Shown here: piece after piece, positions 1-64,000 of the stretch
How the letters are laid out: every line of letters starts with the position of its first letter
How positions within the stretch are numbered: position 1 is the first letter of the stretch
Source of the DNA: Actinomycetes bacterium
Lineage (GTDB): Bacteria > Actinomycetota > Acidimicrobiia > Acidimicrobiales > Palsa-688
NCBI GenBank assembly: GCA_021799445.1
Contig: JAJZAM010000003.1
Location: 596-64,595, forward strand
Direction of reading: 5' to 3'
DNA length: 64,000 bases
Notes under the pieces: generated by a model
Told to the model about the DNA's origin: nothing
What the model saw: only the letters and a program-made list of their open reading frames with translations
The model's database searches: none
Program-made: the position numbers and the translations under genes

Positions 1-71
1 CTGAGAACGCTCAGGCCGCTCAGAACGAAACGCTCTCGGCGACATCTCGGGAACCGACGAGGGTCGTCTCC

Positions 72-1298
72 GTGGGGGCTGGGAGAAGGACGCTCAGGGC
101 TCGCGGGTCGGCGAGGACGCCGGCCGGTCAAGGGCTGCTCCGCCGGGCGGCGTTGTTAGGGTCGGCACGCCCAGGAGCCGGCCGGCCTGAGGAAACTGGG
201 CTCAACGGTGAGCGGATTGACTTCAAAGCGGACGTCAAATCGCAGGAGAAGATCAGGTACCTCAGGGCCAGGTACGGACCTTCTTGGGTGGGGGCGGACG
301 ACTTCGACGTAGTCCACGTGCACGCTTCGAGCTTCTCGCCCCTAGCGTTCCTGGTGGCGAGAAGCGCAGCCCTCAGGGGGGTGCCCACCGTCGCAACGGT
401 GCACTCCATGTGGGCGAAAGCGTCACCGCTCTTTGACGCCGCCGACCTTTTGTGCGGCTGGGGTGACTGGCCCGTAGCGTGGTCCGCGGTCAGCAGCGCC
501 GCTGCCGACCCGCTGCGTAACATCGTCGGCAGACGGGGGGTGGTGACCGTGCTCGCCAACGGCGTCGACCCCTCCCAGTGGGACATCGACCCCGAGCCGC
601 CGGCTCCCAACCAGCTGAGGATCGTCTCGGTGTCTCGCCTCACTCCCCGCAAGCGAGTGGTCCAACTCGTCCACCTCCTCCGAAAAGCCCGCAAGAAGAT
701 CCCGTCGTCGATACAGATGCACGTTGAGATCCTCGGAGACGGACCCCAGATGGGCGAGATCCGTTCCTACCTCGAGGTGAACGCCATGACAGGGTGGGTT
801 CACCTCCGCGGCCGGGTCACTCGCGCCGAGATACGTGAAACTTTCGCCAGGTCCGACCTCTTCGTAGCTCCCGCCTCGCTGGAGTCTTTCGGTATAGCCG
901 CCTTGGAAGCCCGAACCGCCGGCCTGCCGATAGTCGCCAGGACCCGTACGGGGGTAGCCGATTTCGTAACCCACGGCGTCGAAGGATGGCTCGTCGGCTC
1001 CGACGCAGCGATGGCCGAGACTATAGCCTCCCTGGCGAGATCCCCCGAGCTGTTAGCCCGGGTCGCCGTGCACAACCGCCTCTACCCTGCGAGCGTCGAC
1101 TGGCGATCCGTGGAGCGCTCCTGCGAAGACCTCTACCACAGAGCAGCCGGGATCCACGGTAGGCGGATCGACACCGTGTTCCCAAGCGCAGCGGTCGCTC
1201 AGGCGACGCTAGCTCACGTCACGGTCCCGCGTTCTGCGGCCCCCGGCCGGGTGACATTGCTTAAAGTGCCGCCGCGCCAAGGGGTGAGCGACACATGA
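72..1298 (+). CDS. GT-B fold glycosyltransferase (GT4/GT1-like); possibly 5'-partial
   Basis: The translation carries the C-terminal GT-B pattern (RIVSVSRLTPRKR, ESFGIAALEARTAGLPIVA, GVEGWLV). The frame is open back to window position 3, so the true start may lie upstream of the window. Confidence 0.75.
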   Translation: MGAGRRTLRARGSARTPAGQGLLRRAALLGSARPGAGRPEETGLNGERIDFKADVKSQEKIRYLRARYGPSWVGADDFDVVHVHASSFSPLAFLVARSAALRGVPTVATVHSMWAKASPLFDAADLLCGWGDWPVAWSAVSSAAADPLRNIVGRRGVVTVLANGVDPSQWDIDPEPPAPNQLRIVSVSRLTPRKRVVQLVHLLRKARKKIPSSIQMHVEILGDGPQMGEIRSYLEVNAMTGWVHLRGRVTRAEIRETFARSDLFVAPASLESFGIAALEARTAGLPIVARTRTGVADFVTHGVEGWLVGSDAAMAETIASLARSPELLARVAVHNRLYPASVDWRSVERSCEDLYHRAAGIHGRRIDTVFPSAAVAQATLAHVTVPRSAAPGRVTLLKVPPRQGVSDT

Positions 1299-2179
1299 GC
1301 CAGTTCTCGATCGTCCTGGTAGCCCTAGCCTCCGCGCTGGCGGCCGCAGTGTCGAGCATCCTCCAACACCACAGCGCCCGGCGCGCCCCTGACGGTAGAG
1401 CCCACCGGCTCGCGCGGCACCTGCTCACCCGACCGGCGTGGCTGATCGGAGGGGTCGCAGCGGTCGCCGGCCTGGCCCTTCACGTCCTCGCTCTCGACGG
1501 TGGACAGCTAGCCGTCGTGCAGCCGCTGCTGATCTCGGGAGTCCTCTTCGCCCTTCCGGTGAGCGCAGTGCTGGAGCGGAGGCGTCCCTCCATAAGAGAA
1601 TGGCTGCTAGCCCTGGTCCTGGTAGCGGGGCTCGCAATGTTCCTCCTCGCGGCCAAACCCACCGCCGGTCAGGTGCCCATCGACTCGGACCGCCTCGCTT
1701 GGTCTACGATCGGCGGCAGCTTCGTGGTCGGCGCGCTGACTTTTCTCGGCACGCGCAAGGGTCGCCTGTCGTCGCGCGCCGCTCCAGCCGTGCTCGGCAT
1801 GGCAGCAGGTGTCGGCTACGGGTTGGTGGCAGGTCTGCTCAAAGAGCTGACGCTGATAATGCACACCGGCGTCTCTAACCTGCTCGTCACGTGGCCCCTC
1901 TACGGTCTGGCGGCCCTCGGGTTGGCGTCGGTACTTCTAACCCAGATGGCCTACAGGGCCGGACCCCTGTGCAGGTCGATGCCAGCCCTGACGGTGGCTG
2001 ATCCCGCAGCGTCGGTGATCATAGGAATGGTGGCTTTCCAGGAGCGCCTCGACGGGACCGCTCTCGCCGTGCTGGTACAGGTCGTCGGCTTCGTCGCAAT
2101 GGCAGCGGCGGCTACGCAACTCGCCCGTCGGGAGGCGGGCGACCCGGCTCACCCGGTGGTCGTCCAGCCACCCCTGTGA
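1295..2179 (+). CDS. polytopic integral membrane protein (DMT/EamA-like is a guess)
   Basis: 294-aa ORF with about 9-10 hydrophobic segments. Its ATG overlaps the upstream stop (ATGA), which suggests translational coupling with the glycosyltransferase. Confidence 0.6.
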   Translation: MSQFSIVLVALASALAAAVSSILQHHSARRAPDGRAHRLARHLLTRPAWLIGGVAAVAGLALHVLALDGGQLAVVQPLLISGVLFALPVSAVLERRRPSIREWLLALVLVAGLAMFLLAAKPTAGQVPIDSDRLAWSTIGGSFVVGALTFLGTRKGRLSSRAAPAVLGMAAGVGYGLVAGLLKELTLIMHTGVSNLLVTWPLYGLAALGLASVLLTQMAYRAGPLCRSMPALTVADPAASVIIGMVAFQERLDGTALAVLVQVVGFVAMAAAATQLARREAGDPAHPVVVQPPL

Positions 2180-2433
2180 ACCCGACAGCCCTCAGAGCCG
2201 GCCAGGCTACGTCATCGACGGGGCGGTCGCCGGGAGCTTCCAGTTTGCGCTAGCATGTCCCTTGGCCCTATGGCCGGTCGCAACGCGCCCATCACTGTCA
2301 GCCAGCAGAGGCCTCGAGCCTCCTAAGGCGAGCGGGACGGGGTTGCTGTGAGCCGCACAGGGCCCTTCCCGGTCTTGGCCGGGGATCCCCTGCCCACACA
2401 CATCCCCCCACAAGCAGTCGACGAGAGGTTCTG

Positions 2434-2802
2434 TTGCCGACAATCGCGCAGTTGGTCCGAAAGGGCCGTGAACAAAAGACGGCCAAGACCAAGACCCCAG
2501 CTCTTCGCGGGGCTCCGCAGCGTCGGGGGGTGTGCACCCGCGTCTACACGACCACTCCCAAGAAGCCGAACTCCGCTCTTCGCAAAGTGGCCCGTGTCAG
2601 GCTGACCAGCGGCGTCGAGGTGACGGCCTACATCCCAGGCGAAGGCCACAACCTCCAGGAACACTCGATCGTGCTGGTGCGCGGCGGCCGCGTGAAAGAC
2701 CTGCCCGGGGTGCGTTACAAGATCATCCGCGGGACACTGGACACCTCCGGGGTGCGTGACCGCAAGCAGGCCCGTAGCCGCTACGGTGCCAAGAAGGCCT
2801 AG
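2434..2802 (+). CDS. rpsL: 30S ribosomal protein S12
   Basis: [11 protein letters not shown]...[18 protein letters not shown]...[17 protein letters not shown] start preceded by GAGAGG. Confidence 0.98.
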
Positions 2803-2834
2803 ACGACGCCAAGGAAGAACGAAGGACTAAGAAA

Positions 2835-3305
2835 ATGCCCCGTAAAGGACCGCCGCCCCGGCGTGATCTCCAACCAGACCCGATCTACCGTTCGGTGCTC
2901 GTAACCCAAGTCGTAAACAAGGTTCTTGAGCGGGGCAAGCGAAGCCTTGCCGAGAGGATCGTCTACGAGGCCCTCGACATCGTCAAGGACAAAAGCGACG
3001 GTGACGCCGTCGGCGTGCTCAAGCGGGCGGTGGACAACACTAAGCCTCAGCTCGAAGTCAAGAGCCGTCGCGTCGGTGGAGCGACCTATCAGGTTCCCGT
3101 CGAGGTCAGACCCAAGCGCGCTTCGACCCTGTCGATCCGCTGGATCGTCGGCTACTCGCGCCAACGCCGTGAGAAGACGATGGCCCAAAAGCTCGCGGCG
3201 GAGCTCCTCGACGCCTCCAACGGTGTCGGAGCCGCAGTGAAACGCCGTGAAGACATGCACAAGATGGCGGAGTCGAACCGTGCCTTCGCCCACTACCGCT
3301 GGTAA
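2835..3305 (+). CDS. rpsG: 30S ribosomal protein S7
   Basis: [18 protein letters not shown]...[22 protein letters not shown]; follows rpsL. Confidence 0.98.
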
Positions 3306-3348
3306 CTCCACGGAGCCCAAGCGGAGAAGCTGATTAGAGAGAACGCAC

Positions 3349-5451
3349 ATGGCTGAGTCCAACGCAGTACGCGCCAAGCCGCTAGACAAAGTCCGCAACA
3401 TCGGGATCATGGCCCACATCGATGCGGGCAAGACCACTACTACCGAGCGGATCCTTTTCTACACCGGCATCAACTACAAGATCGGGGAGGTCCACGAAGG
3501 GGCCGCCACGATGGACTGGATGCCCCAGGAGCAAGAGCGGGGCATCACGATCACCAGCGCCGCTACCACCTGTGAGTGGGAAGGCACCCGGATCAACATC
3601 ATCGACACGCCCGGTCACGTCGACTTCACCGTCGAAGTCGAGCGGTCCCTTCGAGTTCTCGACGGGGCCGTCGCGGTCTTCGACGCCGTCGCCGGCGTCG
3701 AACCTCAAACCGAGACCGTGTGGCGCCAAGCTGACAAGTACGGCGTGCCGCGGATGTGCTTCGTCAACAAGATGGACCGCATCGGCGCCGACTTCTACCG
3801 CTGCGTGGACATGATCAAGGACCGCCTCGGCGCGACGGTAGCTGTGGTGCAGCTACCCATCGGCTCCGAGAGCGAGTTCAAAGGCTGCATCGACCTGCTC
3901 GGAATGCGAGCTCTCGTGTGGAACGACGAGGCGGCCAAGGGCGAGAAGTTCGACGTCGTCGACATCCCCGCCCACCTCGTAAGCGAAGCCGAGACCTACC
4001 GAAGCGAGCTGGTCGACACGCTGTCCAACTTCGACGACTCGATCACCGAGAAGTACCTGGGCGAGGAGGAGATAACCGCAGCTGACTTGGAGAGCGCCCT
4101 GCGCGCCGCCACGATCGCTGGCCAGGTCGTGCCCGTCCTGTGCGGGAGCGCGTTCAAGAACAAAGGCGTTCAACCCATGCTTGACGCCGTCGTAGCGTAC
4201 CTTCCAAGCCCGATAGACATTCCTCCCACTCGCGGCACGGACATGAAAGGTATTGAAGAGCTCGAGCGTAGAGCGGACGACTCGGAGCCCTTCGCCGCGC
4301 TGGCGTTCAAGATCATGACGGACCCCCACCTCGGGAAGCTGACTTACGCCCGGGTTTACTCGGGCAAGTTGACGTCGGGCAGCGGGATCTTGAACTCGAC
4401 CAAGGACCGCAAGGAGCGGGTCGGGCGGATCCTTCAGATGCACGCAAACCACCGGGAGGACCGGGACGCGGCTTTCGCTGGGGACATCGTCGCCCTTGTC
4501 GGTCTCAAGCAGACGACGACCGGCGACACGCTGTGCGACCCGGGCTCACCGATAGTCTTGGAGTCGCTCGACTTCCCCGAGCCGGTCATCCACGTCGCTG
4601 TCGAACCGAAGACCAAGAACGACCAGGACAAACTCTCCAGGGCTTTGCAGGCCCTCTCCGAGGAGGACCCGACCTTCCAAGTCCACTCCGACGAGGAGAC
4701 AGGCCAGACGGTGATCGGCGGCATGGGCGAACTGCACCTAGAAGTGCTCGTAGACCGGATGCTGCGCGAGTTCAAGGTCGACGCTAACGTCGGCAAACCG
4801 CAGGTCGCCTACCGCGAGACGATCAAGAACGCTGTCAGCAAAGTCGAGACCCGCTACGTCCGCCAGACCGGCGGTAGAGGTCAGTACGGTCACGTGGTCC
4901 TCGACTTGGAGCCGACAGGACCCGGAGGCGGCTACGAGTTCGTCGACAAGATCACCGGGGGTATCATCCCCAAGGAGTACATCCCGTCCGTCGACGCCGG
5001 CATCCAAGACGCGATGGCCTCCGGGGTGCTCGCAGGCTACCCGGTCGTCGACGTTAGAGCAACGCTCGTGTTCGGCTCCTACCACGACGTCGACTCGTCG
5101 GAAATGGCCTTCAAGATCGCCGGTTCGATGTGCTTCAAGGAGGCTTGCCGCAAGGCCAAGCCCGTCCTGCTGGAGCCGATCATGTCCGTCGAGGTGGTCA
5201 CACCCGAGGACTACATGGGCGACGTGATCGGCAACCTGTCGTCACGGCGTGGCAAGGTCGAAGGTATGGAGCAGCGCGGTAACTCCCAGGTCGTGAGGGC
5301 GCAGGTTCCGCTGGCCGAGATGTTCGGCTACGCTACCGACCTGCGCTCCCGAAGCCAGGGTAGAGCTACCTATAGCATGCAGTTCAACTCCTACCAGGAA
5401 GTTCCAGACTCGATCGCCCAGGAGATCGTGAAGCGGATACGGGGAGAATAA
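3349..5451 (+). CDS. fusA: elongation factor G
   Basis: 700 aa with G-domain motifs [17 protein letters not shown] and NKMDR; str-operon position. Confidence 0.98.
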
Positions 5452-5570
5452 ACCCCCTCCGGTCCACCCCAAACCGGGCTGCGGCGGTCCCCCCGCAGAG
5501 GTACTAACGTATAACACCGCGTCCACCCCCCGGCCGGGCGGCCGGCACCGCATGAGGAGCATGCCCACAT

Positions 5571-6761
<1,191 letters not shown>

Positions 6762-6764
6762 CAA

Positions 6765-6827
6765 GCCGAGCTGGCGCAGCTCCGGGAGGTTGGCTCAGGC
6801 GAGCCTGCCCGGAGCTGGCGCCTCGGC
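6765..6827 (+). terminator. long imperfect stem-loop after the tuf stop (possible U-tract-less terminator or attenuator)
   Basis: GCCGAG..CAGCTCCGGG (6765-6786) pairs with CCCGGAGCTG..CTCGGC (6808-6827), and the loop holds an inner GGCTC/GAGCC hairpin. No U-tract follows. Confidence 0.3.
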
Positions 6828-6893
6828 CAGTAGCAAAAAGCTGAACATCCGAATTTTGACAACCCGAATCCGATCTGGAAATGGAGTCCCACC

Positions 6894-7220
6894 GTGGCTG
6901 ACGCCGCCAAACAACGCATCCGTATCCGCTTGAAGGCCTACGACCACGAGATCTTGGACCAGTCCACGAAGAAGATCGTCGAGACGGTGTTGAGAACACA
7001 GGCTGTGGTGAGAGGCCCGGTCCCTCTGCCTACCGAGAAGAACCGTTACACGGTTATCCGCTCACCTCACAAGTACAAAGACAGCCGCGAGCACTTCGAG
7101 ATGCGGGTCCACAAGCGCCTCTTGGACATCGTCGACCACACCCCCAAGACGGTCGACTCGCTGCAGCGGATCGAGCTACCCGCAGGCGTCGACATCGAGA
7201 TCAAGATACAACAAAACTAA
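6894..7220 (+). CDS. rpsJ: 30S ribosomal protein S10
   Basis: 108 aa with [18 protein letters not shown]...[42 protein letters not shown] start with GGAG 8 nt upstream. Confidence 0.97.
7199..7220 (+). repeat. att core copy A (native rpsJ 3' end, codons IKIQQN-stop)
   Basis: GATCAAGATACAACAAAACTAA. The same 22-mer or close variants recur at 11786, 14778, 16412 and 17392, each next to recombinase sequence. Confidence 0.8.
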
Positions 7221-7241
7221 TGCTGTTAACTTGAGACGCGT

Positions 7242-7277
7242 TGACGTAGGGCCTCCCGTATGGGAGGCCCTACGTCG
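7242..7277 (+). terminator. 16-bp stem-loop 22 nt after the rpsJ stop (candidate U-tract-less terminator or recombinase-binding palindrome)
   Basis: TGACGTAGGGCCTCCC-GTAT-GGGAGGCCCTACGTCG, with 12 perfect pairs plus 4 flanking pairs. No U-tract on either strand. Identical copy at 11829-11864. Confidence 0.4.
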
Positions 7278-8208
7278 CGCAGTACGCCATACGGTACGCC
7301 AACGCCGGCACTCGGCGGTACTACGAGCGGCACCTGAAGGCGCTCGTCTCGTTCGCCGACGTGGACCATCCCAGGTTGCTCTCTTAGTCGGTCGTCCTGG
7401 CGCGGTGTGGGCAGGGGAGAGCGAACAACACAGTTCGCAACACGCTCTGCCGGGCGTGCACCTTGCTGCGCTGGAGTGTGCGTCAAGGCGAGGTCGATGC
7501 CGCCTTGATCGGGGCGCTGATGAGCCGGGACAATCCGCTGCGCCAGATCCCGCAGCTCTACGGGAAGGCGCGGGGTGTGCGCCCGGCGCGCTGGCTAAGC
7601 CACTCGGAGGCGTCCGGACAGTTGATCGGAGCGTGTCGGGACGGGACCGACCTCGGGTTGCGGGACGAGGCACTGATCCGGCTCGGCCTGGCGGGGATGC
7701 GGGCGGCCGAGATCTTCCGCCTACGGGTCGGCGACCTCCGTCTCCACGACGCCGAGGCCCGGATCGAGTGGGTCGGTAAGAAGCGTCGGGCCCGGGTGAT
7801 CGTGCCGGGCCCATCGTTGATCGCCACTCTCGACGCCATGTTCGATCGGTGGCAGCAGCTGCTCGGTCGGCCGCTACGCCCCGACGAGGCGGTCATCTGT
7901 TGTGGCAAGTCCGGCGCCGGCAGCGGGTTGCTCATTCCCGATCAGCCGATCGCCCAGACGTCTCGGTGCGGCAGATCGTCGCCCGCCGGGATCAACGGGC
8001 CGGACTCGGGCACGTCGCTCCTCACGACCTACGGCGAACCGCCGCCGGGCTCTTGCGCCGGTCAGTCGGCCCGGACCGGTCGCACCACTTCGACCTACTG
8101 GACATCCAGAAGGTGCTCGGCCACTCCGACCCCGCCACGACGATGCGCTCCTACCTGGACCCTCTCGATACCGGGGTGCTCGGTCGGGCGGCCGGGGTCC
8201 TGGACTGA
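7250..8208 (+). pseudogene. tyrosine recombinase (phage-integrase family), disrupted
   Basis: Frame 2 gives ..RYANAGTRRYYERHL..HPRLLS-TAG(7385-7387)-..RANNTVRNTL..LRW..RDEALIRLGLAGMRAAEIFRLRVGDL (Arg box). Catalytic box II lies in frame 1: HVAPHDLRRTAAG...IQKVLGHSDPATTMRSYLD (7849-8208 ORF). I found no start codon upstream of the N-terminal domain. That makes one in-frame stop plus one frameshift near 7945-7975. Confidence 0.8.
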
Positions 8209-8301
8209 ATGGCTGCCCGGCGGCCTCTCCGCCCTACGGGCGGCCGGCCGCCATCGTCTGGAACGGGGGTGCCTACCGGCCACTCGGCGCCGGGGTGCCG
8301 G

Positions 8302-9570
8302 TCAGGCGATCTCCCCGGTCTGGTAGTCGACCTTCGGTACCAGTCTCAGGCGCTTCCGCTCGGCCGCCGCGTAGGCCCAGGCGTAGAGACGGGCGTAGTC
8401 CTCCGGTCCCAGCCCGCCAGCGGTGAGACCTTGCCAGTACCGGCGCTTCTTGGCGTCCTCGGAGAGGGGCCGGCCCTTGGAGTGGCGGCGGAGGCCTTCA
8501 AGGCGCGTGAGTCGCCGGTTGAGCTGATGCCAGACGTCCTCGTCAACCTCCAAGAGCTCGACGGTCGGCTTGAACCCGGACTGGTAGCCGAACGTGCCGA
8601 AGTAACGGACGACGGCGCCGAACCCATCGGGCGGGACCTTCTGCTTCGCCTTCGATGCCTCGCCGGCCATGTAGGCGGCGATGGCCGCCCTTCGTGTCTT
8701 CGTGGCCACCTGGTCGTCCTTGGCGAAGAAGACGGTGCGGACGTTGACGCCGCGGCGGGCGTGATTCTCGACGGTGCCGTCGGTGACGATCTGCGACCAC
8801 CAGCGCAGCATCTCCGTCGCCGTGTCTCCACCGAAGAGCTCGCTGATCGGAGGTGTCCACCACCTTCCCTGGTGCTTGCCGTGGCGGCGGACATTCTGGT
8901 TGCCGAGACGGGTGAGCATCTGGAAGCCGCGATAGTCGGCGTCGGGCATCGACTCCGGGCCCTTCATCAGCAGGTGGAGGTGAGGTCGGCCCTCGGCCAG
9001 CTGGAACTCCTTGGACCAGAACCCGACCGGCCGTTCGCCGAAGCCGCGGTACCACGCCTCGCCGAACGCGCGGCGGTGACGCTCGAGCGTCCGGCCGTCT
9101 GGGACCCACTGCTTCCAGTCGCCCGGGTAAGTGAGCGTGATCCATAGCGGCCGGTCACCGAGCATCTCGAACGGAAGCGACAGCACCCAACGCCACATCT
9201 CGCGCCGGCTGCGCTCCGACATTCCTTTGGCTCCCCGGCCCAGGCGCTCCTTCGCTGCTTCGCGGGCCGCCTCCAGCTCCTTGGACCCGAAGTACTCGGC
9301 CACCTCGTCAGGATCGAGTGTGTCGAGGAAGAGCTCTTCGTTGTCTCGGCGTTCCAGGTCTTCGGCGGCCAGGATTTCCGCTTCCTCGTCTGGGTCGAGC
9401 CGGTTGAACTCGATCGATTCTCCAGCCTCCTCCAGGTCCTCGAGCTGGCGTACGACCTGGTCCATGAGCGGACCGAGGCGGGCCCGGCCGAACTTCGTCC
9501 GCAGTCCGAGTTGGTGACGTAGCCGCACGTAGCCGGGTGCGACCTCGACGAAGAATCGCTCACGGGCCAT
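8302..9570 (-). CDS. HUH rolling-circle replication initiator (RepSA-like, AICE/plasmid type)
   Basis: 422 aa with motif I LWITLTYP, motif II GRPHLHLLMKG (HUH) and motif III RRAAIAAYMAGEASKAK (catalytic Tyr). Confidence 0.75.
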   Translation of the reverse strand: MARERFFVEVAPGYVRLRHQLGLRTKFGRARLGPLMDQVVRQLEDLEEAGESIEFNRLDPDEEAEILAAEDLERRDNEELFLDTLDPDEVAEYFGSKELEAAREAAKERLGRGAKGMSERSRREMWRWVLSLPFEMLGDRPLWITLTYPGDWKQWVPDGRTLERHRRAFGEAWYRGFGERPVGFWSKEFQLAEGRPHLHLLMKGPESMPDADYRGFQMLTRLGNQNVRRHGKHQGRWWTPPISELFGGDTATEMLRWWSQIVTDGTVENHARRGVNVRTVFFAKDDQVATKTRRAAIAAYMAGEASKAKQKVPPDGFGAVVRYFGTFGYQSGFKPTVELLEVDEDVWHQLNRRLTRLEGLRRHSKGRPLSEDAKKRRYWQGLTAGGLGPEDYARLYAWAYAAAERKRLRLVPKVDYQTGEIA

Positions 9571-9608
9571 GATGGCCTGACATCTCCTCTCTCCTCTCGG
9601 CGCGCACT

Positions 9609-9626
9609 ATTGTCCGCATTGTGCAC
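9609..9626. promoter_or_regulatory. conserved box ATTGTCCGCATTGTGCAC upstream of rep
   Basis: About 40 nt upstream of the rep start on the minus strand. Repeated at 13740-13757 (ATTGTCCGTATTGTGCAC) upstream of the rep pseudogene. Contains a direct ATTGT..ATTGT repeat. Confidence 0.35.
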
Positions 9627-9678
9627 CGTAGCTGTGACGGGTTTAGTTGCCCCGACCTGACGTCGTTCGGCTCAGCTG

Positions 9679-9698
9679 CCGGGATTGCCGCATCCCGG
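9679..9698. other. conserved hairpin, candidate double-strand origin for the Rep protein
   Basis: CCGGGAT-TGCCGC-ATCCCGG. The equivalent position in module 2 (13848-13863) has GGGATT-GCAG-AATCCC, embedded in the shared flank CGTTCGG. Confidence 0.35.
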
Positions 9699-9755
9699 CG
9701 GCGGTCAGCGCCGATCAGGCAATCTGTTAGTGACGGCCAGACAGCGAGGTCAGCG

Positions 9756-10226
9756 GTGAGCACCTCCGACACGCATCCCTTGTTGCTGCCGCCGTCCCCG
9801 TCGTTCCGGTGCACAGCACTTGCCTGCAAGCAGAAGTACGGCGAGCGGCAGTACTGGGGCTTGCTGACCGTCAAGCCGGGTGTGCTGACCTTCGCCCCGG
9901 CGGGGACATCTGCCGCCTATCCGTTGCTTGACCGATTCTCCACGTGGTTGCTCAACCTGACCTCAGGGGTTGAGCCAAACCTGGGCACGGTCGTTCACAC
10001 CCAACCCACGTGTGCCCTTCTCCGCGTCCCTAGTGGCTACTACCGATCCTGGCTGCTGGTCACTGGCGATTCCCGATACGGAGACCCGAGCCGGGTGCTG
10101 GTCGGGCTGCGAACGAAGCACTACGTCCCAGACGCGCTCCGATGGGCTGGGTTCACGGTGACCGAGGAGCAGACAACCAAAGACGGTCTGATCGACACTG
10201 TCCGCGATCCTGGTCCAGCCACGTAG
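9756..10226 (+). CDS. hypothetical protein (start uncertain)
   Basis: C-terminal 156 codons of the 9621-10226 ORF. The region upstream of the GTG at 9756 overlaps noncoding sequence conserved with module 2. No family recognised. Confidence 0.35.
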   Translation: MSTSDTHPLLLPPSPSFRCTALACKQKYGERQYWGLLTVKPGVLTFAPAGTSAAYPLLDRFSTWLLNLTSGVEPNLGTVVHTQPTCALLRVPSGYYRSWLLVTGDSRYGDPSRVLVGLRTKHYVPDALRWAGFTVTEEQTTKDGLIDTVRDPGPAT

Positions 10227-10275
10227 CCCACGGCGACATAACGGCGCTCGTCGGACGGGATCCAGCGCCGACGCG

Positions 10276-10581
10276 ATGCTCGGCGACCTCGTCCGAAGGA
10301 GTGTTAGGGGGCATACCATCGTCGACGTGGACCCCCAGGAGGAGCGGCGTAAGAAGATCCGACGACGGGTGATCGGGTTCCGAGTCGGATTGTGGGTATG
10401 CATATCCCTGATGCTGATCGGGTTCGGAATCGCGGCTCTGCTTCACGGTGACTCGGCGGGCGCTGCGATTCTCCTGCCGTTCGGCGTCGTTGCTGCACTC
10501 GTTGCTTTTCGGACTGGGAGCGAGCGCCGAGGACACACTGTGATGACTGCTCTGCTCAGCCGTCGGGACCCTGACACCTAG
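10276..10581 (+). CDS. hypothetical small membrane protein (2 predicted TM helices)
   Basis: 101 aa with two hydrophobic stretches (VGLWVCISLMLIGFGIAALL, AAILLPFGVVAALVAF) after a basic N-terminus. Confidence 0.4.
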   Translation: MLGDLVRRSVRGHTIVDVDPQEERRKKIRRRVIGFRVGLWVCISLMLIGFGIAALLHGDSAGAAILLPFGVVAALVAFRTGSERRGHTVMTALLSRRDPDT

Positions 10582-10706
10582 CACGCAGATCGTTCAGTAC
10601 AGCGCTTCAAGCGGGCCCGACGAGGGCTTCGGTGGACCGCTCGGGATTCGGTTCGGAGTCACGCCGAGAGTCGGGCGGCCTTCCTCCAACGGAACCAGTT
10701 GGCAGC

Positions 10707-10789
10707 GAGTCGGTGATCCCGCCGCCTTTGGCGGCGCTCCGCACGGCCGCATTGAGGCGGCCGCTTGGCTCGAAGGAGGTTTGAACGGC
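10707..10789 (+). other. three-hairpin conserved element, copy R1 (candidate ncRNA or single-strand origin)
   Basis: H1 10720-10736 (CGCCGCC-TTT-GGCGGCG), H2 10745-10762 (GGCCGC-ATTGAG-GCGGCC), H3 10770-10784 (TCGAA-GGAGG-TTTGA). Homologous copies lie at 13999, 15851 and 17587 (partial). Confidence 0.55.
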
Positions 10790-10856
10790 TATGTGACTCC
10801 AGGCATTCGAGGAACCTGTTGGCGGAGTTTCGATCGGATCCGGCATCGGACCGCTC

Positions 10857-10884
10857 TTGACAAGAGTCGGGTATCCCGTACACT
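10857..10884 (+). promoter_or_regulatory. candidate promoter/operator of the DUF1778-GNAT operon
   Basis: TTGACA (10857-10862), 16 nt, TACACT (10879-10884), overlapping the palindrome-like GTACACTTGTACGTAC. AGGAGGA RBS lies 6 nt before the ATG at 10907. Same layout at 17720-17747. Confidence 0.5.
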
Positions 10885-10906
10885 TGTACGTACAGGAGGA
10901 CTTGTC

Positions 10907-11182
10907 ATGGTTACGAAAGATCACCGGAGAGAGTTGCGGCTGTCATCGAGCGATGACGACCTGATCACCGAAGCCGCGGGTCTTCTGGGTTTGTCGGTGT
11001 CCGAGTTCCTCTTGGGGCGGGCTGTTGCTGATGCTGAAGCCATCGTGGACGCCCACCGCACTGTGCGTCTGCAGGAGGATTCCTACGAGCGTTTCCTAAT
11101 GGCGCTAGACGCGCCTCCCCAGCCGGTGGCGAAGCTTGTCGATCAGATCCGCAAGAGCCGGCCCCTGAAGCACGCCGACTGA
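10907..11182 (+). CDS. DUF1778-type (TacA-like) antitoxin
   Basis: MVTKDHRRELRLSSSDDDLITEAAGLLGLSVSEFLLGRAVADAE.... ATG preceded by AGGAGGA. The stop overlaps the toxin start (TGATG). Confidence 0.8.
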   Translation: MVTKDHRRELRLSSSDDDLITEAAGLLGLSVSEFLLGRAVADAEAIVDAHRTVRLQEDSYERFLMALDAPPQPVAKLVDQIRKSRPLKHAD

Positions 11183-11688
11183 TGAAGGTCGAGCGACTCG
11201 GCGAGGAGCACGATCTCGCCGGCTTCAGCTGTGGCAACAAATCCCTCGATGACTGGTTGCGGCTCCATGCCCTGGAGAATCAGCGTCGGAACCTGTCCCG
11301 GACGTTCGTGCTGGTCGACGACGGTGGTGTCGTGGTCGGTTACTACGCGTTGTCGATGGGCGGCGTGGCCAAGGACGATCTACCTCGCACCTTGGGTCGC
11401 AGTCTTCCCAGCTACCAGATAGGGATGGTGCTGCTCGCTCGTCTGGCCATCGACGCCCGCCGCCAGAGGGAGGGGCTCGGTCGTGACCTATTGGTCGACG
11501 CCATCGTCCGTGCTGCCGCTGCCGGTCAGCACGCCGCAGCCAGGTTCATCGCCGTGGACCCGATCGACGAAACGGCCAGACGGTTCTACAGCCGTTTCGG
11601 CTTCCGGAACATCGATGGGGACCAACAAGGCCGCATGTATATGAGAATCGACGAGGCGCTGCAATCGTTTCAAGAAGTCCAAGAATGA
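11182..11688 (+). CDS. GNAT acetyltransferase toxin (TacT/AtaT-like)
   Basis: 168 aa with FSCGNKSLDDWL...GYYALS...LLARLAIDARRQREGLGRDLL...FIAVDPIDETARRFYSRFGF, coupled to the DUF1778 gene. Confidence 0.8.
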   Translation: MKVERLGEEHDLAGFSCGNKSLDDWLRLHALENQRRNLSRTFVLVDDGGVVVGYYALSMGGVAKDDLPRTLGRSLPSYQIGMVLLARLAIDARRQREGLGRDLLVDAIVRAAAAGQHAAARFIAVDPIDETARRFYSRFGFRNIDGDQQGRMYMRIDEALQSFQEVQE

Positions 11689-11739
11689 TGACTGACCGTT
11701 CGGAGTGGAGGAGGTCCGCAGCCGTGTCGGAGGAGTTTC

Positions 11740-11785
11740 GTGCAACTACGGCAGTAAATCCCTTCCAGGGATCCAGGGATCCAGG
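11740..11785 (+). repeat. conserved right-arm sequence of module 1 with (CCAGGGAT)x3
   Basis: GTGCAACTACGGCAGTAAATCCCTT then CCAGGGAT three times (11765-11788, running into the core). The arms at 14748, 16380 and 17362 carry a single copy. Confidence 0.7.
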
Positions 11786-11807
11786 GATCAAGATACAACA
11801 AAACTAA
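11786..11807 (+). repeat. att core copy B (22/22 identical to the rpsJ 3' end)
   Basis: GATCAAGATACAACAAAACTAA. Confidence 0.85.
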
Positions 11808-12792
11808 TGCTGTTAACTTGAGACGCGTTGACGTAGGGCCTCCCGTATGGGAGGCCCTACGTCGCGCAGTACGCCATACGGTACGCCAACGCCGGCACTC
11901 GGCGGTACTACGAGCGGCACCTGAAGGCGCTCGTCTCGTTCGCCGACGTGGACCATCCCAGGTTGCTCTCTTAGTCGGTCGTCCTGGCGCGGTGTGGGCA
12001 GGGGAGAGCGAACAACACAGTTCGCAACACGCTCTGCCGGGCGTGCACCTTGCTGCGCTGGAGTGTGCGTCAAGGCGAGGTCGATGCCGCCTTGATCGGG
12101 GCGCTGATGAGCCGGGACAATCCGCTGCGCCAGATCCCGCAGCTCTACGGGAAGGCGCGGGGTGTGCGCCCGGCGCGCTGGCTAAGCCACTCGGAGGCGT
12201 CCGGACAGTTGATCGGAGCGTGTCGGGACGGGACCGACCTCGGGTTGCGGGACGAGGCACTGATCCGGCTCGGCCTGGCGGGGATGCGGGCGGCCGAGAT
12301 CTTCCGCCTACGGGTCGGCGACCTCCGTCTCCACGACGCCGAGGCCCGGATCGAGTGGGTCGGTAAGAAGCGTCGGGCCCGGGTGATCGTGCCGGGCCCA
12401 TCGTTGATCGCCACTCTCGACGCCATGTTCGATCGGTGGCAGCAGCTGCTCGGTCGGCCGCTACGCCCCGACGAGGCGGTCATCTGTTGTGGCAAGTCCG
12501 GCGCCGGCAGCGGGTTACTGGTTCCCGATCGGCCGATCGCCCAGACGTCTCGGTGCGGCAGATCGTCGCCCGCCGGGATCAACGGGCCGGACTCGGGCAC
12601 GTCGCTCCTCACGACCTGCGGCGAACCGCCGCCGGGTTCTTGCGCCGGTCAGTCGGCCCGGACCGGTCGCACCACTTCGACTTACTGGACATCCAGAAGG
12701 TGCTCGGCCACTCGGACCCGGCGACGACGATGCGCTCCTACCTGGACCCTCTCGATACCGGGGTGCTCGGTCGGGCGGCCGGGGTCCTGGAC
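11786..12792 (+). repeat. about 1.0-kb direct repeat, copy 2 (partner 7199-8205)
   Basis: See copy 1. Similarity ends one codon before the int stop (TGA in copy 1, TAG in copy 2). Confidence 0.9.
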
Positions 12793-12795
12793 TAG
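11837..12795 (+). pseudogene. tyrosine recombinase, disrupted (same lesions as copy 1)
   Basis: Same in-frame TAG (11972-11974) and the same frame switch between the 12050 and 12436 ORFs. Box II HVAPHDLRRTAAG...LGHSDPATTMRSYLD is retained. Confidence 0.8.
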
Positions 12796-13704
12796 CTGCG
12801 TTCGACATCTGATCCCGATGGCCAGCGGCTGGACTCAGCCTCGAGCAGCTCGACGGTCGGCTTGAAACCGGCCCGGTAACCGAAGGTGCCAAAGTAGCGA
12901 CCGACGGTGCCGTCGGTGGTGATGTTCGACCACATTCTGAGTAGTTGATCTGCGGTCTGTCCTCCGTAGCCGCCACCGATCGGTGGTGTCCACCAGCGGC
13001 CCTGACGCTTGCCGTGTTGGCGGACGTTCTCGTTCCCGAGCCGCGTGAGGATCTGGAAGGTTAGGTAGTGGAGATCGGACATCGAGTCGGGGCCTTTCGT
13101 TAGTAGGTGGATATGCGGGCGGCCCTCGGCCAGCTGGAACCCCTTGGTCCAAAAGCCGACCGGCCGCTCCCCGAACGCCTGGAACCAGGCCTCGCCAAAC
13201 GCCCGTCGGTGACGCTCCAGGGTCGCGCCGTCGGCAGCCCATGTCTGCCAGTCGCCCGGGTAGGTGAGAGTGATCCACAGCGGCCGATCCCCGAGCATCT
13301 CGGACGGCAGGGACGGCACCCGCCGCCACATCTCCCGCCGGCTTCGCTCCGACATTCCCTTGGCCCCCCCGACCCAGCCGCTGCCGGGCGGCCTGCCTGG
13401 CTGCTTCGAGCTCCTTGGCTTGGAAGTAATGGGCCACCTCGTCGGGGTCAAGAGTGTCGAGGAACAGCTCCTCGTTCTCGCAGCACGCCTCTTCCTCGGC
13501 GACCAGGATTTCTGCTTCCTGGTTGGGGTCGAGCCGGTTGAGCTCGATCGGCTCGCCGGCGTCCTCTAGGTCCTCGAGCTGGCGGACCACCTGCGCCATG
13601 AGCGGGCCGAGTCGATCGCGGCCGAACTTGGTGCGCAGCCCCAGCTGGTGGCGCAGCCTCACGAACTAGGGGCCGACCTCTACGTAGAAGCGCTCACGGG
13701 GCAC
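12796..13704 (-). pseudogene. HUH Rep pseudogene
   Basis: Homologous to 8302-9570, with GTG..PRERFYVEVGP-TAG-FVRLRHQLG (nonsense), a frameshift between the 12835-13662 and 12792-13451 ORFs, and a deletion of the segment holding the catalytic-Tyr motif (..ITTDGTV|GRYFGTFGY..). The C-terminus is missing. LWITLTYP and RPHIHLL are retained. Confidence 0.8.
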
Positions 13705-13998
13705 GATCACACCCCGGCGACCCAGATCGTGACTGCGACATTGTCCGTATTGTGCACGATGACAGTGACGGCCTGGCGACGAGCGCACTCGGTAGGGGCC
13801 GCCCCTCAAACGTGCGGCGGATCAGCGTCTCGTTCGGAGCGGCTTCGGGGATTGCAGAATCCCGGACGCAGCTGATGCAGGTGGGGCATGCTGTGCTGTG
13901 CAGCATGGCCCGACAGGAAAGCGTCTCCGGTGGCGTCGCCTCGGCACGGTTATCGCCGGTTTAGCGGGGGCTGGCGGCGACACTGCCTATCCGACAAC

Positions 13999-14080
13999 GA
14001 GTCGGTAATCCGCCGCCTTCGGCGTCGCTTGACACGGTCGCCTGGAGGCGACCGCTTGGCTCGAAGCGAGTTTGAACGGC
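13999..14080 (+). other. three-hairpin conserved element, copy R2
   Basis: H2 is GGTCGC-CTGGAG-GCGACC (14036-14053), a compensatory C:G to T:A change relative to R1. H3 is TCGAA-GCGAG-TTTGA (14061-14075). Confidence 0.55.
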
Positions 14081-14163
14081 CTCTTGGCTGCAGGAACCAC
14101 GGGAACCCTCCGGAAGGGATTGAGCCGTGCGCCGGCGAGCGAAATGTATTACACTAATCCCGT

Positions 14164-14421
14164 GTGGAGATCCACGAGTCGGCACATCGACACGGATTCA
14201 CCGACGAGGACGTTCTACATGCGGTCGAGCATCCGGTCGCTGTGGTCGACTTCGATCCGGACTCCAACCCCCCGAAGGTCTTGGTCATTGGACCCGACCG
14301 AGCGGGGAACATGCTCGAGGTAATCATCCTTCTGTTTAACGACGACCGAATCCTTGCCGTTCATGCGATGACTCTTAGGAAGAAGTTCTACCGATTGCTC
14401 GAGGGGACACAGGGTGACTGA
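14164..14421 (+). CDS. small toxin-like protein (family not securely recognised; BrnT/DUF497-like is a guess)
   Basis: 85 aa with GTG start: HESAHRHGFTDEDVLHAVEHPVAVVD...LEVIILLFNDDRILAVHAMTLRKKF. Overlaps the downstream RHH gene by 8 nt. Confidence 0.5.
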   Translation: MEIHESAHRHGFTDEDVLHAVEHPVAVVDFDPDSNPPKVLVIGPDRAGNMLEVIILLFNDDRILAVHAMTLRKKFYRLLEGTQGD

Positions 14422-14701
14422 GAGGAAGACCTATACGACCCGGACCGGCAAGGTGCTGACCGATGCCGACATCGAAGCAATAGCCGATGAGGTCGAACAA
14501 GGCGACTACGACGTGGAGGTTCTCATGTCGAGGCGTCGACCGCGAGGCCGCCCGATGATCGGGGACGCCCCCTCGGAAGTTGTTCCAGTCCGCCTCGATC
14601 CGGCGCTTCGCCACGCGGTTGAGGCCAGAGCGGAGGCGGATCACACGACCGCCAGTGACATCATCCGCCAGGCGCTCAAGCGCTTCTTGGAGGTCGCATG
14701 A
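14414..14701 (+). CDS. ribbon-helix-helix (CopG-type) antitoxin-like protein
   Basis: 95 aa with the C-terminal RHH pattern VVPVRLDPALRHAVEARAEADHTTASDIIRQALKRFL. Confidence 0.6.
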   Translation: MTERKTYTTRTGKVLTDADIEAIADEVEQGDYDVEVLMSRRRPRGRPMIGDAPSEVVPVRLDPALRHAVEARAEADHTTASDIIRQALKRFLEVA

Positions 14702-14777
14702 GGCGGGACACCCAGTGACCGATGCCGACCATGACGCCAACGATGTCGTGCAACTATTGCAGTAGATTCCTTTCAGG

Positions 14778-14799
14778 GATCAAGATGCAGAGCAACTAA
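14778..14799 (+). repeat. att core copy C (17/22; reads IKMQSN-stop)
   Basis: GATCAAGATGCAGAGCAACTAA, preceded by the arm GTGCAACTATTG (14748-14759). Confidence 0.7.
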
Positions 14800-14807
14800 C
14801 GCTCCGC

Positions 14808-15410
14808 GTGGCGGGCGACCACGACGAGTGGTTGGCCCTCTGCGGGTTGATCGACCGGTTCGTAAGCCGCTACACCAACCCGAGGACGTCGCACCAGTAC
14901 CGGGCTGAGCTGACGGCCTTGTTCCGCCACGTCGGTGTGACCCATCCGCGACTGCTCGGCGACGCCGCCGTCAACCTGTGGGTCGCCCTGGCGAGAGCCA
15001 ACAACACCCGTCGCAACCGACTCACCCGGATCTGTGTATTCCTGCGGTGGTGCGCCCGCTACGAGTTGGCTGATCCCAGGCTCGTCGAGGAGCTGCAAAG
15101 CCGTGAGAACCTGCTGCGAGACACGCCTCCGCTGTACGGGAAGCTGCAGGGCAAGTACCCGGCTCGGTGGCTGACGCACGAGGAGGCGTACAACGTCCTG
15201 CTCGGAGTCTGTGACACCAGTGATGTTGGTCGCAGGGAGGAGTTGGTCTTGCGCCTCGGTCTGGCCGGGATGCGAGTGACCGAGATCATCCGGCTCCCCG
15301 ACGGGAGGCGATTCTTCTTCTGGACCGGCAATGCCGAGACCGGGCTCCTCGCCCTTCGCGACGAGGGCTTTCCGGTAGGGCGAGAGGAGCGCTCTGAATC
15401 GAATTGGTAG
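14808..15410 (+). pseudogene. tyrosine recombinase, 3'-truncated
   Basis: Intact N-terminal domain and Arg box (RYTNPRTSHQYRAEL...ARANNTRRNRLTRICVFLRWC...RREELVLRLGLAGMRVTEIIRL). Homology stops near 15290 and no box II (HxxR...Y) follows. Confidence 0.7.
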
Positions 15411-15498
15411 GTGCTGGTCAACTTTGGGCGTTGACTACGAGCTCCCGAACAGGCGTGCCTGGCCGGGCTGTGCACGGCGTCCCCGATACCGACGAGGT

Positions 15499-15759
15499 TT
15501 AGATCGAACCCGGGTAGAGAGTATGGGCCTCGTCCCCGGTGAGCCGCAAGGTCTGGTCTGGGCCAGCCGGCGTGTCCTCGTACAACGCATTACACCTCGG
15601 GCACCGAAGCAGGATCATCCCCCGATCCGCGTTGCTTCCGATCTGGTCGAGGTGGCCGTAGAACCGGTTCGAGTCGTCGCGGCAGTCGTCACAGCCGAAG
15701 TCCCAATCCGACTTCCGAGGCACGGGTACATCCTGCCGGAGCGCGGAGTGACGGTGCAC
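15499..15759 (-). CDS. hypothetical Cys-rich protein (start uncertain)
   Basis: C-terminal part of the 15499-15978 ORF: DWDFGCDDCRDD...ILLRCPRCNALYED (two CxxC pairs, zinc-ribbon-like). The upstream part of the ORF overlaps element R3, so I placed the start at an internal GTG. Confidence 0.3.
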   Translation of the reverse strand: MHRHSALRQDVPVPRKSDWDFGCDDCRDDSNRFYGHLDQIGSNADRGMILLRCPRCNALYEDTPAGPDQTLRLTGDEAHTLYPGSI

Positions 15760-15850
15760 TCGCGCCCACCCGTCCCGCTCGGGACCTCGCTTCCGACGTT
15801 CGGCATAGTCGAGGCGAGAGTCAGTGCCTGAGCTTCCGACTCTTGCGAGC

Positions 15851-15932
15851 AAGTCGGTGACCCCGCCGCCTTCGGCGTCGCCCCCACGGTCGCCTGGAGG
15901 CGATCGCTTGGCCCAGGACAAGTCTGAACGGT
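15851..15932 (+). other. three-hairpin conserved element, copy R3 (most divergent)
   Basis: H2 is GGTCGC-CTGGAG-GCGATC (15888-15905, one G:U pair). H3 is CCAGG-ACAAG-TCTGA (15913-15927), with pairing maintained by changes on both arms. Confidence 0.5.
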
Positions 15933-15998
15933 CACACGGGTGCGAGAACATGGGCACGCCATGCAACGAGTGGACCACCGCGCACCGACGGTGGAACG

Positions 15999-16199
15999 AT
16001 GAGGCCCCCCGAACCTCCGGATCGAATCCTGTACGACCTGGAGGAGGCGCTGGAGCTGCTGGCTGTCTTGGAGGACGCTCTTGAGGTCGTGGCCGGGAGC
16101 GACTACCTCGGTGTGGTGGCCGAGGTCGAGACCGAGGTAAGCAGACTGCACCGTAAACTGGGGTTCGATCGTCCGTCTGGAGGTGAAAATGGCCGCTGA
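15999..16199 (+). CDS. hypothetical acidic helical protein
   Basis: 66 aa (DRILYDLEEALELLAVLEDALEVV...). Overlaps the downstream HTH ORF by 11 nt. Sits where the other modules carry a TA pair. Confidence 0.35.
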   Translation: MRPPEPPDRILYDLEEALELLAVLEDALEVVAGSDYLGVVAEVETEVSRLHRKLGFDRPSGGENGR

Positions 16200-16356
16200 G
16201 CTTCTAAGAGCCCCAGAAGCTGCTCGCCGGCTTGAAATCCCGACGAAGGAGTTGCTGCGGCTCATCTACGAGCGGAAGATCCGCTACGTCATGGTGAAAG
16301 GGATCGCCCACATTCCTGACGATGCGGTGGAGGAGTACCGTGCCAAACCCGCCTGA
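16189..16356 (+). CDS. small helix-turn-helix protein (excisionase/MerR-like)
   Basis: 55-aa ORF, too short for the supplied track: MAAELLRAPEAARRLEIPTKELLRLIYERKIRYVMVKGIAHIPDDAVEEYRAKPA. GGAGGTG sits 5 nt upstream of the ATG. Confidence 0.5.
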   Translation: MAAELLRAPEAARRLEIPTKELLRLIYERKIRYVMVKGIAHIPDDAVEEYRAKPA

Positions 16357-16411
16357 GATAGCCGGTGGCGAGCCGGTCCGTGCAACTACGGTTGCATTTC
16401 CCCTTTCAGGG

Positions 16412-16433
16412 GATCGAGATACAGCAGAACTAA
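16412..16433 (+). repeat. att core copy D (19/22; reads IEIQQN-stop)
   Basis: GATCGAGATACAGCAGAACTAA, preceded by the arm GTGCAACTACGG (16380-16391). Confidence 0.7.
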
Positions 16434-16467
16434 CCGCGCGGTACTAGCGGGCCGCTGGTCCGTGAGC

Positions 16468-16665
16468 TCTGCTTGCGCTACAACAACCCGAACACGCGCC
16501 GTCAGTACGAAACCGAGCTGGCGGCGCTCGTCGCGTCTGCCGGCGTGTCCCCCCAGCTTCGTGACCTACTCGGCCGTGCTGTGCTGGGTGGGCCAGGCTC
16601 GGGCCAACAACACCGTCCGCAACCGGCTGTCCCGGGTTTGCAGTTTCCTGCGCTGGTGCGTCTGA
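16468..16665 (+). pseudogene. tyrosine recombinase N-terminal remnant (frameshifted)
   Basis: LRYNNPNTRRQYETELAALVASAGV in one frame, then ..SAVLCWVGQARANNTVRNRLSRVCSFLRWCV-stop in another. Matches the N-terminal domain of the 14808 gene. Confidence 0.65.
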
Positions 16666-16785
16666 TCGCCGAAGCGATCCCACTTCACATCGAGTCCATA
16701 CAGGAGCAGAGCGAACCGCTCCCCACCCCGGCGGTGGTCGCCTCGATGAAAGTGAGGGTCACACTGACCTGACTGAATAGTGGGC

Positions 16786-17049
16786 ATGCCCCGGGGTGAG
16801 CTTCTTCCACGGGATCGCCATCTAACGTACTGGAACGAGCGCGACCATCCCGTCCCGCACTTTCATGCCGTCCAGGCAGGGCGAAGAGCGTTGGTCTCCA
16901 TTGATGGTGTAGTCCTCGCCGGGGAGATCGACGCCCGGGCGCTAATACGGGTGACGAAGTGGGCTGGCCTTCACCGGGACGAGCTGCTCACCAACTGGGA
17001 GCTGGCCCAGGACAGAAAGCCGATCCGTCCGGTCACACCTCTGCCATAA
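16786..17049 (+). CDS. DUF4160-family protein
   Basis: ..YWNERDHPVPHFHAVQAGRRALVSIDGVVLAGEIDARALIRVTKWAGLHRDELLTNWELA; an alternative GTG start lies at 16780. Confidence 0.7.
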   Translation: MPRGELLPRDRHLTYWNERDHPVPHFHAVQAGRRALVSIDGVVLAGEIDARALIRVTKWAGLHRDELLTNWELAQDRKPIRPVTPLP

Positions 17050-17050
17050 C

Positions 17051-17329
17051 ATGGCCTCCGTGAGTGGGACCTACCTTCCGGTTGTCGTCGGAGTAGCAGT
17101 GATCCGCGACCATGTCCTCCGCCTACTGTTTGATGACGGCACTGTGGGAGACGTCGACTTCTCCTCCGAGGAGTGGACAGGCGCCCTCGCAGCGCTAGGC
17201 GATGCGAAGTACTTCGGCCGCGTTCGGGTGGATGCCGAGGCTGGAACCGTCACCTGGCCCAACGGCGAGGACCTGGCCCCTGAGCCCCTCTACGAGCAGG
17301 CCCGAGCCCACCCGCTCGCTGCCGTCTGA
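17051..17329 (+). CDS. DUF2442-family protein
   Basis: VIRDHVLRLLFDDGTVGDVDFSSEEWTGALAALGDAKYFGRVRVDAEAGTVTWPNGEDLAPEPLY; starts 2 nt after the DUF4160 stop. Confidence 0.7.
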   Translation: MASVSGTYLPVVVGVAVIRDHVLRLLFDDGTVGDVDFSSEEWTGALAALGDAKYFGRVRVDAEAGTVTWPNGEDLAPEPLYEQARAHPLAAV

Positions 17330-17391
17330 GGAGGCCGAGATGACCGAGGAGCCGGAACTTCGTGCAACTATGGAAGTAGATCCTCAGAGAT

Positions 17392-17413
17392 GATCAAGAG
17401 ACAACAGAACTAA
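17392..17413 (+). repeat. att core copy E (20/22; reads IKRQQN-stop)
   Basis: GATCAAGAGACAACAGAACTAA, preceded by the arm GTGCAACTATGG (17362-17373). Confidence 0.7.
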
Positions 17414-17467
17414 ATCTCGATTCCTTTAGTAACCTTGCGATCCTTCCCTGTGGCTAGATTCTATTCG

Positions 17468-17520
17468 AGCCTTCACTCACCGCTACAGCAACGCCGGTAC
17501 CCGTAGGCAGTACGAGACCT
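17468..17520 (+). pseudogene. tyrosine recombinase N-terminal remnant (very short)
   Basis: Reads ..FTHRYSNAGTRRQYET.., matching RY(A/T/N)N..TRR.YE in the other copies. Nothing further is recognisable. Confidence 0.4.
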
Positions 17521-17586
17521 CCCCGGCCCGACAGCAGCACGCAAAACTGTCGCTCTCCTCCACGGCCCAACCCGACCGGCAACACC

Positions 17587-17653
17587 ACGGAACCAGCGGA
17601 CTGCACCAGGACGATACCCGGCGGCCGCTTGGCTCGAAGGAGGTTTGAACGGC
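17587..17653 (+). other. three-hairpin element, copy R5 (internally deleted)
   Basis: Shares CACGGAACCAG.. and GGCGGCCGCTTGGCTCGAAGGAGGTTTGAACGGC with R1. About 34 nt are missing, covering H1 and the 5' arm of H2. Confidence 0.45.
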
Positions 17654-17719
17654 GATGCGGTTCGAGGCATCGAAGAACCTGTTGGCGGAGCTTCGATCGG
17701 ATCCGACATCGGACCACTC

Positions 17720-17747
17720 TTGACAAGAGTCAAGAATCCCGTACAAC
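17720..17747 (+). promoter_or_regulatory. candidate promoter of the second DUF1778-GNAT operon
   Basis: TTGACA, 16 nt, TACAAC; GGGAGGAG RBS before the ATG at 17770. Homologous to 10857-10884. Confidence 0.45.
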
Positions 17748-17769
17748 TGTCCGTACGGGAGGAGTTGCC

Positions 17770-18045
17770 ATGGTTGCGAAAGATTACCGGCGGGAGTTGA
17801 GGTTGTCGTCGAGCGACGACGACCTGATCACCGAGGCAGCAGGTCTTGTCGGCTTATCGGTGTCGGAGTTTCTCTTGGGGCGGGCTGTTGCTGATGCCGA
17901 AGCTATCGTGGACGCCCACCACACTGTGCGTCTGCAGCAGGATTCCCGCGATCGTTTCCTGCTCGCGCTCGACTCGCCTCCCAAGCCGGTGGCGAAGCTC
18001 GTCGATCAGATCCGAAAGAGCCGGCCAATCGTGCACGCCGACTGA
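17770..18045 (+). CDS. DUF1778-type (TacA-like) antitoxin
   Basis: MVAKDYRRELRLSSSDDDLITEAAGLVGLSVSEFLLGRAVADAE...; close paralogue of 10907-11182. Confidence 0.8.
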   Translation: MVAKDYRRELRLSSSDDDLITEAAGLVGLSVSEFLLGRAVADAEAIVDAHHTVRLQQDSRDRFLLALDSPPKPVAKLVDQIRKSRPIVHAD

Positions 18046-18818
18046 TGCAGGTCGAGCGACTCGGCGACGAGCACGATCTCGCTGGCTTTAGCTGTGGCAA
18101 CAAGTCTCTCGATGACTGGTTGAGGCTCCATGCGTTAGAGAACCAGAGCCGCAACCTGTCCCGGACCTTCGTCTTGGCAGACGACGGTGGTGCGGTCACC
18201 GGCTACTACGCCTTGTCGATGGGTGGAGTGGCCAAAGACGAGCTTCCGCGCCGACTGGGTCGCGGGTTTCCCGGCTACCAGATCGGGATGGTGCTCCTTG
18301 CCCGTCTGGCCGTCGATGCCCGCCATCAGGGGGAAGGACTCGGCCGTGACCTACTGGTCGACGCCATCCTTCAGGCCACTGTGGCTGGTCAGCATGCTGC
18401 TGCCAGATTCATCGCCGTCGACCCTATTGACGAGTCCGCGAGAGCTTTCTACAGCCGTTTCGGTGTGGTGCGACGGACCCGGGCCAACCTGGAGCGCGTG
18501 GCGGCCGCTCTCAAAGACCTCAACGCTCGCCTCCGGGTGGCCGGCATGACTGATGAGGACGCCATGGAACTGCCAGTTCGGATCGATCCGACGACGCTGG
18601 ACCGTGCTGGCATGCTCACTTGGATGACCGACGCGGGGCCGTCGGCATGGCTAAACACCGGTTGGCTGGGCTGCTCTACGATGGAGTCTCAACCTCAACG
18701 AGCGCCAAGCTTTGGTCGCGGCACTAGTCAGACTCCCGACTGGCGCCTGTGGTGCGACGGCAGATCCCTCGGGCCGTGGTCTTCCGACGCACATGATGGG
18801 CCTGCTCGGCGTTCATAG
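18045..18818 (+). pseudogene. GNAT toxin truncated at its C-terminus and fused to unrelated sequence
   Basis: Residues 1-141 parallel 11182-11688 up to ..ARAFYSRFG. From about 18470 the ORF reads VVRRTRANLERVAAALKDLNARLRV..., unrelated to the GNAT C-terminus (FRNIDGDQQGRMYMRIDE.. in the intact copy). Confidence 0.6.
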
Positions 18819-18860
18819 GCGGACTAGCCGGTGCGGAGAGCTGCGCTTTAGGCTGATCTC

Positions 18861-19526
18861 ATGGAGCAGGCGCTGGAGGAAATTCGCGACGGCGATACCG
18901 TTTGGCGTTTCGACGTGTCGTTTCTCACCTCGACGTGGAACTGCACCTGGGGTCGGGGATGTCTTGGGATAGGGCCCGAACCAGCGCCCGAGCTCGGACT
19001 GGGCTGCTGCTCAATAGGCGCGGATCTAGGCGACGAGGACGAAGCCCGGATGATCTCGGCGCTAGCGGCGACTCTCGACCGGTCGGTCTTCGAGCGTTAC
19101 GGCGAAGCACAAGACGGTGGGATCTTCAGCGACGCCACGCGCCTGCACACCCGAGTGGTCGACGGGGCGTGCATCTTCTTGAACAGGCCTGGCTTCGCCG
19201 GAGGGCCGGGATGCGCCTTGCACGTCGCCGCGCTAGCAGCAGGCGAACCCCCCACGGAGTGGAAACCCTCCGTGTGCTGGCAGCTGCCCATCAAAGTCGA
19301 CTGGGAGCCGGCCCTTGGGGGAGCCGAAATCGCGACCGTACGCCGCTGGAGCCGCGACGACTGGGGCGAGGATGGAAAAACCATGGCCTGGTGCTGCACC
19401 GAGGGGAGCCTCGCCTACGACGGTGAGACCACGGTGGTCGACTCGCTGCGAGCCGAACTCTCCGAGCTGGTCGGCGCCGAAGTGCTCGCAGAGCTGCGCC
19501 GCAGGATCACCGCCCGAGAGGACTGA
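18861..19526 (+). CDS. conserved Cys-rich hypothetical protein
   Basis: 221 aa with WNCTWGRGCLGI, GCCSIGADL, DGACIFLNRPGFAGGPGCALH and SVCWQLPIK (putative metal/Fe-S-type Cys clusters). Family not named with confidence. Confidence 0.55.
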   Translation: MEQALEEIRDGDTVWRFDVSFLTSTWNCTWGRGCLGIGPEPAPELGLGCCSIGADLGDEDEARMISALAATLDRSVFERYGEAQDGGIFSDATRLHTRVVDGACIFLNRPGFAGGPGCALHVAALAAGEPPTEWKPSVCWQLPIKVDWEPALGGAEIATVRRWSRDDWGEDGKTMAWCCTEGSLAYDGETTVVDSLRAELSELVGAEVLAELRRRITARED

Positions 19527-19530
19527 CCTT

Positions 19531-19824
19531 CTAGGAGGGCTTCTCCTCTACTTTCACGCCCCTCCAGAAGGCGACCCTCCCCGTGATCGACTTGGCAGCC
19601 TCGCTGGGCGAAGGGTAATACCAGGCAGCGTCAACATTCGTATTGCCGTCCACCTCAAGGCTGTAATAGCTGGCTTGGCCCTTCCAGGGGCAGCGAGAAG
19701 TCGTGTCGCTCTTTCGTAGATATTCGGAAGCGACCGCTTCGAGAGGAAAGTAGTGGTTTCCTTCGACTACGACGGTGTCGTCACTTTCGGCGATTATGGC
19801 ACCGTTCCAGGTTGCTGTCACCAT
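19531..19824 (-). CDS. DUF427-domain protein
   Basis: 97 aa with WNGAIIAESDDTVVVEGNHYFP...CPWKGQASYYSLEVDG...AAWYYPSPSEAAKSITGRVAFW. Confidence 0.7.
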   Translation of the reverse strand: MVTATWNGAIIAESDDTVVVEGNHYFPLEAVASEYLRKSDTTSRCPWKGQASYYSLEVDGNTNVDAAWYYPSPSEAAKSITGRVAFWRGVKVEEKPS

Positions 19825-19960
19825 AGTAAGAGGAACCCGTTCGGCGGAGGGTTTCTTCCGGCGCGATGATCCCGTCCGCGACGCCCGACCGCCGGGCCGT
19901 CGCTACCATCTTCACAGGCCAGCGAAAGCAGCCGGTCTGTATATAGGCGGGGAGGCCGGC

Positions 19961-20857
19961 GTGGAAGCCGAACAACACCAACAAGCGGGGGGTCGCACGG
20001 CCGATCAGATCAGCGACGAGGTGGTTCGCCGCTTCGCCACCACTCCCGACGCTCGGCTACGTCTGCTCATGGAGGACCTCGTCGCGCGCTTGCACAGCTT
20101 CGCTATCGACAACTCGCTGAGCACCGACGAATGGCGCTCAGGAGTAGAGTTCCTGACCGCTGTCGGCAAGCTCTGCAGCCCCGAGCGCCACGAGATGATC
20201 CTCCTATCGGACACGCTCGGCTTGTCCATGGTCGTCGACGCCGTTGCCTCCGCCTCGGCTACTCGGAATGCAACTGAGTCAACGGTGCTAGGCCCCTTCT
20301 ACAAGGAAGGCTCCCCCGAAAGGGAGATGGGCGCGTCCATCGCAGAGACCACGGACGTGAAAGAACCGACGCTCGTGTGTGGCAAAGTCCTCGACGAGTC
20401 CGGGGATCCCGTCGGTGCTGCAACACTCGAAGTGTGGCAGAACGCGCCGAACGGGATGTACGCCCTTCAAGATCCCGGCCAGCCCACCAACAACCTGCGG
20501 GGAGTCTTCCGAACCGGCGTCGACGGGCGGTTCTCGTTCTGGACTGTCCGGCCGACCGACTATCAGATACCCGACGACGGCCCGGTCGGGGCGATGCTCG
20601 CAGCGACCGGCCGTCATCCGTGGAGGCCCGCTCACATCCATCTCAAGGTGTCGGCCCCGGGGATGCGGACGCTGACCACCCACTTCTTCGACGGCGAAAG
20701 CCGCTACTTGGAATCCGACGCTGTGTTCGGGGTGAAACCGTCGCTGGTGTGCAGTTTCGTACGCCACGAGCCTGAGGAGCCTGGAACCCCGAAAGGCTGC
20801 GACGGCTGGTGGTACAGCCTCGAACGTGACGTGGTCCTAGCCCGTGACAGCGTCTAG
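19961..20857 (+). CDS. intradiol ring-cleavage dioxygenase (hydroxyquinol/catechol 1,2-dioxygenase family)
   Basis: ..TGRHPWRPAHIHLKVSAPGMRTLTTHFFDGESRYLESDAVFGVKPSL. I placed the start at the GTG at 19961 (GGAGG 5 nt upstream) rather than the track's 19775, which overlaps the DUF427 gene. Confidence 0.8.
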   Translation: MEAEQHQQAGGRTADQISDEVVRRFATTPDARLRLLMEDLVARLHSFAIDNSLSTDEWRSGVEFLTAVGKLCSPERHEMILLSDTLGLSMVVDAVASASATRNATESTVLGPFYKEGSPEREMGASIAETTDVKEPTLVCGKVLDESGDPVGAATLEVWQNAPNGMYALQDPGQPTNNLRGVFRTGVDGRFSFWTVRPTDYQIPDDGPVGAMLAATGRHPWRPAHIHLKVSAPGMRTLTTHFFDGESRYLESDAVFGVKPSLVCSFVRHEPEEPGTPKGCDGWWYSLERDVVLARDSV

Positions 20858-21813
20858 CGGCGCGAGCGCCAGTACAGGTCGGACATCGCAGCGAAAACCG
20901 ACCCGGAGTTGCCGCGCCTCATTTCAAGAGTCGCGCCGAGGTCCCGGTAGACGGCGCGAACGTTGACGGCCATGCGCTCGGAGTCCGTCCAACCCGAGTA
21001 GGGTCCTGTGCCGATGTCGGCGGCAGCGTCAGGGGCTGTCATCCCCGCTTCGAAGCGCACCCTCGCCTCCTCGAAGAGCCATCGGAAGTAGCCGATCAGG
21101 TCGTCTAGAACCTCCGGGCCGGCTAGTGGGCCGTGGCCTGGCACTACCACCGACGGTCCGAGGGCTGCCACCCGCTCGCAAGCGGCGATCCAGTTGGCTA
21201 CGGGACCCGCCCATATGATCGGGTGCCCGCCGTGGAAGACGATGTCGCCGGTAAAGACGACGCGCTCGTCGGGTAGGTAGACGATCACGTCGCCGCCGGT
21301 GTGGGCCGGACCGACCTCGATCAGCTTCACCGTCCGGTCACCGACTTTGAGCTCCAACTCGCCTTCGAAGACCCGCGACGGCAAGGCGGCTTCGATCCCG
21401 TCGAAGTTGAAAGCCCCGAAGATCGCCTTCAGGAACGCTCCGACCTCCCCAGCTTCGTCGACGCCGGCCATCGTGGCGGCCATCTCAGACGGGGGCGACT
21501 TCGCCATCTCGGCCGCGCAGGCTTTCGAAGCGACGATCTCGGCGTCGCGTACCAGCCAGTTCCCGTAGCAGTGGTCGCCGTTCGCGTGGGTGTTTACGAC
21601 CGTGGAGATCGGAGCGTCCGGTGTCGCCTGCCTGGCCAGGACGTCGATCATCTCCCTGGTCAGGTCCAAGTCGAACAGGGTGTCGACAAGAAGGGAAGAT
21701 TCGGGGCCGCAGACGAGGCCGGCGTTGGACCATCCCCAGCTGCCGTCGGGCTGCAGGTAGGCCCACACGCCGTCGGCCACCTCCAACGCTCCTTTAACGT
21801 ATTCCCCGGCCAT
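20854..21813 (-). CDS. MBL-fold metallo-hydrolase
   Basis: 319 aa with VVNTHANGDHCYGN (HxHxDH-type motif) and later ..GPAHTGGD.. and ..VVPGHGP... Confidence 0.75.
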   Translation of the reverse strand: MAGEYVKGALEVADGVWAYLQPDGSWGWSNAGLVCGPESSLLVDTLFDLDLTREMIDVLARQATPDAPISTVVNTHANGDHCYGNWLVRDAEIVASKACAAEMAKSPPSEMAATMAGVDEAGEVGAFLKAIFGAFNFDGIEAALPSRVFEGELELKVGDRTVKLIEVGPAHTGGDVIVYLPDERVVFTGDIVFHGGHPIIWAGPVANWIAACERVAALGPSVVVPGHGPLAGPEVLDDLIGYFRWLFEEARVRFEAGMTAPDAAADIGTGPYSGWTDSERMAVNVRAVYRDLGATLEMRRGNSGSVFAAMSDLYWRSRR

Positions 21814-21858
21814 GAAGGCGACCTTAGCCTGCGCTGACAGCGACAGGTGGGAGAGCGT

Positions 21859-22131
21859 TCAGGCGGTGGACGCTATGCGGAAACCGATTAGAAGTTCGGG
21901 ACTCTCCTCGAACACTTCCAGGCCCGTGACCTTCGCGAGAGGAGGCCCGCGCCGGCACCATTCGACCAAAGCGACGACGTCGCCCGGCGGGCCTTCGAAC
22001 ACGGCTTCGACCCGCCCGTCGCGGTGGTTGCGCACCCAGCCGGCGACGTGACGCCGGGCCGCCGCGGCGAGCGCCGCTTGGCGAAATCCTACGCCTTGCA
22101 CTCTCCCCGACACGACAACCCGGCGCCGCAT
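21859..22131 (-). CDS. acyP: acylphosphatase
   Basis: MRRRVVVSGRVQGVGFRQAALAAAARRHVAGWVRNHRDGRVEAVFEGPPGDVVALVEWCRRGP. I used the internal ATG; the track ORF extends to 22206. Confidence 0.75.
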   Translation of the reverse strand: MRRRVVVSGRVQGVGFRQAALAAAARRHVAGWVRNHRDGRVEAVFEGPPGDVVALVEWCRRGPPLAKVTGLEVFEESPELLIGFRIASTA

Positions 22132-22198
22132 CGGCGTCTCGGCGATTCGACCATTCCGTCGAGGGTCTGCTGGGGGAGTGACTCCATGATCCATCCTC

Positions 22199-22795
22199 TC
22201 AGCCAAGCGTGGTGCTCGGAGTGCCGTTGAGCTCGCCGTCGAGGTACGTCATCGCTTTCACCAAGGCGGCTCTCTCCTGGGGGCTCAGATGCTCCATCGC
22301 CCTTACCAACGCAACGTTGGAGCCGTCCAGCCAGCGCTCGGCGCAGCCGCGCCTGGTGGACGGCACTCTCACGATCGTCCGGCGGCGATCTACGGGATCG
22401 CTGTAGCGTTCGGCGAAACCCGCCCGCTCCAAGTCGGCGATCAGACCGCTGGTCGTGGCGAGGTTCAAGCCTAGGGTCGCCGCGAGCGCGCCAACGGTCG
22501 CCTCGCCGTCGTAGATCGCCGACAGAAGCGAACGGTGCCGGTTCCCAAGTGCCGCATCTGCGTCCGTAGAGGAAGGGACGGTCCGTCGTAGACCCCGTGC
22601 GACCCTCGGGAACAGCTCGATCAGCTTGCGGACTCCTTCGTGCACGCCGCAGGCCTGGACGGGGCCGCCTCCGTAGCTTCCGTCGTGTGTCGCGGTCCCG
22701 GGGATCCCCTCGCCAGCAGGCCGGGCGGGCACGTCGGAGCTGTCAGGGCTATCCGATCGAATGTCGGATTTGCGGGATCCTCCAACGGCCACCAT
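22199..22795 (-). CDS. MarR-family transcriptional regulator (start uncertain)
   Basis: Winged-helix core ..TVGALAATLGLNLATTSGLIADLERAGFAERYSDPVDRRRTIVRV... Divergent from the yceI-like gene across an AT-rich spacer. Confidence 0.7.
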   Translation of the reverse strand: MVAVGGSRKSDIRSDSPDSSDVPARPAGEGIPGTATHDGSYGGGPVQACGVHEGVRKLIELFPRVARGLRRTVPSSTDADAALGNRHRSLLSAIYDGEATVGALAATLGLNLATTSGLIADLERAGFAERYSDPVDRRRTIVRVPSTRRGCAERWLDGSNVALVRAMEHLSPQERAALVKAMTYLDGELNGTPSTTLG

Positions 22796-22883
22796 TCCAA
22801 CTTAACCGACCCAGCCATGTACTATACTTTGAAAGCACAAACTATTTGTATCTTAGAACTACTGTGTATCGAAGAGGGTAACT
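22796..22883. promoter_or_regulatory. AT-rich divergent promoter/operator region (MarR / YceI)
   Basis: This 88-nt spacer is much more AT-rich than its surroundings and contains TATACT (22822-22827) as a -10 candidate for the plus-strand gene. Confidence 0.35.
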
Positions 22884-23462
22884 GTGGAGGTAGATGTGGA
22901 TCAGGTCGAAACCAAGAGCGTGGAAGTGAAATCCCTGACAGGGAAGTGGGTTCTCGACTCCGCCGGGACGAGCGTGTCGTTTACGACGAAAGCCATGTGG
23001 GTTCTCGGGGTAAAAGGAACCGCCAAGGTACTTAGCGGCATCGCCACTGTGGGCGACGACGGCTCCCTCTCAGCCGAGATCGTTGTCGACATGAGCTCCG
23101 TCAGCACTGCGAACAAAAAGCGCGACGCGCATCTACAGACTGCTGACTTCTTCGAGACGGTCAAATATCCCACGATGACACTGAACGTGACCGGAGCTAC
23201 GCTGCGCTCGGAGGGAAAAGCCGACGTTCGAGGTGACCTGACAGTTCACGGGCAGACTCGACCGAAGACCTTCCCGGTAGAGTTTTCCGCGTCCGACTCG
23301 TCGATAGAAGTCACCTCCGAGTTCGACCTCGACCGGCGCGAGTGGGGTATCTCCTGGTCCAAGATGGGGGCAGGACTCGTCAACCATGTGACGTTCAAGG
23401 GGCGCTTCGAGCGGGCTCCGGGTGCTGAGCCGGAGGGTGGTAGCGCCGCGGGCGCCGAGTAG
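22884..23462 (+). CDS. YceI-family protein
   Basis: ..KWVLDSAGTSVSFTTKAMWVLGVKGT...DMSSVSTANKKRDAHLQTADFFETVKYPTMTL... Confidence 0.75.
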   Translation: MEVDVDQVETKSVEVKSLTGKWVLDSAGTSVSFTTKAMWVLGVKGTAKVLSGIATVGDDGSLSAEIVVDMSSVSTANKKRDAHLQTADFFETVKYPTMTLNVTGATLRSEGKADVRGDLTVHGQTRPKTFPVEFSASDSSIEVTSEFDLDRREWGISWSKMGAGLVNHVTFKGRFERAPGAEPEGGSAAGAE

Positions 23463-23502
23463 ACCCAAGCGTGCGCGGGGAGCGCAGCGTAGGATCGGTG
23501 TC

Positions 23503-24726
23503 ATGGAGACAGACGCCAACGCCGCCGGGATGGACCCCACCCGCCTTGCCCGTATCGACGAGCACCTGCGCAGGAACTACGTCGAGCGGGGGAGGGTAGC
23601 AGGCTGCCAGGTGGCAGTGATGAGACGGGGAGTCGTCGCGCACTACAGCGCCGTCGGCCTCGCCGACCGGGAACGAGGCGTCCCCGTCGCTGAGGACACC
23701 ATCTGGCGTATCTACTCGATGACCAAGCCGATCAGCGCCGTGGCTCTCATGACGCTCTACGAGCGTGGCATGTTCGCCCTGTCGGACCCTGTGAGCAGGT
23801 TCATCCCGTCCTGGGCTAACCTGCAGGTCGCCGAGGTGGACGACTCGGGCGCCACCCGCCTTGTGGAGCCGTCCAGGCCGGTTCAGATACGGGACTTGAT
23901 GATGCACACCGCCGGGATCGGCTACGGCCTGGCCAACGCGGACCTCGAAGTCGAAGCGTTGGGTACCCGTTCACGGGCGCGCTTTAGGATCGACCCCGAC
24001 TTGGAGGCCATGGCCGAGCGTCTCGGTCAGACACCGCTTCGTTTCCATCCCGGCAGGCACTGGCTGTACTCCCTCGGCCTCGACGTGTGCGGCCGTCTCG
24101 TCGAGATCATGTCGGGTAAGCGCTTCGACGAGTACCTCGAAGCGGAGATCTTTGCTCCGCTCGGCATGTCCGACACCGCCTTTTATGTGAAGTCCCAAGA
24201 CGTTCCCCGTTTCGCCGCGTCGTATGGGCGTAACGCCGACAAACAGCTGATCCTCGTGGACGATCCGGCGGACAGCGTGTACCTGAGCGAGCCGTCGTTT
24301 CTCTCCGGCGGCGGCGGTCTCGTGTCGACGATCGGCGACTACCTCCGTTTCGCCGAGATGATGCGCCGGGGAGGGGAGCTCGACGGCCGGCGGATACTGG
24401 GCCGCAAGACCGTCGAGCTGATGACGATCAACCACCTGCCTGGCGGCGCGACGATGCCCGACTTCGCCCTGCCCGGCGGCTACGGGGAGGCCGGCTTCGA
24501 AGGCAAAGGTTTCGGCCTTTCGATGGCCGTGTCCGCCGGCCCCGCCCAGGCCGCGGTGATCGGCTCGGCAGGCGAGTACATGTGGGGCGGCGCCGCGTCG
24601 ACGACGTTCTGGGTGGACCCGGCCGAGGACCTGGTGGTGGTTTTCATGACGCAGTTCCTGCCGTCCGGGACGTTCAACTTCGCAGGGCAGCTTCGCGCCC
24701 TGGTCTACCCGGCGATCGTCGACTAG
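23503..24726 (+). CDS. serine hydrolase (beta-lactamase/esterase family)
   Basis: SxxK motif in IYSMTKPISAVALM; ..HTAGIGYG..; length about 407 aa from the internal ATG (the track ORF starts at 23422). Confidence 0.75.
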   Translation: METDANAAGMDPTRLARIDEHLRRNYVERGRVAGCQVAVMRRGVVAHYSAVGLADRERGVPVAEDTIWRIYSMTKPISAVALMTLYERGMFALSDPVSRFIPSWANLQVAEVDDSGATRLVEPSRPVQIRDLMMHTAGIGYGLANADLEVEALGTRSRARFRIDPDLEAMAERLGQTPLRFHPGRHWLYSLGLDVCGRLVEIMSGKRFDEYLEAEIFAPLGMSDTAFYVKSQDVPRFAASYGRNADKQLILVDDPADSVYLSEPSFLSGGGGLVSTIGDYLRFAEMMRRGGELDGRRILGRKTVELMTINHLPGGATMPDFALPGGYGEAGFEGKGFGLSMAVSAGPAQAAVIGSAGEYMWGGAASTTFWVDPAEDLVVVFMTQFLPSGTFNFAGQLRALVYPAIVD

Positions 24727-25646
24727 GCCTGGGGGATCCGGCCGTCCATGCCGGCGTTGGGAGCCGCCCGGCGTACCAGGTCCAAGACGACCGGGCCGAG
24801 CTCGGCGGGATCCCACCGGCCGTCCTTGTCCGCCTGGGGGCCGGCGTGCCAACCTTCCGCGACGCTAACACGCCCGCCGGCGACGTTGAACACTCGTCCG
24901 GTCACCTCGGCCGACTCGGCGCTGGCGAGCCACGCCGCGAGAGGGGCGATGTTGTCAGGGGACCTGGAGTCGAACTCCCCGGGCTTGGGCGGCTCCACCC
25001 CCCGCGCCCGTTGGAGCTCCTCGGTCATCCTGGTGCGCGCCCCGGGGGCCAGAGCGTTCACCGTAACCCCGTAGCGGGCCAGTTCCTTGGCGGCTATGAC
25101 AGTGAACGACGCTATCCCCGCTTTCGCCGCCCCGTAGTTGGTCTGGCCGACGTTGCCGTAGATACCCGAAGACGAGCTGGTGTTGATCACCCGGGCGTCG
25201 TTGGTCTCGCCGTCTTTGGCCCGGTCCCTCCAGTAAGCCGCAGCCCACCGTGTCGGGGCGAACGTGCCGCGAAGGTGGACTCTGATGACGTCGTCCCACT
25301 CGTCTGCGGTCATGTTGACGAGCATGCGATCCCTCAGGATGCCCGCGTTGTTGATCAAAACGTCGAGACCGCCGAAGGTGTCGATCGCGCAGCGGATCAG
25401 ACGTCCAGCGCCGTCCCAATCCGACACGTCCTCCCCGTTCGCGACGGCTTCGGCTCCCATCGAGCGGATCTCGTCGACCACCTCCCCGGCCGGACCGTCG
25501 GAGGAGCCCGAACCGTCCACCTCCGCCCCGACGTCGTTAACGACGACCCTCGCCCCTTGGCGGGCGAGCTCGACAGCGTGAGAACGGCCGATACCCCTGC
25601 CGGCGCCGGTGACGATAACTATACGACCTTCGCAGATCCCAGCCAT
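24723..25646 (-). CDS. SDR-family oxidoreductase
   Basis: VIVTGAGRGIGRSHAVELARQGARVVVND (TGxxxGxG); YxxxK in NYGAAKAG. Confidence 0.8.
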   Translation of the reverse strand: MAGICEGRIVIVTGAGRGIGRSHAVELARQGARVVVNDVGAEVDGSGSSDGPAGEVVDEIRSMGAEAVANGEDVSDWDGAGRLIRCAIDTFGGLDVLINNAGILRDRMLVNMTADEWDDVIRVHLRGTFAPTRWAAAYWRDRAKDGETNDARVINTSSSSGIYGNVGQTNYGAAKAGIASFTVIAAKELARYGVTVNALAPGARTRMTEELQRARGVEPPKPGEFDSRSPDNIAPLAAWLASAESAEVTGRVFNVAGGRVSVAEGWHAGPQADKDGRWDPAELGPVVLDLVRRAAPNAGMDGRIPQA

Positions 25647-25662
25647 TTGATGTCGTCCTCTC

Positions 25663-26883
25663 CTAGCGTTGGGGTTCTTTGGGGAGACCGAGGGCGCGTT
25701 CGCCTACGATGTTTTTTTGTATCTGGCTCGTGCCGGAATAGATGGTGCCAGCCCGGCTGGAGAGGAACACGTCCTGCCACTCGTCGGTGGCGTAGCCGTC
25801 CCCGTCCGGCCGGACCATAGCCCGCGGACCGATGACGTCGAGTGCTATCTCGCCGAAGCTCTTGTGGTACTCGCTCCAAAACAGCTTCGAGATGGACGCC
25901 TCCGGTCCGGGTTCTTTCCCCCCGGCTAGCGAAGCGAGCAGGCGCAGACCGGCGAAGCGCATGAGCTGCACGTGGGTGTAAGCCCACGCCAGGCGCTGAC
26001 GGGTCAGGGGATCGCGGCTTTTGCCGTTCTTCTGGGCTACGCGGATCAGGTCCCAAAGCTCCTGCTCGAAGCCGAGATGGGCGGTGGTGGCGTTACCGCC
26101 GCGCTCGAAGCCTAAAGTGGTCATCGCGGGTGCCCAGCCGTTGTTGAGCCCGCCTATGACGTTGAACAGCGGGGCTCGTGAGCCCTCGAAGAAGTCCTCG
26201 CAGAACTCCGCAGCACCCGTGATCTGGCGGAGCGGCCGGACGGTGACACCGTTGTCGGGGCTGAAAGGGACCAGCACGTACGACAGCCCCCTGTGCTTGG
26301 GGGCGTCAGGGTCGGTCCTGCACAACACGAAGATCATGTTCGCCCGCTGGGCGCCTGACGTCCACACCTTCTGGCCGTGGATGACCAGTTCGTCGCCGTC
26401 GACCACGCCTCGCGTCTCTACAGCTCCCAGGTCCGAACCGTGGTCAGGTTCGGAGTAACCCTGGCAGTAGACGTCCACGCCGGCGACGATGCGCGGCAGG
26501 AAGTACGCTTTTTGCTCGGGGGTGCCGTGGACGATGATCGCCGGGCCGACGAGAGTCTCTCCCATGCCACGCCGAACGATTGGCACGCCGTGGCGGCGGA
26601 GCTCCTCGCTGAACACGGCGAAGCGCACGGCGTCCCAACCTCGCCCCCCGTACTGCTCGGGCCACGTCGCGCAGATCAAGCGGGCGTCGCTCAGCCGGGC
26701 CTCCCACTCCTGGTAGATCGGATCCTCCATGGCCTTGAGACGTTGCGCCCCTTGGCGGCCGCCCGCTACCGGCTGCCACCCCCAGTTAGCGAGCCCCTCC
26801 AGGCCCGCCGGGGCGTTGGCGGAGATCCACGATCGCATCTCCGCCCGAAACTCGCTGTACTGGGGACCTAGGTCCAGTTCCAT
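25663..26883 (-). CDS. acyl-CoA dehydrogenase family protein
   Basis: 406 aa with ..YCQGYSEPDHGSDLGAVETRG...GQKVWTSGAQRANMIFVLCRTD.. and the C-terminal ..YSGTSQIQKNIVGERALGLPKE. Confidence 0.85.
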   Translation of the reverse strand: MELDLGPQYSEFRAEMRSWISANAPAGLEGLANWGWQPVAGGRQGAQRLKAMEDPIYQEWEARLSDARLICATWPEQYGGRGWDAVRFAVFSEELRRHGVPIVRRGMGETLVGPAIIVHGTPEQKAYFLPRIVAGVDVYCQGYSEPDHGSDLGAVETRGVVDGDELVIHGQKVWTSGAQRANMIFVLCRTDPDAPKHRGLSYVLVPFSPDNGVTVRPLRQITGAAEFCEDFFEGSRAPLFNVIGGLNNGWAPAMTTLGFERGGNATTAHLGFEQELWDLIRVAQKNGKSRDPLTRQRLAWAYTHVQLMRFAGLRLLASLAGGKEPGPEASISKLFWSEYHKSFGEIALDVIGPRAMVRPDGDGYATDEWQDVFLSSRAGTIYSGTSQIQKNIVGERALGLPKEPQR

Positions 26884-26989
26884 CGTGTCCTCCTCGTCTA
26901 GTCAAGTGCCATTTGTTTACCGACGTTCTCCGCCCAGCGCCTCGAAGGTGGCGCGGCGGGGTAGGAAATGTTCGAGATGACGGCTGTGG

Positions 26990-28150
26990 TCATGCGCCGG
27001 CGACAGCCTCTGTGCCGAGCACCAGCGTCCCGGCGGACATGAACATCCCCCCAACCCCCTGAGCGACGCTCGTTTGCACCCCGGGCACCTGCGCTGACGC
27101 CTCGCCGCGTAACTGTCGCACGGATTCTTGAACCAAGAACATGCCGTACATGCCGGTGTGGGTGTAGGAAAGGCCACCGCCGTTCGTGTTCATCGGCAGT
27201 CGCCCGCCGGGGGATGTGTTGCCTTCCTCGATGAAAGCCCCCGCCTCGCCGCGCCCGACGAAACCGAGGTCTTCGAGCCCGTAGATCGGCAGGTGAGCGA
27301 ACGCGTCGTAGACCATCAGATGGTCAACGTCGGACGGTGTGATGCCCGCCTCGGCGAACGCCCGCGTCGCGGACACCGTGAAAGCTTTCGACGTGGTGAA
27401 GTCCTCCATCATCGACACGAGCGGCGTTTCCGCGGCCTCGCCGGTGCCGAGCACGTAGACCGCTGGTTTGGGCCCCGGAACGGCTTTCGCCCTGGCAGCG
27501 GACGTGACGACCAGGGCGCCTCCACCGTCGGTGACCAAGCAGCACTCCAAAAGGTGCATCGGGTACGACACCATCCTTGACGCCATCACATCCTCGACGG
27601 TTATCAGGTCACGGAACATCGCTCTGGGAACCCTGGAGGACCAGCGGCGCTGAGCGACCGCCACCGACGCCAACTGCTCGTGGGTCAGCCCATAGCGCTT
27701 CATGTACCTAAGCACCCCCATCGGGAACAGCGTCGGAGGTCCGAGAGTCCCGTACGGCGCCTCGAACTGTCCTTGGGGGGAGGCGGGGTCGGCTGCGCGC
27801 GGAGGGGCTCCTGTCCGGGACCGACCGGACTCGCCGTGGGTTATCAAGATCACGTCGGCGAGGCCGGCGCTGATCGCCGCCGCCGCGTGGCGGACGTGCA
27901 CGAGGAATGAGCATCCCCCGATAGACGTGGCGTCCACGTAGTTAGGTGTTATCCCCAGGTAGTGAGCCACCGAAATAGGCGATATACCGGCTGCTGCCAC
28001 CCCGTCGACGTCGCCGAGGGTCATCCCAGCGTCAGCGACCGCCCGGCGGGCGGACTCGGCGTGCATCTCAAGCGCCGACACGTCGGGCACCACTCCGATA
28101 CGCTCCGTCTCCGCCGCCCCGACGATAGCTACTTTGGCTTTGGCGGTCAT
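26990..28150 (-). CDS. thiolase-like protein (SCP-x / lipid-transfer-protein type)
   Basis: 386 aa with KVAIVGAAETE..., ..IGGCSFLVHVRHAAAAI.. and the C-terminal ..NGGGLSYTHTGMYGM..; paired with a DUF35 gene. Confidence 0.8.
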   Translation of the reverse strand: MTAKAKVAIVGAAETERIGVVPDVSALEMHAESARRAVADAGMTLGDVDGVAAAGISPISVAHYLGITPNYVDATSIGGCSFLVHVRHAAAAISAGLADVILITHGESGRSRTGAPPRAADPASPQGQFEAPYGTLGPPTLFPMGVLRYMKRYGLTHEQLASVAVAQRRWSSRVPRAMFRDLITVEDVMASRMVSYPMHLLECCLVTDGGGALVVTSAARAKAVPGPKPAVYVLGTGEAAETPLVSMMEDFTTSKAFTVSATRAFAEAGITPSDVDHLMVYDAFAHLPIYGLEDLGFVGRGEAGAFIEEGNTSPGGRLPMNTNGGGLSYTHTGMYGMFLVQESVRQLRGEASAQVPGVQTSVAQGVGGMFMSAGTLVLGTEAVAGA

Positions 28151-28166
28151 GGTCTGCCTTTCGGGT

Positions 28167-28667
28167 TCATGCCGGGCTCTCCGCTGGCGTGCCCGCTGGG
28201 CGCCCCGCCGCGCTCTGCGCTGGGCGACCCGCCGGCTTGGCCGCCGGACGGAACACGGGCACCAGTTGGGCTCCCCGAGGCTCGAAGTCCACTTCGAGGT
28301 CCATGTCCAACACCAGGTTCTCGGGAGTGTTGTCCACCCCGACGATGTTGGTCATCATCCGGGGGCCTTCCTCCAGCTCCACGACGGCGATCGCGTACGG
28401 CACCTGCTCGGCGAAACCGGGGGCCGGGCGGTGGCTTATCAGGTACGTGTGAAGCCGGGCGCGCCCCGAAGCGACGAACCACTCGACTTGCTGCGAGTAG
28501 CAGGCGGGGCAAGCCGAGCGCGGGTAGAAGAACGCCTTCCCGCATGATGTGCACCGTTGGATCGCCAGCTCCCGGCGGTTCGCTGCGTCCCAATAGGGTT
28601 GGGTTTCGGGGGTCGGCTTCGGAGCGGCCTTCGGCCGATCCGCCGGCGGTGACTGCTGCGGGCTCAC
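28167..28667 (-). CDS. DUF35 OB-fold / zinc-ribbon protein (thiolase partner)
   Basis: ..PYWDAANRRELAIQRCTSCGKAFFYPRSACPACYSQQVEWFVASGRARLHTY... I placed the start at the GTG at 28667, which overlaps the upstream SDR stop (GTGA). The track ORF (to 28952) runs into that SDR gene. Confidence 0.75.
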   Translation of the reverse strand: MSPQQSPPADRPKAAPKPTPETQPYWDAANRRELAIQRCTSCGKAFFYPRSACPACYSQQVEWFVASGRARLHTYLISHRPAPGFAEQVPYAIAVVELEEGPRMMTNIVGVDNTPENLVLDMDLEVDFEPRGAQLVPVFRPAAKPAGRPAQSAAGRPAGTPAESPA

Positions 28668-29476
28668 CTGGGCGCCCCGAGGGTGATCCCCAGCTCGTCT
28701 AGGAGGTCCTGGCTGTAGGCGATCCTGCCTGTGCGCTCCCTTGGAGGTCGCGAGCACAGGGCCAGCGCCGCTTCGGCCATGACATCGGGGGCTTCGACTT
28801 GCTGGCCGGGGTCGTCCGGGCGTACCAGGTGGTGGTACAAGGTGCCGGGGGTGGGCACGACACGGTTCGGCGACAGAGCGTTGACAGCCACGTTGTCGAA
28901 GTACGCTTCTGCTGCAAGGCCGGTGGTGAAACGCTCCAGGGCGGCTTTGCACATCCCGTACACCGTGCCCCCAACTGGCCGTTTTTGGTCCGGTGGGATC
29001 TGAGGGTGACGCGCCGCGCCGGAAGATACGTTGAGGATCCAGCCCTCGCCTTTGGAGATCATCGCTGGTAGGACGAGCTGCGCGAGGTGCATGGGCGCTG
29101 CCACTTGCACCTCGAACATGAGCTGGCGACGTTTGGCGCTGAACTCTGCGATAGGAGCGAAGAACGTCACCGCCGCGTTGGACACGAGGACGTCGGGCTT
29201 GCCGAGACGGGCTTCGACCTCGGCGATGAGCCTCTCGCGCTCGTCGGGGCGTGACATGTCAGCCGCCACGGCTTCGGCCGTCCCCCCTTCGGAGCGGATC
29301 CTCTCGACCGTCTCGGTTATCGTCCCGGGCAGGGGGGAGTCGCCAGGGGTGACCGTCCTAGCGCTGACCGCCACAGCGGCTCCCGCTCGGGCGAAACGCT
29401 CGGCGATGGCCGCACCTATCCCCCGGCTAGCTCCGGTCACCACCGCGACCCGGCCCGACAGAGCTCCGTCAGGCAT
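28664..29476 (-). CDS. SDR-family oxidoreductase
   Basis: VAVVTGASRGIGAAIAERFARAGAAVAV; YGMCKAA (YxxxK). Confidence 0.8.
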   Translation of the reverse strand: MPDGALSGRVAVVTGASRGIGAAIAERFARAGAAVAVSARTVTPGDSPLPGTITETVERIRSEGGTAEAVAADMSRPDERERLIAEVEARLGKPDVLVSNAAVTFFAPIAEFSAKRRQLMFEVQVAAPMHLAQLVLPAMISKGEGWILNVSSGAARHPQIPPDQKRPVGGTVYGMCKAALERFTTGLAAEAYFDNVAVNALSPNRVVPTPGTLYHHLVRPDDPGQQVEAPDVMAEAALALCSRPPRERTGRIAYSQDLLDELGITLGAPR

Positions 29477-29535
29477 ACGCCCTCAACTTTCGCCCGCTGG
29501 AGTGACGTTTGTCTGGTGTCATGCGTGTGCTCCTC

Positions 29536-31632
29536 TCATCGGCTGGGTTCCGCCGGCTCGTGGGCGGCGCAAGCGCCGGGCGTCGAGCGTCCCGACGGGT
29601 GTTGCGCCCAGATAGCCAAGGCGTCCAGGACCTCTACCGTGCCTTCGCATACCCAAAGCGGATTGACCTCCAAAGTGTCCAAAGCGTCACCCAAACCTTC
29701 GCCGAGCCGTCCGATGGCCGCTACCACCTCGGCCAGACGCCCGACGTCCACGCTGCGGGTGCCGCGAGCTCCTCGCAGGACAGCGGCACCGCGAAGGGAT
29801 GCGAGCATCTCCTCAACGTCCGCTTCGCTTGCGGGAAGAAGCCTGAGCGCAGCGTCGCCGAGCAGTTCGACCCAGACGCCGCCCAGAGCGATCGACAGGA
29901 CTTTCCCCCACGTGGCGTCGGTGCTGACCCCCACGAGAAGCTCGACGCCGTCCGGGCGCATCGGCGAGACGAGAACCCCGTCCAAGGTGACGTCGGGCCT
30001 CGCCTGCCCAACCCGTGCGACAAGCTCGCAGTAGGCAACCCCGGCTTGCTCGGGGGTGACGCCCAGGCTTACCCCTCCGACGTCGGACTTGTGCGCTATC
30101 GAAGCGGACGCGACTTTGAGCGCCACGGGAACGGCGAAGGCTTGCGCTGCTGCGAGGGCTTCGTCGCTGGAGGTGACCAGCCTGGCCGGCACAACCGGGA
30201 TCCCAGCGTCCTCAAGTAGCCTCCGAGTGAGGTGCTCAGGCCACACCCCGTGCGCCCCGGCGGGAACCTCCAGAGGTTCCGAAGGTGCCGGGGGGGCAAC
30301 GCTGAGACAGCGAGCGCGCTGCTCGTGGTATCGGGCTCCATGTCCTATGGCGCGGGTGCCCAGCTCGATGCCGTCAAGGATGTACAGGCCGCGTTCGGAC
30401 AGCAGCCGCCTGCCGTAAGGCGTGAGGTCGGAGCTAACCGAGCTTTGCAGCAACACCGGCACGGCCGACGAGTCCCTGGCTTTGGCGACGGCGTCCATTC
30501 GAGCCTCGGCCAGCGCAGGGTCAGCCGGAGCTTGCCGGGGTACGGCCGTCGAGTAGACGATCATGTCGTAGCGGCCTTGCGCTTCGCGTCCCACGATCTC
30601 CAGAGCCGACAGGGCCAGCCGTGGGTCTACCACCACGTAGCCGGTCACGTCGAGAGGGTTGTGAGGGTTGGAGAAAGCCGGGAGGATACCTCGGAGGGCT
30701 TCAAGCGTGGCGGGCGGGAACTCGGGAAGTTCGAGGCCTTCGTCGGACGCGCAGTCGGCCAGCAGGTCGCAAGCCCCTCCCGACGCGGTCACCGCGGCGA
30801 TACGCCGGCCGGTCAGACCGGGATGGTAGCCGAGGTAGCCGGCGGTGGCCAGCATCTCCTCCAGCGAGGCGACCCGGATGACGCCGAGCTGGCGGAACGC
30901 CGCGTCGACGACACGGTCGTCTCCGGCGAGCGCCCCGGTGTGCGCCAAGGCCGCTCGCGCCCCTGCAGCGGTCCGTCCCGTCTTCAACGCGACGATCGGC
31001 TTGCCGGCGGCGAGCGCCATCTCGGCGACCCGCCGGAACTCGGCGGGGTTCCTGACCGACTCCAAGAACGCGGCGATCACCCGGGTGCGCTCGTCGGCGA
31101 CAAGGTAGGAGATGATGTCGGTAGCGGAGGTGACAGCCTCGTTGCCCGTCGAGCACAGCAAGCTGACACCGATACCCCTCGACTGGGCCGCTGAGAGCAC
31201 AGCGCTCGCGAGTCCACCCGACTGCAGGACGATCCCGACCGGACCCGGTTCGAGCGGCGGGGTTATAGGCAGCCCGTAGGGGGTCACCCCGCCGGCGACG
31301 TTGATGAACCCGTTCCCGTTCGGACCGAGGACCGTCAAACCCCGCCGCCTGGCCAGCGAAGCGAGCTGGGCTTCCAACGCCGCCCCGTCGCCGCCCGCCT
31401 CGGCGAAGCCGGCGGTGAGCACCACCAGGTTGGTCACGCCAGCATCCGCGGCTTCCTCGACGACGTCGAGGACAGCAGAGGTGGGAACCATGATGTAGGC
31501 GAGGTCCACTTTTGCGTCGAGGCTGCTAAGCGACGCTGCGGCGGTCCTGCCGTGCACCTCGCTGTGGCGGGGATGCACCACGTGGACTTCGACGTCGGGA
31601 GAGAACCGGGTCAGGTTCTCGTATGTGTACAC
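29536..31632 (-). CDS. ADP-forming acyl-CoA synthetase family (CoA-binding, ligase-CoA and ATP-grasp domains); true start probably further upstream
   Basis: 698 aa from the track's GTG. The in-frame upstream codons read ..DLRSLFNANSVALVGATERSQWS, a typical CoA-binding N-terminus, but contain no ATG/GTG/TTG. CTG codons lie at 31698, 31689 and 31665. Confidence 0.75.
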   Translation of the reverse strand: MYTYENLTRFSPDVEVHVVHPRHSEVHGRTAAASLSSLDAKVDLAYIMVPTSAVLDVVEEAADAGVTNLVVLTAGFAEAGGDGAALEAQLASLARRRGLTVLGPNGNGFINVAGGVTPYGLPITPPLEPGPVGIVLQSGGLASAVLSAAQSRGIGVSLLCSTGNEAVTSATDIISYLVADERTRVIAAFLESVRNPAEFRRVAEMALAAGKPIVALKTGRTAAGARAALAHTGALAGDDRVVDAAFRQLGVIRVASLEEMLATAGYLGYHPGLTGRRIAAVTASGGACDLLADCASDEGLELPEFPPATLEALRGILPAFSNPHNPLDVTGYVVVDPRLALSALEIVGREAQGRYDMIVYSTAVPRQAPADPALAEARMDAVAKARDSSAVPVLLQSSVSSDLTPYGRRLLSERGLYILDGIELGTRAIGHGARYHEQRARCLSVAPPAPSEPLEVPAGAHGVWPEHLTRRLLEDAGIPVVPARLVTSSDEALAAAQAFAVPVALKVASASIAHKSDVGGVSLGVTPEQAGVAYCELVARVGQARPDVTLDGVLVSPMRPDGVELLVGVSTDATWGKVLSIALGGVWVELLGDAALRLLPASEADVEEMLASLRGAAVLRGARGTRSVDVGRLAEVVAAIGRLGEGLGDALDTLEVNPLWVCEGTVEVLDALAIWAQHPSGRSTPGACAAHEPAEPSR

Positions 31633-31925
31633 CGACCACTGCGAGCGTTCGGTCGCCCCGACCAGAGCGACCGAGTTGGCGTTGAACAGCGAGCGCAGGT
31701 CCGCCCGGTAATGCGTGGCTGCCTGCGACGGTCCTCCTGGCGGGTCCGAGTTCGTGTGGCACCTCCCCCTTGTGGCTTGCGTTGGTGGGTCGCGTCCGCG
31801 ATGCGGGCGACCGGCCTCCTTTATAGGCCCCTAGGCAGAGTCGACACAAGAGCGCCCGAAGCTAGGCCGAGCGCCGCGGCCGGCTGGGGTTTGAATGCCG
31901 CTGGCCTGAACAGCCCATTGCGCAC

Positions 31926-32333
31926 TTACTGGAGATCACCTGGCATCGTGCGGCGGCCGTGGCCTGCGCTGCGGCCAGCGGGAAAGTCCACGGTCTCGAC
32001 CGTCATCAGACCATCCCCGATCATGTCCGCTGCGATCGGAATGAAACGCTCGATGTTTGGTTGTTCGTCGATGAAGACGACCACCACTGGAAGCCTGTCC
32101 GAAGCCGACAGTATGCGGGCGGTTCCAAGACGGCGGCTCGCTCCGAAGCCTTCGATACCACGCAGAGCGGTTGCGCCGGCGATCCCCTCCCGGCGGGCTG
32201 CGTCAATCAGGGCGTCTGCGAGCGGCTGGTGATGGAAGCGGTCTGACTCCGAGATGTACACGCAAAGACGTTGCCCTTTCGATGGTCGTCCCATGATGCT
32301 CCTGAGTCGTTCGAGTTCGAATCGGGGTGACAA
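31926..32333 (-). CDS. DUF190-domain (PII-like) protein
   Basis: ..RLCVYISESDRFHHQPLADALIDAARREGIAGATALRGIEGFGASRRL... Confidence 0.65.
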   Translation of the reverse strand: MSPRFELERLRSIMGRPSKGQRLCVYISESDRFHHQPLADALIDAARREGIAGATALRGIEGFGASRRLGTARILSASDRLPVVVVFIDEQPNIERFIPIAADMIGDGLMTVETVDFPAGRSAGHGRRTMPGDLQ

Positions 32334-32429
32334 GCCAAGTCAGCGGCTCGTACGGGGTTGATACAGCTTCGCAGATCCAGCGGCCGGGCTCTCCTCCGGC
32401 GGGGGTTGCAAACTACGGAGCAGGGAACC

Positions 32430-32633
32430 TCAGCGGGGCACTGTGTAGCGGGAGAAGAAATGCCATCCCACGAACGCCCATACGGCCACGAGAAGGACAC
32501 GGCCGGATCGGCGCTGCCACAGCCAAGAGCTGACCGTCGCGAGGCTCGCCCAGCGGCCCGGGTGCAGGCGGCAGTAGCATTCCCAGGCGAAACCCGCCGT
32601 CAGCAAGACGAGCCAGGCGACGGTGACGATCAC
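32430..32633 (-). CDS. hypothetical small membrane protein
   Basis: 67 aa with two hydrophobic helices. A 4-nt overlap with the upstream ORF suggests coupling. Confidence 0.4.
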   Translation of the reverse strand: MIVTVAWLVLLTAGFAWECYCRLHPGRWASLATVSSWLWQRRSGRVLLVAVWAFVGWHFFSRYTVPR

Positions 32634-33112
32634 AGCGGCGGTCCCGTCTGCGGCGCTCCAGGGCTAGACGTGCGCGGCGAAAGTCGCCTCCACGGCCCAT
32701 GGAGGGGTCTCGTTCCGACCTCCAACCACCCGAAGAACAACACGAAGCGCGTTGCGTGCCACCCGAGCGCGTGGTCTACGACGGTGCTCAGAGTGGGAAC
32801 CACCGGGGATCGCCCGCCCAGGGCCAGTCCGGTGGCCTCCAAGCAGCCGGCCACTAAGGCCAGGGCCAGCCACGGAGCTACAGCTCGCAACGTCAGGGGG
32901 TCACGTGGGGTGCGACGGCCAGCCGGGCTCGCCAGTCCGAACACCAGGAGGATCGCGGGGGCTGCGAAGACCGCCTCGTAGGCGGCGTTGGTGAAAGGTC
33001 TGAGGCCCGTCGCGTACCAGGCGTAAGCCGCCGAGATCACGGCGAAGGCTGCGAAGCGCCTCGGCGGGAGGCGCTCGCGAAGCCGGGTCGTCTTCGACGG
33101 CGTGGGTGTCAT
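32630..33112 (-). CDS. hypothetical membrane protein
   Basis: 160 aa with about 4 hydrophobic segments. No family recognised, and not CrcB-like by eye. Confidence 0.45.
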   Translation of the reverse strand: MTPTPSKTTRLRERLPPRRFAAFAVISAAYAWYATGLRPFTNAAYEAVFAAPAILLVFGLASPAGRRTPRDPLTLRAVAPWLALALVAGCLEATGLALGGRSPVVPTLSTVVDHALGWHATRFVLFFGWLEVGTRPLHGPWRRLSPRTSSPGAPQTGPPL

Positions 33113-33171
33113 GTCCCTTCAGTCATCGGACACTCCCGGTGCTCGAGCCTTAACAGACAGTACCCTTAGGT

Positions 33172-33669
33172 GTGATCCTCGTCGCAGCAGTGCTGGCTTT
33201 GGCGGTGGAGGTAGCCGCGTTCGTGGTGGTGGCTGACCGTGTCGGGGTGCTTGTCGCGTTGGTGATCCTCTTCGGGTTGAGCGCTCTAGGTCCGTTCATA
33301 GTCAAGCGGGTTGGTGTAGGAGTGCTGGCGCACACCCGGGAGCGCTTGGAGCGCGGCGAGCTGCCGACGAGAGAGCTCCTCGACGGTATCGTCGTGCTGG
33401 TCGGAGGTGTCCTTATCACAGTGCCGGGCTTCGTCGGTGACGCCTTGGGCTTGGCGTTGATGGTCGGGCCGGTGCGCCACGCCGTGATCCGCTTGGGCGG
33501 CCACCGCCTCGCCCACCATGTCCGGCGCTTTCCCGCCGGCGGGGGGTCGGTCATAGACGCGAGATCATGGAAACCCGACGGCGCCGCCGGCGAGCCCACA
33601 CCGCCGATGCTGCCCGGCGAGAGGACTGGCGACCCCCGCCGGTGGCCTGGCGGGAACCCGGGTTCTTAA
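33172..33669 (+). CDS. fxsA: FxsA-family membrane protein
   Basis: ..LALAVEVAAFVVVADRVGVL...LLDGIVVLVGGVLITVPGFVGDALGLALMVGPVR..; GTG start. Confidence 0.65.
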   Translation: MILVAAVLALAVEVAAFVVVADRVGVLVALVILFGLSALGPFIVKRVGVGVLAHTRERLERGELPTRELLDGIVVLVGGVLITVPGFVGDALGLALMVGPVRHAVIRLGGHRLAHHVRRFPAGGGSVIDARSWKPDGAAGEPTPPMLPGERTGDPRRWPGGNPGS

Positions 33670-33707
33670 GGCCTGCCGGAGCTGGTCCCGCCGGGCGCGA
33701 CCGCCCA

Positions 33708-33800
33708 CCGGAGCTGGGTCTGTCACCGGAGTTGGGCCGGTCAGTCGAGCTGGGCCGGCCACTGGAGCCGGGCCGGTCACCGGAGTTGGGCCGGTCAGTC
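33708..33800. repeat. five tandem 16-20-nt units (CCGGAGYTGGGCCGGTCA-like)
   Basis: Units at 33708, 33726, 33746, 33764 and 33780. TCACCGGAGTTGGGCCGGTCAGTC occurs exactly twice (33723-33746, 33777-33800). Lies between the convergent fxsA and peptidase genes. Confidence 0.8.
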
Positions 33801-35090
33801 CCGGCCGTGCACGTACCGGGCCCACCAAGGTCCGATGTCGAGCCCGGACCAGGCTTTGAGGTGCGCTGCGAGACCGTCGGTGGTGACCATCTTCCCGGCG
33901 TTCGCACGGTACCAGTCGGCGAGCGCCGCCCTCATCCTGTCCGCGCCGCCCATAAGGTGGGATATGGCGCCGATGAGCCGCGGACCTTCGCTGTAAGCGG
34001 CCGCCGGGGTGTGGCGGGACCAGGGGTGTGGCGGGTACAGCTCGACGGGGGGTTCGTCGAGGCTGAGCTCCTCGGTGAGGAACCGCGGCTGCTCGGCGCG
34101 CCGGCTGGAGGTCGACCACACCGCCAGAGCCTCGTCGATCCAGCCGTCGGACGCCCTTGCTGGTTTGACACCCCGTCCGAACCAGCTGTGGAAAACCTCG
34201 TGCTCAAGGGCTGCCACCGACGAGGTGGTCGCCCCGTCGTACTCCATTCCGCGGGTAGAGCCCCACAAGACCGCCCAGAAGGTGTCCCCGTGGGCCCACG
34301 GCTCGTAACGGGAAGCCAGGTAGGACAGCCATGCGCGCAGGTCGGCCTCGCAGGCCGCCAGGTCAGCTCCTGCGTCGTCTAGCTGGGCTACTACTAATCC
34401 CAGTGACCGGCTCCGGCCCGAGATTCTCAACGCCGAGCGTCTCGTTTCGAGGCGTTCGGCTGGGGCTATCACCAGCATCGGGGACAGGGCCGTGTAGTGA
34501 GCAGGGTAGACGAGGCTCCAGTGCCGTCCGCCCGGGCTTGCGTCAACCCCGGCGGTGTTAGCCAGAAGCTTGTGGGGCCTGTCGGCACCGTCGAGGGTCA
34601 CGTCGAGATGAAGAGCGAAACGGTCGTGGACGAGCGGTGCCGGCACCCACATCTCCAGGTAGCGTCCAGGGTAGAGGTCCGACATCCAAAAGTCGAAGTC
34701 GACGCCTCCCCGGGTCCAGGCTATCGGCCTGGCGCCTTCGGCGTCGGGGGTTGCCAGCTCGTAGCCGACTTCGAGGCGGTGGCGGCTGCCCGCGGGAAGG
34801 GCGACGTCGAGCACTCGGGTGCGCGCCTCCCAGCCGGCTCCGAGGTCGGTAGGAGCGAAAGCGTCGGTGGAGATGTTCTTGGAGTCGAGACGAACCCACA
34901 GAAGCTCCTGGCGCAGGTCAAGCGCGGGCTTCCCGTCGAAGTCGCCGGTGGTGAAATCCACGGTGGCTACGGCCCGGGCTTCGCTGGCTTCGACGTCGAA
35001 GTGCAGTTGGGCGCGGATCTCTGACACCCTGGGGGCGACAGCATTCGACGCCCCCAGCGGTGCCGGGGGAGGAGCGAAGGCGTGAGGCAT
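33795..35090 (-). CDS. M1-type (gluzincin) zinc metallopeptidase
   Basis: HEVFH followed by exactly 18 residues then E (ALEHEVFHSWFGRGVKPARASDGWIDEAL). I placed the start at the ATG at 35090; an alternative ATG is at 35150, and the track ORF to 35384 would overlap rplC. Confidence 0.7.
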   Translation of the reverse strand: MPHAFAPPPAPLGASNAVAPRVSEIRAQLHFDVEASEARAVATVDFTTGDFDGKPALDLRQELLWVRLDSKNISTDAFAPTDLGAGWEARTRVLDVALPAGSRHRLEVGYELATPDAEGARPIAWTRGGVDFDFWMSDLYPGRYLEMWVPAPLVHDRFALHLDVTLDGADRPHKLLANTAGVDASPGGRHWSLVYPAHYTALSPMLVIAPAERLETRRSALRISGRSRSLGLVVAQLDDAGADLAACEADLRAWLSYLASRYEPWAHGDTFWAVLWGSTRGMEYDGATTSSVAALEHEVFHSWFGRGVKPARASDGWIDEALAVWSTSSRRAEQPRFLTEELSLDEPPVELYPPHPWSRHTPAAAYSEGPRLIGAISHLMGGADRMRAALADWYRANAGKMVTTDGLAAHLKAWSGLDIGPWWARYVHGRD

Positions 35091-35321
35091 CTTCCAAGTC
35101 TGGCCGAAACCAGCGCCGGCCCGCGCCGTAATCGGCCGAGGCGGGCGCATGGCGCGCGAGTCGTGCGGGGAGGCTATACTTTGGTTTCGTCGTAACAACG
35201 GTGTCCGCGTGTGTCCGACGCCACATTCGCCCGCTAGCGGGTTGATGTAGCTGAGGAGACCCCGCGGCGAAGTCATTTTTCGAGTGCTCCGCCAGGTTCG
35301 CTGTGCGGAGCATCCGCGTGT

Positions 35322-35348
35322 GAGGCGGGCCTTGAAACAGCCCGCCTC
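35322..35348 (+). promoter_or_regulatory. stem-loop in the rplC leader
   Basis: GAGGCGGGC-CTTGAAACA-GCCCGCCTC, 30 nt upstream of the rplC GTG. Confidence 0.3.
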
Positions 35349-35377
35349 CGCCACGAGCCCCAGGAAAGAGTCCAGCT

Positions 35378-36022
35378 GTGCCATCCAAAGCGATAGTCGG
35401 CGAGAAAGTCGGCATGAGCCAGGTGTGGGACGACCAGAACCGCGTGATAGCGGTCACGGTCGTCCGGGTAGACCCGGTGCGTGTCGTAGCTGTCAAGACC
35501 CCCGAGCGCGACGGTTACCGCGCCCTCCAGGTCACCTACGGCCAGAAGAAGGCGCAGAGGCTCAACAAGCCCGAAGCCGGACACTTCGCAGCCGCGGGCG
35601 TCGACCCGGGTAAGCGCCTCGTCGAGCTACGCATCGACGACACCGACGGCATAGGGGTCGGAGACGAGATCACCCTCGAAGTCCTCGCCGCCGGCGACAA
35701 AGTCGACGTGACCGCCGTGAGCAAAGGCAAAGGCTTCGCCGGTGGCATGAAGCGCTACAACTTCTCCGGCCAGGGCGCCAGTCACGGTAACCACAAGCAC
35801 CACAGGGCCCCCGGCTCGGTCGGGGCGTGCGCCACGCCGGCCAGGGTGTTCAAAGGAACCCGGATGGCCGGCCAGTACGGGTCCGGCAACGTGACCACCC
35901 TCAACCTCGAGGTCGTAAAGGCGGACACGGAGCGTAACCTTCTGCTGCTCAAAGGGGCGGTGCCCGGACCACGTGGTGGAATGGTCGTCATCCGGGACGC
36001 GATCAAAGGAGGTAAGCGATGA
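35378..36022 (+). CDS. rplC: 50S ribosomal protein L3
   Basis: ..GEKVGMSQVWD...VSKGKGFAGGMKRYNFSGQGASHGNHKHHRAPGSVGA..; GTG start. Confidence 0.97.
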   Translation: MPSKAIVGEKVGMSQVWDDQNRVIAVTVVRVDPVRVVAVKTPERDGYRALQVTYGQKKAQRLNKPEAGHFAAAGVDPGKRLVELRIDDTDGIGVGDEITLEVLAAGDKVDVTAVSKGKGFAGGMKRYNFSGQGASHGNHKHHRAPGSVGACATPARVFKGTRMAGQYGSGNVTTLNLEVVKADTERNLLLLKGAVPGPRGGMVVIRDAIKGGKR

Positions 36023-36768
36023 CCCTCACAGTAGAGCGTCGCTTCGTCACCGGCGAGGTCGACGGGACCGTCGAACTGGACGAGACCGTCTTCGGCGTGG
36101 AGGCGAACGTCCCTCTCCTCCACCAGGTCGTCACCGCCCAGCTCGCCGCTGCCCGCGCAGGGACGCAGTCCACCAAGACCAGGGCCGAAGTGTCCGGGGG
36201 CGGCAAGAAGCCTTTCAAGCAGAAAGGCACCGGCAGAGCCCGCCAAGGCTCCGAGCGAGCCCCGCACTTCACCGGTGGGGGCGTGGCATTAGGTCCCAAG
36301 CCCCGCAGCTACCGCCAACGGACGCCGCGCAAGATGGTTCGCCTCGCCCTCCGCTGCGCCCTGTCGGACAGGGCCGCACAGGGTCGGGTGGCGGTGGTCG
36401 ACCGCTGGCCGTGGGAGACGCCGAGCACTAAGGAAGCCCGGTCGGCTCTCGCAACGCTCGGCCTGGACGGCAAGGTTCTCGTCGTGCTCAGCCGGGCCGA
36501 CGAAGCTGCATACCGTTCGTTTCGTAACCTGCCCGACGTGCAGGTGATCCTCGACGGCGAGCTCAACGCCTACGACGTTTTGTGCAACGACTGGATCGTC
36601 TTCACCGCGGCAACCCTCCCAGCTCCGGCTGACCGCTCGGTGCCGGTTCCGAGCCCGACGCTGGCAGCCCCTGGCGTTTCGTCACTCCCGGAGGGACCGG
36701 CCCCAGATCTACAGCCAGCAGCGTCGCAGGACGCCAGTCAAGACGCCGAGGAGGCGGGAGATGAGTGA
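36019..36768 (+). CDS. rplD: 50S ribosomal protein L4 (with a Pro/Ala/acidic C-terminal tail)
   Basis: ..[39 protein letters not shown]..; 249 aa. Confidence 0.96.
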
Positions 36769-37054
36769 TCCCCGGGACGTGATCCTACGCCCGGTCGTGT
36801 CGGAGAAGTCCTACGGCCTGATCGACGCCGGGGTGTACACGTTCGTGGTGGCGCGCAGCGCTGACAAGCCCGCTATACGCCGTGCCGTCGAGTCGATCTT
36901 CGCCGTGAACGTCGTGAAGGTGAACACCTTGAACCGGCCGGGCAAGCGCAAACGCAACAGAGGCAAGCCGACTTTCGGCAAGCGGGCCGATACAAAACGA
37001 GCGGTCGTGACCCTCGCCCCCGGCCAGAGCGTTCCGATCTTCGAGGGGAACTGA
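36761..37054 (+). CDS. rplW: 50S ribosomal protein L23
   Basis: [15 protein letters not shown]...[15 protein letters not shown]. Confidence 0.96.
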
Positions 37055-37055
37055 A

Positions 37056-37892
37056 GTGGCTTTGCGAAAGCGTAAACCTACCAGCGCAGGTCGGCGGTTC
37101 CAGACCGTCTCCGACTTCGCCGAGATAACAAAGACACAGCCCGAGAAGTCCCTCCTGGCGCCCAAGTCCGGCACCGGTGGGCGCAACTCCTACGGGCGCA
37201 AAACCGCCCGGCACAAGGGTGGCGGCCATAAGCAGCAGTACCGGATCGTCGACTTCAAGCGCACCAAGGACGGCGTTCCCGCCACGGTCGCAGCGATCGA
37301 GTACGACCCGAACCGCAACGCCCGCATCGCTTTACTCCACTACCACGACGGAGAGAAGCGCTACATCCTCGCCCCGGCGAAAGTGTCGGTGGGCGACCGC
37401 ATCCAAAGCGGCCCCGGAGCCGACATCCGGCCGGGTAACGCCCTTCCCATGCGCTTCATACCGGTCGGTTCGGTAGTCCACAACGTCGAGCTCAAGCCGG
37501 GCGGCGGCGGCAAGATCGCCCGGGGCGCCGGCATGAGCGTGCAGCTGGTCGCCAAGGAAGGCGACTTCGCCACTTTGCGGTTGCCTTCCACCGAGATGCG
37601 CAGGGTTCCGATCGACTGCCGGGCAACCCTGGGCGAGGTCGGCAACTCCGAGGCGGAGCTGGTGAGCATCGGCAAAGCCGGCCGTAACCGCTGGAAGGGT
37701 GTACGCCCCCAAACTCGCGGTGTAGCCATGAACCCGGTCGACCACCCGCTGGGCGGTGGCGAGGGCAAAACGTCAGGCGGCCGCCATCCTGTGTCGCCGT
37801 GGGGTAAGCCGGAAGGTCGCACCAGAGACCGCACCAAGCCATCAGAGAAGCTAATCGTCCGCCGCCGGCGCACCCGCGGCGCCCGGAGGTAG
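37056..37892 (+). CDS. rplB: 50S ribosomal protein L2
   Basis: ..[18 protein letters not shown]...[26 protein letters not shown]. Confidence 0.98.
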
Positions 37893-37900
37893 ATCGACAA

Positions 37901-38179
37901 ATGCCGCGCAGCCTGAAAAAAGGTCCCTTCGTCGACGACCACCTACTCAAAAAAGTCGACGACCTGAACTCCCGCTCCGAGAAGCGGGTGATCAAGACGT
38001 GGTCTCGACGTTCGACGATCATCCCCGACATGGTCGGCCACACGATCGCCGTGCACGACGGGCGCAAGCACATTCCCGTGTACATAACCGAGTCGATGGT
38101 CGGCCACAAGCTCGGGGAGTTCGCTCCCACCCGCACCTTCCGCTACCACGCCGGCCAGGAGAGGCAGGGTAAGCGCTGA
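37901..38179 (+). CDS. rpsS: 30S ribosomal protein S19
   Basis: [19 protein letters not shown]...[35 protein letters not shown]. Confidence 0.98.
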
Positions 38180-38877
38180 TGACCGGGCCGAAAACCAACG
38201 AACGCGAAGGCACCAGGGCGGTCCTGCGCAACGCCCACATGTCCGCTTACAAAGTTCGGGAGGTCCTCGACCTGGTCCGGGGCCTTCCCGTCCAAGAGGC
38301 CGCCGACGTGTTGAGGTTCTCCGAACGCGACGCCGCCCGCACCGTAGGCAAGCTCCTAGCGTCGGCCGTTGCCAACGCGGAGAACAACGACGAACTGGAC
38401 CCCGAGTCGCTGTACGTGTCCGCCTGCTACGCCGACGAGGGGACCACCGCCAAGAGGTGGCGTCCGAGGGCCCGAGGGCGGGCAACTCGTATCCGCAAGC
38501 GCACCAGCCACATAACCGTGATCGTCAGCCTGCTAGAAGGCGACGACTTGGAAAGGGTCCGCTCTCACAGGCGGGCCGAGCAGCTGGCCCAGCGAGCGCG
38601 GCGCGTCGCCGGTGCTCGCCGGTCGAGCGACGACACCCGAAACAGGGCCGACCGCCGTCGCGGCGCCCCTGTCGAGGCCCCCACAGAGGAGGCCCCCACT
38701 GAGGATGCCCCCACTGAGGATGCTCCGGTCGCCGAACAAGCCGACAGCCCCGGTGCAGAGCAACAACCCGAGGCCGCAGAACCAACTGATGCCGGCGACG
38801 GCGACGGATCGGACGCGCAAGCCGTAAGCAGCGACGCCTCCGGCCCGCAAGACACCGAAGAGGGAGACGACAACTAG
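38179..38877 (+). CDS. rplV: 50S ribosomal protein L22 with an about 100-aa acidic repeat tail
   Basis: The N-terminal 130 aa are L22-like (AVLRNAHMSAYKVREVLDLVRG...KRTSHITVIV). The tail contains EAPTEEAPTEDAPTEDAP. Confidence 0.95.
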   Translation: MTGPKTNEREGTRAVLRNAHMSAYKVREVLDLVRGLPVQEAADVLRFSERDAARTVGKLLASAVANAENNDELDPESLYVSACYADEGTTAKRWRPRARGRATRIRKRTSHITVIVSLLEGDDLERVRSHRRAEQLAQRARRVAGARRSSDDTRNRADRRRGAPVEAPTEEAPTEDAPTEDAPVAEQADSPGAEQQPEAAEPTDAGDGDGSDAQAVSSDASGPQDTEEGDDN

Positions 38878-39810
38878 ATGGGCCAGAAGGTCAACCCCTA
38901 CGGGTTCCGCCTCGGCGTTACAACGGACTGGAAATCCCGCTGGTTCAACGACCGCGACTACCAGGACTACCTCGTCGAAGACTGGAAGATCCGCGACTAC
39001 CTCAACCGTCAGCTTGAGCGGGCGGCTGTGAGCCGGATCGAGATCGAACGCACCCGGGACCGGCTTCGAATCGACCTTCACACGGCACGCCCGGGGATCG
39101 TGATCGGTCGGAAAGGCGCCGAGGCGGACCGGCTTCGGACCAAGCTCGCCGAGATGACGAAGAACCCGAAAGTCCAGCTGAACATCCAGGAGATCAAGCA
39201 GCCAGAGCTCGACGCGGCGCTGATGGCGCAGGGCATCGCCGACCAGCTAGCCGGTCGTGTCAGCTTCCGCCGAGCGATGAAGAGGACGGTTCAGACAGTC
39301 CAAAAGGCCGGTGCTCTGGGGATTCGCGTCCAGTGCGCCGGTCGCCTCGGCGGGGCGGAGATGTCCCGGCGTGAGTTCTACCGCGAAGGCCGGGTGCCGC
39401 TGCACACCCTGCGGGCTGACATCGACTACGGCTTTCGCGAGGCAAAGACCACCTACGGGCGTATAGGCGTCAAAGTGTGGATCTACAAGGGCGACATCCT
39501 CCCCTACAAGGTGTCCAGCGAGGAGAAGATAAGCCGCGAGGCGGCCATGGCCGTGGGCGAGACGTCCGGGCAGGTCAAGCCGCGCAGGGTGGTCACAGCT
39601 GGCGGGGGACGCCGTCGCGCCGAAGGAGTGGACACTGGCGCGCTGGTACCCGCTCAGGCGGCCCCGGCCGAGACGCCAGACGCCCGTGAGGCAGATCCGA
39701 TAGTCGCCGTAGACCCTGAGCTCGAACGCCTCCTCGCCGAGGAGGAGGACATCGAGCGTCGCACAAGGGGCGACCACCACGAACCCCCTCATTTTCCTAA
39801 GGACCTGTAG
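38878..39810 (+). CDS. rpsC: 30S ribosomal protein S3 (extended C-terminus)
   Basis: [23 protein letters not shown]...; 310 aa. Confidence 0.97.
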
Positions 39811-39812
39811 CC

Positions 39813-40244
39813 ATGTTGATGCCACGCAAGGTCAAGCACCGTAAAGTCCAGCGGGGCCGTCTCACCGGCCAGGCTAAAGGCGGGACGACCGTGAACTTCG
39901 GCGAGTATGGGATCCAAGCGCTCGAGCCGGGCTGGATCACCGCTCGCCAGATAGAAGCAGCCCGTATCGCCATGACCCGTCACGTCCGCCGTGGCGGCAA
40001 AGTCTGGATCCGAGTGTTCCCGGACAAGCCGGTGACCGCCAAGCCCGCAGAGACCCGCATGGGTTCGGGTAAAGGCAACCCAGAGTTCTGGGTGGCTGTC
40101 GTCAAGCCCGGGAGGATCCTCTTCGAGCTCGGCGGCGTGAGCGAAGCCCTGAGCCGTTCGGCGCTTGAGCGGGCAGTGCAAAAACTGCCCATCAAAGCCC
40201 GTGTCGTCGCCCGGGCGTCCCAGGAGGAGGTGGAGGTCGGATGA
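39813..40244 (+). CDS. rplP: 50S ribosomal protein L16
   Basis: [19 protein letters not shown]...[29 protein letters not shown]. Confidence 0.98.
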
Positions 40245-40462
40245 CGAAGCCGTCCGAACTGCGGGAGCTTACCCAGGTCGAGTTGGCGCAGAAGCTCCTC
40301 GAAGCAAAGCACGAGCATTTCAACCTGCGTTTCCAGCTTGCGACCGGCAAGCAGGACAACTCGGCCAGGATCGGCCAGGTCAAAAAAGAAGCCGCCCGCA
40401 TCGCGACGATCATGCGCGAGCGGGAGATCCAAGCCGCCGAGAAGGCGGAGGAGAAAATCTGA
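40241..40462 (+). CDS. rpmC: 50S ribosomal protein L29
   Basis: ..[32 protein letters not shown]..; 73 aa. Confidence 0.95.
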
Positions 40463-40761
40463 TGTCGGAACCCACAGCACCAGAGGCCGATCGCGCGGTC
40501 AGCGCCGATAGACCGAACCGTCGCAAGATACGTGAAGGTCTGGTCATATCTGTGAAGATGGAAAAGACAGCCGTGGTCGGCGTCGTAGAACGAGTGCGCC
40601 ACCCCCGCTACGCCAAGACGGTGCAGCGGACGAAACGCCTTTACGCAGAGCACTCCGACGAAGCCCTCAAACCCGGCGACCGTGTCCGCCTGGCCGAGAC
40701 GCGCCCCATTTCGAAGTTGAAGAGGTGGCGTGTGGTGGAAGTCCTGGAGAGAGCCAAATGA
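40462..40761 (+). CDS. rpsQ: 30S ribosomal protein S17
   Basis: The ATG at 40462 overlaps the rpmC stop (TGATG). ..[41 protein letters not shown]... Confidence 0.95.
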
Positions 40762-41126
40762 TCCAGCAGGAGAGCCGCCTTCGCGTAGCGGACAACTCGG
40801 GGGCGAAAGAGGTGCTGTGCATCAAGGTGCTCGGAGGTTCGAGACGCCGTTACGCGTCGATCGGTGACGTGTTCGTAGCGACGGTCAAAGACGCTATCCC
40901 CGGTGCGAACGTGAAGAAGGGCGACGTCGTCAAGTGCGTCGTCGTGAGGACGAAGAAAGAAAAGCGCCGTCCCGACGGCAGCTACATCCGCTTCGACGAG
41001 AACGCAGCCGTGTTGATCAACGACCAGCAGCAGCCCCGCGGAACCCGCATATTCGGGCCGGTCGGCCGTGAGCTGCGGGACAAGAAGTTCATGCGCATCA
41101 TTTCCCTCGCCCCGGAGGTGCTGTAG
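40758..41126 (+). CDS. rplN: 50S ribosomal protein L14
   Basis: [33 protein letters not shown]..; the ATG overlaps the rpsQ stop (ATGA). Confidence 0.98.
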
Positions 41127-41129
41127 GAC

Positions 41130-41447
41130 ATGGCAAGGTTGCGTAAAGGTGACGAAGTCGAGATTCTCTCCGGTAAGGAACGGACCAAGAGAGGGACGGT
41201 GATGCGCGTCCTGCCCAAGGGTGACAAGGTGATCGTCGAAGGAGTCAACGTCGCCAAGAAGCATCAGCGCCAAACCCAGGCGCGTGTGCAGGGAGGGATC
41301 ATCGACAAGGACATGCCCATCCGGGCGGCGTCGGTCGCGTTGGTATGCCCGAAAGACGGCGCGGTTCGGGTCGGCTTCGCTTACAAAACTGAGGGAGACA
41401 GGCGTTCCAAGGTGAGGGTGTGCCGTAAGTGTGGGAGGGAGCTGTAA
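41130..41447 (+). CDS. rplX: 50S ribosomal protein L24
   Basis: ..LRKGDEVEILSGKERTKRGTVMRVLPKGDKVIVEGVNVAKKH... Confidence 0.96.
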   Translation: MARLRKGDEVEILSGKERTKRGTVMRVLPKGDKVIVEGVNVAKKHQRQTQARVQGGIIDKDMPIRAASVALVCPKDGAVRVGFAYKTEGDRRSKVRVCRKCGREL

Positions 41448-42035
<588 letters not shown>

Positions 42036-42051
42036 ACAGGGCGAGTAGAAG

Positions 42052-42237
42052 ATGGCCAAGAAGGCGCTAATCGTGAAAAGCCAGCGCAAGCCGAAGTTCA
42101 AGGTTCGTGGCTACACCCGCTGCAGGCGGTGCGGACGTCCGCACTCGGTGTTCCGTAAGTTCGGAATGTGCCGTATCTGCTTGCGCGAACTTGTGCACGC
42201 CGGTGAGGTCCCCGGTGTGACAAAGGCGAGCTGGTGA
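42052..42237 (+). CDS. rpsN: 30S ribosomal protein S14, short zinc-binding type
   Basis: 61 aa: [46 protein letters not shown] (CxxC..CxxC). Confidence 0.96.
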
Positions 42238-42250
42238 AAGGACCGCGCCG

Positions 42251-42655
42251 ATGACGATGACAGATCCGATAGCGGACATGCTCACCCGCATACGCAACGC
42301 CAACGTGGCGATGCACGACACGGTGCGTATGCCCTCGTCGAAACTGAAGGAGTCCCTCGCAGCAGTGCTCGTCAAGGAGGGCTACGTAGAGGGTTTCAGA
42401 GTTTCCGAAGCGGCCGACAGGCCAGGGAAGATCCTCGAGATCGACATGAAATACACCAAGGACCGCCGTAGGACCATCTCTGGGGTCCGGCGGGTTTCCA
42501 AGCCCGGACTTCGCGTCTACACGGCGGCCGACAAGCTCCCGAGAGTGCTCGGGGGTCTAGGCGTCGCCGTACTGTCAACCAGCCAAGGTCTCATGACCGA
42601 CCGGGAGGCGCGCAAGCGTCGCGTCGGTGGCGAGATCCTCTGCTACGTCTGGTAG
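42251..42655 (+). CDS. rpsH: 30S ribosomal protein S8
   Basis: [23 protein letters not shown].... Confidence 0.97.
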
Positions 42656-42679
42656 CGCAACGAAAGAAAAAAGGATTCG

Positions 42680-43219
42680 ATGTCGCGTATAGGACGCTCC
42701 CCAATATCCATACCGCCCGGGGTCGAGGTAAGCCTCGAAGCAAACACGGTGACCGTCAAAGGCCCCAACGGGGTCCTGACCCGTCGCATCCCGGGGGAGA
42801 TCACGCTGCGCCAGGAAGGCTCGACGATTCTCGTCGAGCGGCCGAACGACGAACGCCAGAACCGGGCTCTGCACGGTCTCACCCGCAGCCTCGTGTCGAA
42901 CATGGTCACCGGGGTGACCGCAGGCTACGCAAAGAACCTCGACATCGTCGGCGTCGGATACCGGGCGATACCCAAAAGCCCCGGGCAGATCGAGCTGGCG
43001 CTGGGTTTCAGCCATCCGGTCATCGTCGACGCCCCCGCCGGTATCACCTTCGAGGTTCCCCAGCCGACGAGGATCTCGGTCAAGGGGATAGACAAGGAGC
43101 TGGTGGGCCAGGTGGCCGCGAACATTCGCAAGATCCGCAAGCCCGAACCCTACAAGGGCAAAGGGGTCCGCTACGAAGGTGAGCGGGTCCTGAGGAAAGC
43201 CGGGAAGGCAGCCAAGTAG
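42680..43219 (+). CDS. rplF: 50S ribosomal protein L6
   Basis: [31 protein letters not shown]... Confidence 0.97.
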
Positions 43220-43588
43220 ATGAGCTACTCCACGAAAGACAAGCAGCTAGCCAGGTCACGCAGGCACTTCCGTGTCCGCAAGAAGGTCGCTGGGACGCCG
43301 GAACGCCCCCGATTGGCTGTGTTCCGTTCGAACAAGCACATCTCGGCTCAGGTGATCGACGACCGCGCCGGGAGGACACTTGCGGCGGCGTCGACGGTCG
43401 AGTCGGCGGTGCGCAGCGCCGGGGGCACTTCCAACCGGTCAGGCGCTACCAGCGTCGGCCGTCTAGTCGCCGAACGGGCCAAAGCAGCCGGTGTCACCCA
43501 GGTCGTCTTCGACCGGGGAGGTTTCCAATATCACGGCCGGGTGGCCGCCCTAGCAGACGCGGCCCGCGAGGCCGGACTGGAGTTCTGA
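43220..43588 (+). CDS. rplR: 50S ribosomal protein L18
   Basis: ..[20 protein letters not shown]...[28 protein letters not shown]. Confidence 0.96.
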
Positions 43589-43594
43589 GACACG

Positions 43595-44143
43595 ATGGCT
43601 GAGCAGGTATACGAAGACCGGACGATCAAGGTCAACCGTGTCGCGAAGGTCGTCAAAGGCGGGCGCCGTTTCTCCTTCGCCGCTCTCATGGTCATAGGCG
43701 ACGGCCGTGGAAGCGTCGGCCTCGGCTACGGCAAGGCCAAGGAGGCGGGCCTGGCGGTGCAGAAGGGCATCGAGGAAGCCAAGAAGAACCTTTTCACCGT
43801 CCCGCTCGCCGGGTCGACGATCACCCACCCTGTTCTGGGCGAGGCGGGCGCCGGCCGAGTTTTGCTCAAGCCCGCCGCCCCCGGTACCGGGGTCATCGCA
43901 GGAGGTGCCGCCAGGGCGATCCTGGAGATGGCCGGCATCCACGACATCCTCGCTAAGTCGCTCGGCTCGTCCAACAGCATCAACGTCGCTCAGGCGACGG
44001 TCGCCGGCCTCAAAGCTCTGAAGAGGCCCGACGAGGTAGCGGCCCTGCGTGGCCTGTCGGCTGAGGAGATCGTCCCGGGCGGGCTGTGGCGGGCCTACCA
44101 AGAAACCAAGAGGGGCCCGTTCGTTCCCCAGGAGGTGGCTTAA
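43595..44143 (+). CDS. rpsE: 30S ribosomal protein S5
   Basis: ..[38 protein letters not shown]... Confidence 0.97.
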
Positions 44144-44145
44144 AC

Positions 44146-44334
44146 ATGCCGAAACTCGAAGTGACCCAGGTGAAGTCGTCCATCGGGACCAAGCCTAAGC
44201 ATCGCGGTACCCTGCGCGCTCTCGGGCTTCACGGGATCGGAACGTCGAACACCCTCGACGACCGACCTGAGGTGCGGGGAATGATCGCCAGGGTTCCCCA
44301 CCTGGTAAAAGTCGTCGAAGGGAGGGAATCCTGA
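44146..44334 (+). CDS. rpmD: 50S ribosomal protein L30
   Basis: MPKLEVTQVKSSIGTKPKHRGTLRALGLHGIGTSN..; internal ATG of the 44086 ORF, 2 nt after the rpsE stop. Confidence 0.93.
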   Translation: MPKLEVTQVKSSIGTKPKHRGTLRALGLHGIGTSNTLDDRPEVRGMIARVPHLVKVVEGRES

Positions 44335-44822
44335 TGCAAGTCCACGATCTCAAACCAGCCGCCGGGTCGAGCAGGCAACGCCGTCGAGTGGGGCGCGGTA
44401 TCGCCGGCAAGGGTGGTAAGACCGCCGGCCGGGGCACCAAAGGCCAAGGCGCTCGCGGGCAGGTGAAGCCAGGGTTCGAAGGTGGCCAGCTTCCGCTCAC
44501 GCAGCGAATCCCCAAGCTCAAAGGTTTCAAGAACCCCTTCCGGGTCAGCTACAACGCCATCAACCTCGACACCCTGGAGTCCTTCGACGGCGAGGTTGTC
44601 AGCCCCGACACGCTGCGCGAGCGGGGAATGGTCCACAAGCACGGCCTTATCAAGGTGCTCGGCAGGGGTGAGCTGACACGTCCGTTGCGGGTGTCAGCGC
44701 ACGCGTTCTCGCAGTCGGCTAAAGCGGCGATCGAGCAGGCCGGGGGAAGCGTAGAAGTCATCCCGCCGCCGTTCGGGCACGGGCGGCCACCTGCGCGGGG
44801 TAACGCGCTCACAAACCGCTGA
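44334..44822 (+). CDS. rplO: 50S ribosomal protein L15
   Basis: ..LKPAAGSSRQRRRVGRGIAGKGGKTAGRGTKGQGARG... Confidence 0.96.
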   Translation: MQVHDLKPAAGSSRQRRRVGRGIAGKGGKTAGRGTKGQGARGQVKPGFEGGQLPLTQRIPKLKGFKNPFRVSYNAINLDTLESFDGEVVSPDTLRERGMVHKHGLIKVLGRGELTRPLRVSAHAFSQSAKAAIEQAGGSVEVIPPPFGHGRPPARGNALTNR

Positions 44823-44910
44823 CCCCCGCCCTCGTGGTGATCGATGGCCCTAACCGCCCGGCGCGAGCTACCCTAGGTCCGTTCCCGGGGCGGCCCCGGG
44901 AAGGGAGGAC

Positions 44911-46236
44911 TTGATGCGAGGCACGTTCAGCAACCTGGCGAACATGTTCAGGGTTCCGGACCTGCGGAACAAGGTTCTCTTCACGGTGTTCATCATCGCT
45001 GTGTACGCCTTCGGGGCGAACATCCCATGTCCGGGCATCCAGTGGAGCCAGGTGCAGTCGCTAGAGGCCGCTTCCAGCCACGCCGGGGTGGTCGGTTTCT
45101 TGGCGTTGTTCTCTGGCGGGGCGTTGACGAAGATGGCCGTGTTCGGCCTCGGGATCATGCCCTACATCACCGCGTCGATCATCATCCAGTTGATGGTCGT
45201 GGTGATCCCCAAGTTCGAGCAGTGGCGCGACGAGGGCGCGGTAGGTCAGAAGAAGCTCACCCAGGTGACCCGTTACCTGACAATCGCCCTGGCTGTCATG
45301 CAGTCGACCGGCCTGGCGTACGTGTTCCACAACGGCGGCGGCGGCCTGCTCGGCAACGGGTCGGGGCTCAACGTCGACCTCATCCCCGACTTCACGATAC
45401 CCCGGGTCCTGCTGCTGGTCTTGACCATGACCGCTGGCACGGTGGTGGTGATGTGGCTTGCCGAGCTGATCACCCAGCGGGGTGTCGGCCAGGGCATGTC
45501 GGTCCTGATCTTCGCGAACGTGGTTGCTACCATGCCGGCCGGGGGCGCGGCCATCGAAGCTGAGGCCGGTTGGTTCAAGTTCGCCGTGGTGATGGCGCTG
45601 TCGCTGTTCCTATTGGTCGCGATAGTGTTCGTCGAGCAGGGGCAGAGGCGTATCCCGGTAACTTTCGCCAAGCGGGTCGTCGGCCGGAGGATGTACGGGG
45701 GGCAGAGCACCTACATCCCGATGAAGGTGAACACCGGGGGGGTCGTGCCGATCATCTTCGCCAGTTCGGTCCTTTACTTCCCTATCCTCATATCGAACGT
45801 GCTGCCGAGCCACGGGTTTTGGAAGAGCGTCCAGGACTGGATCTCCACGAACCTCGCCCAGCCCAACAACCTCGTCTACATCGTTTTGTACGGGGTGATG
45901 ATCCTCCTTTTCGCCTACTTCTACGCTGCCGTCACTTTCGACCCGGCCCAGCAGGCGGACATCATCCGCAAGCAGGGCGGCTACATCCCCGGTATACGCC
46001 CCGGGCCTCACACCGAGCGGCACTTGCAGCAGATCCTCAGCCGGATCACCCTGCCCGGAGCCTTGTGGCTGGCAGCGGTGGCTCTCATACCGTCGATCAT
46101 GCTCGCCGTTTGGAACATCCAGAACTACCCGTTCGCGGGAACTAGCCTGCTAATCGCTGTCGGCGTGGCCCTTGAGACCATGAAGCAGGTCGACAGTCAG
46201 CTGATGCTTCGCAACTACGAGGGCTTCCTCAGCTAG
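44911..46236 (+). CDS. secY: preprotein translocase subunit SecY
   Basis: 441 aa with 10 TM segments; ..LGIMPYITASIIIQLM.. and ..GGYIPGIRPG..; spc-operon position. Confidence 0.97.
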   Translation: MMRGTFSNLANMFRVPDLRNKVLFTVFIIAVYAFGANIPCPGIQWSQVQSLEAASSHAGVVGFLALFSGGALTKMAVFGLGIMPYITASIIIQLMVVVIPKFEQWRDEGAVGQKKLTQVTRYLTIALAVMQSTGLAYVFHNGGGGLLGNGSGLNVDLIPDFTIPRVLLLVLTMTAGTVVVMWLAELITQRGVGQGMSVLIFANVVATMPAGGAAIEAEAGWFKFAVVMALSLFLLVAIVFVEQGQRRIPVTFAKRVVGRRMYGGQSTYIPMKVNTGGVVPIIFASSVLYFPILISNVLPSHGFWKSVQDWISTNLAQPNNLVYIVLYGVMILLFAYFYAAVTFDPAQQADIIRKQGGYIPGIRPGPHTERHLQQILSRITLPGALWLAAVALIPSIMLAVWNIQNYPFAGTSLLIAVGVALETMKQVDSQLMLRNYEGFLS

Positions 46237-46240
46237 TGCC

Positions 46241-46951
46241 ATGCCCTCCGACCTGATCGGGGCGGCCCCCGGATCCCCCGTCGTCCCCGGAGCGAGGCTG
46301 GTCATCCTCGGCAAGCAAGGTGCCGGCAAGGGCACGCAGGCGGTCCGGCTGTCACGCCACTACGTGGTACCTCACATCGCCACCGGCGACACTTTCAGGG
46401 CTGCGATCCGCTCCGGCTCGGAGTTCGGGGTCATAGCGAAGCGTTACCTCGACGCTGGGGAGCTCGTCCCCGACGACGTCGTGATCGGCGTGGTCAAAGA
46501 GCGCCTCACTCACCGCGACGCGTCGCACCGAGGCTTCGTCCTCGACGGTTTCCCGAGGACAGTCGGTCAAGCCGAGGCCCTTCAGACGATCCTGGAGCCG
46601 TCACGGCTGGACGTGGTAATCAACTTGGACGTTCCCACGGCTGCGGTGCTCACCCGGCTGGCGTCGAGGCGGGTGTGCTCTTCGTGCGGGGCGAACTACA
46701 GCGTCCCGGACAACCCCCCCAAGGTTCCAGGTATATGCGACGTGTGCGGCGGCGACGTCGTGCAACGCGACGACGACACCGAAGCCGCCATACAGAGGCG
46801 TCTCGAGCTCTACGAGCGCGAGACCTCCCCTTTGGTGTCGTGGTACTCGGAGCGGTCCCTCCTAGCGACGATCGACGGGACCGGTCCCCTCGACGAGGTC
46901 ACGGACAGGATCGTCGACGAGATCGACCGGCGCAAACTGGGAGCCGTCTAG
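46241..46951 (+). CDS. adk: adenylate kinase (Zn-lid type)
   Basis: ..[15 protein letters not shown]..; lid CSSCGANY...[14 protein letters not shown]. Confidence 0.95.
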
Positions 46952-47033
46952 ACCCCGGTGCGCTAAGCTAGTAGACTATTCGTCCGGCCATGCGCGCCCA
47001 CGCGCGGCCATGCCCCTATTCGATGGAGCCACG

Positions 47034-47147
47034 GTGAAAGTACGTCCAAGTGTGAAAGCAATATGCGAGCACTGCAAGGTGATCAGGCGGCACGGCCGCG
47101 TGATGGTCATCTGCACGAACCCTCGACACAAGCAGAGGCAGGGCTGA
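47034..47147 (+). CDS. rpmJ: 50S ribosomal protein L36
   Basis: 37-aa ORF, too short for the track: [40 protein letters not shown] start with GGAG 5 nt upstream. Confidence 0.92.
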
Positions 47148-47151
47148 TCCG

Positions 47152-47532
47152 GTGGCGCGAATAGCCGGAGTTGACATCCCCCGCGAGAAGCGTCTCGCGA
47201 CTTCACTCACCTACATCTTCGGTATCGGCGACACGACCGCTACGTCGGTCTGCGAAGGTACCGGGATCGATCCGGCCACACGCGTCCGTGACCTTACCGA
47301 CGAAGAGGTCGCCCGCCTGCGCAACTGGATCGACACTAACCTCAAAGTCGAAGGTGACCTGCGCCGTGATATCTCGCAGGACATCAAGCGCAAGATGGAG
47401 ATCGGCTCATACCAGGGGATCAGGCACCGCCGTGGCTTGCCTGTCCACGGTCAGCGGACCCACACCAACGCCCGCACCCGCAAGGGCCCGAAGAAGACAG
47501 TCGCCGGAAAGAAGAAGGTACGCAAGCACTGA
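47152..47532 (+). CDS. rpsM: 30S ribosomal protein S13
   Basis: [14 protein letters not shown]...[18 protein letters not shown]. Confidence 0.97.
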
Positions 47533-47545
47533 TGGTTCGTAACTG

Positions 47546-47944
47546 ATGGCCAAGCCCAAGCCAGGCGGACGGCGTCCACGCCGCCGTGAGCGCAAGAACG
47601 TCACCTACGGGGTGGCTCACATAAAAAGCTCGTTCAACAACACGATCGTGTCGATAAGCGACCCGGAGGGCAACGTCTTGGCGTGGGCCTCTGCGGGAAA
47701 CGTCGGTTTCAAGGGTTCGCGCAAGTCGACGCCGTTCGCCGCCCAGATGGCCGCGGAAGCGTGCGCTAAGCGGGCTATGGAGCACGGCGTCAAAAAGGTG
47801 GAAGTCCTCGTCAAAGGCCCCGGATCGGGCCGCGAGACGGCTATCCGCTCGATCATGACGGCGGGTATCGAAGTCGCCGGGATCAAAGATGTCACGCCGG
47901 TTCCTCACAACGGCTGCCGGCCGAAGAAGCGGCGGAGGGTGTAG
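47546..47944 (+). CDS. rpsK: 30S ribosomal protein S11
   Basis: ..[30 protein letters not shown]...[17 protein letters not shown]. Confidence 0.97.
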
Positions 47945-47946
47945 GG

Positions 47947-48573
47947 ATGGCCCGCTACATAGGCCCCGGCTGCCGGCTGTGCCGGCGCGAGAAGATGAAG
48001 CTGTACCTCAAAGGCCCCAAGTGCGACACGATGAAGTGCCCGATCGAACGCCGCCCCTACCCGCCCGGCGAGCACGGCAGGGATCGTATGCGCCAAGGTT
48101 CGGAGTACCTGACCCAGCTGCGAGAGAAGCAGAAAGCCCGCCGCATCTACGGCGTCTTGGAGAAGCAGTTCCACAACCTCTACGAGGAAGCCAACCGCCA
48201 GCAGGGGATCACAGGTGAGAACCTGCTCCGCATGCTCGAGCTGCGTCTCGACAACGTGGCTTTCCGGGCGGGTTGGGGGTCGAGTCGCGCCCAGTCCCGC
48301 CAGTTCGTGCGTCACGGGCACATCCTCGTCAACGGCAAGAGGGTGACGATCCCCTCCTACCGTGTCCGCAAAGGTGACGTCATCTCCATCAAAGGCAAGT
48401 CCCGCGACATGATCGTCGTGCGCCACAACATGGACACGTTGGGCCGTTCCGTGCCGCCGTGGCTCGAAGCCGGCGGGGAAGGCCATGAAGTCACCGTCTT
48501 GGATCAGCCGCTTCGCGAGCACATCGACGTGCCGGTACGCGAGTCGCTGATCGTCGAGCTCTACTCGAAATAG
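47947..48573 (+). CDS. rpsD: 30S ribosomal protein S4
   Basis: MARYIGPGCRLCRREKMKLYLKGPKC...; 208 aa. Confidence 0.97.
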   Translation: MARYIGPGCRLCRREKMKLYLKGPKCDTMKCPIERRPYPPGEHGRDRMRQGSEYLTQLREKQKARRIYGVLEKQFHNLYEEANRQQGITGENLLRMLELRLDNVAFRAGWGSSRAQSRQFVRHGHILVNGKRVTIPSYRVRKGDVISIKGKSRDMIVVRHNMDTLGRSVPPWLEAGGEGHEVTVLDQPLREHIDVPVRESLIVELYSK

Positions 48574-48581
48574 GAAGTCAC

Positions 48582-49538
48582 ATGCTTATCATCCAACGCC
48601 CGTCAGTGGAGGCTATCGGCGAGGAGCGCGCCAACCGGCAGAGCTTTGCCATCGGCCCACTCGAGCCGGGTTTCGGCCACACCCTGGGCGTGGCACTCCG
48701 GCGTACCCTGCTGTCGTCGATACCCGGCGCTGCTATCACCGAGGTTCGCTTCGACGAGGCGCTCCACGAGTTCACGACGATACCCGGCGTCAAAGAGGAC
48801 GTCACCGAGATCGTGCTGAACCTAAAAGACGTCGTCCTCGAAGTGCAAGGCGACGACCCAGTCACCCTGCGCCTCGACGTGACCGGACCGGCTACCGTCA
48901 CCGCAGGTGACATTCCCCTCAGCGCCGACGTGGAGATCTGCAACCCGGAGCTGGTGATAGCCAACGTCGCGGCGAACGGCCGCCTCGCTTTCGAGGTGAC
49001 AGTCGAACGCGGCACGGGTTACGTCTCGGCCGAACGCAACAAGCGTTCTGCGGTTATCGGGGTCATCCCGATCGACTCCATCTTCTCCCCGGTGCGCGTG
49101 GCGGCGTTCAGCGTAGAGCCGACCCGGGTCGAGCAGTCGACCAACTACGACCGCCTCGTTCTCGACATAACCACAGACGGGTCGATCACCCCCCGCGAGG
49201 CTCTAGCGTCGGCGGGTGACACGCTGCGCTCGCTGGTGTCGCTGATCGCAGACATGAGCGACCAGCCCCGAGGTTTGGAGCTTGGGGAGGTGGGGGCGGT
49301 CACCGGTGGCTCGCCGGACATCGACCTGCCGATCGAGGAGCTCGACCTTTCGGAACGTCCCCGTAACTGCTTGAAGCGAGCTCAGATCAACACGGTCGGC
49401 GAGCTCATCCAACGCAGCGAGGAGGACCTGCTCGCGATAACCAACTTCGGCCAGAAGTCCCTCGACGAGGTTCTGGCTAAGCTCGACGAGCGGGGTTTGG
49501 CGCTGCAGCCGAGCCCGCACGACGGAGGTGTGAGATGA
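48582..49538 (+). CDS. rpoA: DNA-directed RNA polymerase alpha subunit
   Basis: ..IGPLEPGFGHTLGVALRRTLLSSIPGAAIT.. and the C-terminal ..LDLSERPRNCLKRAQINTVGELI... Confidence 0.97.
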   Translation: MLIIQRPSVEAIGEERANRQSFAIGPLEPGFGHTLGVALRRTLLSSIPGAAITEVRFDEALHEFTTIPGVKEDVTEIVLNLKDVVLEVQGDDPVTLRLDVTGPATVTAGDIPLSADVEICNPELVIANVAANGRLAFEVTVERGTGYVSAERNKRSAVIGVIPIDSIFSPVRVAAFSVEPTRVEQSTNYDRLVLDITTDGSITPREALASAGDTLRSLVSLIADMSDQPRGLELGEVGAVTGGSPDIDLPIEELDLSERPRNCLKRAQINTVGELIQRSEEDLLAITNFGQKSLDEVLAKLDERGLALQPSPHDGGVR

Positions 49539-49915
49539 CAGCGCTCCCAGGGCGCCCGAAGAAGGGCCGGCGTTTCGGCGGTGACGCGGAGCATCAGAAG
49601 GCGATGATCGGGAACATGGTCGCCTCCCTGATAGCCGCCGAGGCGATCGTGACCACCGAGGCGAAAGCCAAGTACCTTCGCCCGGTCGTGGAAAAGTGCG
49701 TGACCAAAGCTAAGAAGGCCGCCGCCGACCAGGAAAAGGCGGTTCACTTGCAGCGCCAGGTTGTCGCGCTGATCCGCGACAAGGACATGGCCCACAAGCT
49801 TTTCTCGGAGATCGGTCCCCGCTACTCCGAGCGGGCTGGCGGCTACACCCGGATCCTCAAGCTCGGACCTCGCCACGGTGACAACGCGCCCATGGCTCGC
49901 ATCGAGTTCGTCTGA
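49535..49915 (+). CDS. rplQ: 50S ribosomal protein L17
   Basis: ..HQKAMIGNMVASLI..E.IVTTEAKAK.LRPVVEK...GGYTRILKLGPRHGDNAPMA.IEFV. Confidence 0.96.
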   Translation: MTALPGRPKKGRRFGGDAEHQKAMIGNMVASLIAAEAIVTTEAKAKYLRPVVEKCVTKAKKAAADQEKAVHLQRQVVALIRDKDMAHKLFSEIGPRYSERAGGYTRILKLGPRHGDNAPMARIEFV

Positions 49916-50029
49916 CCGTCCGGGCGGGTCAACGCCGCATCTGGGAGTGGCGCCCTGACGCTGTTCTCGGATCAGTCGGCTCCTGACGCTCCGGCGGCGG
50001 TAACCAGCCGGCCGACGAGGCGGCTTAGG

Positions 50030-50821
50030 ATGCTCGTAGCTTACGACGGTTCCGGTTTCCACGGTTTCGCCGCCCAACCGGGAGTGACGACGGTAGCCGG
50101 CGCCCTGAGCGGAGCTTTGGAACGCTACCTTCGCCACACCGTCGACCTTACCTGCGCAGGCAGGACCGACACCGGGGTGCACGCCTGGGGGCAAGTGGTC
50201 AGCTTCGCTGCACGCGAGGACGTCGACCTCGACCGGCTGCACAGGGCTCTCAACAAGACGCTGCGCCCTTCGATCGTAATCCGGGACGTCGCTCCCGCCG
50301 GCGACGACTTCGACGCTAGGCGCTCGGCGACCGCCCGCGTTTACCGGTACAACATTTTGAACACGCGCGTAGCGGACCCGTTCGCCGCGCGCACGGCCTG
50401 GCACGTGACTCGCCCCCTCGACGTGGCGGCTATGAGGCTGGCTTCGGACCCTTTGATCGGGGAGCACGACTTCGCGTCTTTCTGCCGGCGGCCACCGGAC
50501 CCGGAGGCGTCGCTGGTGCGGGTCGTGGCCGACGCCCGCTGGCGTGACCTCGGCGACGGAAGGCTCCGCTTCGAAATCGAAGCGTCATCTTTTTGCCATC
50601 AGATGGTCCGCGCGCTCGTCGGCACTCTCGTCGAGGTCGGCGCGGGCGCCAAGAAGGCGGGGGAGATGACGGCCATCTTGAACGCACGTTCACGGTCCGC
50701 TGCCGGCCAGCTGGCGCCGCCGCACGGGTTGTGCCTGTGGGAGGTGCGCTACGGCGCTCAGGGCACCTCGGTGGCGTGGTGGCCGGCGGCTTCGAGCGCG
50801 GCGATGACCTCAGCGTGGTGA
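50030..50821 (+). CDS. truA: tRNA pseudouridine(38-40) synthase TruA (start uncertain)
   Basis: ..VAYDGSGFHGFAAQPG...LTCAGRTDTGVHAWGQVVSF... The in-frame upstream codons (..TRRLR) look like part of the protein but lack a canonical start. Confidence 0.85.
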   Translation: MLVAYDGSGFHGFAAQPGVTTVAGALSGALERYLRHTVDLTCAGRTDTGVHAWGQVVSFAAREDVDLDRLHRALNKTLRPSIVIRDVAPAGDDFDARRSATARVYRYNILNTRVADPFAARTAWHVTRPLDVAAMRLASDPLIGEHDFASFCRRPPDPEASLVRVVADARWRDLGDGRLRFEIEASSFCHQMVRALVGTLVEVGAGAKKAGEMTAILNARSRSAAGQLAPPHGLCLWEVRYGAQGTSVAWWPAASSAAMTSAW

Positions 50822-51981
50822 TCCCGGTCGCGGGTTTCCACGGTGACTTGTATCTCCACCTGGCCGACGCCGATCGGCCTGCCGTTGCGATGGTGCTCCA
50901 CGTCGAGGACGTTTAGCCCCAGCCTGGCCAGGTCCGCTGTCACCGAGGCGAGCGACCCGGCCCTGTCGCCGACCACGACGCGCAACGTCAAGTAGCGCCC
51001 GGCTGCGGAAAGGCCGTGGTCGATCAGTTTCGCCAGGAGCATCGGGTCGACGTTTCCTCCTGAGAGGACCACTACCACGGGTCCCGTTCCGGGTACCCGC
51101 CCGGAGGCGAGGGCGCCGAGACCCACCGCGCCGGCGGGTTCGACGACGGCTTTGAGGCGCTCCACGCCGAGGAGGATGGCTCTGGAGATCTCCTCTTCGT
51201 CGACGGTGATGACCGTCTCGACGAACTCCTCGGCGTGGGCGAGGGTGGTCTCGCTCACGCAGCCGACGGCGATCCCGTCCGCCATCGTCGACACCGAAGT
51301 CAGCGGAACCGGCCGTCCCGCCGCGAGCGCGGCGCTCATCGTCGGAGCTCCCGCGGCTTCGACTCCTATCACCGACGGCCGTCGCGTTGACACGCCGGGC
51401 GGGTAAGCCGAAGCGACCGCAGCGCCCACACCGGCCAGCAGGCCGCCACCGCCGACGGGCACCAGGATGACCTCGGCGTCGGGGGCTTCGTCGAGGACCT
51501 CCAAGCCGAGAGTCCCCTGTCCGGCTATGACGTCGAGGTCGTCGAAAGGAGGGACGAACTTAGCGCCGCTGGACTCTGCGTAACTTCTCGCGACGGCGAT
51601 CGCGTCGTCGAGGATGACGCCTTCGAGGCGGACGGTCGCTCCGTAGCCGCGGGTGGCGTTGATCTTGGGCAGGGAGGCCCCTTCGGGCATGAAGATCGTC
51701 GCCGCGCGGCCGGTCAGGGCGGCGGCGAGGGCGACGCCCTGCGCGTGGTTGCCTGCGGAGGCGGCCACAACTTCGCGCCCGGGTGGGAGGCGGCTGATCA
51801 GGTTGAAGGCCCCGCGGATCTTGAACGAGCCTGTGCGCTGGCGGAACTCCGGTTTGATCAGCACGTCACGTCCGGTGAGCCTGCTCAACGTGTCCGAGCG
51901 GTAGGTGGGGACAGCTTGAAGGACCCCGGCGAGGCGCTCCCGGGCGGCTCGGATCGCCCCGGCGCTGACCAGGGAGCTCAA
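50758..51981 (-). CDS. ilvA: threonine ammonia-lyase (short form with one C-terminal ACT-like domain)
   Basis: ..IKPEFRQRTGSFKIRGAFN (PLP Lys)...AASAGNHAQGVA...VPVGGGGLLAG... I placed the start at the TTG at 51981, which overlaps the upstream stop (TTGA). The track ORF (to 52380) runs into the neighbouring gene. Confidence 0.8.
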   Translation of the reverse strand: MSSLVSAGAIRAARERLAGVLQAVPTYRSDTLSRLTGRDVLIKPEFRQRTGSFKIRGAFNLISRLPPGREVVAASAGNHAQGVALAAALTGRAATIFMPEGASLPKINATRGYGATVRLEGVILDDAIAVARSYAESSGAKFVPPFDDLDVIAGQGTLGLEVLDEAPDAEVILVPVGGGGLLAGVGAAVASAYPPGVSTRRPSVIGVEAAGAPTMSAALAAGRPVPLTSVSTMADGIAVGCVSETTLAHAEEFVETVITVDEEEISRAILLGVERLKAVVEPAGAVGLGALASGRVPGTGPVVVVLSGGNVDPMLLAKLIDHGLSAAGRYLTLRVVVGDRAGSLASVTADLARLGLNVLDVEHHRNGRPIGVGQVEIQVTVETRDRDHHAEVIAALEAAGHHATEVP

Positions 51982-52874
51982 CGGGCTCGCGCTGCGGCGT
52001 CGCGCGACGCACGCCAAAGGGCGAGTTGGCGGGCTGCAGCCGCCTCGGAGGCCTGGTCGTGGGCGACGGCGTTTCTCTCGTCGTTGCGCAGCCACTGGAC
52101 GAAAACTGCGATCGTCGCGTACAGAGACACGGTCTCGCCTAAAACCCACAGGACCGCGGCGCCCAGGTGCAGGCTCGCCACGGAAACGTACGGCGCTATG
52201 CGGGTGGTCTCGCTCTGCAAGGTCATGCCGAGCACACCGAAAAGCGGGAACGTAGCGAGAAGGTAGAAGATCCTCTGCCAGTACCCGAGCTTCCACGGCG
52301 CCCGGTCGGCCGCGACCACGACCCACCAGAAAGCCAATCCGACCAAGATCAACCCGACCGCCGAAGCCTGAGCGACCCACGTGTCGGCGAGAACGTCGTC
52401 GACTAGCCCGGTGAAGAAGAAAACCATTCCAGATGCGGCGAAGACCACCCAGGTGACAAGCGGGAACGTGACTCCACGGACTACGCGCTTCGACAGCACA
52501 ACCCCCAAGGTGTCCCTGCGACCGGTGGCTGGCTCGGAAGTAGCGCCGAGCGAGACGAGCTCACCGAGGCGCAGCGGGGCGCCGAGCACCACCAGCCCGG
52601 GGCCGACCACGCCGAAGGCCGCGTACCAAATCGCAAGCGCCGTGAAGTTCGTTTCGCCGAACGCCAAGAGACCGGACGTGGCGGCTACGAGCATGACCAG
52701 CTCCCCGGCCAGGAACGACACGGTGCGAGCCGCCGGCCAGGCCCGCCCGGCGGCCGCGACCCGCCGCCGGGCGCTCAGGTACCAGGCTGTCGAGGCCGCC
52801 ACGGCGACCAACGTGACAGGCTGGAGTTGGGGATGGGTGAAAAACGCGACGGCGGACAAAGGCCCAGGAGCCAT
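51978..52874 (-). CDS. polytopic membrane protein, cytochrome c oxidase assembly factor CtaG-like (start uncertain)
   Basis: About 7 hydrophobic helices, adjacent and divergent to ctaE. The family call rests on context and overall pattern. I used the internal ATG at 52874 because the track start at 52985 overlaps ctaE. Confidence 0.5.
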   Translation of the reverse strand: MAPGPLSAVAFFTHPQLQPVTLVAVAASTAWYLSARRRVAAAGRAWPAARTVSFLAGELVMLVAATSGLLAFGETNFTALAIWYAAFGVVGPGLVVLGAPLRLGELVSLGATSEPATGRRDTLGVVLSKRVVRGVTFPLVTWVVFAASGMVFFFTGLVDDVLADTWVAQASAVGLILVGLAFWWVVVAADRAPWKLGYWQRIFYLLATFPLFGVLGMTLQSETTRIAPYVSVASLHLGAAVLWVLGETVSLYATIAVFVQWLRNDERNAVAHDQASEAAAARQLALWRASRDAAARAR

Positions 52875-52975
52875 GACGTCGATGGTAGCGCTGAAGTGGA
52901 CTTTTGCTGCGGCGGCGGACCCGGATCCCGGCGAGTTTGGGATTGTGGTCGCAAGTTGTGTAGAAATAAGGGCCA

Positions 52976-53593
52976 GTGACAGCAATTACCACCACCGGAC
53001 CCGTCGCGCCCCAGGCGGGTACGCTCAGGCAGGTAGACCCGTCGATGTACCGACCGAAGCTTCTTCAGGTCGGGGTCATCGTATGGCTGGCCTCGGAGCT
53101 CATGTTCTTCTCCGGCTTGTTCGCGGCCTACTTCAGCCTCCGCTCCGCAACCCGACCTTGGCCTCCCAAAGGCGACGTGCTCGACGTCCCCCCGGTCCTG
53201 GTCGCGACGATACTGCTAGTGCTGTCGTCGTTCACCATGCAGTACGGCGTTCACCGTGCGATCAAAGGCTCCAAGTGGGGTTTCATCGGCTGGACGGCCA
53301 TGACCTTCGTGCTGGGAGCTCTTTTCGAGGGCATGCAGATCTCCGACTATCTGGGCAGGCCGTTCTCCATAAGCAAGGACGCTTACGGTTCGGCGTTCTA
53401 CACGCTGACCGGATTCCACTTCCTGCACGTCGCCGGAGGACTGATCGCGATGATCATCGTCGGCGTGAGAGTTCTGCGTTCCCCGCGTTTTGGCCACCGC
53501 ACGATGCCGGCGATAGAAATGCTCTCCTACTACTGGCACTTCGTCGACGTCGTGTGGGTAGCCATGTTCCTGACCATCTTCGTCTTGAAATGA
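52976..53593 (+). CDS. ctaE: cytochrome c oxidase subunit III
   Basis: ..VWLASELMFFSGLFAAYF...FYTLTGFHFLHVAGGLI...YWHFVDVVWVAMF... Confidence 0.93.
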   Translation: MTAITTTGPVAPQAGTLRQVDPSMYRPKLLQVGVIVWLASELMFFSGLFAAYFSLRSATRPWPPKGDVLDVPPVLVATILLVLSSFTMQYGVHRAIKGSKWGFIGWTAMTFVLGALFEGMQISDYLGRPFSISKDAYGSAFYTLTGFHFLHVAGGLIAMIIVGVRVLRSPRFGHRTMPAIEMLSYYWHFVDVVWVAMFLTIFVLK

Positions 53594-54441
53594 TCATGCG
53601 CCTGATAAAAAAGCTTCGTTCGAACCGTCTCCTCATCGGTCCCGCCGTGCTGTTCGGCGTGGCCCTCGTGGCGTTCTCGGTGCTCACCCTCACCCAGTCC
53701 ACGGCGAAGGCCCAGGAGGCGCTGGTCAGCACCAACCCCAACGACATAGCCGCCGGGGCGGTGCTTTACTCCGAGCACTGCCAGAGCTGCCACGGCTACG
53801 AGGGTGAAGGCGGCGTCGTCAGCGGAGCCCCGTCCCTAGTCGACAAGGGAGCCGCCGCCGCCGACTTTTACCTGACCACCGGCCGGATGCCGCTCAACGC
53901 CGCGAACAACGAGGCGTTGCGTCATCACACCATCTTCACTCCCACCCAGATCCGCCAGCTGGTCGCTTACATCAACGCCCTTCCCCAGATCACCGGCAAG
54001 GGCGGGTCGGGGCCGACGATCCCCACCGTCGAACCGTTATGCTCGAATCAGGGGACTCTCGCAGCCCAGTCCGAGAAAGGCTGCGTCACCCTCTCGGAGG
54101 GCCAGCAGCTGTTCTCGATCAACTGCGCCGAATGCCACCAGGCGGCCGGCTCGGGGAACATACTCTCCAACGGGAACGTCATACCGTCCCTTAACAACGC
54201 GAGCCTCACCCAGGTGGCCGAAGCCCCCCTGGTAGGGCCGAAGCCGATGCCGATCTTCACCGAGCTCTCAAACGCTCAGATCTCGGCCATCGCCCGCTAC
54301 GTGGTCTACCTTCACCACGCCCCTAACCCCGGCGGGTTCGCTATCGGCCGCATAGGTCCGGTGGCTGAAGGTTTCGTGGCGATACTCGGGGGTTTCTGCC
54401 TGCTGTGGTTCGCCGCCCGGATGATAGGTAACAGAGGATGA
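53590..54441 (+). CDS. qcrC: dihaem cytochrome c subunit of the bc1 complex
   Basis: Two CxxCH motifs (CQSCH, CAECH), an N-terminal signal anchor and a C-terminal TM helix. The ATG overlaps the ctaE stop (ATGA). This is the C-terminal third of the artefactual 52381-54441 ORF. Confidence 0.9.
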   Translation: MIMRLIKKLRSNRLLIGPAVLFGVALVAFSVLTLTQSTAKAQEALVSTNPNDIAAGAVLYSEHCQSCHGYEGEGGVVSGAPSLVDKGAAAADFYLTTGRMPLNAANNEALRHHTIFTPTQIRQLVAYINALPQITGKGGSGPTIPTVEPLCSNQGTLAAQSEKGCVTLSEGQQLFSINCAECHQAAGSGNILSNGNVIPSLNNASLTQVAEAPLVGPKPMPIFTELSNAQISAIARYVVYLHHAPNPGGFAIGRIGPVAEGFVAILGGFCLLWFAARMIGNRG

Positions 54442-55445
54442 CCGGCACGCTCGACGATAACCGCACTCCTTTCGGTCGTAACCCGCGCCACTTCGGGATC
54501 GACCCCGACGAGCCGTGGCCCGACGACGTCCCCATGGACCAAGACGACACCCGCTGGCGTTACCAGGGGGATCCGAAGGGAGCCAAGAAAGCCGAGCGGC
54601 GCATAGCCGCAGCGTGGACGGTAACCCTCCTAGCGTCGATGGGTCTAGCCGCAGTGTACGTGGACGGGGCGAACACCCAACTGGCCGGGTTGTGCTGGGG
54701 TCTGGCCTTCGGCGGTCTCGGCGTCGGGCTGATCCTCTGGGCCCGGGACCTGATGCCAGGCCACGACGTGATAGCCAGCAGAGGTCATCACAACGTGAGC
54801 TCCGAAGCGGACAGAGTCGCCGTAGCCGAGTCGCTCGGCCGTGGACTGGACCCCATGGCGCGCCGGCCGTTCCTTTTCAAGATGCTGGGTGCTGTAGGCG
54901 GGGTCTTCGGTCTGGCCATAGCCTTCCCGATCGCTTCGCTCGGACCCCGGCCGCACCGCAATCTTTACAAGACGGCGTGGGGTAAAGGCGTGCGGGCCGT
55001 GACGCTCGAAGGCAAGCCGATCCGGCCGTCGGAGCTCCCCGTCAACGGGATCCTCACGGTGTTCCCCGAGACCGACCCTTCCGACGCTCTCAGCCCGACG
55101 CTTCTGATCAACCTCGGTGACGCCGACTACGAGACCCCACCGGAGAGAGTCGGGTGGAACATACCCATCGACGGCAAGACAGGGATCGTGGCGATCTCCA
55201 AGATCTGCACCCACGCCGGATGCCCCGCAAGCCTCTACAACGTCGTAACCCACCAGCTGGTGTGCCCCTGCCACTACTCGACTTTCGACGTGCTGCAGTT
55301 GTGCAAGCCGATCTTCGGGCCCGCCGCCCGTGGCCTTCCTCAGCTGCCTATCGCAGTCGACGCCCAAGGGTTCATCGTCGCCCAGGCTGACTACAGCCGG
55401 GCGGGTGGCGCACCCGTCGGACCTGGCTTCTGGAACAGGGGGTAG
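54438..55445 (+). CDS. qcrA: Rieske iron-sulfur subunit of the bc1 complex
   Basis: CTHAGCP...CPCHYSTF Rieske boxes; N-terminal TM helices. Confidence 0.93.
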   Translation: MTGTLDDNRTPFGRNPRHFGIDPDEPWPDDVPMDQDDTRWRYQGDPKGAKKAERRIAAAWTVTLLASMGLAAVYVDGANTQLAGLCWGLAFGGLGVGLILWARDLMPGHDVIASRGHHNVSSEADRVAVAESLGRGLDPMARRPFLFKMLGAVGGVFGLAIAFPIASLGPRPHRNLYKTAWGKGVRAVTLEGKPIRPSELPVNGILTVFPETDPSDALSPTLLINLGDADYETPPERVGWNIPIDGKTGIVAISKICTHAGCPASLYNVVTHQLVCPCHYSTFDVLQLCKPIFGPAARGLPQLPIAVDAQGFIVAQADYSRAGGAPVGPGFWNRG

Positions 55446-55450
55446 AGCTT

Positions 55451-57001
55451 ATGAGCACCACCGAGGAGAGGATCGCCGCGCAGAAGCGCTACCGGGCGGC
55501 CAAGGCCGGTACCGACACCGTCGACGAGCGGCTCGGCTCGTCGAAGTTCCTGACCAGCGTCCTCGACAAGATCTTCCCCGACCACTGGTCGTTCATGGTC
55601 GGGGAGATCGCCATGGACTCGCTGATCGTCCTGATCGTCACGGGCATCTACCTGGCGCTTTTCTACGTGCCGTCCTCCAAGGAGGTCGTCTACGCCCCGA
55701 CCAGCGGGCACGTGTACATCCCGCTCGTCGGTCAGAAGATGTCCGAAGCCTACGAGTCGGTGATCAACCTGTCTTTCAACGTGCGTTTCGGGTTGATCAT
55801 GCGCCAGGCGCACCACTGGGCGGCGTTGATCTTCCTCGCCGCCGTGTTCTTCCACATGGCCCGGATCTTCTTCACTGGGGCTTTCCGCAAGCCGCGGGAG
55901 ATCAACTGGATCATCGGGCTGCTGCTCTGGCAGATCGTCGCCTTGGAAGGCTTCACCGGCTACTCCCTGCCCGACGACCTGCTGTCAGGAACCGGACTTC
56001 GTGTCATCTACTCGATCATAGAAAGCATCCCGTTCGTAGGGACCTGGCTGGTGTACGCCCTGTGGGGCGGGCGTTTCCCCGGGACCTCGCTGATCCCACG
56101 CCTGTTCGTCGTGCACGAATTCCTCTTCCCGCTGTTGATCATCGGCCTGCTCACCGCCCACCTGATGATCCTCTGGCACCAAAAGCACACCGACTTCCCC
56201 GGGCCGGGCAAGACCGAGACCAACATCAGAGGAAGCCGCATCTGGCCGCAGTACGCTCTCAAAGCAGGCGGGCTGATGATGCTCGTCTCGTCGGTCATAT
56301 TCCTCCTGGCCGGTTTCGTGCAGATCAACCCGGTGTGGATCTACGGCCCCTACCAGCCCTACACCGTGTCCGCCGGCGCCCAGCCCGACTGGTACCTCGG
56401 CTGGCAGGACGGCGCTGTGCGGCTGTGGCCGCACTGGGAGTTCCGGTCGTTCGGCCACGAGATAGCCAACCCGTTCTTCCCGGGACTGCTGCTGCCGGGG
56501 ATCCTGCTCAGCATCATGTTCGCTTGGCCTTGGATCGACAAGAAGATCTACAAGGACTATAAGGCGCACAACCTTCTCGACCGGCCCCGCGACAAACCGT
56601 TCCGGACCGGGGTAGGCGCTGCGGCGGTCACCTTGTTCTCGCTTTTGACCATGGCGTCAGGGACCGACATCATCGCCAACAACTTGCACGTCAGCTACGA
56701 GGCGATAGTCGTCGCCCTGGACTACCTGGTGATCATCGGGCCGGTGGTAGCGTTCATAATCGCCTACAAGGCATGCCAGCGGCTTCAAGAAGCCGACTTC
56801 CACCCGATACAACGTCCCGTCGGGGGTGTCATATACCGCACACCTGACGGCGGCTACCACACGGTGGGAGACGTACATCACGGCCCATCCCACGACGCTC
56901 CCGCCGACACGTCCGCTTCCCACGGCGCCGGGGACAATGGTGATGGCGGCGCAGGGTCCGGCTCGGAGAGATCCGTGTCCGCTCCGGCTGCCGGCGACTG
57001 A
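55451..57001 (+). CDS. qcrB: cytochrome b subunit of the bc1 complex
   Basis: 516 aa with ..RQAHHWAALIFLAAVFFHMARIFFTGAFRKPRE.NW..G... Confidence 0.95.
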   Translation: MSTTEERIAAQKRYRAAKAGTDTVDERLGSSKFLTSVLDKIFPDHWSFMVGEIAMDSLIVLIVTGIYLALFYVPSSKEVVYAPTSGHVYIPLVGQKMSEAYESVINLSFNVRFGLIMRQAHHWAALIFLAAVFFHMARIFFTGAFRKPREINWIIGLLLWQIVALEGFTGYSLPDDLLSGTGLRVIYSIIESIPFVGTWLVYALWGGRFPGTSLIPRLFVVHEFLFPLLIIGLLTAHLMILWHQKHTDFPGPGKTETNIRGSRIWPQYALKAGGLMMLVSSVIFLLAGFVQINPVWIYGPYQPYTVSAGAQPDWYLGWQDGAVRLWPHWEFRSFGHEIANPFFPGLLLPGILLSIMFAWPWIDKKIYKDYKAHNLLDRPRDKPFRTGVGAAAVTLFSLLTMASGTDIIANNLHVSYEAIVVALDYLVIIGPVVAFIIAYKACQRLQEADFHPIQRPVGGVIYRTPDGGYHTVGDVHHGPSHDAPADTSASHGAGDNGDGGAGSGSERSVSAPAAGD

Positions 57002-57053
57002 CGGCGCTCCCTCTTCGGGCTTTTCGGGGTGGCTTTCGTCTAGCTGCGAGCTG

Positions 57054-57461
57054 TCAGACCACGCGGTAGCGGACTTGCTCCGCTTGCGCGGTGACTCGCA
57101 CCTGGGGAGTGTCGATCTCAACTTCGATGCAGGTCTCCAGATAGGCGGCAGCAGCGACCGCCTCTGCGGCGAGCTGGTTGACTGCGTGTTCTTGAGCCAG
57201 TACGCCCATCGCCGGGACGAGCAGGCGCAGATCCACTATCTCGAAGTGGGCAGGCAGAGCACCTATCGTCTTTCGGACGGCCGACGCGACGCCCTGATCG
57301 AGGCTCTCTAGGCGCCGTGTGAGGGCTCCCCTTCGCTGGCCGGCTAGTGCCGAGGTGAGTCGCCACCACCATGAGCACGTGGTCGCATATCGCCCTGGAG
57401 GTGGTTGCGACGCGGTGAGGAGGCTTATGAGGCGATGATCATCGATAAGCGCTACTACCAC
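57054..57461 (-). CDS. PIN-like (VapC-like) toxin candidate, tentative
   Basis: 135 aa with an N-terminal ..ALIDDH.. and a C-terminal ..AAEAVAAAAYLETCIEVEIDTP... The acidic residues fit PIN spacing only loosely. Overlaps the upstream RHH gene by 7 nt. Confidence 0.35.
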   Translation of the reverse strand: MVVALIDDHRLISLLTASQPPPGRYATTCSWWWRLTSALAGQRRGALTRRLESLDQGVASAVRKTIGALPAHFEIVDLRLLVPAMGVLAQEHAVNQLAAEAVAAAAYLETCIEVEIDTPQVRVTAQAEQVRYRVV

Positions 57462-57811
57462 CGCGCCTCTTGCCGTTCGACGTCCGCTGCCGCCTCACGG
57501 TAGGCGCCGTCTTCTACGGCGGAGCGCAACTCGGAGCGGATGTTTCTCGCCAGCTCAGCGGCGAGTCCAGCGAAACTCTCGTTGGCTTCTGTTACCGCTC
57601 GCTGTAGAGCCTGCTCGACGAAGGTGGTCACGTTCAGCCCCTGGGCTTTAGCGGTCGAAGTAACACTCGAGCGGAGGCGCTCGGGAACCCTGACCGACAG
57701 TTGGACTTGCCTGTCGTCACGCAATGCCGGCGTCTCGCGCGGGCCCTCTTGGGTTGTCGCGCTTCGGCGGGCGACGGCGATTTCCTCGGCGAACTTCGAC
57801 ACGCAACTCAT
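57455..57811 (-). CDS. ribbon-helix-helix antitoxin-like protein
   Basis: ..VQLSVRVPERLRSSVTSTAKAQGLNVTTFVEQALQRAV.. (RHH pattern). Confidence 0.5.
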   Translation of the reverse strand: MSCVSKFAEEIAVARRSATTQEGPRETPALRDDRQVQLSVRVPERLRSSVTSTAKAQGLNVTTFVEQALQRAVTEANESFAGLAAELARNIRSELRSAVEDGAYREAAADVERQEARW

Positions 57812-57967
57812 GCTAGCAGTTCCAGCTATCCGCTAGCTAGCTACCGTTCCTGCTCTCTGCTAGCGGAAAATCTCAGGGACGTCGATATCGGCCTGTTGCC
57901 GGCCGGCTGGCACGGTACCCAGCCAGCCTAGGGCGGACCAAGGCCCGAGCGCCCAGCTGCGGTCAGC

Positions 57968-58459
57968 TCAGTGGTCGCCGTGAGCGCTGCTCGACGCGAA
58001 GTCCCCGTGCGACGCTGCGAGCTCGTCGGGGTCCGAGCCGGGTAGTACGTCTTCGGTGTAGTCCGACTCTGTCACCCACCCGAACACTGCGCCGAAGAAC
58101 AGCACCGCGCCGATCGCCAGGTACCAGAGGCCCCAAACCAGGGCGCAAGCCCCGAAAACCATACCCAAGCCCATTCCCACCGGCCAGATAGACGTGGCCG
58201 GGAAGTAGTCGATGACCCCGGCACCGTCTTCCTGGGTGGCGTCGAAGCGGTCCTCGGGACGGGGTATGCCGTGCCGTCGGAGGTACTGGGCTAGCAGATA
58301 GGTTCCCAGCAGGGCGTACGCTGAGAAGCTGAAGACCAGCATGGTGATCCCGCTGCGTTCGGTCGACGACCCGTGTAGGGCTACCAGGACCCAGTAGACG
58401 ATGGCCAGGACGGTGAGGAACGTGAACGCGCCTAGGACGGTCCGGGACTCGACTTTCAT
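57968..58459 (-). CDS. ctaF: cytochrome c oxidase subunit IV (actinobacterial CtaF)
   Basis: 163 aa with 4 TM helices, immediately downstream of ctaD (stop and start adjacent). Confidence 0.8.
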   Translation of the reverse strand: MKVESRTVLGAFTFLTVLAIVYWVLVALHGSSTERSGITMLVFSFSAYALLGTYLLAQYLRRHGIPRPEDRFDATQEDGAGVIDYFPATSIWPVGMGLGMVFGACALVWGLWYLAIGAVLFFGAVFGWVTESDYTEDVLPGSDPDELAASHGDFASSSAHGDH

Positions 58460-60136
58460 CTAGTGGCCTACCTTGGTGAGCATGTCCGGGTGGTTGGCGT
58501 CCCACACGGGCCGTTCGGAGCGGATCGGGGGGAGAGCCTCGAAGTTGTGGTCCGGCGGGGGCGACGAGCAGGCCCACTCCAGGGTCTGGCCGTCCCAAGG
58601 GTTGTCACCGGCGATCTCCCCGTGGCGCCACGACGTGAAGATGTTCCAAGCGTTGACGAGCACCCCGATTGCGGTGATGTAAGCGCCGATGCTTGACAGT
58701 TCGTTCAGGAAGTTCCAGCCCATCCCGGCGTTGTAGGTTTCGATACGCCGGGGCATGCCCCGAAGACCCAGGTCGTGCTGGGGGAAGAAGGTGAGGTTGA
58801 AGCCGATGAAGAGCAGGGCGAAGCCGAGCTTGCCCCACTTCTCCGATAGTTTGCGCCCTGTCATCTTCGGGAGCCAGTAGTAAAGGCCGCCGAAACCGGC
58901 CATGACCGCCCCGATCAGCACGTAGTGGAAGTGGGCGACGACGAAGTACGTGTTGTGCAGCTGGAAGTCGAGGACCGGCTGGGCGAGGATGACACCGGTG
59001 ATACCGCCGAAGAGGAACATAGCCAGGAATCCGAGACAGAAGAGCATCGCCGTGTTCAACACGATGGTTCCCCGCCACATCGTCCCGATCCAGTTGAAGA
59101 ACTTGATCCCTGTCGGGACGGCTATGAGAAGGGACATGGCGGCGAAGAAGGGCAGGAGCACAGCGCCGGTCGTGTACATGTGGTGTGCCCACACGCCCAT
59201 CGCGAGAGCCCCGATGGACAGGGTCGCTGCGATCATGCCCTTGTAGCCGAACACCGGCTTGCGTGACATCGTCGCGAGGATCTCGGTGGCAACCCCGAAG
59301 TAGGGGAGGGCGATGATGTACACCTCGGGGTGCCCGAAGAACCAGAACAGGTTCTGCCAGAGGATCGGCTGGCCACCTTTGTTTGCGTTGTAGAAGTTCC
59401 CACCGAGGTGACGGTCGATCCACAGCAGAGCCATAGCAGCTGTGAGCACCGGGAAGGCCAGGAGGATGAGGAACATGGTCACGAGGATGTTCCACACGAA
59501 GATCGGCATGCGGAACATGACCATGCCCGGCGCTCTTAGGGTGAACACGGTGGTGATGATGTTGACGGCTGTGAAGATACCCGAGAAGCCGGTAAGTCCG
59601 ATGCCGACTATCCACAGGTCAGCTCCTGGGCCGGGGGAGTGGATCGCCTCGGTGAGGGGGGCGTAGCCGAACCAACCGAACTGGGCAGCCCCGTTGTTGG
59701 TCAAGAACCCGGCGAGCAGAAGGCTGAAACCGCCCAGGTACAACCAGTACGACAGGTTGTTGAAACGGGGGAAGGCCATGTCGGGCGCGCCGATCATCAG
59801 CGGTACTAGGTAGTTGCCGAAACCAGCGAACGCGAAAGGCCCGGCGAAGACGAACAGCATGAGCGTCCCGTGGATCGTGAACATCTCGTTGTAGACGTTC
59901 TCGGTGACGAAATGGTTGTTCGGCACTATCAACTGGGTTCTCATCACGAGCGCCATCAACCCGGCGACCAGGAACCCGGCCAGTCCGGTGAACAGGTAGT
60001 TGAGCCCGATCTGCTTGTGGTCGGTGCTGGTGACGAACTTGACGATTCCGTGCGGTCGGGGACCCGGCACGATCTCCATCAAGCTCGCTTCGTGTGCTTC
60101 GAAAGCGAACTGTGGGCGTTCTTCGAGGATTGTCAT
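58460..60136 (-). CDS. ctaD: cytochrome c oxidase subunit I
   Basis: 558 aa with ..GAPDMAFPRFNNLSYWL...WFFGHPEVYI...HHMYTTG...VAHFHYVL... Confidence 0.97.
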   Translation of the reverse strand: MTILEERPQFAFEAHEASLMEIVPGPRPHGIVKFVTSTDHKQIGLNYLFTGLAGFLVAGLMALVMRTQLIVPNNHFVTENVYNEMFTIHGTLMLFVFAGPFAFAGFGNYLVPLMIGAPDMAFPRFNNLSYWLYLGGFSLLLAGFLTNNGAAQFGWFGYAPLTEAIHSPGPGADLWIVGIGLTGFSGIFTAVNIITTVFTLRAPGMVMFRMPIFVWNILVTMFLILLAFPVLTAAMALLWIDRHLGGNFYNANKGGQPILWQNLFWFFGHPEVYIIALPYFGVATEILATMSRKPVFGYKGMIAATLSIGALAMGVWAHHMYTTGAVLLPFFAAMSLLIAVPTGIKFFNWIGTMWRGTIVLNTAMLFCLGFLAMFLFGGITGVILAQPVLDFQLHNTYFVVAHFHYVLIGAVMAGFGGLYYWLPKMTGRKLSEKWGKLGFALLFIGFNLTFFPQHDLGLRGMPRRIETYNAGMGWNFLNELSSIGAYITAIGVLVNAWNIFTSWRHGEIAGDNPWDGQTLEWACSSPPPDHNFEALPPIRSERPVWDANHPDMLTKVGH

Positions 60137-60152
60137 TTCGGCTTAGGTCTCC

Positions 60153-60971
60153 CTATCCTTTCGGCGCCTGGGTGTAACCGGTGAAGTCCGCTCCTGCGTT
60201 GATAGCAGCGCAGCTTCCTTTCTGAATGCCGGGAACCCCGGCGGTCGTGATCGAGCAGGCCGGCTGGTTGGCGTACCAAGCGGCGTACTGCGTTGGTGTC
60301 ATGACGTCTACGAGGAATCGCATGTAGGCGTGGTACTCGCCGCAGATGTTGTTGCACTGGCCGGGGTAAAGACCCGGCTTGGTGACGTTGATGTCGAACG
60401 TGTTGTTGATGCCCGGTATGAGGTCCCGGTTGAAGAGGAACTCCTTTACGTAGAAGGTGTGGACGACGTCGAGGGACACGACGTGCAGCTGAACCGTCTC
60501 GTTGGAGGGTAAGACCAGGACCGGCAGGTCGTTGTTGTTGTTGATGTTGTTGTAGTCGGCCGTTCCGATCTGGACGTGGCCGTTGGGGTACACGAAACGC
60601 CATCCCCATTGGAAGCCGTCGACTGTGATCGCGACGGCCGGTTTCGCAGAGACCTTGTCGACGTGGTTCTCCGCGTTGTACATGAACCCGAAGATCACAG
60701 CGACGATCACCAGCGGGATGATCGTGTAGGTCGCTTCGATCGGGATGTGATACTGGAACTGGGCCGGTTTGCGGTCCTCCCCGGGCCGGTGCCGGTAGCG
60801 CACGATCGCGAAGGTGATCAAGCCGAGGACGATCAGACCGATCGGCACCGAGAAGTAGCCGCTCAGCCTCCACAGCTCGCGGGTGTAATGGTCCTGGGTC
60901 GTCACCCCCGACGGGGAGCCGAAGTTGGTGGCCAGGAGTCCGGTCAGTTGATGCATAGCTGAGCAACACAT
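60153..60971 (-). CDS. ctaC: cytochrome c oxidase subunit II
   Basis: CuA site ..VVHTFYV...CNNICGEYHAYM; two N-terminal TM helices; the start may be the internal ATG at 60956. Confidence 0.93.
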   Translation of the reverse strand: MCCSAMHQLTGLLATNFGSPSGVTTQDHYTRELWRLSGYFSVPIGLIVLGLITFAIVRYRHRPGEDRKPAQFQYHIPIEATYTIIPLVIVAVIFGFMYNAENHVDKVSAKPAVAITVDGFQWGWRFVYPNGHVQIGTADYNNINNNNDLPVLVLPSNETVQLHVVSLDVVHTFYVKEFLFNRDLIPGINNTFDINVTKPGLYPGQCNNICGEYHAYMRFLVDVMTPTQYAAWYANQPACSITTAGVPGIQKGSCAAINAGADFTGYTQAPKG

Positions 60972-61128
60972 TAGAGACCTTGTGCGCGTATTACCAACCT
61001 CGCAACCGGAGGCACCGTCCCCCCGGTGCCGGCGCTCGGCGCTTGGCGGTCAAGGCGCTGCGGCGCTATAGTATTAGGCCTGTCCAGATCGGGCCGGTCC
61101 CGACCTATGCTCAAGCTGAGGTTCCGTC

Positions 61129-61590
61129 TTGCGTACTTTCACCCCAAAACCTGGCGACATCGAACGCGACTGGTTCGAGGTCGACGCTGATGGGGCTGTT
61201 CTCGGCCGTCTGGCCAGCGAGGTGGCGCAGATTCTGCGCGGCAAGCGCAAAGCTATTTTCGCTCCTCACGTCGACACCGGCGACCACGTGGTGGTCGTTA
61301 ACGCGTCGAAGGTGGCGATGGCGACGGGCAAAGCCGACAAGAAGCTCTACTACCGTCACTCGGGCTACCCGGGCGGCCTGACCTCCCGGAACTACACCGA
61401 GTTGCTGTCCACCAAGCCGGAGGAGGCAGTTCGGCGCGCGGTAAAAGGGATGCTTCCCAAGGGTCCCTTGGGGCGCTCCATGCTGCGCAAGCTCAAGGTG
61501 TACGCCGGGCCGACCCATCCCCACTCCGCGCAGCAGCCTAAAATTTTGAAACTCGACCCCCGCGCCAACCGCCCTTTAAGAGGAGCCTGA
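61129..61590 (+). CDS. rplM: 50S ribosomal protein L13
   Basis: ..[45 protein letters not shown]..; TTG start. Confidence 0.96.
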
Positions 61591-61597
61591 AGACCCC

Positions 61598-61990
61598 TTG
61601 ACCAAGCCGCTCGTACAGTCAACCGGTCGCCGCAAATCCGCGGTAGCCCGTGTCCGTCTGCGTCCCGGCGGGGGTGCTCTCACGGTCAACAAGCGTCCAG
61701 TCGACGAGTACTTCCCCTCGGCAACGCACCGGATGATCATCACCGAGCCGTTGAGGCTCGTCGAGAAAGCCGAAACCTACGACGTGGACACGACGCTCGT
61801 GGGCGGCGGCGTCTCCGGCCAGGCCGGTGCCATGAGGCTTGGCATCGCCCGGGCCTTGGCTGAGCTGGACCCAGAGCTGCGCGTCACGCTAAAGCGCGCC
61901 GGTTTCCTCACCCGCGACGCACGCGAGAAGGAGTCCAAGAAGTACGGTCTGAAGAAGGCCCGTAAGGCTCCTCAGTACTCCAAGCGCTGA
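61598..61990 (+). CDS. rpsI: 30S ribosomal protein S9
   Basis: ..[15 protein letters not shown]...[19 protein letters not shown]...[25 protein letters not shown]. Confidence 0.97.
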
Positions 61991-62012
61991 CCCAGCCCTT
62001 CGTGCACCGGGC

Positions 62013-63365
62013 GTGAAAGCGCGCTTTGGCACGGACGGGCTCAGGGGTCTGGCCGGTGAGGTTCTAACCCCTGAGCTAGCGGTCAGCCTCGGACGTAGCG
62101 CCGCCGCCGTGCTCGGCGGTAAAGCCGAGGTCATGTACCTCGGCAGGGACACCCGGCTGTCCGGCTCGATGCTCTCCGCCGGCTTCGCGTCCGGGGTAGC
62201 GGCGCAAGGCTTGAACGTGATCGACCTTGGAGTCGTGCCCACACCGTACGTGGCGTTCGTCTCGGCTGGAGCGGGAGCGCCGGGGGCGGTGGTGTCCGCC
62301 TCGCACAATCCCTTCGCCGACAACGGCATAAAGCTGTTCGCCGCCGGAGGTTTGAAGCTCTCCGACGAAGAGGAAGCGGCCGTAGAGGAGCGCCTGCACG
62401 CCGAGGTCCACCCGACGCTGAGCGGCGAGCGGATCGGCAGGGTGGCCGTGCAGGAGCTGGACTTGGGCGCCTACGTCGAAAAGCTCACGGCGGGCATCCA
62501 AGACCGGTCGCTTAGCGGCGTCCGTGTCGTCCTCGACGTCGCGAACGGCGCCGCTGTGACCACAGCCGAGACGGTTTTCACCGCTGCCGGAGCGACCGTC
62601 GCCGAGGTCGTCGGGTCCCGCCCGGACGGCACGAACATCAACGCCGGTTGCGGTTCGAACGACACCCGCGTGCTCTCAGAGGCGGTGAGGAGGAACCGGG
62701 CGACGCTAGGTTTGGCCTTCGACGGGGACGCCGACCGGGTGGTCGCCGTGGACGAGAAGGGGACCGCCGTCGACGGGGACCGCCTGATCGCGATGCTCGC
62801 CGCTGACCTGCAGAGTCGGGGCCGTCTCGCCGGCGGCGGGGTCGCGGTCACCGTGATGAGCAACCTCGGGTTGCACGAAGCGCTGCGGGACCTCAAAGTG
62901 CAGGTAGAGGTAACCCAGGTCGGCGACCGTAGCATCCTCGAAGCGCTCGCCCGCAGGGGCTGGTCCCTCGGGGGTGAGCAGTCCGGTCACATAGTTCTGC
63001 GGGACCTGGCCACCACGGGAGACGGGGTCCTCACAGGGCTGCTCCTAGCCGACCTGGTCCTTCGCAGCGACCGGCCCCTGTCAGAGCTCGCATCAACCTG
63101 CATGCGCAGCTTCCCCCAGGTGATGATCAACGTGGCGGTCGCCGACAAGGAACTCCTCGCGCCGGCGGAGGAGGTTTGGGGCGAAGTGTCAGCCGTCCAA
63201 GCCGAGCTGGACGGCAGAGGTCGGGTTGTTCTCCGGCCGAGTGGCACGGAGAACCTGGTCAGGGTGATGGTAGAAGCCGACACTCAACAGGCGGCCGCCG
63301 AAGGGGCCGAGCGTCTCGCGGCGGTGGTCGCCAGGGTGCTCGGCCCCCCGCCGGCTGAGGTCTAA
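62013..63365 (+). CDS. glmM: phosphoglucosamine mutase
   Basis: ..FGTDGLRG...GAVVSASHNPFADNGIKLF...AFDGDADR...GGEQSGH... Confidence 0.95.
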   Translation: MKARFGTDGLRGLAGEVLTPELAVSLGRSAAAVLGGKAEVMYLGRDTRLSGSMLSAGFASGVAAQGLNVIDLGVVPTPYVAFVSAGAGAPGAVVSASHNPFADNGIKLFAAGGLKLSDEEEAAVEERLHAEVHPTLSGERIGRVAVQELDLGAYVEKLTAGIQDRSLSGVRVVLDVANGAAVTTAETVFTAAGATVAEVVGSRPDGTNINAGCGSNDTRVLSEAVRRNRATLGLAFDGDADRVVAVDEKGTAVDGDRLIAMLAADLQSRGRLAGGGVAVTVMSNLGLHEALRDLKVQVEVTQVGDRSILEALARRGWSLGGEQSGHIVLRDLATTGDGVLTGLLLADLVLRSDRPLSELASTCMRSFPQVMINVAVADKELLAPAEEVWGEVSAVQAELDGRGRVVLRPSGTENLVRVMVEADTQQAAAEGAERLAAVVARVLGPPPAEV

Positions 63366-64000
63366 AGGAGGGCCTCCGCTGACGGTTTGGCCTCAAGGTG
63401 GTCGGCCCCGGAGCGCAGCTTGACCTCGCGCAGTAGGAACGAGAGGATAAAAGACAGGGCCGCTACCGGCAGGGCGTACACGAAAGCCTGGTCCATGCCG
63501 AATGTGAAGGCGTGCTGCACGGCCGCTGGCGAGCTAGCCCCGTACACGGTTTGGTAGTGGGGCAGGCTTGAAGTCTCCTTGAGGATCAGGACAGCTCCGA
63601 GCACAGCGGAGCCGACCGCCCCTCCGAGGGTTCGGAAGAACGTCACCGACGCTGTGCCGACACCCATGTCGGTCACCGGGACGGCGTTTTGGACGGCGAC
63701 GACGAGGATCTGCATGAAAAGTCCGAGGCCGAGGCCGACGACGAACAGCATTCCCGCCAGGGGCCAGGCGGCTGTGGCGACGGTGATCTGGGTCATGACC
63801 GCAACGCCGACGGTCAAGGTGAACGTCCCTGCGATCACGAAGTTCTTGTAACGTCCCCACTTGCTGACCAGCTGTCCGGAGCCGATCGACGTGATCAGCA
63901 CGCCGGCGAGCATCGGCAGCAGGCGCAGACCCGAGATGGTCGGGCTTACCCCTCGAACCGACTGCAAGTACAGCGGGAGGAATATCAAAGCTCCGAACAT
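63362..64000 (-). CDS. MFS transporter (DHA2/EmrB-like), 5' end beyond the window
   Basis: The C-terminal 212 aa contain about 6 TM helices (..LPLYLQSVRGVSPTISGLRLLPMLAG..). The ORF is open at the window edge. Confidence 0.7.
   Translation of the reverse strand: MFGALIFLPLYLQSVRGVSPTISGLRLLPMLAGVLITSIGSGQLVSKWGRYKNFVIAGTFTLTVGVAVMTQITVATAAWPLAGMLFVVGLGLGLFMQILVVAVQNAVPVTDMGVGTASVTFFRTLGGAVGSAVLGAVLILKETSSLPHYQTVYGASSPAAVQHAFTFGMDQAFVYALPVAALSFILSFLLREVKLRSGADHLEAKPSAEALL

Follow-up and report, generated by a model that had tools for sequence, protein, structure and literature searches.

Region 7199-18464 of the window (the whole 64-kb stretch of DNA analysed here) is, with a probability we put at about 0.9, a head-to-tail array of five related, non-identical small integrative elements at a single site, the 3' end of the ribosomal protein gene rpsJ. 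Comparison with other genomes shows this gene end to be a regular, previously undescribed docking site for the element family.

Core repeats and modules behind rpsJ

The gene for ribosomal protein S10, rpsJ (6894-7220, plus strand, 108 aa, PF00338 at 125 bits), follows directly on tuf (5571-6761), and its ORF ends in the 22-mer GATCAAGATACAACAAAACTAA (7199-7220), which encodes IKIQQN-stop and forms core copy 1, the attL core of the array. With a G+C content of 27% against 65% for the genome, this core aligns with the cores at 20 other rpsJ loci. Repeat searches recovered the four downstream recurrences that a sequence-only reading had proposed, all on the same strand, at 11786-11807 (22/22), 14778-14799 (17/22, IKMQSN-stop, repeat family D8), 16412-16433 (19/22, IEIQQN-stop) and 17392-17413 (20/22, IKRQQN-stop). 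For the copies at 11786, 16412 and 17392, shuffled sequence gives an expectation of 0 matches, and the copy at 14778 is the sole further match at five or fewer mismatches on both strands of the whole 64 kb, with none in 30 shuffles; within the window, the core is thus confined to this locus. The reading frame and the TAA stop are kept in every copy, as had been stated, but the accompanying claim that substitutions fall mostly at third codon positions fails, as only about half of the 10 do so. Upstream of each non-native core lies the conserved GTGCAACTA arm that had also been described, and GTGCAACTAYKG occurs exactly four times (11740, 14748, 16380 and 17362; repeat family D9; 0 expected), each time 34-46 nt 5' of a core.

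Each core has integrase-like sequence behind it on the plus strand, in all five cases from a dead gene. Aligned with the integrase query, the remnants cover query residues 1-306 in module 1 (7289-8205) and again in module 2 (11876-12792), residues 2-145 in module 3 (14868-15296) and residues 1-89 in module 4 (16473-16746), while core 5 is followed only by a translated 13-aa trace, RYSNAGTRRQYET, near 17470-17520, so that decay increases with distance from rpsJ (306, 306, ~145, ~89 and 13 aa). The expected tyrosine-recombinase gene or remnant is therefore present behind each copy: PF00589 matches the module-1 integrase in two halves, at 24.2 and 27.9 bits, and the repaired integrase retrieves hundreds of PF00589 proteins from Acidimicrobiia. 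Alignment with the uninterrupted integrase of locus L001 shows two lesions in the first pseudogene (7289-8208), the loss of 1 nt between 7959 and 7960 and, further upstream, an in-frame TAG at 7385-7387. Just 3' of the core, a G+C-rich hairpin of 34 nt (7243-7276, inverted repeat I1, repeated at 11830-11863 and also found in L005 and L001) takes the place of the integrase N-terminus in this subfamily. Since every integrase in the window is dead, no activity is demonstrable here, and the array is a fossil now, unless an integrase is supplied in trans.

Module 1 (7221-11785), the least decayed and presumably the newest, carries on the minus strand an intact 422-aa Rep (8302-9570), assigned by motif, profile and fold to the HUH-type rolling-circle replication initiators. 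Within its GRPHLHLL motif H197 and H199 are invariant, as is Y300 further on; its AlphaFold2 model (pLDDT 86.6) finds AAV Rep and Helitron nucleases as top Foldseek matches, and the protein matches small actinomycete plasmids. That Rep is an HUH initiator is supported, with PF23343 scores of 44 and 30 bits for the orthologues in L003 and L008, while for the window copy itself, at 24 bits and a Foldseek E of ~1e-2, the assignment is weak. Two plus-strand ORFs of 201 and 101 aa (9621-10581), the second membrane-protein-like, have no match in Pfam, NCBIfam, PHROG or PADLOC. They are followed by a non-coding element of two hairpins ending in invariant CGCTTGGC (10696-10799, plus strand, repeat families D6 and D7), with further copies at 13989-14090 and 15840-15942 and a partial one at 17600-17663. 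The hairpins are conserved, covariation is modest, Rfam holds no match, and the 14 copies found by nhmmer are confined to the closest element subfamily; the element may represent a replication origin. The plus-strand cargo consists of a TacA-like antitoxin (10907-11182, PF08681 at 64 bits) and a toxin of the GNAT families (11182-11688), and the module closes with a right arm, or P arm (11738-11785, repeats D9 and D11), in which GTGCAACTACGG precedes three tandem CAGGGATC units abutting the core.

The modules further from rpsJ, all in the same orientation, are progressively reduced. Module 2 (11808-14777, repeats D3 and D4) retains an integrase pseudogene (11876-12795), a minus-strand Rep pseudogene (~12835-13700) that is 78% identical to the module-1 Rep and has lost its C-terminus, a gene pair for a faintly DUF4258-like and a ribbon-helix-helix protein (14164-14701), and a P arm (14746-14777). 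In module 3 (14800-16411), only the N-terminal half of the integrase is left (14808 to ~15300), together with a minus-strand ORF of unassigned function (15499-15978), an excisionase-like helix-turn-helix protein (16183-16356, TIGR01764 at 24.8 bits, HTH_17) and a P arm (16378-16411). Module 4 (16434-17391) combines an integrase remnant of ~65-89 aa with a DUF4160 and DUF2442 pair (16780-17049 and 17051-17329), also present in the intact element of L010, and a P arm (17360-17391). Module 5 (17414-18464), the most decayed, keeps besides its integrase trace and partial non-coding element a TacA gene (17770-18045) and a GNAT toxin gene truncated at 18464 by a deletion of ~190 nt. The array thus ends at a deletion junction (18464/18465) and its right end is missing from the window, whereas L005 16594-16785 still contains the toxin end, a P arm reading TTCGTGCAAC and, at 14/22 by hand count, a sixth core in degenerate form.

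Beyond the junction, ~17 kb with metabolic and regulatory genes of ordinary appearance (18465-35377) lead to a conserved stem-loop (~35283-35313) and rplC (35378-36022, plus strand), which places 28 kb between rpsJ and rplC in this genome and corrects the 11 kb previously assumed. No integrase, core copy or G+C shift was found in 18465-35377, nor is there a core copy near rplC, and it is not demonstrable that this block belongs to the elements. It adjoins rplC also in window-type MAGs and contigs (covered from ~22-25 kb), and its first 4 kb follow the array in L005 as well.

Occupied and empty rpsJ sites

A profile of the integrase located 79 loci, and in 20 of them, from other Acidimicrobiia, the end of tuf-rpsJ and the integrase gene that follows are under 100 nt apart, at least nine of these 20 integrases being free of stops in the matched region; outside the window, the core was thus met at rpsJ ends beside integrases. 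In a neighbour-joining tree the rpsJ-adjacent integrases form one clade, and sister clades adjoin rplS and other protein genes rather than tRNAs; a tRNA neighbours the integrase in 2 of the 48 non-rpsJ loci checked, the whole group lying behind protein-coding genes. Single elements of ~4-5 kb, composed of an integrase, a rolling-circle-type Rep and small cargo, occupy the space between rpsJ and rplC, and in L003, L004, L008 and L010 the rpsJ end is directly repeated on either side of them, rplC lying ~250-420 nt past the right repeat. Arrays with two or more integrase copies are found in L001, L002, L005, L007, L010 and L012; in assembled contigs, the junction of an excised circle (attP) is indistinguishable from an internal array junction.

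Empty sites had been predicted to show rpsJ followed directly by rplC, and ten metagenome contigs do so, with ~300 nt between rpsJ and rplC-rplD and no integrase. Their sequence after the rpsJ stop equals that past the right-hand repeat in the occupied L003 and L008. In L003, the element-side rpsJ end reads ATACAGACCGTCTAA (QTV-stop), while the displaced native end, ATCCAGAACGTCTGA (QNV-stop), lies ~300 nt before rplC and is identical in the empty sites, which upholds the proposal that the incoming element supplies a replacement 3' end. Together, the occupied rpsJ loci (about 20), the repeat-bounded elements and the empty sites bear out the sequence-only reading of repeated site-specific integration, and each of the three computational checks proposed with that reading came out as predicted.

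The following mechanism best accounts for these arrangements. Each element very probably entered by tyrosine-integrase recombination, always at the same chromosomal site. The core of this site, ATCAAGAT[A/C]CAG...stop, extends over the final codons and stop of rpsJ, and crossover probably falls within ATCAAGAT. A complete element measures ~4-5 kb and comprises, in this order, the core with the integrase gene, a divergent HUH rolling-circle-type Rep, a small cargo that is in most cases a toxin-antitoxin-like pair, and the right arm, whose GTGCA...GCAC-type motif lies ~25-30 nt upstream of the core. Integration yields rpsJ-core-(int...arm)-core-(old rpsJ tail), such that S10 takes its working stop and its last two to three codons from the element, while the former tail is shifted downstream. 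Later elements would enter at the rpsJ-proximal junction and displace earlier ones from rpsJ, which would give the observed decay gradient and suggests an order of arrival for the modules. Rep may drive replication from the conserved hairpin element, and rplC may have a promoter of its own, which would make insertion harmless.

Probable recombination between modules, and competing explanations

Modules 1 and 2 share ~1 kb that is 100% identical over 7199-7929 (731 nt) and shows 10 differences up to 8206, so that the sequence common to this pair extends well past the 22-nt core. The same two disabling lesions recur in the module-1, module-2 and L005 integrase pseudogenes. The insertion of module 1 can thus not be credited simply to the integrase that it now carries; either an integrase supplied in trans or gene conversion must be added. 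Near-identity of the two pseudogenes, probably the result of gene conversion, requires homologous recombination or gene conversion besides site-specific integration.

Related genomes differ in their first modules. All five modules are present in both the window and the 97-kb JGI contig L117, whereas L005-type genomes are without module 1 and are 97.8% identical over modules 2-5, the stretch directly past rpsJ in L005 (9909-16593) aligning to window 11786-18464; this absence could equally be due to homologous recombination that deleted the module across the 1-kb repeats. In L106, a different module with HicB-like cargo stands ahead of module 2. A further first module, together with an S10 end unlike that of the window, is found in L118-L120 and L122, although their Tuf is identical and their overall match to the window over 7.8 kb is ~97%.

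In a rival explanation, the array grows and shrinks mainly by homologous recombination: RecA-type exchange at the 1-kb integrase homology would have gained or lost module 1, whole arrays would move between species via the conserved flanking ribosomal genes, and the integrase would have acted solely in the remote past, when each module arose. In its favour, besides the 731 identical nucleotides and the lesions in common, the 3' part presents alleles that are mosaic among module 1, module 2, L005, L106 and L001, and identity between the window and L005 rises from 77-95% upstream of rpsJ to 94-99% over modules 2-5 and the next 4 kb, a contrast that points to recent exchange of this segment between diverged genomes. 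We regard this explanation as plausible, though short of even odds: it leaves unexplained the non-homologous modules between precise cores (whose cargos are unlike, and whose Reps, in modules 1 and 2, show just 78% identity) as well as the repeat-bounded elements and empty sites of other genera, and it complements rather than replaces serial site-specific integration.

A single ancestral insertion that was duplicated segment by segment in tandem and then diverged, with neither repeated integration nor an rpsJ hotspot, would suit the single head-to-tail orientation and the near-identical 1 kb. This scenario is nevertheless very improbable, given cargos unlike in kind (TacAT; faint DUF4258-like plus RHH; excisionase-like HTH; DUF4160 plus DUF2442) and an identity that drops from 100% to ~65% inside one pair of modules, and it is effectively refuted by the independent rpsJ-adjacent elements in many genera, the empty sites and the differing first modules.

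Strain variants collapsed or chained at the perfect 731-nt repeats could, in principle, have placed module 1 in false tandem with module 2, and the window-type short-read MAG contigs L120, L121 and L123 do break right past rpsJ, in a region hard to assemble. Such an artefact is highly doubtful, as L117 matches window 1-16761 at 99.98%, modules 1 and 2 included (although L117 could be the window's own source), L106 independently has a module ahead of module 2, and tandem junctions occur in many unrelated assemblies. An integron-like platform, with a single recombinase taking up promoterless cassettes delimited by the 22-nt repeats, would fit short repeats at regular intervals in one orientation with small toxin-antitoxin-type cargos as in chromosomal integrons, but its probability is negligible and it is effectively refuted, as an integrase remnant belongs to every unit and a Rep or the conserved non-coding element to as many as three, neither a stand-alone integron integrase nor an attC-like imperfect palindrome is present, scores against the integron-integrase models of NCBIfam stay far under the cut-offs, and intact relatives are self-contained int-Rep elements.

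Relation to known integrative systems

A close parallel in target choice is offered by integrative mobilizable elements (IMEs) at the 3' ends of ribosomal-protein genes, some of which carry rolling-circle-Rep-like proteins. As here, the tyrosine integrase targets an essential ribosomal-protein gene at its conserved 3' end, and element sequence restores the end of the gene, leaving the protein unchanged or nearly so. However, rpsJ, the target here, is absent from their list of 18 targets, and we found no paper naming it as an integration target; IME hosts belong to another phylum, and the present elements are much smaller (~4-5 kb), lack a conjugation or recognisable mobilisation module, and enter genomes in which a ~300-nt spacer with a conserved stem-loop separates rpsJ from rplC.

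The AICEs, from the same phylum, likewise pair a tyrosine integrase with a rolling-circle replication initiator, in some cases with an excisionase as well, and the Rep of L003 gives a faint RepSA (pSAM2) Pfam signal. In contrast to AICEs, which span ~9-24 kb, the elements of ~4-5 kb described here have no FtsK/SpoIIIE-type transfer gene and no Pif or Kor genes, and while tRNA genes serve as targets for the great majority of AICEs with a tyrosine integrase, the integrases of the present group all lie behind genes that encode proteins. Small rolling-circle plasmids of actinomycetes (4-12 kb; Streptomyces, Rhodococcus, Couchioplanes) encode a Rep homologous at the HUH motif (tblastn, 33-41% identity over ~90-100 aa), but they are annotated as free and without an integrase, whereas the present elements are chromosomal, with an integrase and att arms.

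Accretion of genomic islands into tandem arrays at one att site is known from tRNA and tmRNA sites and from ICESt1/ICESt3-type elements. In those systems, as here, elements with related integrases stack at one site with attP-like internal junctions, older units decay, and units recombine with each other; array instability has also been mentioned (PMC3218068). The present array differs in its five units behind a ribosomal-protein coding gene, its minimal int-Rep units and its clear monotonic decay gradient. Integration at a gene 3' end with tandem accretion is thus of a known kind, while rpsJ as the target and the minimal element family are new.

Tandem modules behind rpsJ

The array follows rpsJ (6894-7220), the third gene in a fusA-tuf-rpsJ order (fusA, 3349-5451; tuf, 5571-6761), in actinobacterial DNA of about 65% G+C whose closest relatives are metagenome-assembled genomes (MAGs) of Acidimicrobiia. 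The last 22 nt of rpsJ (7199-7220), here called the core, recur on the same strand at 11786 (22/22 matches), 14778 (17/22), 16412 (19/22) and 17392 (20/22), and five head-to-tail modules, module 1 being nearest to rpsJ, occupy 7221-18464. These four repeats had been noted in a sequence-only reading, with positions and match counts that we found accurate to the base. The same reading expected the core to be confined to the rpsJ locus, and this holds within the window, with no further match at five or fewer mismatches in the whole 64 kb and none in shuffled sequence. The conserved arm that it placed upstream of every non-native core was likewise recovered, GTGCAACTAYKG having exactly four occurrences, every one shortly 5' of a non-native core. 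The arm contains a conserved motif, GTGCA...GCAC, which often forms a small palindrome and probably binds the integrase or an accessory protein. At core 2, CAGGGATC stands three times in tandem (11763-11786), touching the core; L001, a relative with an uninterrupted integrase, has it twice and other arms once. The tandem copies could be due to slippage or could have been left by repeated recombination at the core's left edge.

We consider it highly probable (about 0.9) that incoming circular elements recombine through their own arm-core-int site with the 3' end of rpsJ. A circular element would arrive and recombine via this site with the gene end, strand exchange probably taking place within ATCAAGAT, the longest block common to all left and right core copies, and the crossover would remake a functional rpsJ end from element sequence. 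Newcomers at the rpsJ-proximal junction would push older units away, and the displaced units would then decay. Site-specific integration at this end had been correctly interpreted at the outset, as the repeats, the empty sites, the family-wide target and the turnover all indicate; the last three, with turnover seen between closely related genomes, go beyond what that interpretation contained.

Integrases, predicted Rep and cargo

Integrase-like coding sequence follows all five cores, measuring 306, 306, about 145, about 89 and 13 residues with increasing distance from rpsJ, in keeping with the earlier claim that an integrase or its remnant comes after each core. The PF00589 model gave frameshift-split matches of 24.2 and 27.9 bits (cut-off 27.1) on the window integrase, and protein P0001 matched a PHROG integrase family at 7.9e-25. 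The suggested check of the conceptually repaired integrase against PF00589 also bore out the assignment, this query retrieving 421 homologues, nearly all of them annotated with PF00589. The catalytic set R138, H246-D-L-R249 and H279...Y289 is invariant or nearly so in a 29-sequence alignment, and the translation from the window contains the motifs LAGMRAAE, PHDLRRT and GHSDPATTMRSY. On sequence grounds these are integrative elements of the tyrosine-integrase kind, although none of the five integrase copies in the window is an intact translatable gene. Copies 1 and 2 are disabled by an in-frame stop (TAG at 7385) and by the loss of 1 nt at 7959/7960, and copies 3-5 survive only as truncated remnants.

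Modules 1 and 2 have integrase pseudogenes that agree at every position for 731 nt and at all but 10 thereafter, and the same stop and frameshift are found in L005, which represents genomes with modules 2-5 behind rpsJ, and in L106, a locus with another first module. Alleles of the 3' part are mosaic between the module 1 copy, the module 2 copy and the uninterrupted L001 integrase. The simplest account is that the module-1 element came with its own integrase and that gene conversion with the adjacent dead copy homogenised both. It is also possible that module 1 was integrated by an integrase acting in trans, and equally that L005-type genomes lost module 1 via recombination between the repeats. 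An origin of module 1 by a single crossover predicts hybrid copies and was rejected because both copies carry both lesions, 575 nt apart. In proteins P0005 (from contig L092) and P0008, gene callers run the integrase ORF upstream through core and arm in another frame (...CNYGCISPFRGSRYSK...); these extended N-termini are an annotation artefact, yet they flag internal array junctions.

Module 1 (7221-11785) comprises a 34-nt hairpin, the integrase pseudogene, an intact gene for a 422-aa protein on the opposite strand (8302-9570), two unknown ORFs, a two-hairpin element, a TacA-like/GNAT pair and the right arm. The 422-aa protein retains an invariant H197-L-H199 motif and Y300, and it matches small actinomycete plasmids. 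PF23343 scored 24.2 on it, below the cut-off of 27.8, and above the cut-off on its orthologues in L003 (44.3) and L008 (30.4), two single-element loci, one of which also gave a faint pSAM2 RepSA signal; searches of PDB sequences, NCBIfam and PHROGs with the window protein returned no match. Its AlphaFold2 model is confident (pLDDT 86.6), and the best fold matches, weak as they are (E 1e-2, TM 0.15-0.4), are exclusively HUH nucleases, namely AAV Rep and Helitron. From sequence and model together we call it a predicted rolling-circle-type Rep.

The two-hairpin non-coding element (10696-10799, 13989-14090, 15840-15942 and 17600-17663) consists of two G+C-rich hairpins with an invariant CACGG...CCGCTTGGC block and is found in 14 copies, in the closest element subfamily only. 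It had no match in Rfam, and permissive Rfam scans of 6500-19000 and 34900-35500 were negative as well. The element, which ends in CGCTTGGC, is a candidate Rep origin confined to that subfamily, or it may be a regulatory site. In the manner of integrative mobilizable elements (IMEs), Rep might also act as a relaxase, with the two-hairpin element as an origin.

Modules 2-5 are increasingly eroded versions of the same plan, each with different small cargo: a faint DUF4258-like protein and a ribbon-helix-helix protein in module 2, an excisionase-like helix-turn-helix protein in module 3, DUF4160 and DUF2442 in module 4, and in module 5 another TacA/GNAT pair, which breaks off at 18464. TacA/TacT-type pairs are predicted at 10907-11688 and 17770-18464 (PF08681, 64 and 59 bits, plus GNAT families), the DUF1778/TacA antitoxin gene immediately preceding that of the GNAT acetyltransferase. 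PADLOC found no match in the cargo, and we therefore make no claim of anti-phage defence.

Occupied sites, empty sites and probable exchange between genomes

A scan with an integrase profile, taking one genome per species, gave 79 loci, and tuf-rpsJ ends lie less than 100 nt before the integrase in 20 of them; at least nine of these 20 integrases read through the matched region without a stop. L003, L004, L008 and L010 each hold an element of about 4-5 kb that closes with the arm and a copy of the rpsJ end, rplC following 250-420 nt on, and the element ends are direct repeats of the rpsJ end, like window cores 1-5. L010 is the cleanest case. Its rpsJ is followed by an integrase uninterrupted over 316 aa, an intact Rep (463 aa), and then cargo, arm and core; past this first arm and core it continues with a second integrase remnant and another arm and core before rplC. 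The pairing of int with a predicted HUH Rep is kept across loci.

Metagenome contigs were scanned for empty sites with the rpsJ body, core and native tail as query, and 10 of the 11 matches read rpsJ, about 300 nt, rplC-rplD, with the integrase absent. An empty site of this arrangement had been expected, and ten contigs thus supply it. The sequence past their stop codon is the sequence found past the right-hand repeat of L003 and L008, and empty and occupied junctions stand in the classical attB / attL / attR relationship. The element-side tail of L003, ATACAGACCGTCTAA, differs from the displaced native tail, ATCCAGAACGTCTGA, and therefore the element specifies the last residues of S10, which across genomes ends in QNV, QTV, QQN, QQS, QTA, QTN, QAN or QSA. 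Element-sized contigs searched for an excised circle proved to be an attL junction (L091, 4401 nt) and a junction of two different elements (L092, 4482 nt), both without terminal overlap; the arm-core-int junctions assembled in L092 and L001 are tandem junctions, not circles.

Turnover is visible among close relatives. L117 matches 1-16761 of the window, modules 1 and 2 included, at 99.98%, and nine L005-type contigs have modules 2-5 directly 3' of rpsJ (97.8% identical), with module 1 absent. A deletion of about 190 nt removed from the window what the L005 type still has, namely the terminal part of the module-5 toxin, an arm and a sixth, degenerate core. L106 carries another module, with HicB-like cargo, ahead of module 2, and yet another first module is found in L118-L120 and L122, whose Tuf is identical to that of the window and whose overall identity is about 97% over 7.8 kb. 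At the rpsJ end of these four, a point change gives CAATAG for CAACAA/CAG, leaving an S10 of 106 aa that ends in ...IKIQ; the old AACTAA remains right after the new stop. In at least six further loci, two or more units are likewise stacked, and from these arrays and the differing first modules we conclude that the rpsJ site has been used repeatedly and recently.

Smaller traces were also recorded at these arrays. The right half of the rpsJ-proximal core of L005 and the next 10 nt (CAGCAGAACTAACCGCGCGGTA, L005 9921-9938) match the window's core 4 junction (16424-16442, compared also with 7211-7226) and not the junction proper to module 2, which L106 and the window keep; the patch looks like the trace of an earlier integration-excision cycle or of conversion. 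Farther downstream in arrays at the rpsJ site, L118 has picked up an IS21-family transposase pair (12212-14500) and L113 a DruA-like (Druantia) gene (13982-14845).

Between the window and L005, identity breaks sharply at rpsJ (223-7198 vs 11786-22595), the translation genes 5' of rpsJ being 77-95% identical and modules 2-5 with the next 4 kb 94-99%. Part of the region has evidently passed from one diverged genome to another, presumably through homologous recombination, and the comparison suggests that the exchange was recent. Exact look-up of RplC and of a 67-aa DUF6186 protein returned only window-type MAGs and contigs, and the right-hand limit of the shared segment was not found.

The distance from rpsJ to rplC (at 35378) is 28 kb in the window genome vs about 300 nt in other genera. 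Some 17 kb of it, between the array and rplC (18465-35377), form a block of ordinary metabolic and regulatory genes, among them those for a dioxygenase, MBL-fold, MarR, YceI and beta-lactamase-fold proteins, SDRs, an acyl-CoA dehydrogenase, a thiolase-like protein, an ADP-forming CoA ligase, FxsA and an M1-like peptidase. The block shows neither a shift in G+C nor an integrase, and no remnant of a core lies near rplC; its first 4 kb also lie 3' of the array in L005, and from about 22-25 kb on it is present in window-type MAGs and contigs. A degenerate right-hand core 5' of rplC was sought at five or fewer mismatches and not found, and in the alignment the distal leader alone is conserved. Upstream of rplC lies a stem-loop (35283-35313, GCGCTCCGC...GCGGAGCG) that is conserved across Acidimicrobiia, empty sites included, with a few compensatory changes and no Rfam family, followed by a second hairpin (35323-35348). 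The stem-loop could serve the rplC operon as a ribosomal-protein leader or as an attenuator, and insertion is probably tolerated through rplC's own upstream control region, a view drawn solely from the conserved 300-nt spacer and stem-loop that empty sites already have. Scans for consensus promoters and terminators, run around the end of rpsJ and 5' of rplC, gave nothing.

Target range and relation to known systems

In a neighbour-joining tree, integrases beside rpsJ or within rpsJ-type arrays form one clade, and sister lineages at 40-50% identity lie directly 3' of other genes. The upstream gene is rplS (ribosomal protein L19) in eight loci, and elsewhere SCP2-domain, DinB-like, uvrB-like, sigma-factor or ilvA-like, all these names being readings of ORF C-terminal sequence, not family models. 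Sister-lineage loci are L019, L020, L023, L025, L027, L043, L044 and L055, and further L021, L028, L053, L056, L052, L045 and L033. As a group, these integrases seem to be specialists for 3' ends of protein-coding genes. The idea of a tRNA remnant was dropped because a tRNA lies within 600 nt of the integrase in just 2 of the 48 non-rpsJ loci checked; ARAGORN, too, detected neither a tRNA nor a tmRNA in the window.

A broader reading, which we regard as an outside chance, makes the rpsJ-rplC junction of Acidimicrobiia a fast-turnover landing pad for a dedicated integrase clade, with toxin-antitoxin-type cargo left behind, the S10 (NusE) tail rewritten and arrays recombined between genomes. Under it, the clade may be one of several sisters specialised in the 3' ends of ribosomal and housekeeping protein genes, not tRNAs, and minimal int-Rep elements may keep arriving and leave such cargo. 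The last two to three S10 residues may be rewritten (QNV, QTV, QQN, QTA, or truncation after IKIQ), and whole arrays may pass between diverged genomes via recombination in the highly conserved flanking translation genes. If the variable S10 tail, or the hairpin that the element brings in behind the stop, alters S10/NusE function or expression of the downstream ribosomal operon, the elements would tune a core cellular machine, not just park beside it.

The observations define a family of very small integrase-Rep elements in Acidimicrobiia, a class represented in the data examined almost entirely by MAGs; established genetic tools for this class are not known to us. For site-specific integration vectors, the matching sets of attP, attB and integrase are candidates already at hand. 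L010, for one, has an integrase gene free of interruptions, the two arms, and a core of 22 nt within a gene that is conserved universally. Recent divergence, too, is marked sensitively by this locus: assemblies with identical Tuf and about 97% overall identity differ in the first module. The array also shows, as a clean case from nature, stacked islands whose decay increases with their distance from the target gene, and a mobile element that dictates the C-terminus of an essential protein (S10).

An integron can be set aside, every unit carrying a remnant of its own integrase and integron-integrase models reaching 19 bits vs cut-offs of 265-435. No paper naming rpsJ as an attachment site was found in the searchable literature, and to our knowledge the gene has not been described as one before. 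Large island databases (PMC12424338) may hold rpsJ instances not yet described. Like the AICEs, the rpsJ elements combine an integrase and a predicted rolling-circle Rep; they are not AICEs, however, because the defining transfer gene is absent (PMC2440964, PMC3218068): no FtsK/SpoIIIE-type Tra domain was found in module 1 or in selected scanned ORFs of the L003, L008 and L010 elements, and an element size of about 4-5 kb leaves scant room for such a gene. In their mode of action the rpsJ elements are like those streptococcal ICEs and IMEs whose sites are the 3' ends of rplL, rpsI and rpmG (PMC4701971), and they behave like islands that accrete in tandem at tRNA sites. The rpsJ array belongs to a well-known kind of system, and with it rpsJ joins the short list of ribosomal-protein genes that serve as attachment sites.

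Follow-up and report, generated by a model that had tools for sequence, protein, structure and literature searches.

Behind the ribosomal protein gene rpsJ of an Actinomycetes bacterium, a short sequence of about 90-110 nt recurs within a tandem array of small gene modules, which raises the question of what kind of signal it is and whether it acts as DNA or as RNA. We addressed this question in the window, that is, the whole stretch of 64,000 nucleotides (G+C content 65%) in which the array lies, and in related loci from other genomes and metagenomes. The sequence is a real, structurally conserved and clade-specific cis element. Most plausibly, it is a new type of rolling-circle origin signal, carried by small integrative elements of Acidimicrobiia whose insertion site is the rpsJ 3' end.

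An array of integrative modules behind rpsJ

The array follows the genes fusA, tuf and rpsJ. Repeats of an att core, which corresponds to the final 22-24 bases of rpsJ (..GATCAAGATACAACAAAACTAA), delimit five head-to-tail modules, and a conserved arm, GTGCAACTAYGG...CCCTTTCAGGG, precedes every repeat. The features of the locus are the following:

3349-5451, fusA
5571-6761, tuf
6894-7220, rpsJ
7197..7220 (+), att core, the 3' end of rpsJ
7199-11785, module 1: frameshifted int, intact rep, two unassigned ORFs, the element and a TacA/GNAT-TacT pair
7231..8208 (+), tyrosine-recombinase (integrase) gene of module 1, broken across several frames
8302..9570 (-), rep of module 1, HUH rolling-circle initiator (Pfam PF23343, weak match)
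9605..9640 (-), conserved motif GTCACA-N15-ACAAT..GGACAAT, 62-68 nt 5' of the rep start
10703..10792 (+), R1, full element (covariance-model match of 111 bits)
10857..11688 (+), module 1 cargo: promoter, TacA antitoxin and GNAT TacT toxin
10857-10884 (+), cargo promoter TTGACA-16-TACACT, 3' of R1
10907-11182 (+), TacA antitoxin of module 1
11182-11688 (+), GNAT TacT toxin of module 1
11784-11807, 14776-14799 and 16410-16433, att core repeats, with a degenerate one near 17390-17413
Module 2: integrase as in module 1, broken rep, the element and a DUF4258-like/RHH pair
13995..14083 (+), R2, full element (105.5 bits), 5' of the DUF4258-like/RHH cargo pair
Module 3: N-terminal integrase fragment only, no rep, the element, a 66-aa ORF and an HTH_17 gene
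15847..15935 (+), R3, full element (99.3 bits), in the rep-less module, 5' of the 66-aa ORF and HTH_17 gene
~16440-17413, module 4: integrase fragment and DUF4160/DUF2442 pair, without the element
Module 5: decayed element and truncated TacAT
17560..17656 (+), R5, decayed element (covariance-model match of 23 bits)

In the related genomes L006 and L012, rplC follows rpsJ; in the window it is found at 35378, so that a 28-kb island parts the two genes. A strong hairpin is located 3' of the rpsJ stop codon. Given the 28 kb to rplC and the hairpin behind the rpsJ stop, we discarded the idea that the element promotes read-through or antitermination in the direction of rplC. A tRNA or tmRNA remnant was sought as an att-like source of the repeat, but ARAGORN returned no tRNA or tmRNA, and the att site is the rpsJ 3' end itself. 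Judging by Rep homologues and DNA runs, the host belongs to the Acidimicrobiales/Acidimicrobiaceae of mine drainage, sediments and soils.

The earlier note on this DNA had assigned the recurring sequence to a Rep-encoding element, and the rep gene of module 1 bears this out. Its product carries the HUH and single-tyrosine motifs of the phiX174/pC194 superfamily (WITLTYP, HLHLL and AAYMAGEASK), and H197, H199, Y300, E304 and K307 are invariant in the Rep family alignment. Homologues occur in Acidimicrobiales, and the distant relatives are Reps of small actinobacterial plasmids. A PDB sequence search with the Rep profile gave no match, and PHROGs gave nothing useful. The conserved motif at 9605-9640 could be the rep promoter and/or an alternative candidate for the double-strand origin (dso). 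The int-containing block of module 1 (7199-8206) is 99% identical over 1008 nt to the copy at 11786-12793, and Pfam describes the HTH_17 gene of module 3 as excisionase-like.

Alignment, repeat search, self-BLAST and a covariance model all place four copies of the element where the earlier note had reported them, in four of the five modules; the fourth module lacks a copy. By self-BLAST, R1 and R2 are 83% identical over 87 nt (E 3e-18), R1 and R3 79% (E 8e-13) and R2 and R3 78% (E 2e-14). Within the 64-kb window, a covariance model of R1-R3 finds matches with E<1e-20 at these three places only, plus R5. The right part of R5, from GGCGGCCGCTTGGC at 17620 through 17656, equals R1 exactly and comprises the 3' arm of helix P3, the CTTGGC linker, P4 and the 3' strand of P1, while the left part has suffered a 13-nt deletion and many substitutions, with loss of P2 and P3.

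The order within a module is constant: att, int, rep (antisense), variable accessory genes, the element, cargo and again att. At all loci the element is antisense to rep, whose start is 1.1-1.8 kb away. Between the two, the accessory genes vary by lineage (a sigma-like gene with a 352-aa gene, and 268-aa, 363-aa and 191-aa genes). The first cargo gene starts 50-120 nt 3' of the element, or ~300 nt for the HicAB type; the other cargo types behind it are TacAT, DUF4258/RHH, o66/HTH_17 and DUF4160/DUF2442. The left flanks of the copies are unrelated to each other. On the right, about 15 more semi-conserved bases (rTGGCTGCrrGrAyC) are followed by a cargo-type-specific promoter or operator, TTGACA-16-TACACT for TacAT and GTATTACACTAATC for the RHH types. 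The earlier note had thus located the copies correctly but drawn their 3' end too early, as conservation continues for ~15 nt beyond it.

It follows that the element forms a conserved block with sharp borders, flanked by a variable region on either side. Its occurrence is tied neither to the accessory genes nor to any single cargo type. The cargo promoters lie 3' of it, which places it outside the cargo transcripts, at least for the TacAT type. This agrees with the earlier suggestion that it is not simply the 5' UTR of the toxin-antitoxin genes. Within the element itself, a search for a promoter revealed no convincing -10 hexamer.

Distribution, fold and strand asymmetry

Related loci were gathered via Rep homologues, a Rep-profile scan of metagenome contigs and an unbiased DNA-pattern scan that covered one genome per species. 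The covariance model recognises 22 strong copies, 21 of them distinct, with scores of 64-111 bits; 18 distinct copies are additional to those in the window and come from Acidimicrobiia metagenomes and MAGs. All 22 reside in rpsJ-linked arrays of int/rep/cargo modules. Within the clade defined by Reps at least 75% identical, the element is present in five of the five intact int+rep modules for which sequence is available (L001, L002, L003, L004 and L174). The complete modules L006-L012 and L018, whose Reps are 60-68% identical, contain no recognisable copy, even with search filters off. Among degenerate modules, module 4 and L180 lack the element, R5 and L014 retain the right end only, and copies survive after loss of rep in R3, L002b, L108a/b and L014.

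The DNA pattern matched 106 stretches in the genome collection, where the real copies account for 11 matches in 8 loci and the remaining stretches were judged chance. A 31-bit match in a Solirubrobacteraceae MAG was discarded because it falls within a 1485-aa ORF. Viral contigs, scanned both by DNA pattern and by Rep, were empty, and a search of phage records by Rep found none.

The copies share a four-helix fold, in which a closing helix, P1, encloses the hairpins P2, P3 and P4. In R1 its parts are located as follows:

10709-10712/10786-10789, P1
10720-10726/10730-10736, P2
10744-10750/10757-10763, P3
10764-10769, linker CTTGGC
10770-10774/10780-10784, P4

In the model-fitted alignment, 92.5% of the cells are paired (G:U in 57 of 482 cells), 9 of the 23 pairs have changed in both partners, and the observed pairing values were not reached in any of 500 column shuffles. 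The compensatory changes that the earlier note had read from the window alone thus recur on the larger set, with nine double-change pairs and substitutions among the copies that mostly preserve pairing. The arms it had quoted are also correct, both for its second hairpin (GGCCGC/GCGGCC in R1, GGTCGC/GCGACC in R2, GGTCGC/GCGATC in R3) and for its third (TCGAA/TTTGA in R1 and R2, CCAGG/TCTGA in R3).

P3, a hairpin of 8 bp with the loop UGGA, varies at a single pair only, with C:G in 10 copies, T:A in 9 (including R2) and a hybrid C.A in 2 (L092 and L070b). Together with its loop and the linker CGCTTGGC, it remains nearly invariant while rep diverges to 75% identity; the CTTGGC linker is altered in only two copies, to TTTGG and CCTGG. 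The 7-bp P2 has undergone two independent double changes, each to A:T (in L004 and in L108b), and about half of the copies have one mismatch in this helix, which it tolerates. P1 and P4 are more variable than P2 and P3. Taken alone, these two helices reach 89% pairing and contain 6 double-change pairs, where 2.0 are expected.

The fold is specific to one strand, as the earlier note had proposed from its G:T (G:U) pairs. Without a supplied structure, RNAalifold returns P1-P4 on the plus strand with a covariation term of -1.18, and on the reverse complement it returns P2 and P3 only (covariation term -0.11). In a structure-blind MAFFT alignment, P1 is 89% paired on the plus strand versus 58% on the minus strand, and P4 83% versus 61%. 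Overall, P1 and P4 are paired at 83-93% on the strand antisense to rep versus 58-61% on the other. P2 and P3 are strand-symmetric, being ~90% and ~99% paired on either strand, and both of these near-palindromic hairpins are solid.

Single-sequence RNA folding of the plus strand gives unexceptional z-scores (+0.35 to -0.96); hence, the support for the structure is comparative and not thermodynamic. With DNA parameters, P2 and P3 alone form reliably, and P1 and P4 are missing from most minimum-energy folds. Under RNA parameters, R1 and R3 do form the closing helix and P4. Alternative registers also occur, GTGAYC/GRTCAC for P1 in o66-type copies and CTTG with CARG 3' of P3. The element is non-coding, in line with the earlier note: the minus-strand frame ..VQT.FEPSGRL.A.V.. 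shows no coding signature by indels or codon-position variability.

A possible origin-type signal and its alternatives

We tentatively favour, at a probability of roughly 45%, the reading that the element is a rolling-circle origin-type DNA signal, either a single-strand origin (sso), one candidate of the earlier note, or a Rep nick site (dso), which would function as a folded single strand. Rolling-circle replicons need a dso and usually also possess a strand-specific, hairpin-rich sso, which lies apart from rep and is exchangeable (PMC2440964, PMC11600335, PMC4170104, PMC5714925). From its motifs, the HUH Rep would copy the excised circle in rolling-circle mode. The strand that carries the element antisense to rep would then become single-stranded and fold into the four-helix junction P1-P4; covariation and strand asymmetry support this fold, and we infer that it forms in DNA rather than in RNA. 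The folded junction would serve as a recognition structure for replication proteins, and the near-invariance of P3, its loop and the linker fits sequence-specific recognition by a protein.

Within this class, sso and dso appear about equally likely. As an sso, the element would be the place at which host priming enzymes begin the complementary strand. As a plus-strand origin, it would be recognised by Rep through the invariant P3 and nicked at CTTG/GC directly 3' of it; the same four bases, CTTG, form the core of CTTGAT, the nick site in the pC194/pSAM2 family (PMC2440964). A single origin region may also serve both functions, like the intergenic regions of filamentous phages. The distance from rep, the dispensability in relatives and the separate rep-proximal motif, which could be promoter plus dso, speak for an sso. 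An equally serious case, which the earlier note had not raised, can be made for a dso or combined origin from the CTTG tract beside an invariant hairpin, the look-alike adjoining rep described below, and the orientation of the element: a nick within the element would make the folded strand the displaced strand and so remove the paradox of its antisense orientation.

Several observations count against either form. The G:T-rich helices P1 and P4 are mostly absent from DNA-parameter folds, which speaks against an origin of any type. A folded strand antisense to rep would be unexpected for an sso unless the nick falls on that strand too; if the nick is close to rep and on the rep-sense strand, the usual arrangement in rolling-circle plasmids, the wrong strand folds. 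Copies also persist in modules that no longer have rep. A dso should be indispensable, yet the relatives with Reps 60-68% identical have no copy. Moreover, the element lies 1.1-1.8 kb from rep, and the motif just 5' of rep could serve as the dso instead.

More distant Rep loci were inspected for related structures. A plain descriptor, a hairpin with CTTGR behind it, picked out a four-helix look-alike in L027/L028 (Rep 36% identical), 81 nt 5' of rep and on the antisense strand. In L027 it consists of a closing helix CTCCAC/GTGGAG, a hairpin ATGCG/CGCAT, the hairpin GCGATGC-TGGA-GCATCGC with CTTGGT behind it, and a further hairpin, CGGAAG/CTTCCG; it contains CGCTTGGT. The P3 loop TGGA and the 3' flank CGCTTGG-TCGGAAG are as in the element, whereas the stems are different and fully complementary, and the DNA fold has a z-score of -3.1. 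In L049 (Rep 32% identical) we found a related hairpin that ends in CGCTT, CGCTTCGG. On this sequence evidence, the L027/L028 look-alike is a candidate distant homologue of the element, and drifting stems around a kept core in two lineages would be the pattern expected for a Rep-linked origin. The hairpin+CTTGR(+hairpin) descriptor has too little specificity and is not enriched overall at distant Rep loci (21 found, including ~9 known copies, versus 6.2 in shuffles), so that the distant link rests mainly on L027/L028. A 12-mer, CTCCANCTTGAC, common to L027/L049, L019 and L065, was set aside as being at chance level; in L019 it lies within int.

DNA contigs from four metagenomes cover the array uniformly at chromosomal depth, and the same contigs hold no circular or excised, amplified or origin-to-origin junction forms. 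Thus, these samples give no indication that the elements replicate actively, which counts against the origin reading. A more specific version of the origin reading takes the tandem copies as successive Rep origins, with replication starting at one and stopping at the next and releasing a circle of cargo(n)-att-int-rep(n+1). It would explain the position at the border of backbone and cargo, the retention in rep-less modules and the hybrid states of the central hairpin, but we regard it as quite improbable. If true, it would amount to IS91-like one-ended, Rep-driven shuffling of toxin-antitoxin cargo between backbones, in which rep-less modules are mobilised.

An alternative to a DNA origin, already named in the earlier note, is a structured RNA with a four-way junction, either non-coding or cis-acting, whose transcription would follow the sense of int and cargo. 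Such an RNA could be a leader, insulator or processing element before the cargo operons, or act in trans. It would account well for the strand-specific helices P1 and P4, which lean on G:U pairs that are stable in RNA and weak in DNA, and which RNA parameters recover where DNA parameters mostly do not. The element also has the same sense as the downstream genes, 50-120 nt ahead of them, and the L027 look-alike likewise sits 5' of a gene on its own strand. However, a conserved promoter is missing and the upstream flanks are unrelated, no terminator follows the element, at least the TacAT-type promoter leaves it outside the cargo mRNA, and the cargo downstream is functionally unrelated between copies. 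Nor does it match an RNA family, as the earlier note had anticipated: Rfam is empty at gathering score in the window, and a local search at E<=10 yielded nothing beyond two chance-level matches (E about 5). None of the indexed public RNA runs holds 31-mers of the element, and metatranscriptome contigs of related elements cover only tuf and fragments of TacA/TacT and end before it, which is weak counterevidence given their thin coverage. On balance, we consider an RNA unlikely, though it deserves to be kept in view.

Rather less probable is a double-stranded protein-binding site, in which the P2 and P3 palindromes, with GCCGCC-N3-4-GGCGGC cores ~27 bp apart, would be bound by a dimeric Rep, integrase or host factor with a function in stability, partition or regulation. 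The symmetry of both hairpins on either strand, their common inner half-site and the invariance of P3 including its loop point this way, and so does the analogy with sps of pIJ101-type plasmids, conserved 12-bp palindromes that occur two to three times between rep and sso (PMC4170104). Yet the element is accompanied by no conserved DNA-binding gene, the accessory region being different in every lineage, and the palindrome type is absent elsewhere in the window. The varying position of P3 changes on both arms together, which indicates pairing and not base readout, and such a site would leave the covariation and strand asymmetry of P1 and P4 unexplained.

A cargo-exchange recombination site, either attC/attI-like for the tyrosine recombinase or a block of homology between tandem modules, would suit the position of the element at the border between backbone and interchangeable cargo. 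It would also suit the shuffling of the P3 pair state relative to cargo type, and the hybrid C.A in L092 and L070b is what a crossover within P3 should leave. The module borders, however, are the rpsJ-derived att sites, which have no sequence in common with the element; cargo is found without it (module 4, L180 and L006), and homologous recombination in any conserved block would give equal mosaics. We therefore hold this explanation to be very improbable. Finally, the reading as part of a minus-strand protein-coding gene (frame ..VQT.FEPSGRLQA.V..) is effectively refuted: the frame is free of stops in 21 of 22 copies, but five copies (R3, L070a, L108b, L073 and L026) carry frame-shifting 1-2-nt indels, variability is equal at the three codon positions of the core (0.21/0.27/0.21), the flanks are unrelated, Pfam is empty, and the R1 ORF crosses the TacA promoter and start codon.

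If the origin reading holds, the element would provide the replication signal for a family of small integrative rolling-circle elements that has not been described before; these stack behind rpsJ in Acidimicrobiia, part it from rplC and bear exchangeable toxin-antitoxin cargo. The element would also be a new type of sso or dso for high-GC bacteria, where few origins are known (none in this uncultured acid-mine lineage), with possible use in vectors. If it is an RNA, it would represent a new class of four-way-junction RNA specific to mobile elements. Either way, 21 distinct copies with covariation and a clear strand asymmetry make for a clean, testable case.

Comparison with known systems

The signature motifs of ssoA are RSB and CS-6 (TAGCGT/A). 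A TAGCG motif is absent from all aligned copies; thus, the element, if it is an sso, would be a new type and not an ssoA. Like ssoA, ssoU, ssoT, ssoW and the sti of pIJ101, it is non-coding, multi-hairpin and fixed in orientation on a Rep-encoding replicon (PMC11600335, PMC4170104, PMC5714925). The rolling-circle Rep on the replicon and the extensive single-strand-specific structure are further features of an sso, as are the accessory DNA between element and rep and a modular character with dispensability in some relatives. The element shares no sequence similarity with the sso types and is shorter than they are (~90-110 nt). It also differs from them in that its folded strand is antisense to rep and its carrier is an integrated element rather than a plasmid.

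With the dso of pC194, phiX174 and pSAM2 and the hairpin origins of pMEA-type AICEs, the element has in common a hairpin beside an unpaired CTTG tract (PMC2440964). In that superfamily, too, the stems of relatives vary around a conserved nick region, and the Rep is of the HUH, single-tyrosine type (PMC2440964). In contrast, the tract here is CTTGGC and not CTTGAT (4 of 6 matches), and the element is absent from the relatives with Reps 60-68% identical, although it is present in all five intact modules of the clade at or above 75%.

Two related short palindromes, which are highly conserved although the elements that carry them vary and which lie between rep and the cargo or sso, are shared with the sps of Streptomyces rolling-circle plasmids, which bind SpdA2 and affect stability (PMC4170104). 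Unlike sps, however, the element is accompanied by no spdA-like gene and no conserved accessory gene, and it has strand-specific helices in addition. In integrons, each cassette has at its 3' end an imperfect palindrome, attC, which an IntI-type integrase recombines next to attI/Pc. Unlike attC, the element lies on the 5' side of the cargo and is highly conserved in sequence, and the borders of the modules are rpsJ-derived att sites.

The intergenic region of filamentous phages (Ff) likewise consists of several hairpins on one strand and combines plus- and minus-strand origins, and PF23343, the Pfam family of the Rep, takes its name from inovirus G2P and plectrovirus ORF2. The strand that folds in Ff is the rep-sense one, whereas here it is antisense to rep; the modules also lack coat and assembly genes, and the element has no sequence similarity to the Ff region. 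The kind of element is known, whereas the rpsJ-targeting integrative rolling-circle family is previously undescribed, and the family, its host lineage and the fold are new.

An element array in the 3′ end of rpsJ

Positions 7197-18470 of the window hold at least five small integrative elements (modules), stacked head-to-tail in the 3′ end of rpsJ, with each supplying a replacement 3′ end for rpsJ (att core GGGATCRAGATNCAG...AACTAA). Many metagenome contigs and MAGs of Acidimicrobiia use this integration site as well. Together with a further island of ~17 kb, which carries DUF427, dioxygenase and other genes, the array interrupts the S10 operon, resulting in a gap of 28 kb between rpsJ and rplC (7220-35378); in two related genomes (L006 and L012), these genes are neighbors, save for one element between them. 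The module 5 gene for TacT, the GNAT toxin (18045-18818), lies at the array's right edge; its homology stops at ~18463 and gives way to unrelated sequence, with no att beyond the gene. This TacT copy is a truncated or fused toxin gene.

An 8-nt unit, CCAGGGAT, occurs in three tandem copies at the junction of modules 1 and 2 (11765-11788) and in one copy at the other junctions.

Integrase copies and module order

The tyrosine recombinase (int) regions of modules 1 and 2 (7199-8206 and 11786-12793) are 99% identical even though both are split across several reading frames, whereas outside this region the two modules share only 72-83% identity. This disparity suggests that a pseudogene has recently been duplicated or has undergone gene conversion. 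In one metagenome contig (run X2), the end of module 4 (17383) is joined, with 17 mismatches, to module 2 at its att/int start (11780); the contig therefore represents a related strain with a different module order.

Features near int and rep

Two features lie close to these genes:

7243-7276 and 11830-11863: perfect 15-bp hairpin, GACGTAGGGCCTCCC-GTAT-GGGAGGCCCTACGTC
9605-9640, minus strand: conserved motif GTCACA-N15-ACAAT..GGACAAT, upstream of rep, the rolling-circle initiator gene

The hairpin is located within the left end of the element, ~20 nt 3′ of the rpsJ stop codon, and probably acts as a terminator, keeping read-through from rpsJ out of int. The motif is found at -62 to -68 from rep in loci L001-L014 and is partly retained in relatives whose Rep is 68% identical; it may be the promoter of rep, the true nick region, or both. 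One Rep variant is represented by nine independent assemblies (L182-L190), all of which stop exactly 275 nt before rep; this suggests a repeat or variable junction at that point.

Structured elements beside other rep genes

Four-helix elements also adjoin distant rep genes (32-36% identity) in three loci:

L027, 1871-1970, minus strand: four-helix element
L028, about 5778-5877: four-helix element
L049, about 1985-2095: four-helix element

L027 and L049 share an almost identical 45-nt 5′ part of the element (..GGGGAGCTCCACCTTGACCCCG..). In the closer relative L012 (68% identity), the spacer between rep and the antitoxin gene tacA (9668-10001), read antisense to rep, contains two small hairpins, reported as CTTG-looped (GCCG-CTTGCAC-CGGC and CCCT-TGGATC-AGGG). 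These hairpins lie at the position that the hairpin element occupies in the clade of the window.
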